DNA of 33,377 bases from Chiloscyllium plagiosum (lineage: Eukaryota). Position 1 is the first letter of the stretch, and each line of letters opens with the position of its first letter. Location: contig NC_057718.1 of NCBI RefSeq assembly GCF_004010195.1, forward strand, positions 333,389 to 366,765, given 5' to 3'. The position numbers were made by a program, and so were the translations under genes. A model generated the notes under the pieces. The model had not been told where the DNA came from and ran no database searches. It saw nothing but the letters and a program-made list of their open reading frames with translations. This document shows positions 1 to 33,377 of the stretch, piece after piece.

Positions 1-733
1 GCAGGACTTATACACTTAATGGTAAGGTCCTAGGGAGTGTTGCTGAACAAAGAGACCTTGGAGTGCAGGTTCATAGCTCCTTGAAAGTGGAGTCGCAGGT
101 AGATAGGATAGTGAAGAAGGCATTTGGTATGCTTTCCTTTATTGGTCAGAGTATTGAGTACAGGAGTTGGGAGGTCATGTTGCAGCTGTACAGGACATTG
201 GTTAGGCCACTGTTGGAACATTGCATGCAATTCTGGTCTCCTTCCTATTGGAAAGATGTGAAACTTGAAAGGGTTCAGAAAAGATTTACAAGGATGTTGC
301 CAGGGTTGGAGGATTTGAGATACAGCAAGAGGCTGAATAGGCTGGGGCTGTTTTCCCTGGAGCATCGGAGGCTGAGGGGTGACCTTATAAAGTTTTATAA
401 AATCATGAGGTGTATGGATAAATAGACAAGGTATTTTCCCTGGGGTGATGGAGTGGAAAATTAGAGAAGGGAAAAATTTTAAAGGGACCTAAGGGGCAAC
501 GTTTTCACACAGAGGGTGGTACGTGTATGGAATGAATTGCCAGAGGATGTGGTGGAGACTGGTACAATTTCAACATTTAAAAGGCACCCGGATGGGTATA
601 TGAATAGGAAGGGTTTGAAGGGTTATGGGCCAAGTGCTTGCAAATGGGACTAGATTAGTTTAGGATATCTGTTTGGCATGGACGAGTTGGACCGAAGGGT
701 CTGTTCTCGTGCTGTACATCTCTATCATTCTAT
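1..733 (+). mobile_element. CR1-type LINE, 3' part (C-terminal ORF2 and 3'UTR)
   Basis: Encodes LQLYRTLVRPLLEHCMQFWSP...LERVQKRFTRMLPGL...LRGDLI; 3' tail ctctatcattctat. Confidence 0.92.
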
Positions 734-862
734 TTAAGTGAACAGAAAGTCTCCAGGGATTTGTCGAATCCAGCTTGCCATGTTTTGGGGACAAGGCTAA
801 GAGTGATGTACTGAAGGGTCAGTATAGGCCAATCCTGAACTCTCACCAACAGGTTCACCCAC

Positions 863-1056
863 CTTCAACTGAGGATCCTGCTGATGGCCTTGTACCAGAT
901 GGATTGGGTTGATATGGTCTTGGAGATACAATGTCAGTCTGTCCTGGTGGACCCACCGAACAGTCATCTCCTGAGTAACCGTGGCAACATCTCCATTCCA
1001 TTTCTGTCACCATTTTGTATGCAATCTTGTATCGCGGCTTCATGAAGGAACGATAA
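863..1056 (-). CDS. EMILIN1: EMILIN1 coding exon 3 (second half of EMI domain and Pro/Ser linker)
   Basis: Acceptor tctcacag|T. Encodes YRSFMKPRYKIAYKMVTEMEWRCCHGYSGDDCSVGPPGQ...SSVE, then G|GTGGGT as the likely phase-1 donor; read-through stops at 855. WRCCxGYxGDDC is the EMI C-terminal signature. The donor position is less certain than the acceptor. Confidence 0.94.
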
Positions 1057-1085
1057 CTGTGAGATACAAATGGACAGGAAACCTT

Positions 1086-1580
1086 CAGTTCTGGTTGCCC
1101 AGTTATAGGAAGGATATTATTAAGCTGGAGAGCGTTCAAAAGAGATTTGCCAGGATGTTGTCGGGTAAACAAAGAAAGGCTGGAGAGGCTGGAACATTTT
1201 TGACTGGAACATAGGAGGTTGAAAGGCAGCCTTACAAGTTTATAAAATAACGAGGGGTATAGATAGGGTTAATGGTAGCTGTCTTTTGCCTAGGATGGGG
1301 CATTTTAAGACTGGGGGGGCACACTTTTAAGGTGAGAGGAGAGAGATTTAAAAAAGACATGAGGCAAAGTTTTTACACAAAGGGTGGTTCCCACTGGAAT
1401 GAATTTCCTGAGGAAATGGTAGATTTGGATACAATTACAATGTTTAATTTGGATAGATACATGAATAGGAAAGATTTGAAAGGATATGGGCCAGGAGCAG
1501 GCAGGTGGGAACTAGTTTAGTTTGAGATTGTGTCCGGCCTGGACTAGTTGGTCCCACTCTGTATGACCCTGTTACTCTAA
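1086..1580 (+). mobile_element. CR1-type LINE, 5'-truncated 3' fragment
   Basis: Encodes QFWLPSYRKDIIKLESVQKRFARML; the 3'UTR resembles that of the copy at 1-733. Confidence 0.88.
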
Positions 1581-1844
1581 GTAGGCATAAAAAAGGAGTA
1601 CAGTTCTGTCGTGTTGTTCCATTGAGTTCAAGTTTATGACCATTGCATTCCTTAAGGATCAGGAGCATGGGGAATTGGTAACATATTTGCGTAGACATTG
1701 AAGGTGACAGTGCAAGATAAGAAAGAATTAATAAGGCGAGTGGCACCCTGGGCCTTACAAATAGAGAAATAAAGAACAAAATCAAGGAAGCAATGAGGAA
1801 CCTTTATAAAATGGAGGTTCAGCCTCAATGAGAGGACTGTGACA

Positions 1845-3630
1845 TAAAGTCATAGTCAGAGTCCTACAGCACAGAGACAGGCCCTTTGGCCAAACTGGTC
1901 CATGCCAACCAAAATGTCCAACTACGCTAACCCCATTTCCCTGGCCCATATCCTTTCCTATCCATGTATTTGTTCAAATGCCTTTTAAATGTTATTAATG
2001 TACCCGCTTCAACAACTTCCGCTGGCAGCTCATTCCATATGCGTACCACCCTCTGTGTAAAAAGTTGCTCCTCAGATAACCTTTTATTCTTTCCCCTCTA
2101 ACCTTAAACTGATGCCCTCTAGTCCTCGATTCCCCAACCCTGGGAAAAAGGCTGAATGCATTCATCCTACCCAAGCCTCTTATGATATTACACATTTCTG
2201 TAAGATCCCCACTCAGTCTCATACGCTCAAAAGAAAAAAGGGTCTAGCTTGTCCAACTGCTCCTTATTATTCAGACCCTTGAGTCCTGGCAAAATTCTTG
2301 TAATTTTCTTCTGCACCGTTTCCAGTTTGATAACGTCCTTCCTATGGCAAGGTGACCAAAACTAAACACAATGCTCCAACTGTATTCTCACCAACATCAT
2401 GTATAACTGCAACATAATTCCCCAACTCCTATACTCAATTGCCTGACTGATGGAGGCCAGTGTGCCAAAAGCCTTCTTCACTGCCCTGTCTACCTGGGAN
2501 NNNNNNNNNNNNNNNNNNNNNNNNNNNNNNNNNNNNNNNNNNNNNNNNNNNNNNNNNNNNNNNNNNNNNNNNNNNNNNNNNNNNNNNNNNNNNNNNNNNN
2601 NNNNNNNTCCCATTTGCCAGCTGCCCCTAACCTTTCAGAGTAGCCTACCATGTGGAATTTTATCAAAGTCTGTATAGATTTCTGTAAGACCTATGTCTAT
2701 CGTCTTGCCCTCCTCAATTTTCCTTGTCATTTCATCAAATAACTCTAATAAGCTTCTGAGGCATGATACCCCATGCACAAAGCCATGCTGACTGCTAATC
2801 AAACCCTATCTTTCCAAATTCATGTTGTATCTTATCCCTCAGAATCTTCTCAAGTAACCTACTGACCACAGAAGTGTTAGGTTTATGGTTTATAGTTGTC
2901 AGGATTTTCTTTACAGCTCTTGTTCAATAATGGCACATTCACTACCCTCCAGTCTTCCGGGACCTCACCCATGGCTAACAACGATATAAAGATATCAGCC
3001 AGGGCCACTGCAATTTCTTCTCTAGCCCCTTGCAGTGTCCTTGGATATATCTGGTCAGGACCAGGAGATTTATCCACTTTCATACATTCTAATATGTCCA
3101 ACACCTCCTCTCCTATGATATGGACTGTCCCCAAGATATGGCCACTAACTCCCCCTAGGTCTTTATGTCTTTCTCCACAGTAAACACAGAGGAGAAATAT
3201 TCATTGAGGACATCACCCATCTCCTGCAGTTCTAAATATACATGTCCACTTTGGTCCTTAAGGGGGGTCCTATTCTTTTTCCTTTAATATACTTAAAGAA
3301 CCTCTTTCAATTCACCCTAACCTTCTCAGCCAAGGCTACCTCATGCCCCTTTTTCACCCTTCTGATTTCCTCCTTCAGTCACCTCCTGTATTTCCTGTAT
3401 ACCTCCAGGGATTCCTTTGATCCCAGGTGCCTGGACCTGAGCCATGCTTCCTTGTTTCTGGTCAAAACCTCAATATCTCTTGTCAGCGAGGGTTCCCTAT
3501 TCCTACCAACCTTGCCCTTCACCCTCACAGGAACATATAGACCTTGAACTCTAGCTATCTCATTTTTGAGAAAACCCTTTGCCTACAAACAAACTCCAAT
3601 CAACCCCTGCAAGATCCTGTCTAATCCCAT
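1845..3630 (-). mobile_element. CR1-type LINE, decayed ORF2 containing an N gap
   Basis: Encodes DKSPGPDQIYPR...GEVPEDWRV, VKKAFGTLA and LSGDLTEM; 3' tail near 1850. Confidence 0.9.
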
Positions 3631-3641
3631 CAAAATTCACC

Positions 3642-4420
3642 TTTATTGCCCAGCCCTAATTTCCCTTGTGAAGGTGGTGGTGAACTGTCTCCTTGAGCCA
3701 CTGCAGTCCACGTGCTTTGGGTAGACCCACAGTGTTGTTAGGGAGGGAATTCTAGGATTTCGACCCAGTGAAGGGACAGGTGATGTATTTCCAAGTCAGG
3801 ATGGCGAGTGGCTTGATGGGGAACTTGCAGCTGTTAGTATTTTCACATTTCAGCTACCCTAGATATGGTGCCAATCATGCGGGCTACTTTGTCCTGGATG
3901 TTGTCAAGCTTCCTGAGTGTTGTTGGAGCTGCCCCCATCCAGGCAAGTGGGGAGTATTCCATCACACTCCTGACTTGTGCCTTGTCGATGGCTTTGGGGA
4001 GTCAGGAGATGAGTTTTCCTATATAAGATTCCTAGCTTCTGACCTGCTGTTGTAGTCACAGTAGTTATATGACTAGTCCAGTTCAGTTTTGGTCAATGCT
4101 AACCCCCCACCCCACATCCAGATGTTGATAGTGTAGGGTGCAGTGATGGTAATGTCATTGAATGTCAAGGGATGATGGTCTGATTCTTTCTTGTTGGCAA
4201 TGGTCATTGTCTGGCATCTGTGTGATAACAATGTTACTCGCCACTTATCAACATTTCGACATGGACTGCATCAGTATCTGAGGAGTTGTGAATGGTGCTG
4301 ACCATTGTGTAATCATTAGCAAATATGTCCATTTCTGACCTTACAATGGAGGGAAGGTCATTGATGAAGCAGCTAAAGATGGTTGGGCCTAGGACAGTAC
4401 CCGAGGAATTGCTGTAGGTT
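3642..4420 (-). mobile_element. L2/CR1-superfamily LINE fragments (second family)
   Basis: 3642-3830 is the reverse complement of the 3' region seen at 31750-31930. Near 4290-4375 it encodes an INDLPSIVRSEMDIFAND-like reverse transcriptase (RT) motif. Confidence 0.7.
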
Positions 4421-4463
4421 TATGCCAGGACTGTACATGGGCACTAGGACCGTAAATACTCAC

Positions 4464-4589
4464 ATCACTGTCCGTGGGCATTGTAGTGGGCCCCATCCAC
4501 AGGGCTGATACTCAGGTTTGACGAATGTTGCTACACCATCTTCAATGATGCAGGATACCACCCGTGTAACTACATAGGCACACCAATTC
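4464..4589 (-). CDS. EMILIN1: EMILIN1 coding exon 2 (first half of EMI domain)
   Basis: Acceptor tttaacag|G and donor AT|GTGAGT; 126 bp, phase 2-2. Encodes (R)NWCAYVVTRVVSCIIEDGVATFVKPEYQPCGWGPLQCPRTV(I), containing the EMI-domain NWCAYVV motif. Confidence 0.96.
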
Positions 4590-5332
4590 CTGTTAAATAC
4601 AAGGAGAGAGATCAGCCCAGTACGTCAGTATCTGGATCCATTCTCAATGTTCATGCATTTTTAAAACAAGTTAGGCAGTATTTACTGAGAAGGTGAGGCA
4701 GGTTTGGTGGAGGTTATGATGGCAACCTTAGTCTATTGTCTGACCTGTTCATTACTTATAATTAAAGTGCTAATTGTGAACACTCAGCCTGGAATTTTTG
4801 GACAGCAGAGTGGACCTCTGCTGTGGCTAGGTCCAAAAGGTGAGAAGCAACTGGGTGAACCCTGAAAAACAGCTCCCAATTAATCTACTTGAAATGCCCC
4901 TTCTGTGGAGAGGGTCCCCCTCTTTAGTGATCTCCTGGCAGCAGTTGACACCATTAGTGAACTGCTCAATTCCTCAGTTAAAACTTCACCGAGAGCTTCA
5001 AGCCACCCTCAATACTTCCATTGGAGGAGCACTGAGAACCCACTACATTCATGGAATTGGACACTGACTTCAGGAACAGTCAATCAGGAGTCTGCCTGAA
5101 ACGTGCAGAACCTGTCTCATGGCATTGGGACTCCTAGTTTATCCCAAAGGCAGGACCCTGGAGTCCATGGGAAAACCCATCCTGTTCCATTGATCAGTTG
5201 AGGAAATATTCTGAAATATCTACCTTGCCGGAGAAGCTTGCATATGATAACTTTCACTGGTAAATCTATTCACAAATTCCATGTTAGCATATTCCATCTT
5301 AGAAATATATGGACAAGCAGCAAACATTCCAT

Positions 5333-6709
5333 GTGGGATCAGGCCTCACCCTCAACAACTTCTCTTTCCAATCCTTCCACTTCCTCCAGACCAAAGAGGT
5401 AGCCATGGGCACCCCATGGGCCCCAGCTGTGCCTGTCTCCTTACTGGGTACATGGAACAGTCCATCTTCCACAGTTACACTGACACCAGCTCCCACCTGT
5501 TCCTCTGCTACATCGATGACTGTATCAGTGCCACCTCGTGCTCCCACGAGGAGGTGGAACAGTTTATCAACTTTACCAACACCTTCCACCCCAACCTCAA
5601 ATTCACCTGGACCATTTCGGACACCTCCCTCCCCTTCCTGGACCTTTCCATCTCCATCTCTGGCAACAGACTAACCACAGACATCTACTACAAACCCAAC
5701 GATTCCCACAGCTACCTAGACTACACCTCCTCCCACCCTTCCTCCTGTAAAAATGCCATCCCTTATTCTCAAAACCTCTGCCTCAGCCGCATCTATTCCT
5801 AGGATGACCAATTCCATCTTAGAAAATCCCAGATGGCCTCTTTCTTTCAAGATCGCAATTTCTTGTCCCATGTGGTCAACGATGCCCTCCAGCGCATCCC
5901 CTTCACTTCACGCACCACTGCCCTTGAACCCCACCCCTCCCATTGCAACAAGGACAGAAATCCTTGGTCTTCATCTTCCACCCCACTCTGGTACCTTCCC
6001 CTGCCACATCAGGAATTGCAAAACCTGCGCCCACACCTCCCTCCTCACCTCTGCCCAAGGCCCCAAAGGATCCTTCCACATCCATCAGAAATTTTCCTGT
6101 ATCTCTACCAATGTCACCTACTGCATCCATTGCACCCGGTGTGGTCTCCTCTACATCGGGGAGACAGACGCCTTCTTGCGGATTGTTTCAGAGAACATCT
6201 CTGGGACACCCACACCCACCGATCCCACTGCCCCGTGGCTGAACATTTCAACTCCCCCTCCCGCTCCGTCAAAGACATGCAGGTCCTAGACCTCATCCAC
6301 CACCAAACAATTACCACCCGATGCCTGGAGGAAGAAAGCCTCACATTCTGCCTTGGGACTCTGCAACCACATGGGATAAATGTGGATTTCACCAGCTTCC
6401 TCATTCCCCCTCCCCCCACATTACCTCAGTCCCAAGCCTCCAACTTGACACCACTCTCCTGACCTGTTCATTGTCTTTCCCAGCTATCCACTCCACTCCC
6501 CCCTCCTCTGACCTGTCATCTTCTCCCTCACCTTCATCCACCTATCACTTTCTCAGCTCCTTTCCACCGACTTCACCCCCCTCCTATTTATTTCTCAGCC
6601 CCCAGCCCACAAGCCTCTTCCTGATGAAGGGCTTATGCCCAAAATGTTGATTCCCCTGCTCCCCGGATGCTGCCTGACCTGCTGTGCTTTTCCAGCAACA
6701 CACTCTCAA
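5333..6709 (+). mobile_element. Penelope-like retroelement (decayed RT and GIY-YIG, 5'-truncated)
   Basis: RT motifs LTLNNFSF..AMGT, YIDD, LPFLDL and YYKP.DSHSYL; endonuclease motif NVTYCIHCTRCGLLYIGET. The 3' terminus carries a CTGATGA core. Degenerate flanking direct repeats cagcaaacattccat (5318-5332) and cagccaatgttccat (6710-6724). Confidence 0.9.
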
Positions 6710-7099
6710 CAGCCAATGTTCCATTTCAGGCGGGGTGCCTTCAGACAGCAGTAACCACCGGTTATGGCCTTCACGTCACACTTGCAAACATCTGTGAAAT
6801 GGGGCCTTCAGTCATCCAGAAACTCACTTCACCAGACAGAAACTACTGGGTCTCCTATCCTGCAACCATACCCAAGCAGCAGCCACTTCTGGTGATGAGC
6901 CAGTCATTTGGGACCTCGATCTTTGATGGATTGACACTTTTGTCATTTTGTCTTGCTTGTTTATACCCATAATGCACAACAGACAGCAAAGAAGGACACT
7001 ATCATTTCATGGCCATATACCATGTTGCTGACAACACAGGGGCACTGTCAAAAATCTACTTGGTCTTCAGAACTGGCTCCACGTTATCCAGTGGTATTT

Positions 7100-7820
7100 T
7101 GTGAGTCAAGGTTTACTAAAACTAAACAAAAGATACCTCGTGGCATTAGGGATAACACATGAGGATGGATTGAAAATTTGCTGGCTTAGAGGGGAGGCAA
7201 AAATGGGACATGTTCCTGAGTGGCACAAAGAGATAAACGATGTGATACAGGGATCAGTTCAGGTGCTTCAATTTCTTATAATTTATACAAATGACTCAGA
7301 TGAAGGAATGAACAGCATGGTTGCTAAATTTCAGGATGGCACAAAGATAACCGAAAAGTATCTTGTTATAGTGTCGTGCAGCACAGAAACAGACTCTTCG
7401 GGCCTATCAGTCCATCCAGAACATAATCCCAAACAAAACTAACCCTACCTGCCTGCTCCTGGCCCATATCCCTCCAAACCTTATTCATGTATTTATTGGA
7501 ATGGCCTTTATATGTTGTAATTGTGCCCACATCCACCACTCCCTCAGGAAGTTCATTCCACACACAAACCCCCACTCTGTGTGTAAACAATTTACACCTA
7601 TTTATCTCTTTCTTAAATACACTCAATGATTTGGCTTCTACATACGTCTGGCAGTGAGTTCCACTGCCAACCCCCCTCCGAACCTGCTTGTTAACGTACA
7701 GAGAATCCTGAGTTAGGACTCTCAAGTCCCTTTGTGCTTCAGATTTCCAAAGCCTTTCCCCATTTAGAAAACAGTCTACATCAGTATGCTTCCTACCAAA
7801 GTTCCTACCATGACTTAACA
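7100..7820. mobile_element. Old CR1 fragments in both orientations
   Basis: Plus-strand VIQGSV..FLIIYTND..VAKFQDGTKI to about 7365, followed by a minus-strand CR1 3' end (7366 to about 7600) and further pieces. Confidence 0.75.
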
Positions 7821-8607
7821 CTATCCCACATTTTGAAGCCTAAACACACGCATCAGCCGGTTTCGTAATAATTTCTACCCTACTGTTGTTAGATTCCTAT
7901 CGCACTTTTAGTTTGTAACCTGTAAATATTTCCCCTATTCACCTTCAATCTGAAAGTAACCTTACACAGATTGTCAAATTAGCAGCTATTCCCAATCACT
8001 GAACACAGTTTTCCTGTGATGTCACTCTTTCTTTTGTGCTGGGCCCCCGATCCTGAACTACAATTTATCTTGTAAAAAGACCTCACAAACTACAAAAAAA
8101 ACCTATTCCCATCTGTATTGAGTTTCCATACTGCTGCCAAATTCCCCAAACTATATACTTCCTTGAACACGGGTGAGGTCCCCGAGGACTGGAGAATTGC
8201 TAATGTTCCCTTGTTTAAGAAGGGTAGCGAGGATAATCCAGATAATTATAGACTGGAGAGCCTGATGTTAGTGGTAGGAAAGCCACTGGAGAAGATACTG
8301 AGGGAAAGGATCTATTTACATTTGGAAGAAAATAGTCTAATCAGTGATACGCAGCATGGTCTTGTACAGGGAAGGTCATGTCTTACCAACTTAATAGAAT
8401 TCTTTGAGGAAGTGGTAAAGTGATTGATGAGGGAAGGGCTGTAGATGTCATTTACATGGACTTCAGTAAAGTGTTTGATAAGATTCCCCATGGTAGGCTT
8501 ATGGAGAAAGTGAAGTCACATGGGGTCCAGGTTGTACTAGCTAGATGGATTAGGAACTGACTGGGCAACAGAAGACAGAGTAGTAGTGGAAGGGAGTTTC
8601 TCAAAAT

Positions 8608-11532
8608 AGAACATAGAACGTAGAAAGGTACAGCACAGAACAGGCCTTTCAGTCCACGATGTTGTGCTGAGGATTATTCCTAATCTAAAATAAAATAACC
8701 AAACATACGCACCCTTCAACTCACTGCTATCCATGAGCATATCCAGCAGTTGCTTAAATGTCCCCAATGACTCTGCTTCCATCACCACAGCTGGCAACGC
8801 ATTCCATGCATTCACAACTCTCTGTGTAAAGAATCTCCCTCTGACATCTCCTCTATACCTTTCTCTGTATATCTTAAAACTATGACCCCTCGTACCAGTC
8901 AATCCTGCCCTGGGGAAAAGTTTCTGGCTATTGACTCTATCCAAGCCTCTCATTACCTTGTATACCTCGATCAGGTCATCTCTCTTCTTCCTTCTCTCCA
9001 GAGAGAAAACTCTGAGCTTCGTCAACCTTTCTTCATAAGACAAGCCCTCCAGTCCAGGCAGCATCCTGGTAAACCTTCTTTGCACCCTCTCCAAAGCCTT
9101 TGTACCTTTCCTATAGTAGGGTGACCAGAACTGGACACAATATTCCAAGTGTGGTCTCACCAGGGACTTGTCGAGCTGCAGCAAAACCTCGCGGCTCTTA
9201 AACTCGATCCCCTGTTAATGAAAACCAAAACACCGTATGCTTTCTTAACAACCCAATCCACTTGGGTAGCAACTTTTAGGGATCTATGTACTTGCACACC
9301 AAGATCCCTCTGTTCCTCCACACTGCCAAGAATTCTGTCTTTAATCCTATATTCAGCATTCGAGTTCAACCTCCCAAAATGCATCACTTCACATTTATCT
9401 AGGTTGAACTCCATCTGCCATTTCTCAGCCCAGCTCTGCATCCTGTCTATGTCACGCTGCAGCCTGCAATAGCCCTCGATACTGTCGACGACACCCCCAA
9501 CCTTTGTGTCATCTGCAAATTTACTAACCCACCCCTCAACCTCCTCATCCAAGTCATTTATAAAAACTACAAAGAACAGAGGCCCAAGAACAGAGCCCTG
9601 TGGGACCCCACTCACCACTGACCTCCAGGCAGAATACTTCCCATCTACAACCATTCTCTGCCTTCTGTCAGCCAGCCAATTCTGAATCCAGACAGCCAAA
9701 TCTCTCTGTATCCCATATTTCCTGACTTTATGAATGAGCCTACCATGGGGAACCCTATCAAATTCCTGAAGAAGGGCTTATGCCCAAAACGTCGATTGTC
9801 CTGCTCCTCGGATGCTGCCTGACCTGCTGTGTTTTTCCAGCACCACATTTTTCAAGTCTGGTCTCCAGCATCTGCAGTCCTCACTTTCTCCTAGGAACCC
9901 TATCAAATGCCTTGCTGAAGTCCATATACACCACATCCACTGCTCGACCTTTAACCTGCCTTGTCACCTCCTCAAAGAACTCAATAAGATTTGTGAGGCA
10001 TGACCTGCCCCTCACAAAGCCATGCTGACTGCCTTTAATCACGCTATGCTTTTCCAAATAGTCATAAATCCTATCCCTCAGAATTCTTTCCAAAACTTTG
10101 CTGACCACAGACGTAAGACTGACTGGTCTGTAATTGCCAGGGATTTCCCTATTCCCCTTCTTGAAAAGAGGAACAACTTTCACCTCCCTCCCATCCTCCG
10201 GTACGACTCCCGTGGAGAGTGAGGAGGCAAAGATCTTCACCAGCAGCTTAGCGACCTCCTTTCTTGCTTCCCGGAGCAGCATGGGATAAATCAGGTCTGG
10301 CCCCGGGGACTTATCAATCTTAATGTTTGCCAAACTTTCAAGCACATAAACTTCATCAATCTCGATCTGTTCAAGCCTGTTTCTCAGCTCCTCAAAGTTC
10401 TCATTCACAACAAGGTCCAAGTGAAAACCGAAGCAAAAAGCTCATTTAGGGCGACCCTATCTGCTCAGACTCCACACACAAGTTCCCTATGCTATCTCTG
10501 ACTAGTCCTACCTTCTCCCTGATCATTCTCTTATTCCTCACATATGAGTAAAATGCATTTGGGTTCTCCCTAAACCTTCCTGCCAAGCCTTTCTCGTGCC
10601 CCCTCTGGCTCCTCAGTCCATTTCTGAGCTCCTTTCTAGTAAGCCTGTAATCCTCTAAAGCTGTGCTAGATCCTTCCTTCCTCCACCTTACGTAAGCTGC
10701 CTTCTTCCTTTTGACGAGAAGCTCCTCTGTTCTCGTCATCCAAGGTTCTTTAATCTTACCCCTTCTCACCTGTCTCAGAGAAACAAATTTATGCATCACT
10801 CACAACAACGCTCCTTAAACAGTCTCCACATGTCTGTTGTGCCCTTTCTGTGGAACAATTGCTCCCAATCTGTACTTCCCAACTCCTGTCTAATGGCGTA
10901 ATATTTTCCTTTACCCCAATTAAATATCTTCCCTCGATAACTGCTCCTTTCCCTCTCCAAGGCTATGGTAAATGTGAGGCAGTTGTGATCACTGTCACCA
11001 AAATGTTCACTCACCACAAGATCTGACACCGGTCCTGGCCTATTGCCGAGCACCAAATCCAAAATGGCCTCTCCCCTCGTCGGCCTGTCTACATACTGAG
11101 TAAGGAAACCTCCTGAACACACCTGACAAAAACGGGTCCATCCAAACCATCTGCACTAACGATGTTCCAGTCGATATTGGGAAAGTTGAAATCACCCATA
11201 ACAACAACCCTGCTACATCTGCATTTTTCCAAAATCTGCTGGTCTATGGGTTCTTCAATCTCCCTACTGCTATTGGTCTGTAGAAAACCCCCAATGAGGT
11301 GGCTGTTCCTTTACTGTTCCTAACTTCCACCCATACTGACTCAATAGACAAACCTTCCTCAACAACCTTTGTTTCTGTAGCTGTGATGCACTCTCTGATT
11401 AGCAATGCTACACCCCCTCCTCTTTTTCCACCCTCCCTGTTCTTTTTAAATGTTCTAAACTCTGGAACATCTAGCGACCATTCCTGCCCCTGTGAAACCC
11501 ACATCTCCATTATGGCCATAAAATCCTAATCC
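8608..11532 (-). mobile_element. Near full-length CR1 ORF2 (APE endonuclease and RT), frameshifted
   Basis: Encodes GGGVALLI, PTRGEAILDLVL..DSDHN, NYRPVSLTS, GVPQGSVLGP, FADDTK and LEYCVQFWSP. The tail reads agaacatagaac at 8608 on the plus strand, and caaaat flanks both ends. Confidence 0.94.
9764..9893 (+). mobile_element. 130-bp solo PLE terminal fragment with hammerhead-like core
   Basis: Matches 6619-6700. Exact 15-bp TSD ggaaccctatcaaat at 9749-9763 and 9894-9908. Confidence 0.9.
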
Positions 11533-13309
11533 CAAAATGTCGAACTGTGCCCAGTGGTGTTCCACAGGGATCCATGCTGGGACCACTGTTGTTTGTGATA
11601 TACAGAAATGATTTAGAGGAAGGTGTAGTTCGCCTCTTTAGCAAGTTTGCAGATGACACTCAGATTGGTGAAGTAGCAGATAGTGAAGGAGACTGTCAGA
11701 GAATACAGCAGAATATAGACAGATTGGAGAGTTGGGTGGAGAAATGGAAGATGGAGTTCAATCCAGGCAAATGCGAGGAGATGCATTTTGAAAGATCCAA
11801 TTCAAGAATGAACCATACAGTAAATGGAAAATTCCTGGGGAAAACTAATGTACAGAGATTAATGAAAATAAACCTAACCTACTCAACCTCTCTTCATAGC
11901 TAGCACCTTCCATACCAGGCAACATCCTTGTAAACCTTCTCTGCACCCTCTCCATGAACCATACAGTAAATGGAAAAATCCTGGGGAAAACTAATGTACA
12001 GAGAGATCTCGGTGTTCAGATCCATTATACCCTGAAGGTGGTCAAGAAGGCATACGGCATGCTGTCCTTCATCGGACAGAGTATTGAGTACAAGAGTTGG
12101 CAGGTCATGTTACAGTTGTAGAAGACTTTGGTTAGGCCACATTTGGAATATTGTGTACAGTTGTGCTTGCCACGTTACCAAAAGGATGTGGATGCTCTGG
12201 AGAGGGTACAGAGGAGGTTCATCAGGATGTTGCCTGGTATGGAGGATGCTAGCTATGAAGAGAGGTTGAGTAGATTAGGATTAATTTCATTAGAAAGACA
12301 GAGGTTTGGGGGACCTGATTGAGGTCTACAAAATCATGAGAGATATAGACAGGATGGATAGCAAGAAGCTTTTTCCCCAGAGTGGGGGCCTCAGTTACTA
12401 GGAATCACAAGCTCAAAGTGAGAGGGGAGAAGTTTAAGGGAGATATGCTTGGAAGAGGGTGATGGGGGCCTGGAAAGTATTGCCAGTGGAGGTGGTAGAT
12501 GTGGGCATGATAGCGTCATTTAAGATGTATCTAGACAGATACATGAATGGGCAGGGAGCAGAGGGATACAGACCCTTAGAAAATAGGAGACACGTTTAGA
12601 TAGAGGGTATGGATTGGTGCAGGCTTGGAGGGCCGAAGGGCCTGTTCCTGTGCTGCAATGTTCTCTGTTTACTCCGGATATGACATCTTTCTTAAGATCA
12701 CCCTGCATTTTCTATACTCCAAAAGAACCTTTGTCAATTTGCTCTCTTTCTCCTGTAAAAAGCCTCTGTTTTCTTTCTGATCCAGTCCTGAACATTCCTA
12801 GATCTCTAGGAATCTCGAGGCATATTTCTTCTACATGTTATCCTAAAGATAACATGCTGAGCTCAGATTCTCCCCATTCCCTTTTTGACGGTCACCCCAC
12901 TGTTCCATTCTGTTGCAGATTTACTAGAGATCACTGTTCCAAGTCTACTTTGGCTGGATTCTGCCTTGTTTTAATAAAATCTGTCTTCCCCCATTCCAAA
13001 ACCCCTTTTTTCAGACCATCTTTTCCGTCACAAGACTTAAATGATACGAGTGTACAGACCCAGGGTCAGAAGTGGGAGTGACAGACCCTGGGTTTAGTGC
13101 TGTCAATGATGGACCCCAGGGTCAGAGTTGAGAGTGGGAAATTCTTGGAGATTTCTGTCTGGTATCTTTCTCCCACTTTCCACCCACCCATTTCCTAATT
13201 CTGCCTTCTCTCTTTACCCCATCCTCTGCATCCCCCTATCCTGACATTTCCTCACCTCCCAATCTTCCTTTCTGCATCTTATGCTACTTCCTCTCCAAGT
13301 CATCTCACT

Positions 13310-14600
13310 CTAGAACAAAGAACAAAGAAAATTTACAGCCCAGGAACAGGCCCTTCGGCCCTCCAAGCCTGATCCGATCCAANNNNNNNNNNNNNNNNNN
13401 NNNNNNNNNNNNNNNNNNNNNNNNNNNNNNNNNNNNNNNNNNNNNNNNNNNNNNNNNNNNNNNNNNNNNNNNNNNNNNNNNNNNNNNNNNNNNNNNNNNN
13501 NNNNNNNNNNNNNNNNNNNNNNNNNNNNNNNNNNNNNNNNNNNNNNNNNNNNNNNNNNNNNNNNNNNNNNNNNNNNNNNNNNNNNNNNNNNNNNNNNNNN
13601 NNNNNNNNNNNNNNNNNNNNNNNNNNNNNNNNNNNNNNNNNNNNNNNNNNNNNNNNNNNNNNNNNNNNNNNNNNNNNNNNNNNNNNNNNNNNNNNNNNNN
13701 NNNNNNNNNNNNNNNNNNNNNNNNNNNNNNNNNNNNNNNNNNNNNNNNNNNNNNNNNNNNNNNNNNNNNNNNNNNNNNNNNNNNNNNNNNNNNNNNNNNN
13801 NNNNNNNNNNNNNNNNNNNNNNNNNNNNNNNNNNNNNNNNNNNNNNNNNNNNNNNNNNNNNNNNNNNNNNNNNNNNNNNNNNNNNNNNNNNNNNNNNNNN
13901 NNNNNNNNNNNNNNNNNNNNNNNNNNNNNNNNNNNNNNNNNNNNNNNNNNNNNNNNNNNNNNNNNNNNNNNNNNNNNNNGAGAAACTCCCTTCAACTACT
14001 ACTCTCTGTCTCCTGTTGCTCAACCAGTTCTTTATCCACCGAACTAGAACACCCTGCACACCATGTGACTTCACTTTCTCCATTAGTTTACCATGGGGAA
14101 CCTTATCAAACGCCTTACTAAAGTCCATGTTTATGACCTCAACAACCCTTCCTTCATCTAACAACTTGGTCACTTCCTTGAAGAACTCTATTAACTTTAT
14201 AAGGCACGATCTCCCCCGCACAAAACCATGTTGCCTATCACTGATAAGCCCATTCTTTTCTAAATATAAATAGATCCCATCCCTCAGTACCTTCTCCAGC
14301 AACCTTCCCACCACTGACGTTACTGATCTGTAGTTATCCGGAATATCCGTACTACCCTTCTTGTACAGGGGGACAACATAAGCAACCTTCCACCTCACCT
14401 GTATTTAAGGATGCCACAAAGATATCTGTCAGGGCCCCAGCTATTTCCTCTCTTGACTCCCTCAGCAACCTGGGGTAGATCCCATCCAGTCCTGGGGATT
14501 TGTCCACCTTAACAATCTCTAGCATACCCAACACATTTTCCCTACTTATGCCAACGTGAACCAGACTAATCAAACTTCTCTCACTAATCTCAATCTCTAA
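13310..14600 (-). mobile_element. CR1 ORF2 fragment spanning an N gap
   Basis: Encodes DKSPGLDGIYPRLL, QHGFVRGRSCL and DFSKAFDKVPH; tail agaacaaagaacaaag at 13312. Confidence 0.9.
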
Positions 14601-14899
14601 TCTCTACCTCTCCTTGCCCCCCCCCCCCCCCCCCCCCGTCACTTTGTGGCGAAGTGTCATTTTGATCCAACATTGTGAGGATTTTCTCTCAAGGAGGCCG
14701 AGTGAAATCCTTCATGACCAACACCACAAAGTTGCTTCATTAACAGCCTGCCCTGCCCTATTGCCCCTCATTTTATGTAAGCCCAATTCTACCACTGCTG
14801 CAGTTGGAAATACTCGCCACTCCGGAGATATCCTGAGAAAGTTCCATCATCCCTGGCACTGCACCATCTCTAAAAGGCTGTGGAGCACCTGGAACTCAG

Positions 14900-15070
14900 A
14901 GTTGCCCCAAACCTAGCAGAAAAGGGGAAGTTGATGCCTCACTGTGGGGTGAATGAGTGGCTGGTAATGGAGGCACTGCTAGCCCGGATTCTGGTTTCCA
15001 CCCAGTCAGTGCACTCTCAGCCTTTGCAGGAAATGCAGTACTGTAGGAAGGTCAATGACCTTCTCCACCC
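14900..15070 (+). mobile_element. Possible PIF/Harbinger Myb/SANT-like ORF remnant
   Basis: EKGKLMPH...MEALL...QYCRKVNDLL resembles the recalled pattern APRF..LE.LL / QCRKK.NDL. Highly degenerate. Confidence 0.35.
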
Positions 15071-15213
15071 CAACAATTTAAGTGCCACCATCTTGTCTCC
15101 AATACTGCAAGGCATTTAATAAGGTGCCTCATAAAACATTGGAACACTAGATCACACAGGATTAGTGGCAATATATTAACCTGGATAGAGGATTGGTTAA
15201 TCAACAGAAAGCA

Positions 15214-15305
15214 AGGTCAGAAGTCACACGACACCATGTTATAGTCCACCAGATTTATTTGAAATCACAAACTTTCGAAGTGCAGTCCCTGCATTAGGTG
15301 AAGTG
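15214..15305 (-). mobile_element. 92-bp PLE-terminus-like insertion in an old CR1
   Basis: TSD agaaagca at 15206-15213 and 15306-15313. Homologous to 28003-28090, with a degenerate CTAATG..GAAA core. Confidence 0.7.
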
Positions 15306-15529
15306 AGAAAGCAGAAAGCAGACAGGATAAATGGGTCTTTGTCTGGTTGCTAAGGTTTAATTAGTGGTGTGCCACAGGGCTCAATCCTTGAGCTCCAGCA
15401 GTTTACAATTGAGATTAACATCTTGGACACAGAGACAGAAGGCACTCTTGCTAAATTTGCAGATGACACTAAAGAAGGTAGAAACATAGGTTGAAAAGAA
15501 GAAATTCTGTAAATCTATTATAGACAGTA

Positions 15530-18215
15530 GGGTGAGGGTTCTTTCATGTGTTACTGAGATCTGTCTCTTGATTAACTTTTTAAATGTACAAAGCAAAGGT
15601 ATTACGTTATCCTAGAGCAGTGTCTTTAGAGAAGTAAGACTGTGCTACTTTCTGGGTCTGTAGATTAAGGTGCAGAAATGGCCTTCAGTAGAATGACGTG
15701 CTCTTTCTGTCAGATGTGAGACATTAAGGAGAATTTCAATGTTCCTGATGATTATGTCTGCAGTAAGTGTGTTTGGTTGCGAATCCTATCATATTGCACG
15801 GATTGATTGGAGTGGCAGTTAGAGACAGTAATGAATTTACCGGAACTAGGGTGTGTGATGGATGGCAGTTATAGGAAGGGAGAAAAGACACAGATACAGT
15901 TAGATAGATGGGTTAACTCCAGGGAGGGTATGAGAGGTAGGCAGGTAATGCAGGAGTCTCCTGTGGCTATCCCCATTTCTAACAAGTATGCTGTTTTGGA
16001 AACGTAGGGAGTGATGGAGTCTCAGGGGAATATAGCACGAACTGCCAAGTTTCTGGTAATGAGAGTGGCTGTAATGTAACAAGGAGTCCGTCAGGTTCCA
16101 AGTGATCGATTATGATAGGAGACTCTCCAGTCAGAGGCACAGACGGATGTTTCTGTAGCCGACAGTGAGAAATCAGATTGGTGTGTTGCCTCCCTGGTGT
16201 CAGGATCAAGGATTTCTCTGAGAAGGTGCAGAATATTATCAAAGGAGTGTGGAATCTACAGGGGGTCATTGGGCACTTTAGTCCAACAACAAAAGAAGAG
16301 ATGGGGATGAGGTTCTGAAGCATGAATATAGGAAATTAAGCAGGAGGTTAAAATGTAGGTTCTCAAGGATAGTAAAATCTGGATTACTCCACGATGCTAT
16401 GGGCGAGTGAGAGTAGGAATAGGAGGATAGAGCAGATGAGTGCATGACCGAGGAGCTGGTGCAAGGGGCAAGAATTTGCATTTTTGGATCATTGGAAATT
16501 CTTCTGGGGTAGAAGTGGCCTACACAAGAAGGATGGGTTGCATATGAATTAGAAAGGGACTATTACTCTGGCATGGAGATTTGTTAGTGCTCCTGGAGAG
16601 GCTTTAAACTAGTAAGGGGGAGAGGTTGCCAAGAGATTGTGAGAAAATAGATCAGTCTGAGGCTGCTACAGTTCAGAAGAGGTGCAAGACAATTAGTCAA
16701 TGGAGTCAAGAGCAAAGGAGAGAATGAAGTGAAACTGGTAAATTAGGCTGCATTTATTTCCATGAAAGATGCCTGAGAGGCAAGGCATCTGAACTCGGGG
16801 CATGGTGTGAACATGGGACTGGGATATCACAGCAATTACAGAGTCATGGCTCAGGGATGCATAGGACTGGCAGCTTAATGTTCCAGAGAAGGAGGGATTG
16901 GCGCTTTTGATTAAAGATAACATTACAGCTGTACTTTGGGAAGATATTCCTGGGAGTACATCCAGCAAAGTTATTCAGGTGGAACTGAGAAATAAAAAAA
17001 GGGATGATCACCTGATTGGGATTGGATTATAAACCCCTCTCCCCGCCATACCCAGCGGGAAATTGAGAAGCTCCACCAGCTCCTCCACATCTTGGGAAAT
17101 AAGGCAGGGCAGATGACTGAGGGTCACTGGGGGAGCACTTTCAGGCCAGCGACCATAATTTCATTAGTTTTAAAGTAGTTATGGAAAGGATAAACCTGAT
17201 CTAAACGCTGAAGCTCCACATTGGAGTAAAGACAATTTTGACAGTATTCGGGCAAGAACGTTCAAAAGTCGATTGAGAAAAGTTACTGTCAGGTAAAGGG
17301 CAGTTGGAAAGTGGTAGGTCTTGATAAATGAGGCAGTATGTTCCTGTTAGTGTGAAGAACACAGCCAGTAGGTTTAGGGAATGCTGGCTGATGAGAGAAA
17401 GGGAGGCTCTGGTGAAGAAAAACAAGGAGACAAATGGCAAGTTACAGACAACAGAGATCGAGTGAAAATCAGCCCACCACGTGCAACCTTATCAAAGGCC
17501 TTACTGAAATCCATACCAGACCACATCTACCACCCTGCTCTCGTCAACCTTCCTGGTCACTTCGTCAAAGATGACATTGAAAATGGTGGTGTAGAGGACA
17601 GCAAAGAAGGTAATCACAGAGTACAACAGGATTCTGATTCAACAGGCCAAGGAATGGCAGATGGGGTTTAATTTCAAGGGAGACGTTGCATTTTGACAAG
17701 GCAAATCAGGGCAGGACTTATACACTTAACATCACGATCCTGGGGAGCTAGAATGTTGCCTGGATTGGAGGGTCTGAGCTTTATGGAGAGACTGAATAGA
17801 CTGGGACATATTCCCTGGATTGTCAGAAGTTGAGGGGTGACCTTACAGATGTTTATAAAATCATGAGGGGCATGGATAGGGTGAAATAGTCAAGATCTTT
17901 TTCCCGAGAGTGGGGGAGTCCAAAACCAAACGGCATAGGTTTAAGGTGAGACAGGAAAGATTTAAAGGAACCTGAGGGGTATAATTTTCATACAGAGGGT
18001 GGTGAGTGTATGGAATGAGCTGCCAGAGGAAGTAGTGAAGGTGGGTACAATTACAGCATTTAAAAGGCATCTAGATGGGTATGTGAATAGGGAGCATTTA
18101 GAGGGATATGGCTGAATGGTGCCAAATGAGACTAGGTCAGTTTAGGATATCTGACCGGTTTGGGAAAGTTGCACTGAAAGGTCTGTTTTCTGTGCTCTAT
18201 GCTTCTATGACTCTA
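15530..18215 (+). mobile_element. CR1 retaining its 5' region: ORF1 (Zn finger and SGNH esterase), endonuclease and rearranged 3' end
   Basis: ORF1 from the ATG at 15678 reads CSFCQM...YVCSKC, ISNKYAVL, IGDSPVRG and VCCLPGVRIKD, with stops. The endonuclease segment WDWDITAITESWL follows, then an inverted RT piece at about 17475-17570 and the tail ctatgactcta near 18210. Confidence 0.88.
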
Positions 18216-18259
18216 TGGCAAGGCAAGGGAGGGAAGGGTAGGGAAGGGTTGGGTAGGGT

Positions 18260-19400
18260 AGAGCAGAAACAAAAACAAAATTCAGCAGGTCTGGCAACCT
18301 CTGTGGAGAGAAATAAGAGTTAACATTTCAGGTCTACTGCTCCTTCCTTAGAACTGATGGTAGCTAGGAAAGATTTTTTTATGCAGAAGCTACAGTGAGC
18401 GGAGTAAGGAGAAAATGATAGAGAAAATGATAGAGCCCAAAAAGATTTCAGGTAGACAAGGCAGTAAAAAAGGCCTATGGTATGCCTGCCTTCATTAGAA
18501 GGGGCATTGAGTATAAGGATTGGCACGTTATGCTGCAGCTTTACAGAACTTTAGTTGGACCACACTTGGAACATCGTGTACAGTTCTGGTCACCACACTC
18601 CCAGAAACATGTGGATGCTTTGGAGAGGGTACAGAAAAGGTTTACCGGGATGCCATCTAGTACGGGGGAGTTTAGTTTTGAAGAAAGGTTGGATAGACTG
18701 GGTTTGTTTTCACTGGAACACAGGAGGTTGAGGGGTGACCTGATAGAAGTTTGTACAATTGTGAATGGTGTGGATAGAGTGGGAAGTATGAGGCTTTTTC
18801 CCAGGATGGAGGGGTCAGTTACCGGGACACACAGGTTCTAGGTGCTGGGGGGATGTTTAAAAGAGATGTGTGAGGCAGGTTTTTCACACAAAGGGTGGAG
18901 AGTGCCTGGAACACGCTGCCAGAGGAGGTGGTGGGAGCAGACACAGGAGCAGCATTCAAGAAGCACCTGGACAGACACACGAATAGGAAGGGAACAGAGG
19001 GATACGGATCCTGGAAGGGAAGGCAGTTTTAGGACAGGAGGGCAAAATGTGACAGCACACGCTTGGAGGGCAGAAGGGCCTGTTCCTGTTCTGTATTGAT
19101 CTCTGTTCTTCTTTGTTCCATTAGTGGCTAATAATAGCAGACAAAAGCCTGGTGTAAGGGAATGGGGGAAAGCATGGGGAAAGTGGTGAAAACTTCAAGT
19201 TATTGAACTCAGACTTAGAACAGACAGTCTCCCGAAAGCTGTCGAGTTCCCAAGCAGAAGATGAGGTGCTGTTCTCCCAGCTTGCACTGAGCTTCACTGG
19301 AGCTAACCTGGGACAGGGGTGTTGGCCGGGGAACAGGGTGGGGTGTGAAAGTGGAAGGCAACTGGAAGCTCAGGGTCTCAGAGCAGAGAGAGCATGGGGC
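18260..19400 (-). mobile_element. PLE 3' remnant interrupted by a CR1
   Basis: SEAQCKLGEQHLIFCLGTRQ parallels the PLE C-terminus near 6330. The terminal segment 18262-18440 has a degenerate CTAAGGA..GAAA core. Confidence 0.65.
18445..19110 (+). mobile_element. CR1 3' fragment
   Basis: Encodes MLQLYRTLVGPHLEHRVQFWSP...LRGDLIEV, followed by the 3'UTR. Confidence 0.9.
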
Positions 19401-19562
19401 AGAGTATGGCAGAGATGCTGTGTGCATCAATGTAGACACAAAGTAAGTGAGCTCTCAGAGAACAGCTCTGAGATGTGGCCTGGTCCAATCCATGAACTGA
19501 TTCCTGTCCCTGTGACAGTGTCACTACAGCAGCTGTTCATTGAGAGGAGGTAGGACAGCATT

Positions 19563-19837
19563 TACAGAACCATAAGTTTTTGTTGCAAACGTTTCGTCCC
19601 CTGTCTCGGTGACATCCTCAGTGCTTGGGAGCCTCCTGTGAAGCGCTTCTCTGGCTCGGGCTTTGTCAACCTGCTGAACAGACATAACAGACAACAGGAC
19701 GTTGAACCCATCAACAAAGACGGCATACTTAAACTACTGGACTTGTGCCTCACAACACACTTCACATTCAACAACCAGATATACGAACAAATCAACGGAA
19801 CACCCATGGGCTCACCCATCTCGGGACTCATAGCAGA
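19563..19837 (+). mobile_element. PLE fragment: inverted terminal repeat plus RT piece, truncated by the minisatellite
   Basis: Encodes ILKLLDLCLTTHFTFNNQIYEQINGTPMGSPISGLIA, a PLE RT motif, with no stop codon. It is preceded by a minus-strand hammerhead-bearing segment. Confidence 0.85.
19584..19626 (-). ncRNA. Minimal type I hammerhead ribozyme-like motif
   Basis: Minus strand reads GCA-CTGAGGA-T-GTCACC-gagaca-GGGGAC-GAAA-C-GTT^TGC. The catalytic boxes are intact, stem II pairs 5 of 6, and stem I is GCA/TGC. Confidence 0.7.
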
Positions 19838-22800
19838 TTTCCCATGCCTGCTGGTTTTCCCCTCCCTTACCTGTTCCTGCTGGTTTCCCCTGTTCCTGCT
19901 GGTTTTCCCATGCCTGCTGGTTTTCCCCTCCCTTACCTGTTCCTGCTGGTTTCCCCTGTTCCTGCTGGTTTTCCCATGCCTGCTGGTTTTCCCCTCCCTT
20001 ACCTGTTCCTGCTGGTTTCCCCTGTTCCTGCTGGTTTTCCCATGCCTGCTGGTTTTCCCCTCCCTTACCTGTTCCTGCTGGTTTCCCCTGTTCCTGCTGG
20101 TTTTCCCATGCCTGCTGGTTTTCCCCTCCCTTACCTGTTCCTGCTGGTTTCCCCTGTTCCTGCTGGTTTTCCCATGCCTGCTGGTTTTCCCCTCCCTTAC
20201 CTGTTCCTGCTGGTTTCCCCTGTTCCTGCTGGTTTTCCCATGCCTGCTGGTTTTCCCCTCCCTTACCTGTTCCTGCTGGTTTCCCCTGTTCCTGCTGGTT
20301 TTCCCATGCCTGCTGGTTTTCCCCTCCCTTACCTGTTCCTGCTGGTTTCCCCTGTTCCTGCTGGTTTTCCCATGCCTGCTGGTTTTCCCCTCCCTTACCT
20401 GTTCCTGCTGGTTTCCCCTGTTCCTGCTGGTTTTCCCATGCCTGCTGGTTTTCCCCTCCCTTACCTGTTCCTGCTGGTTTCCCCTGTTCCTGCTGGTTTT
20501 CCCATGCCTGCTGGTTTTCCCCTCCCTTACCTGTTCCTGCTGGTTTCCCCTGTTCCTGCTGGTTTTCCCATGCCTGCTGGTTTTCCCCTCCCTTACCTGT
20601 TCCTGCTGGTTTCCCCTGTTCCTGCTGGTTTTCCCATGCCTGCTGGTTTTCCCCTCCCTTACCTGTTCCTGCTGGTTTCCCCTGTTCCTGCTGGTTTTCC
20701 CATGCCTGCTGGTTTTCCCCTCCCTTACCTGTTCCTGCTGGTTTCCCCTGTTCCTGCTGGTTTTCCCATGCCTGCTGGTTTTCCCCTCCCTTACCTGTTC
20801 CTGCTGGTTTCCCCTGTTCCTGCTGGTTTTCCCATGCCTGCTGGTTTTCCCCTCCCTTACCTGTTCCTGCTGGTTTCCCCTGTTCCTGCTGGTTTTCCCA
20901 TGCCTGCTGGTTTTCCCCTCCCTTACCTGTTCCTGCTGGTTTCCCCTGTTCCTGCTGGTTTTCCCATGCCTGCTGGTTTTCCCCTCCCTTACCTGTTCCT
21001 GCTGGTTTCCCCTGTTCCTGCTGGTTTTCCCATGCCTGCTGGTTTTCCCCTCCCTTACCTGTTCCTGCTGGTTTCCCCTGTTCCTGCTGGTTTTCCCATG
21101 CCTGCTGGTTTTCCCCTCCCTTACCTGTTCCTGCTGGTTTCCCCTGTTCCTGCTGGTTTTCCCATGCCTGCTGGTTTTCCCCTCCCTTACCTGTTCCTGC
21201 TGGTTTCCCCTGTTCCTGCTGGTTTTCCCATGCCTGCTGGTTTTCCCCTCCCTTACCTGTTCCTGCTGGTTTCCCCTGTTCCTGCTGGTTTTCCCATGCC
21301 TGCTGGTTTTCCCCTCCCTTACCTGTTCCTGCTGGTTTCCCCTGTTCCTGCTGGTTTTCCCATGCCTGCTGGTTTTCCCCTCCCTTACCTGTTCCTGCTG
21401 GTTTCCCCTGTTCCTGCTGGTTTTCCCATGCCTGCTGGTTTTCCCCTCCCTTACCTGTTCCTGCTGGTTTCCCCTGTTCCTGCTGGTTTTCCCATGCCTG
21501 CTGGTTTTCCCCTCCCTTACCTGTTCCTGCTGGTTTCCCCTGTTCCTGCTGGTTTTCCCATGCCTGCTGGTTTTCCCCTCCCTTACCTGTTCCTGCTGGT
21601 TTCCCCTGTTCCTGCTGGTTTTCCCATGCCTGCTGGTTTTCCCCTCCCTTACCTGTTCCTGCTGGTTTCCCCTGTTCCTGCTGGTTTTCCCATGCCTGCT
21701 GGTTTTCCCCTCCCTTACCTGTTCCTGCTGGTTTCCCCTGTTCCTGCTGGTTTTCCCATGCCTGCTGGTTTTCCCCTCCCTTACCTGTTCCTGCTGGTTT
21801 CCCCTGTTCCTGCTGGTTTTCCCATGCCTGCTGGTTTTCCCCTCCCTTACCTGTTCCTGCTGGTTTCCCCTGTTCCTGCTGGTTTTCCCATGCCTGCTGG
21901 TTTTCCCCTCCCTTACCTGTTCCTGCTGGTTTCCCCTGTTCCTGCTGGTTTTCCCATGCCTGCTGGTTTTCCCCTCCCTTACCTGTTCCTGCTGGTTTCC
22001 CCTGTTCCTGCTGGTTTTCCCATGCCTGCTGGTTTTCCCCTCCCTTACCTGTTCCTGCTGGTTTCCCCTGTTCCTGCTGGTTTTCCCATGCCTGCTGGTT
22101 TTCCCCTCCCTTACCTGTTCCTGCTGGTTTCCCCTGTTCCTGCTGGTTTTCCCATGCCTGCTGGTTTTCCCCTCCCTTACCTGTTCCTGCTGGTTTCCCC
22201 TGTTCCTGCTGGTTTTCCCATGCCTGCTGGTTTTCCCCTCCCTTACCTGTTCCTGCTGGTTTCCCCTGTTCCTGCTGGTTTTCCCATGCCTGCTGGTTTT
22301 CCCCTCCCTTACCTGTTCCTGCTGGTTTCCCCTGTTCCTGCTGGTTTTCCCATGCCTGCTGGTTTTCCCCTCCCTTACCTGTTCCTGCTGGTTTCCCCTG
22401 TTCCTGCTGGTTTTCCCATGCCTGCTGGTTTTCCCCTCCCTTACCTGTTCCTGCTGGTTTCCCCTGTTCCTGCTGGTTTTCCCATGCCTGCTGGTTTTCC
22501 CCTCCCTTACCTGTTCCTGCTGGTTTCCCCTGTTCCTGCTGGTTTTCCCATGCCTGCTGGTTTTCCCCTCCCTTACCTGTTCCTGCTGGTTTCCCCTGTT
22601 CCTGCTGGTTTTCCCATGCCTGCTGGTTTTCCCCTCCCTTACCTGTTCCTGCTGGTTTCCCCTGTTCCTGCTGGTTTTCCCATGCCTGCTGGTTTTCCCC
22701 TCCCTTACCTGTTCCTGCTGGTTTCCCCTGTTCCTGCTGGTTTTCCCATGCCTGCTGGTTTTCCCCTCCCTTACCTGTTCCTGCTGGTTTCCCCTGTTCC

Positions 22801-23511
22801 TGCTGGTTTTCCCATGCCTGCTGGTTTTCCCCTCCCTTACCTGTTCCTGCTGGTTTCCCCTGTTCCTGCTGGTTTTCCCATGCCTGCTGGTTTTCCCCTC
22901 CCTTACCTGTTCCTGCTGGTTTCCCCTGTTCCTGCTGGTTTTCCCATGCCTGCTGGTTTTCCCCTCCCTTACCTGTTCCTGCTGGTTTCCCCTGTTCCTG
23001 CTGGTTTTCCCATGCCTGCTGGTTTTCCCCTCCCTTACCTGTTCCTGCTGGTTTCCCCTGTTCCTGCTGGTTTTCCCATGCCTGCTGGTTTTCCCCTCCC
23101 TTACCTGTTCCTGCTGGTTTCCCCTGTTCCTGCTGGTTTTCCCATGCCTGCTGGTTTTCCCCTCCCTTACCTGTTCCTGCTGGTTTCCCCTGTTCCTGCT
23201 GGTTTTCCTATTCCTGCTGGTTTTCCCCTCCCTTACCTGTTCCTGCTGGTTTCCCCTGTTCCTGCTGGTTTTCCCATGCCTGCTGGTTTTCCCCTCCCTT
23301 ACCTGTTCCTGCTGGTTTCCCCTGTTCCTGCTGGTTTTTCCCTGTGCCTGCTGGTTTTCCCCTCCCTTACCTGTTCCTGCTGGTTTTTCCCTCCCTTACC
23401 TGTTCCTGCTGGTTTTCCCCTCCCTTACCTGTGCCTGCTGGTTCCGCCCGTGCCTGCTGGTATTCCCCCCGTGCCTGCTGGTTTTCCCCTCCCTTACCTG
23501 TGCCTGCTGGT
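19838..23511. repeat. 66-bp minisatellite derived from the exon 1 splice junction
   Basis: Unit cccatgcctgctggttttcccctcccttacctgttcctgctggtttcccctgttcctgctggtttt. There are 51 apparently identical copies at 19841-23206, two more units to about 23338 (the first with substitutions), then 29-bp and about 19-bp monomers merging into exon 1. Confidence 0.98.
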
Positions 23512-23652
23512 TGCCCTCACTCCGGGCGCCGCCTGGCTGCTGGGTTCTGCGGGGACAGCCGAGTACAGGGGGTACCTTTGGGGGTAAGTGGCAGCCTGCG
23601 CTCCCACGGGGATCGACAGGAGGCAGAGAAACTGCCAGAGAGACCGGGCCAT
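23498..23652 (-). CDS. EMILIN1: EMILIN1 coding exon 1 (signal peptide and N-terminus)
   Basis: Manual translation from the ATG at 23652 (context GAGATGG) gives MARSLWQFLCLLSIPVGAQAATYPQRYPLYSAVPAEPSSQAAPGVRATSRH plus AG|GTAAGG, a phase-2 donor. The segment has a hydrophobic signal peptide and resembles the recalled human N-terminus (MAPRTLWSCYLCCLL...ASYPPRGFSLY...ASRHRNWC). Its phase matches exon 2. Confidence 0.93.
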
Positions 23653-24240
23653 CTCCGACTCTAAACCCGACAGGGATTCCGATCAACCTCGCTCCCTCCC
23701 GGGACTTCAGCAACTTCCTGAGAAACTTCTCCAAACTGGGAAAACTTTCCTCCCGATCCCGCGACGATGTTTTCATTCAGTTGAGCTCTGAAACTTCCCT
23801 CCTTCCCTGTTTCTCACACTCTGTCTGCTTCTCTCTCTCTTTCCTGGATTTTCTTTCTCTCTCTCCCTCTATCTTCCCGAAGATTTCCTTCCCTGTTTTT
23901 CACTCTCCGCTCTCTCTCTCTCGGGGATTCACATCTGGAGTTAGTTAATCTCAGCCTCCGGAATGTTAAATATCGTTTCGCTGCCAAAAACCCTTTTTAT
24001 TCTCGGAAAACCTGAACTCCTCCCCTAGCAAAGAGGATAGGCTGCCCCAGTCCACAGAAAGTGCCCCCTGCTCTTGCCCTTATCCTCCCCGCCCCTTCCC
24101 CACATTATCCCCTCCCCTGCTCCTCTCTCTCCCTCCCAATTCTCCCCTTCTGTCCTGTCCTGACCTCTTGCCTCAGCTCTGCCTGGTCACATTTCACTGC
24201 TCCTCATTTGCTAACAATATCCAGTGCCCCCCCCCCCCCC
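23653..24240 (-). promoter_or_regulatory. Putative EMILIN1 5'UTR and proximal promoter
   Basis: Non-transposon, relatively CpG-rich sequence immediately upstream of the ATG. It has a GA-rich tract on the minus strand, a GC box (CCCCGCCCC near 24086-24094) and a TATA-like AATAAAAAG on the minus strand near 23993-24001. The transcription start cannot be determined from sequence. Confidence 0.5.
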
Positions 24241-25227
24241 CATCAACAGACAGAGCTGGGGTTCACAATGTGCCAAAGTTAAGGTTTTATTTAATGCCTG
24301 AAGGGACGGGATTCAGGGAAATAATTCCAGAGTTTAGGGTTAAACAGCATTGATGAAACCTGCTGTCCACCAGTAAAGGTCAGAGCCCTATCAGAGGGAG
24401 GGGTGTATTAAATCAGACAACAGCAGAGGACAGAAATGGGAGGGTACAGAGACCTCCAGGAATGGTAGAACAAGAGGAAGTTACAGAGAAGGTAAGGCCA
24501 TGGAGGAATTTGAAACAGGATGAGAATTTTAAAATGGAGGCACAGTTAGAATCTGCTTTCTCGGCAGGTTCTGTGACCTTTGTCTGATTTTTATTTAAAG
24601 GATGACAAACTCCTTCTGTGTTCTCATGTTTGTTTTGAAATCTCTACATGGTACATTTACCAGAAGCTGACTAGATCTTCGGGGTGACTTTGAGAAAGCC
24701 TAGCCTCAATTCCCAGCACCACACTTCAGTCTTGGCCAGCACTTTCATGATGAAGAGGGCCCCAGGGAAAGTTTGTGGAGCTTTAATCTGTGACCAAGAG
24801 GAAGCACACAGTCAGTATTGTCAGCACAAATATCTGAGCCAGACAGACAGACATCCTGAGAAGAACACCAGGATTGACCCACATGAAAGTACCATTGAGG
24901 ATCAGAGCCAAGAGCTCACTGTTGGCAGAATTCCACCTTCATTGTCTCTGTTATACTTACTCTGCCGCACTCTTTTTTGTGAATCCATTTCTCCTGTCAT
25001 CACCTTTTTTTCATTCATTCATTTATTGGGTATTTTTTGTCGATTCCTAATTCCCTAGTTGCCAGTTGAATTGATTGGTTTGCTAGGGCCATTTCAGAGA
25101 ACATAGCAGCACGGACATAGACCCTTCGATCCAACTCATCTACACTGACCAAGTTACCTAAACAGAACAAATCCGATTTATCTGCATTTTGCCCATATCC
25201 TTCTAACCCTTCCATGTTGGATATAGG

Positions 25228-26045
25228 AGGAGAAAGTGAGGACTGCAGATGCTAGAGATCAGAGCTGAAAATGTGTTGCTGGAAAAGCGCAGCAGGTCAG
25301 GCAGCATCCAGGGAACAGGAGAATCGATGTTTCGGTCATAAGCCCTTCTTCAGGAATGAGGAAAGTGTGTCCAGCAGGCTAAGATAAAAGGTAGGGAGGA
25401 GGGACTTGGGGGAGGGGCGTTGGAAATGCGATAGGTGGAGGGAGGTCAAGGTGAGGGTGATAGGCCGGAGTGGGGTGGGGGCGGAGAGGTCAGGAAGAAG
25501 ATTGCAGGTTAGGAAGGCNNNNNNNNNNNNNNNNNNNNNNNNNNNNNNNNNNNNNNNNNNNNNNNNNNNNNNNNNNNNNNNNNNNNNNNNNNNNNNNNNN
25601 NNNNNNNNNNNNNNNNNNNNNNNNNNNNNNNNNNNNNNNNNNNNNNNNNNNNNNNNNNNNNNNNNNNNNNNNNNNNNNNNNNNNNNNNNNNNNNNNNNNN
25701 NNNNNNNNNNNNNNNNNNNNNNNNNNNNNNNNNNNNNNNNNNNNNNNNNNNNNNNNNNNNNNNNNNNNNNNNNNNNNNNNNNNNNNNNNNNNNNNNNNNN
25801 NNNNNNNNNNNNNNNNNNNNNNNNNNNNNNNNNNNNNNNNNNNNNNNNNNNNNNNNNNNNNNNNNNNNNNNNNNNNNNNNNNNNNNNNNGGCGGATGATA
25901 CGTTGTACATGGAGGTTGGTGGGGTGGTAGGTGAGGACCAGTGGGGTTCTGTCCTGGTGGCGGTTGGAGGGGCGGGGCTCAAGGGCGGAGGAGCGGGAAG
26001 TGGAAGAGATGCGGTGGAGGGCATTGTCGACTAGGTCTGGCGGGA
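25228..26045 (-). mobile_element. Young PLE 3' portion (same family as 5333-6709) containing an N gap
   Basis: The reverse complement matches 5880-5985 and 6520-6700/9764-9893, and it retains many CpGs. Confidence 0.88.
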
Positions 26046-26684
26046 AGGTTTGCTCCCTGAGCTGGAAGGTTCATTTCCAGACGTTTCATCACCCTACTAG
26101 ATAACATGTTCAGTGGGCCTCAGGCGAAGCACGGCTGATAATTCCTGGTTTCTATTTATATGTTTGGGTTTCTTTGAGTTGGTGATGTCATTTCCTGTGG
26201 TGACGTTATCCCAGTCGAAGTGGTGTCCTTCCTCATCTGTATGTGAGGATACTAGTGAGAGAGGGTCATGTCTTTTTGTGGCTAGTTGATGTTCATGTAT
26301 CCTGGTGGCTGGTTTTCTGTCTGTTTGTCCAATGTAGTGTTTGTTACAGTCCTTGCACGGTATTTTGTAAATGTGCAACAAGCAAAACTAATGTCATTAC
26401 TACTCTCACAAGTATCCTTACATAGGTATGAGGAAGGATACCACTTCGACTGGGACAACACATCCATCCTCGGACAAGCCAAACAGAGACATGCACGAGA
26501 ATTCCTAGAAGCATGGCATTCCAACCGTAACTCTATCAACAAACACATTGACTTGGATCCCATTTACCCCACCTCTGAGAAAAGGAACAGGAAGTGACTT
26601 CACCACAGGAAATGACATCACCAACCCAAAGAAACCCAAACATATAAATAGAAAGCAGGAGCTTTCAGCAGTGCTTTGCCTGAG

Positions 26685-26728
26685 GCCCACTGAAGATGTT
26701 ACTTAGTATGGTGACGAAACGTCTGAAA
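26685..26728 (+). ncRNA. Minimal type I hammerhead ribozyme-like motif
   Basis: Reads CA-CTGAAGA-T-GTTAC-ttagtatg-GTGAC-GAAA-C-GTC^TG. The core is intact, stem II has 5 bp including one G-U pair, the triplet is GUC, and the stem III region contains palindromic ACGT. Confidence 0.72.
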
Positions 26729-27179
26729 ATGAACCTTCCAGTTCAGTGAGTAAACCTGCATCCAGAACCTGAACCTGAGCTACAAATCTTCTCCAAACTC
26801 GCTAAGACCTTCCGTGTCCATGTACTTGTCCAAATGTCTTTTAAATGTTGTAATTGTATCCACCTCTACTATTTCCCCTGCAGTCAAAGGTCTTTCTCAC
26901 TGTTGTTGGTCTGGAGTCACATGTCGGCCAGGCAGGGTGGCAGATTTCCTTCCCGAAAGGACATTAGTGAACCAGATGGGTTTCTAAGAACAGAAAATGG
27001 CAGTTACATGATTGTGATCAGGCTACGTTTTATTGAATTCCCCACAGTCTTAGTTTGGGGTTCTGCATTACTAGTCTAGTGACATTGGCATACATCACTG
27101 CCTCCCTAGAGCTCCTTATCTCTGCATATCCTCTTCCATTTTGCTTGATGGCCCCTGTCCACTTCCTCCCAGGACCTTA

Positions 27180-28790
27180 GCTATTCACAAACATGTTAAT
27201 GATTTAGATGAGAGAACTAAAAATATCTCAAAATTTGCCAATGACACAAAGCTGGGTGGGAGGGTGAGCTGTGAGGAGGATACAAAGATATTGCAGTGTG
27301 ATTTGAACAGGCTGGGGAAGTGGGCTAATGCATGGCAGATACAGGATAATGTAAATGAATGTGAGGTTATCCATTTGTAGGACGGGAAGGCAGACTGTTT
27401 TCTGAATGGCTGTAAAGTGAGACAGGGAGAATGTTCAACAAAACACCTGGATGTCCTTGTACACCAGTTGCTGAAAGTGAGTGCGTACATGCAGCAGACA
27501 GTGAAGGAGGCTTTCAGTGCAGGAGGATTTGAATACAGGAACAAGGATATCTTAGGAATCCCTGACACATTAAAGGTATTCACCCTGTTCCTGATCCCCA
27601 CATAAACCAGGTCTTCCATTGGCTATGTTTAGAACATAGAACAGTACAGCACAGAACAGGCCCTTCAGCTCATGATGTTGTGCCGACCATTGACCCTCAT
27701 GTATGCACCCTTAAATTTCTGTGACCATATGCATGTCCAGCAGTCTCTTAAATGTCCCCAATGACCTTTGTTAGTGTTATGCAGATTCCATTCTCTTCTC
27801 TTACTATCCTGGCCATTACATTATACTCAGGACCATAACATTATAGAAAAAGAAGCCAGAGTAGGCCATTTGGCCCATCCACTCTGCTCCACAATTCAAT
27901 ACAGACCATGGTTGATTTGGTTATGGCCTGAATGCCACAAGGCACTTTTGCCTTCCCCATAATCATTCATCAATTATCTGTTTAACTCAGTTTTGAATAT
28001 ATGCAGTCAAAAATCACACAATACCTTGTTATAATACACCAGGATTATTTGAAACCGCATGCTTTCGGAGTCCCCACTCCTTCCTCAGGCAGATTGTCCA
28101 ACATTGTTACCTTCACCTCATGAATATATTCAACAGTGTAGCGAGTGCTGCTTTCTGTGGAAGAGAATTCCAGATGCTGACAAACCCTCTGGGAAATCCT
28201 CTAAATCATCTCTGTCTTAAATGGGAGCACTCTCATTTTTAAACTGTACTTCGTAGTCCTAGATACCCCTGTGAGGGGAAAGATTCTCTTGGTCACCATC
28301 TCCATTCTGTCAAGCCCCCTCAGAACCTGATTTATTTTAAGAAGATCACCTCTCAATCTTTTGAACTCGAATGAGTTTAGTCCCAAAACAAGTAAAGTTT
28401 ATTTGAGCTGCTTCCAATGCAAGAATATTCCTCCTTAAATAAGCAGACTGAACCTGCATACTGCACACCAGGGTCGGTCTCACCAACGCCCTGTATGCTT
28501 GTGGTAAGTCTTCCTTACTTCCATCCTCCACTCCTTCCCACAATAAAGAGCTACGTTCTATTTGTTGTGCTATATCCACAGGCTAATTGTTTTTTTATCA
28601 TTCTTTTACAAAGACACCCATATCCCCATGTACTGCAGCATTCTGCACTCTTACTTAAATTATATTCTGCTTTTCTGTTGCATCTACAAATGTGAACAAC
28701 CTCGCATTTTCCAACAATGTATTCCAAGTGCAAAACCTTTGCCTATGCTTATATCCATTTACATCCCCATGCAGTCGCTACATCGTGCAT
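27180..28790. mobile_element. Old CR1 fragments (plus 27180-27560; minus 27630-27765 and 27830-28790)
   Basis: Encodes NDLDE..ISKFANDTKLGG on the plus strand, and RLRGDLLKI and YRALVRPTL on the minus strand. Confidence 0.78.
28003..28120 (-). mobile_element. 118-bp insertion with hammerhead-like core
   Basis: TSD tgaatatat at 27994-28002 and 28121-28129. The minus strand reads CTGAGGA-A-GGAGT-gggg-ACTCC-GAAA. Confidence 0.75.
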
Positions 28791-28899
28791 TCATGTGATG
28801 TAGGCATCACTAGTATTTGTTACCCATTCTAACTGCTTGTGAGAAAGTGGGGGCGAGCTGTGACAAAACAATTTATCTATCATTAGTACAGATACTAAT

Positions 28900-30840
28900 T
28901 ACAAAAGGCAGCTACAATAGGCAGCTACAAACTGATGAAGCCCTCGAGGGGTATAGAGAAATTAGGAAGGAACTTAAACGTGGAATTAGGAAGGCTAAAA
29001 GGGGCCATGAAATATCTTCAGCAAACAGGATCAAGGAGAATCTCAGGGCCTTTTGTGCAGATATTAAAACAGAGAGGGAAGTTATGCATGAAGCCACAAG
29101 AGGTGGGAGAGATCCTTGCTGAGTACTTTGTATCAGTATTCATCAAGAAGTAGGGCATATCTGACGTTGAGGTTAGGGATGAGTGTGTTATCCAGGGAAT
29201 GTCAACATATTGAAGGAGGAAGCTTCTGGTATTCTAAACTGCATTAAGGTAGGTAGGTCCCCAGGGCCAGATGGGATCTATCCCAGGCCTCTGTAGGAGA
29301 CAAAGGAAGAAGTAGCTGGGACATTAACAGATGATGTCTTCACATCCTCTTTGACCACACGCAAGGTTCCAGAAGACTGGAGATTAGCCAGTGATGTTCC
29401 TTTGTTTAAGAAAGGAATCAGGGATCATCCAGGAAATTATCAGCTGGTGAGCCTGACACCAGTGGTGAGGAAGCTCTTGGAGAAAGTTCTGAGGGACAAG
29501 GTGTGTACATTTGGAAGGAAATGGACTAGTTTTGCACAGGGAAGGTCATGTCCCAATAACCTAATTGAATTTTTTGAAGAGGTGAAAATGATCATTGAAG
29601 AGGGAAAGGCTGTGGATGTAGTTTATATGTATTTTAGCAAGGCATGTGATTAGGTCCCATGTGGCAGATTGTACAAAAATTAAAATCACACGGGATTCAG
29701 GGTAGGCTGGCTAGAAGGATACAAAACTGGCTTGGTCAGAGAAGACAGAGGGTAGTGGTGGAGGGGGGTTTAGAATGGTGACTGGCAACTAGTGGTATTC
29801 TACAGGGATCCATCTTTGGTCCTTTGTTGTTTGTAGCATATATAAATGAACTGGAGGAAAATGCAGATGGTCTGATTGGAGGATTGCAGATGACACAAAG
29901 ATTGGTGGACTTGCTGATAGTGCCAATGACTGTGAAAGGATACAACCGGATATAGATAGTTTGGCAATTTGGGCACAGACATGGCAGATGGAGCTTAACC
30001 CAGACAAATACAATGGGATGCATTTTGGAGAATCAAATTTAAGTGGGAATTGTCCTGTAAATGGCAGAACCCTTAGGAACATTAACATACCGAGGGATCT
30101 GGGTGTGCAGGCCCACAGTTCCTGAAAAGTAGCCACACAGGTGGCCAAGGTGATTAGGAAGGCATATGGCAGGCTTGGGCCTTCATCAGTGGGACATGGA
30201 GTACAGGAGTTGGCAAACAGTGTTGCAGTGATATAAAAACCTTTGTTAGGCTCCATTTGGAACATTGTGTGCAGTTTTGGTCGCCATTCTACCAGACGTA
30301 CCATACTACCAGACGTACCATACTACCAGACGTACGTGGAAGCTTTGGAGAGAGCGTGCAGAGAAGGTTCACCAGGGTGTCGCCTGGTCTCAGGGGCCTT
30401 GGCCAATGGGGAAAGGTTAAACAGACTAGGATTGTTTTCACTGGAAAGATGGCGGATGAGAGGAGAACTGATAGAGGTCTACACAATTGTGAGAGGCACA
30501 GAAAGGGTGGATAGTCAGCGGCTTTTGCCAAGTGTTGAAATTTCAATTACAAGGGGACATAGGTTCAAGGTGAGGGGGGGGGGGAGTTTAAGGGAGATGT
30601 GCGAGGGACACTTTTCATGCAGAGAGTGGGAGGAGCCTGGAACACACTGCCAGAAGCGGTGGTGGAAGCAGGCATGTGGGGGACATTTAAGAGGCTGCTG
30701 GATGGTTACATGAATAGGGAGGGAGTAGAGGGATATGGAATGAATAAGGACAGGTTTGTTTTATGGTTTAGTTTGGGCAAGATGATCAGCACAGGCTTGG
30801 AGGGCCAAAGCACCTGTACTTCTCTATTGTTCTTTTGTAT
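28900..30840 (+). mobile_element. Decayed CR1 ORF2
   Basis: Encodes ELKRGIRKAKRGHE, VPEDWRLASDVPLFKKG, GILQGSIFGPLLF and MRGELIEVY, followed by the 3'UTR. Confidence 0.9.
30284..30334 (+). repeat. 17-bp tandem triplication inside a CR1
   Basis: Three copies of ccat(t/a)ctaccagacgta. Confidence 0.9.
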
Positions 30841-30979
30841 ATCTCTCCCTGTCTAAGTCCTGAGACATAGGCCCAGTCTTTTTCTAGGAGCTTCTCTTGG
30901 TGCATTTTCGCAGGTCAGGCAGCATCCAAGGAACATCAAAGTCAACGTGTCAGGCAAAAGCCCTTCAACAGGAGTGTAA

Positions 30980-31960
30980 CAAAGTCTGGATAATATCCGG
31001 GAGCTTAACTGAAAAGTGACAAGTAACAAATATTGGCAGCACACAAATGTGAGGCAATGACTATCTCCAACAAGAGAGAACCTAAACATTCCATCACTGA
31101 CACCATCCAGGACAAAGCAGCCCAAATGATTGGTAACATATCCACAAACAACCACTCCCTCCACCACCAATGCTCAGTAACAGCAGTGTGTGCTATCTAC
31201 AAGATACACTGCAGAAATTCACCAAAAATCCTCAGACAGCACCTTCCAAATCCACGACCACTTCCATCTAGAAGGGTAAGAGCAGCTGATTCATGGGAAC
31301 ACCATCCCCGCGAGTTCTCCTCCAAGCCATCCTGACTTGGAAATATATCGCTGTTCCTTCACTGTTGCTGGGTCAAATTCCTGACCAATTACCACCCCTT
31401 CAGTCTACTCTCGATCATCAGTAAAGTGCTATCAAGCAGCACCTGCTCAGTAATAACCTACTCAGTGATGTACAGTTTGGGGTTCGCCAGGGCATTCCTG
31501 ATGAATGGATTGCAACTCTAACAACACTCAAGAAGCTCAACACCATCCAGGTCAAAGCAGCCCGCTTGATTGGCACCACATCCACAAACATCTATTCCCT
31601 ACACTGCTGACGATCAGTAGCAGCAGTGTGTACTATCTACAAGATGCACTGCAGAAAATCAATTAAGATTCTTATACAGCACTGTCCATACCCATGACCA
31701 CTACTATCTAGAAGGACAAGGATAGCAGATACATGGGAATACCACCCCCTCAAGCCACTCCCCATCCTGACTTGGAAATACATCGCCGATCCCTCACTGT
31801 AGCTGGGTCAACTTCCTGGAATTCTCTCCCTTAGGGCATTGTGGGTCAACCTACAGCATGTGGACTGTAACGGTTCAAGAAGGCAGTTGATCACCACCTT
31901 GTCGAGGGCAACTAGGGATGGGCAATAGATGTGAGGAACAATAAATGTGAATAATAAAAA
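30980..31960 (+). mobile_element. Two tandem 3' fragments of the L2/CR1-like LINE family
   Basis: 31098-31380 is repeated at 31540-31815 (DTIQDKAA.MIG..HSLHHQCSVTAVCAIYKIHC); A-rich tail near 31950. Confidence 0.75.
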
Positions 31961-33019
31961 GTAGCTTTTACTGTAGTCTTGTTTTTTGCTCATTTTCCCT
32001 CAATCTATAATTTTCTTTTTTAGTAATTTGTTACAGATATTTTAAAGTTTCTAGATGTTCTTGACTACTAGTAATTTTTACAGTTCCATATATCCTTCTC
32101 ATTGTCTTTCTTTTCCAATGGAATACGAGTGTTGTTGTGAATTCTGAAATGTCACCTTTGGTGCCTGATACTTCCACCTCCTCAGTAATCTTGCTTTTAA
32201 CCTCTCCTCCCATTCCAAGTCATCCAAATCTATCTTTATTCCTTTTAATTGCATGTACTTCAGTTTAACTCTCACCGTTACATAGAACATGAAATTCAAT
32301 TGTTAGAATAACTCTTCCAAAAGAGTCCTGCACCTTGATATCATTAATTAATCAGTAAATAATCAGACAGATTACTAAGCACAAAGGAGCCCATTCCCCG
32401 ATTGTTTCCAGCATGTATTGTTCTAAGAAACTATCCTCATTCTCCAAGAAGCCAAAAAGCCACTCTCATCAGTTGTGAAGAAGAGTCATATTGAACTCAA
32501 ATTCTCTCTCTCTCTGCACAGATGTTGCCAGATCCTGATAAGTTTCTTCAATTTTTATGCCACCAATAACTTTCTTCCTTTGCAATTGTTTATTTCTACC
32601 CAAACAGTTCCTCCATTACAATCCTCTGATCCAAGATCATTTCTCACCACTGAATTGATTTCAATGTTTATTCTGAGAATGATTCCACCTCTTTTCCCTC
32701 CCCTCTTGTCATTCCAAAATGTCATATGGCATTATATAATTTCTTCCTTTTTGTGCTATCAATTCATCCATCTTATTTTATGAATGCACACAATATTCAA
32801 AGAGCTTTTAATTCTGTTTTTTTGACATTTTTCCTTACTCTGACTTTATTTGACTTGAAAATTGATACATTTTTACAGCACAGAAGGAAGCCATTTGGTC
32901 CATCATATCCATGGTCAATAAAATCAGATTACACTTACTCCATTTTCCAGCTCTTGGTCCACAGTACTAGACGTTATAGCACCACAAGTGAATATCTAAG
33001 TACTACTTAAATGTTACAG

Positions 33020-33377
33020 GGGTGGGGGAGCCCATGGAGGAAGCTCACCACCATCCTGTCAAAGGTACCAAGGAAAGGGGAAGAAATGTGGTTGTTATGG
33101 GGGACTTTAACTTTCCTGATATTGATTGGGAAAGCTATAGCTCAAGTTCGTTAGATGGGTCAGTGTTTGTTCAATGTGTGCAGGAGAGTTTCCTGACACA
33201 ATATGTAGATAGGCCAACAAGAGGTGAGGCCATACTGGATTTGGTTCTGGGTAACGAACCAGGCCAGGTGTTAGAATTAGAGGTAGGTGAGCACTTTGGG
33301 GATAGTGACCACAATTCGGTGATTTTTACTCTCGTGATGGAGAGGGATAAGTGTGCACCACAGGGCAAGAGTTATAG
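33020..33377 (+). mobile_element. CR1 endonuclease fragment running off the window
   Basis: Encodes VVVMGDFNFPDIDW...FLTQYVDRPTRGEAILDLVLGNEPG...DSDHN. Confidence 0.9.

Follow-up and report, generated by a model that had tools for sequence, protein, structure and literature searches.

Minisatellites that begin at an exon–intron boundary, and thereby repeat the splice donor, have been described at several genes. In intron 7 (IVS7) of human F7, a 37-bp unit is present in 5–9 copies; according to that report the identical pseudo-sites are functional, yet the most upstream site alone is used (Borensztajn et al. 2006, PMC1557585). The same source describes boundary minisatellites in CBS intron 13, in LMNB2 and in PDGF intron 4: LMNB2 and PDGF are reported to use the authentic donor only, and CBS the authentic donor and two copies (PMC1557585). 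The exon 2/intron 2 minisatellite of human IFI6 (6-16) is reported to place 25 pseudo-sites after the authentic donor (Turri et al. 1995, as cited in PMC1557585 and PMC4526556). A further case is the human ABCA7 intron 18 VNTR, whose 25-bp unit includes the exon 18 donor and whose alleles extend from ~0.3 to ~10 kb. Its length is reported to correlate with lower expression and with exon 19 skipping, retention of one unit amounts to ~2%, and the authors describe VNTR length as having no effect on nonsense-mediated decay (NMD) (De Roeck et al. 2018, PMC5954066). Boundary minisatellites with silent pseudo-donors (PMC1557585) and length-dependent expression in ABCA7 (PMC5954066) being already on record, the idea of such an array is not new.

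The array analyzed here, found in a 33,377-nucleotide stretch of Chiloscyllium plagiosum DNA (hereafter the window), belongs to this known class, namely the boundary-spanning minisatellites of the F7, IFI6, CBS, LMNB2 and ABCA7 type. It consists of a head-to-tail unit within the ~10–100 bp range, its first monomer contains the exon–intron junction, and the transcript contigs use its most upstream site. The reading we favor, with a probability of about 0.7, is that a minisatellite arose from the exon 1/intron 1 junction of the shark EMILIN-1 gene, that the first donor wins, and that the array is a tolerated by-product, not a selected device.

The host gene and the anatomy of the array

Judging from the N-terminal part of the protein, which is the part encoded in the window (the C-terminal gC1q part lies beyond it), the gene carrying the array is EMILIN-1, with an N-terminal EMI domain that is divided between exons 2 and 3 (Table 1). 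Pfam EMI was matched by exon 2 (E 5.9e-7) and by exon 3 (E 6.7e-11), and the translation of exon 2 was 100% identical to its best match, a protein named EMILIN-1b (P0001), in agreement with the identity proposed by the sequence-only reading. Among the homologue matches, all 27 long proteins have a precomputed EMI domain; 24 of them are named EMILIN-1 and three are nameless (P0005, P0020 and P0024).

Table 1. Features of the EMILIN-1 locus and of its intron 1 array (window coordinates; the slash in the donor motif marks the exon–intron boundary)
Feature	Position	Strand	Basis or remark
EMILIN-1 exon 1 (5' UTR + coding)	23498..24034, 5' limit approximate	-	ORF/ATG; transcript contigs
Exon 1 coding part, 155 nt, 52 codons ending TSRHR	23652..23498	-	ORF and alignment to named EMILIN-1 N-termini
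Authentic 5' splice site CAG/GTAAGG	23492..23500, G of GT at 23497	-	Sequence and RNA contigs
Founding 29-bp monomer: 14 nt exon (ACCAGCAGGCACAG) + 15 nt intron	23483..23511	-	Exact 29-mer recurs at 23442
Proximal heterogeneous repeat, seven sub-units of 19–29 bp, three with donor (23428, 23399, 23370)	23317..23482	-	
Homogeneous 66-bp higher-order array, 53 donor copies (23302 to 19870)	19838..23316	-	
Open frame adjoining distal array end	19554..19837	+ (opposite strand)	ORF; reverse-transcriptase-like by eye, unconfirmed
EMILIN-1 exon 2, 126 nt, first half of EMI domain	4464..4589	-	Acceptor AG immediately upstream; RNA contigs
EMILIN-1 exon 3, 194 nt, second half of EMI domain	863..1056	-	Pfam EMI

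On the minus strand the exon 1/intron 1 junction reads ACCAGCAGGCACAG/GTAAGGGAGGGGAAA, as had been written from the sequence. Codon 52 (AGG) takes its third base from the start of the intron upon read-through and from the start of exon 2 upon splicing. Read-through of the authentic donor leads straight after codon 52 into an in-frame TAA at 23496–23494, which bears out the stop after 52 codons that had been predicted; with exons 2 and 3 downstream, this is a premature stop 5' of later exon junctions. The intron measures 18,908 nt and ends at the start of exon 2 (4589), and RVT_1 was found in 4 of the 8 ORFs tested in it, so that its description as an 18.9-kb intron with transposon content holds.

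The end of exon 1 encodes SRHR directly before NWCAY. Among the 27 EMILIN-1 homologues, which range from sharks to mammals, 24 have the pattern R-[HY]-R at that position; the remaining three have other or missing N-termini. Because this exon-end motif is kept, the junction is long-established and gave rise to the array; the polarity, with the exon as the ancestral part, is thus directly supported. Note that 2 of the 13 cartilaginous-fish EMILIN-1 models examined have no corresponding exon 1, which calls for caution in EMILIN-1 annotation.

We counted 57 occurrences of the motif CAGGTAAGG in the window, always on the minus strand and always inside 19865–23500, as compared with a chance expectation of 0.45 on average and 2 at most (100 dinucleotide-preserving shuffles). 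The sequence-only reading had counted 57 CAG/GTAAGG sites, comprising the authentic one, three extra sites next to it and one in each of 53 units of 66 bp, and this count was reproduced in full: the donor G lies at 23497 (authentic), 23428, 23399 and 23370, and then every 66 bp from 23302 to 19870, giving spacings of 69, 29, 29 and 68 followed by 52 spacings of 66. All 56 copies share the 13-mer of the authentic donor, and CAGGTAAGGGAGG is present at 57 of 57 donor sites; the sole change near the copied site is a C to A at position -5, found in 55 of the 56 copies. The distance from the authentic donor is a multiple of 3 nt for 54 of the 56. The array starts at the first base of intron 1, ~440–540 nt from the transcript start.

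Tandem Repeats Finder reported a 66-bp period with 53.7 copies and 99% matches over 19838–23386, and periods of 21, 29 and 58 in the proximal part. We divided the repeat into sub-units by cutting at every ACCAGCAGG. All 166 of these motifs in the window lie inside 19838–23511, the first within the exon and none beyond the distal end. Cut in this way, the 66-bp unit falls into three pieces, a donor-bearing one of 29 bp and two donor-less ones of 18 and 19 bp. Of the 53 units (a copy number, ~53, that is the value of one assembly), 51 are identical (3,366 bp), a single one carries two changes, and the final one breaks off at 19838. On the sense strand, purines make up 79% of the unit, the GC skew is +0.35, and each 66 nt contains four runs of three to four G, separated by loops of 15–24 nt.

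The open frame adjoining the distal end had no Pfam match at E<=0.1, and no Rfam family reached its gathering score anywhere in the window. Scanning metagenomes for 38 nt of the unit returned no match, a result uninformative on other sharks. A literature search on EMILIN1, repeats and sharks showed no EMILIN1 in the 12 matches listed out of 8,648, the query being too loose to show that the array is unpublished.

Donor use in EMILIN-1 RNA

The runs bear no RNA label on record, and X9, X13 and X14 were treated as RNA on the strength of their spliced contigs. Junctions into the exon 2 acceptor at 4589, where the sequence-only reading had proposed to look for use of the copies, were found in the assembled transcripts of all three informative runs (X9 and X13 from organism A, X14 from organism B), and in 3/3 they join 23498 to 4589, i.e. 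they use the first donor. The contigs part from the exon 1 region at 23497, and their next 30 letters match 4588–4559 in reverse complement; in the other direction they cover exon 1 from 23497 up to 23939 (X9), 24034 (X13) and 23933 (X14). A further run, X21 (raw single-cell RNA reads, ~2% of the run), yielded one read, at ~24100–24240, outside the junction.

No junction between a repeat donor and exon 2 was present in the contigs of the three runs, contigs being a kind of data that shows the dominant form and drops rare or degraded isoforms. The first donor thus serves the dominant RNA, beside which minor NMD-sensitive isoforms made from the copies may exist. Some RNA does include the repeat: a 39-nt contig of X9 matches the proximal repeat exactly (23331–23369), with a depth of 5.2 versus 81.6 for the exon, and corresponds to unspliced pre-mRNA or to something else.

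Two further candidates were considered and rejected. Splicing inside the array was discarded for want of a pyrimidine tract ahead of any AG: the 20 nt before every AG in the array are 15–35% pyrimidine, and because of this composition the array holds no plausible acceptors. Structural masking of the donor copies was discarded as well, the RNA fold of three units being weak (z = -1.9), with a centroid that shows small hairpins only.

These results bear on the proposal that the array is under selection as a regulator tunable by copy number. Its copies would be decoys yielding NMD-sensitive mRNAs, or would gather U1 snRNP near the promoter as a sink or platform, and so set EMILIN-1 output. Its anatomy could serve such a role: with the 13-mer shared by all copies we infer equal U1 binding, any copy-derived product would carry the TAA at codon 53, 54 of the 56 copies have triplet spacing, and the position of the array, at the very start of intron 1 and close to the transcript start, would suit it. 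The ABCA7 VNTR, with its reported inverse correlation between length and expression and its one-unit retention isoform at ~2%, offers a precedent (PMC5954066). However, the three informative transcript assemblies show the first donor only, the F7 pseudo-sites are reported not to compete unless raised to perfect consensus (PMC1557585), and the 51 identical units indicate that the large size of the array is evolutionarily new. We regard such a regulator as decidedly unlikely. Control through decoy donors and NMD or through a U1 sink, as put forward from the sequence, finds no support in this first-donor use. It seems to us very unlikely that in this shark lineage the array serves as a selected dial of variable length for EMILIN-1 output, whether by recruitment of U1 and the transcription machinery or by length-dependent diversion to stop-containing RNAs that NMD keeps out of sight of ordinary RNA-seq; if it did, animals with different unit numbers would make different amounts of an elastic-fibre matrix protein.

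Origin of the array and competing readings

The tests run lend no support to a regulatory role, and a neutral array, which the sequence-only reading had kept as its fallback, is the better reading given first-donor use and the 51 identical units. Most likely, the array is young and is a by-product of slippage that has been tolerated. A 29-bp piece straddling the junction, with 14 nt on the exon side and 15 nt on the intron side, would have been tandemly duplicated by replication slippage or unequal exchange, and some copies would then have shed their GTAAGGGAG part, leaving donor-less sub-units of 18–21 bp. A 66-bp block (29+18+19) would subsequently, and very recently, have expanded to ~53 copies, the outcome being 56 pseudo-donors with the same 9-mer and 13-mer as the authentic site. 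The upstream 5' splice site is reported to remain tethered to Pol II while the intron is made (PMC8316553). Of all the donors, the splicing machinery would take the first, which is nearest the cap, and the copies would leave with the intron; an mRNA spliced now and then from a copy would stop at codon 53 and be expected to disappear through NMD. Even a tolerated array may have effects, since greater length of the comparable ABCA7 VNTR goes with lower expression and with exon skipping (PMC5954066).

The identity of 51 of the 53 units points to recent expansion or ongoing homogenization. Perfect homogeneity could alternatively stem from gene conversion under selection, or from assembly. In the latter case the repeat would be genuine, and its length and homogeneity (~53 identical units) would partly be an assembly product, due to a mis-estimated count or to consensus polishing. 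A single assembly does underlie the copy number, short-read contigs cannot count copies, and 51 units without any difference are unusual for a minisatellite. On the other hand, DNA-type runs from four samples and two studies cover the proximal repeat and the junction at 0.71–0.82 of sampled words, a weak argument, and one not applied to array length; the X9 contig from an RNA run matches the repeat exactly; and the array is cleanly ordered, its proximal part being older and heterogeneous, as expected of a real locus. We consider an assembly product unlikely.

The composition of the array raises a different prospect, that of a side effect on DNA or transcription that is not under selection. Just downstream of the promoter, 3.6 kb of purine-rich, G-skewed non-template strand might, through R-loops, G-rich structures or factor binding, lower or modulate transcription according to length. 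The purine content, GC skew and G-runs of the unit go in this direction, and the lower expression associated with long ABCA7 alleles is attributed to causes other than NMD (PMC5954066). Against it stands the geometry of the G-runs. Canonical quadruplex motifs have loops shorter than 15–24 nt, and the loops of the unit exceed them. This prospect appears very improbable.

An array that protects its own intron was also proposed from the sequence: by loading U1 snRNP, it would shield the 18.9-kb first intron from premature cleavage and polyadenylation. The intron offers something to shield, as it carries reverse-transcriptase fragments in both orientations (the RVT_1 matches mentioned above) and 11 AATAAA/ATTAAA hexamers on its sense strand. 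These hexamers, however, lie 2.2–13.2 kb past the array end, the nearest ATTAAA being at 17672 (2.2 kb), the nearest AATAAA at 16758 (3.1 kb) and the farthest hexamer at 6592; neither the array nor the 2.1 kb past its distal end contains any. The protective range of U1 in mammals is ~1 kb. U1 bound at 5' splice sites is reported to repress poly(A) sites close by (PMC4889658, PMC7462061), and its median range in Drosophila is given as ~500 nt (PMC4889658, citing Berg 2012). Because the hexamers lie beyond the short U1 range of the array, protection fits poorly. Among the hexamers, no donor-consensus site matching at least 8 of 9 positions was found outside the array, and 56 sites crowded into 3.6 kb that need no protection are unlike what telescripting would require. 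We find protection of the intron scarcely credible.

Comparison with known systems

The preferred reading, a tolerated minisatellite with a winning first donor, makes the locus a natural test of 5' splice-site choice, with 57 identical strong donors spread over 3.6 kb and an acceptor 18.9 kb off. All donors are transcribed long before this single acceptor, and the dominant RNA still takes the first. The locus could therefore help to separate cap-proximal or polymerase-tethered models from models based on site strength. To the reported F7 case, with its 4–8 weak pseudo-sites after an internal exon (PMC1557585), it adds one with a strong site and a first exon. If array length varied and tracked expression, the array would be a non-human counterpart of the ABCA7 VNTR.

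Strong U1-type sites within a long first intron are also a feature of the intronic cryptic sites involved in telescripting (PMC4889658). Those sites are reported alongside poly(A) motifs beyond the range of the authentic site (PMC4889658), whereas the shark copies sit beside the authentic donor and far from the hexamers.

The boundary minisatellites are closer. As described for F7, the first monomer straddles the exon–intron boundary, identical pseudo-sites follow the authentic donor, and the most upstream site is used (PMC1557585). The differences are in number (4–8 pseudo-sites in F7 versus 56 in the shark, there within a 66-bp higher-order unit with donor-less sub-units), in exon definition (by the cap for the shark array, which lies in a first intron, versus an upstream acceptor in F7) and in donor strength (the strong CAG/GTAAGG versus the weak UGG/gugggu of F7) (PMC1557585). 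CBS, LMNB2 and PDGF share the same architecture, with 10–20 copies in internal introns as opposed to 56 pseudo-donors in a first intron (PMC1557585). In IFI6 as well, the pseudo-sites were made by a boundary-spanning minisatellite, but the two nearest copies are described as constitutively used and give protein isoforms (PMC1557585, PMC4526556), whereas any shark copy introduces a stop in frame and the contigs showed no use of the copies.

ABCA7 resembles the shark locus in scale: its array too is of kilobase size, starts at a donor and repeats that donor, and use of the next copy gives a stop-containing RNA, in this case by frameshift (PMC5954066). Polymorphism, the link with expression, retention and skipping have all been measured for ABCA7 (PMC5954066), whereas the shark array is known from one assembly and from RNA contigs.

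The donor array and its host gene

On the minus strand, which carries EMILIN-1, exon 1 ends ...ACCAGCAGGCACAG and intron 1 starts GTAAGGGAGGGGAAA. Within the 33,377-base window the 9-mer CAGGTAAGG has 57 occurrences, always on the minus strand and inside 19865-23500, against a chance expectation of 0.45 on average and 2 at most (100 dinucleotide-preserving shuffles); the longer CAGGTAAGGGAGG likewise occurs 57 times. The donor array is real and far above chance, and the sequence-only reading had described it correctly: its counts and coordinates are right. Tandem Repeats Finder delimits a main repeat at 19838-23386 (period 66 bp, 53.7 copies, 99% matches) and assigns shorter periods of 21, 29 and 58 bp to the proximal part of the array.

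Features of the EMILIN-1 locus in the window
Feature	Position	Strand	Details
Exon 1, coding part	23652-23498	minus	155 nt; final AG is the start of codon 52
Authentic donor	G at 23497	minus	
Proximal donor copies	G at 23428, 23399, 23370	minus	
Regular donor copies	G from 23302 to 19870	minus	spacing 66 bp
Exon 2	4589-4464	minus	Pfam EMI domain, E 5.9e-7
Exon 3	1056-863	minus	Pfam EMI domain, E 6.7e-11
RVT_1 ORF fragments	9157-9777, 9881-10441, 14002-14404	minus	E within 6.5e-19 to 3.3e-12
RVT_1 ORF fragment	11496-11903	plus	E within 6.5e-19 to 3.3e-12
Runs of N breaking reverse-transcriptase elements	2500-2607, 13383-13979, 25519-25889		
Small tandem repeat	30284-30335		17 bp x 3.1, 97% matches (Tandem Repeats Finder); within transposon-like region upstream of gene

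Cutting the sense strand at each ACCAGCAGG defined 166 sub-units. The first, of 29 nt, comprises the exon end and 15 intron bases; it is followed by two sub-units without donor (21 and 19 nt), the same 29-mer repeated unchanged, two further 29-mers in which position -5 is A instead of C, and two more sub-units without donor (20 and 19 nt), after which the remainder of the array consists of regular 66-bp blocks (29+18+19). Fifty-one of the 53 blocks are identical, one carries two changes and the last is broken off at 19838, where unrelated sequence starts; no repeat motif was found past this point in the window. Zero differences between 51 units over 3,366 bp imply that the expansion was recent or that homogenisation is still ongoing: at an assumed rate of ~1e-9 changes per site per year, one change would be expected per ~0.3 million years. 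Such a run of copies could also owe part of its length to the assembly, through inflation of the copy number, which we consider unlikely.

The last residues encoded by exon 1 are T-S-R-H-R, and exon 2 continues at once with NWCAY. Of 27 homologues (cartilaginous fish, amphibians and mammals), 24 have R-[HY]-R at this position, and in the other three the N-terminus is different or missing; hence the junction is ancestral, and the array derives from it rather than the reverse.

When exon 2 was used as a query among longer proteins, 27 were retrieved, 24 with EMILIN-1 names and three unnamed (P0005, P0020 and P0024). The top match, at 100% identity, was EMILIN-1b of Chiloscyllium punctatum (P0001). 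The two records are not equated, because the protein encoded by exon 1 (23498-23652) differs from P0001 at three residues (S4P, Q19R and T22I), exon 2 being identical. Note that the N-terminus of the whale-shark model P0002 (MNINNGSRCWGTGLISPLVFNR before NWCAY) matches what the final ~70 nt of intron 1 (4590-4660, minus strand) would encode, a stretch that contains a stop in the window; P0002 probably starts within the intron and lacks exon 1. The Mustelus model P0003 likewise has an unrelated N-terminus.

Intron 1 is 18,908 nt long and holds reverse-transcriptase fragments in both orientations, RVT_1 being recognized in 4/8 ORFs tested. Such ORF fragments lie, again in both orientations, at window positions 5200-14400 in the intron and 33000-33375 in the upstream flank.

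Donor choice in transcript data

Transcript data from four runs were compared over 23290-24400. The exon 1 contigs from organism A (X9 and X13) and organism B (X14) match the window from ~23933-24034 to 23497, past which they carry 30 letters corresponding to the reverse complement of the exon 2 start. The canonical 23498|4589 junction is hence present in 3/3 informative runs, with a one-base ambiguity, as intron 1 and exon 2 both begin with G. The fourth run, X21 (raw single-cell reads, ~2% of the run sampled), yielded a single read, which lies upstream. Over this interval the contigs and reads of the four runs showed neither a joint nor a loose end at any donor copy, with the caveat that contigs lose rare variants.

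No contig covers the first 130 nt of intron 1. X9 contains one 39-nt contig in the proximal repeat (23331-23369), with a depth of 5.2 vs 81.6 for the exon (~6% of the exon's word depth). Unspliced precursor RNA, a difference between alleles or an effect of filtering may account for this pattern. If the authentic donor is read through, codon 52 is completed as AGG by the first intron base and followed by an in-frame TAA. Minor use of donor copies is compatible with the data, because contigs lose rare variants and copy-derived products would carry a premature stop.

Note that the organism B contig shows zero base substitutions relative to the window across exon 1. In the 5' UTR (23846-23909), contigs of different runs carry small insertions relative to the window where the sequence is rich in CT/TC (TC at 23851; CT or CTCT at 23909); these resemble differences in microsatellite length between animals or species.

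We favor, with a probability of about 0.7, the reading that slippage produced the array recently, that it is tolerated, and that its pseudo-donors are passed over for the first site.

Proposed functions of the array

The sequence-only reading had suggested that the array may tune EMILIN1 output, one of the proposed routes being decoy donors coupled to nonsense-mediated decay (NMD). The sequence prerequisites are in place (identical sites, an in-frame TAA, and 54/56 copies a multiple of 3 away), and the transcript contigs contain no junction made from a copy; a regulatory array is, in our view, improbable.

The proposal that U1 binding protects intron 1 fits the sequence poorly. The sense strand of the intron contains 4 AATAAA and 7 ATTAAA hexamers; the array has none, nor do the 2.1 kb beyond it. 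The closest are at 17672 and 16758, the most distant at 6592. Since the hexamers are distant and telescripting has a short range, with a median of ~500 nt as described for Drosophila (PMC4889658), the placement of the array does not suit intron protection, and a role in telescripting is highly improbable. No site with at least 8/9 of the donor consensus was found outside the array.

Purines make up 79% of the repeat unit, whose sense strand has a GC skew of +0.35, a composition that could favor R-loops or G-rich structures; a length-dependent side effect of the array on transcription is quite improbable. The array comes immediately after the promoter and exon 1; over 19838-23497, the sense strand has four G3-4 runs per 66 nt, and AT skew is near -0.86 on the plus strand. 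Masking of the copies by RNA structure was rejected, three units folding weakly (z = -1.9), as was splicing within the array, since pyrimidines account for only 15-35% of the 20 nt before each AG. No Rfam family was found in the window.

Known boundary-spanning minisatellites

Borensztajn et al. 2006 (PMC1557585) describe a class of minisatellite in which the first monomer straddles the junction between an exon and the following intron, and the intron consequently carries repeats of the donor; F7 IVS7, IFI6, CBS, LMNB2 and PDGF belong to it. In the architecture described there, the shark array is exactly of this class; four of the five defining features were observed in it, the fifth being length polymorphism. 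According to the same account, the first site alone is used in F7 IVS7 (37 bp, 5-9 copies), and in IFI6, with 25 pseudo-sites, the nearest two are also in use. The ABCA7 VNTR, as reported by De Roeck et al. 2018 (PMC5954066), has a 25-bp unit including the exon 18 donor and alleles of ~0.3 kb to ~10 kb; longer alleles correlate with reduced expression and exon 19 skipping, one-unit retention is ~2% and NMD is unaffected by length. According to PMC7462061 the cap-binding complex prefers the cap-proximal site, and according to PMC8316553 the upstream site is tethered to Pol II; both are offered as reasons why the first site would win in a first exon. The shark array is a further case of an already known class; the locus is of modest interest, its chief value being that of a natural model of donor choice.
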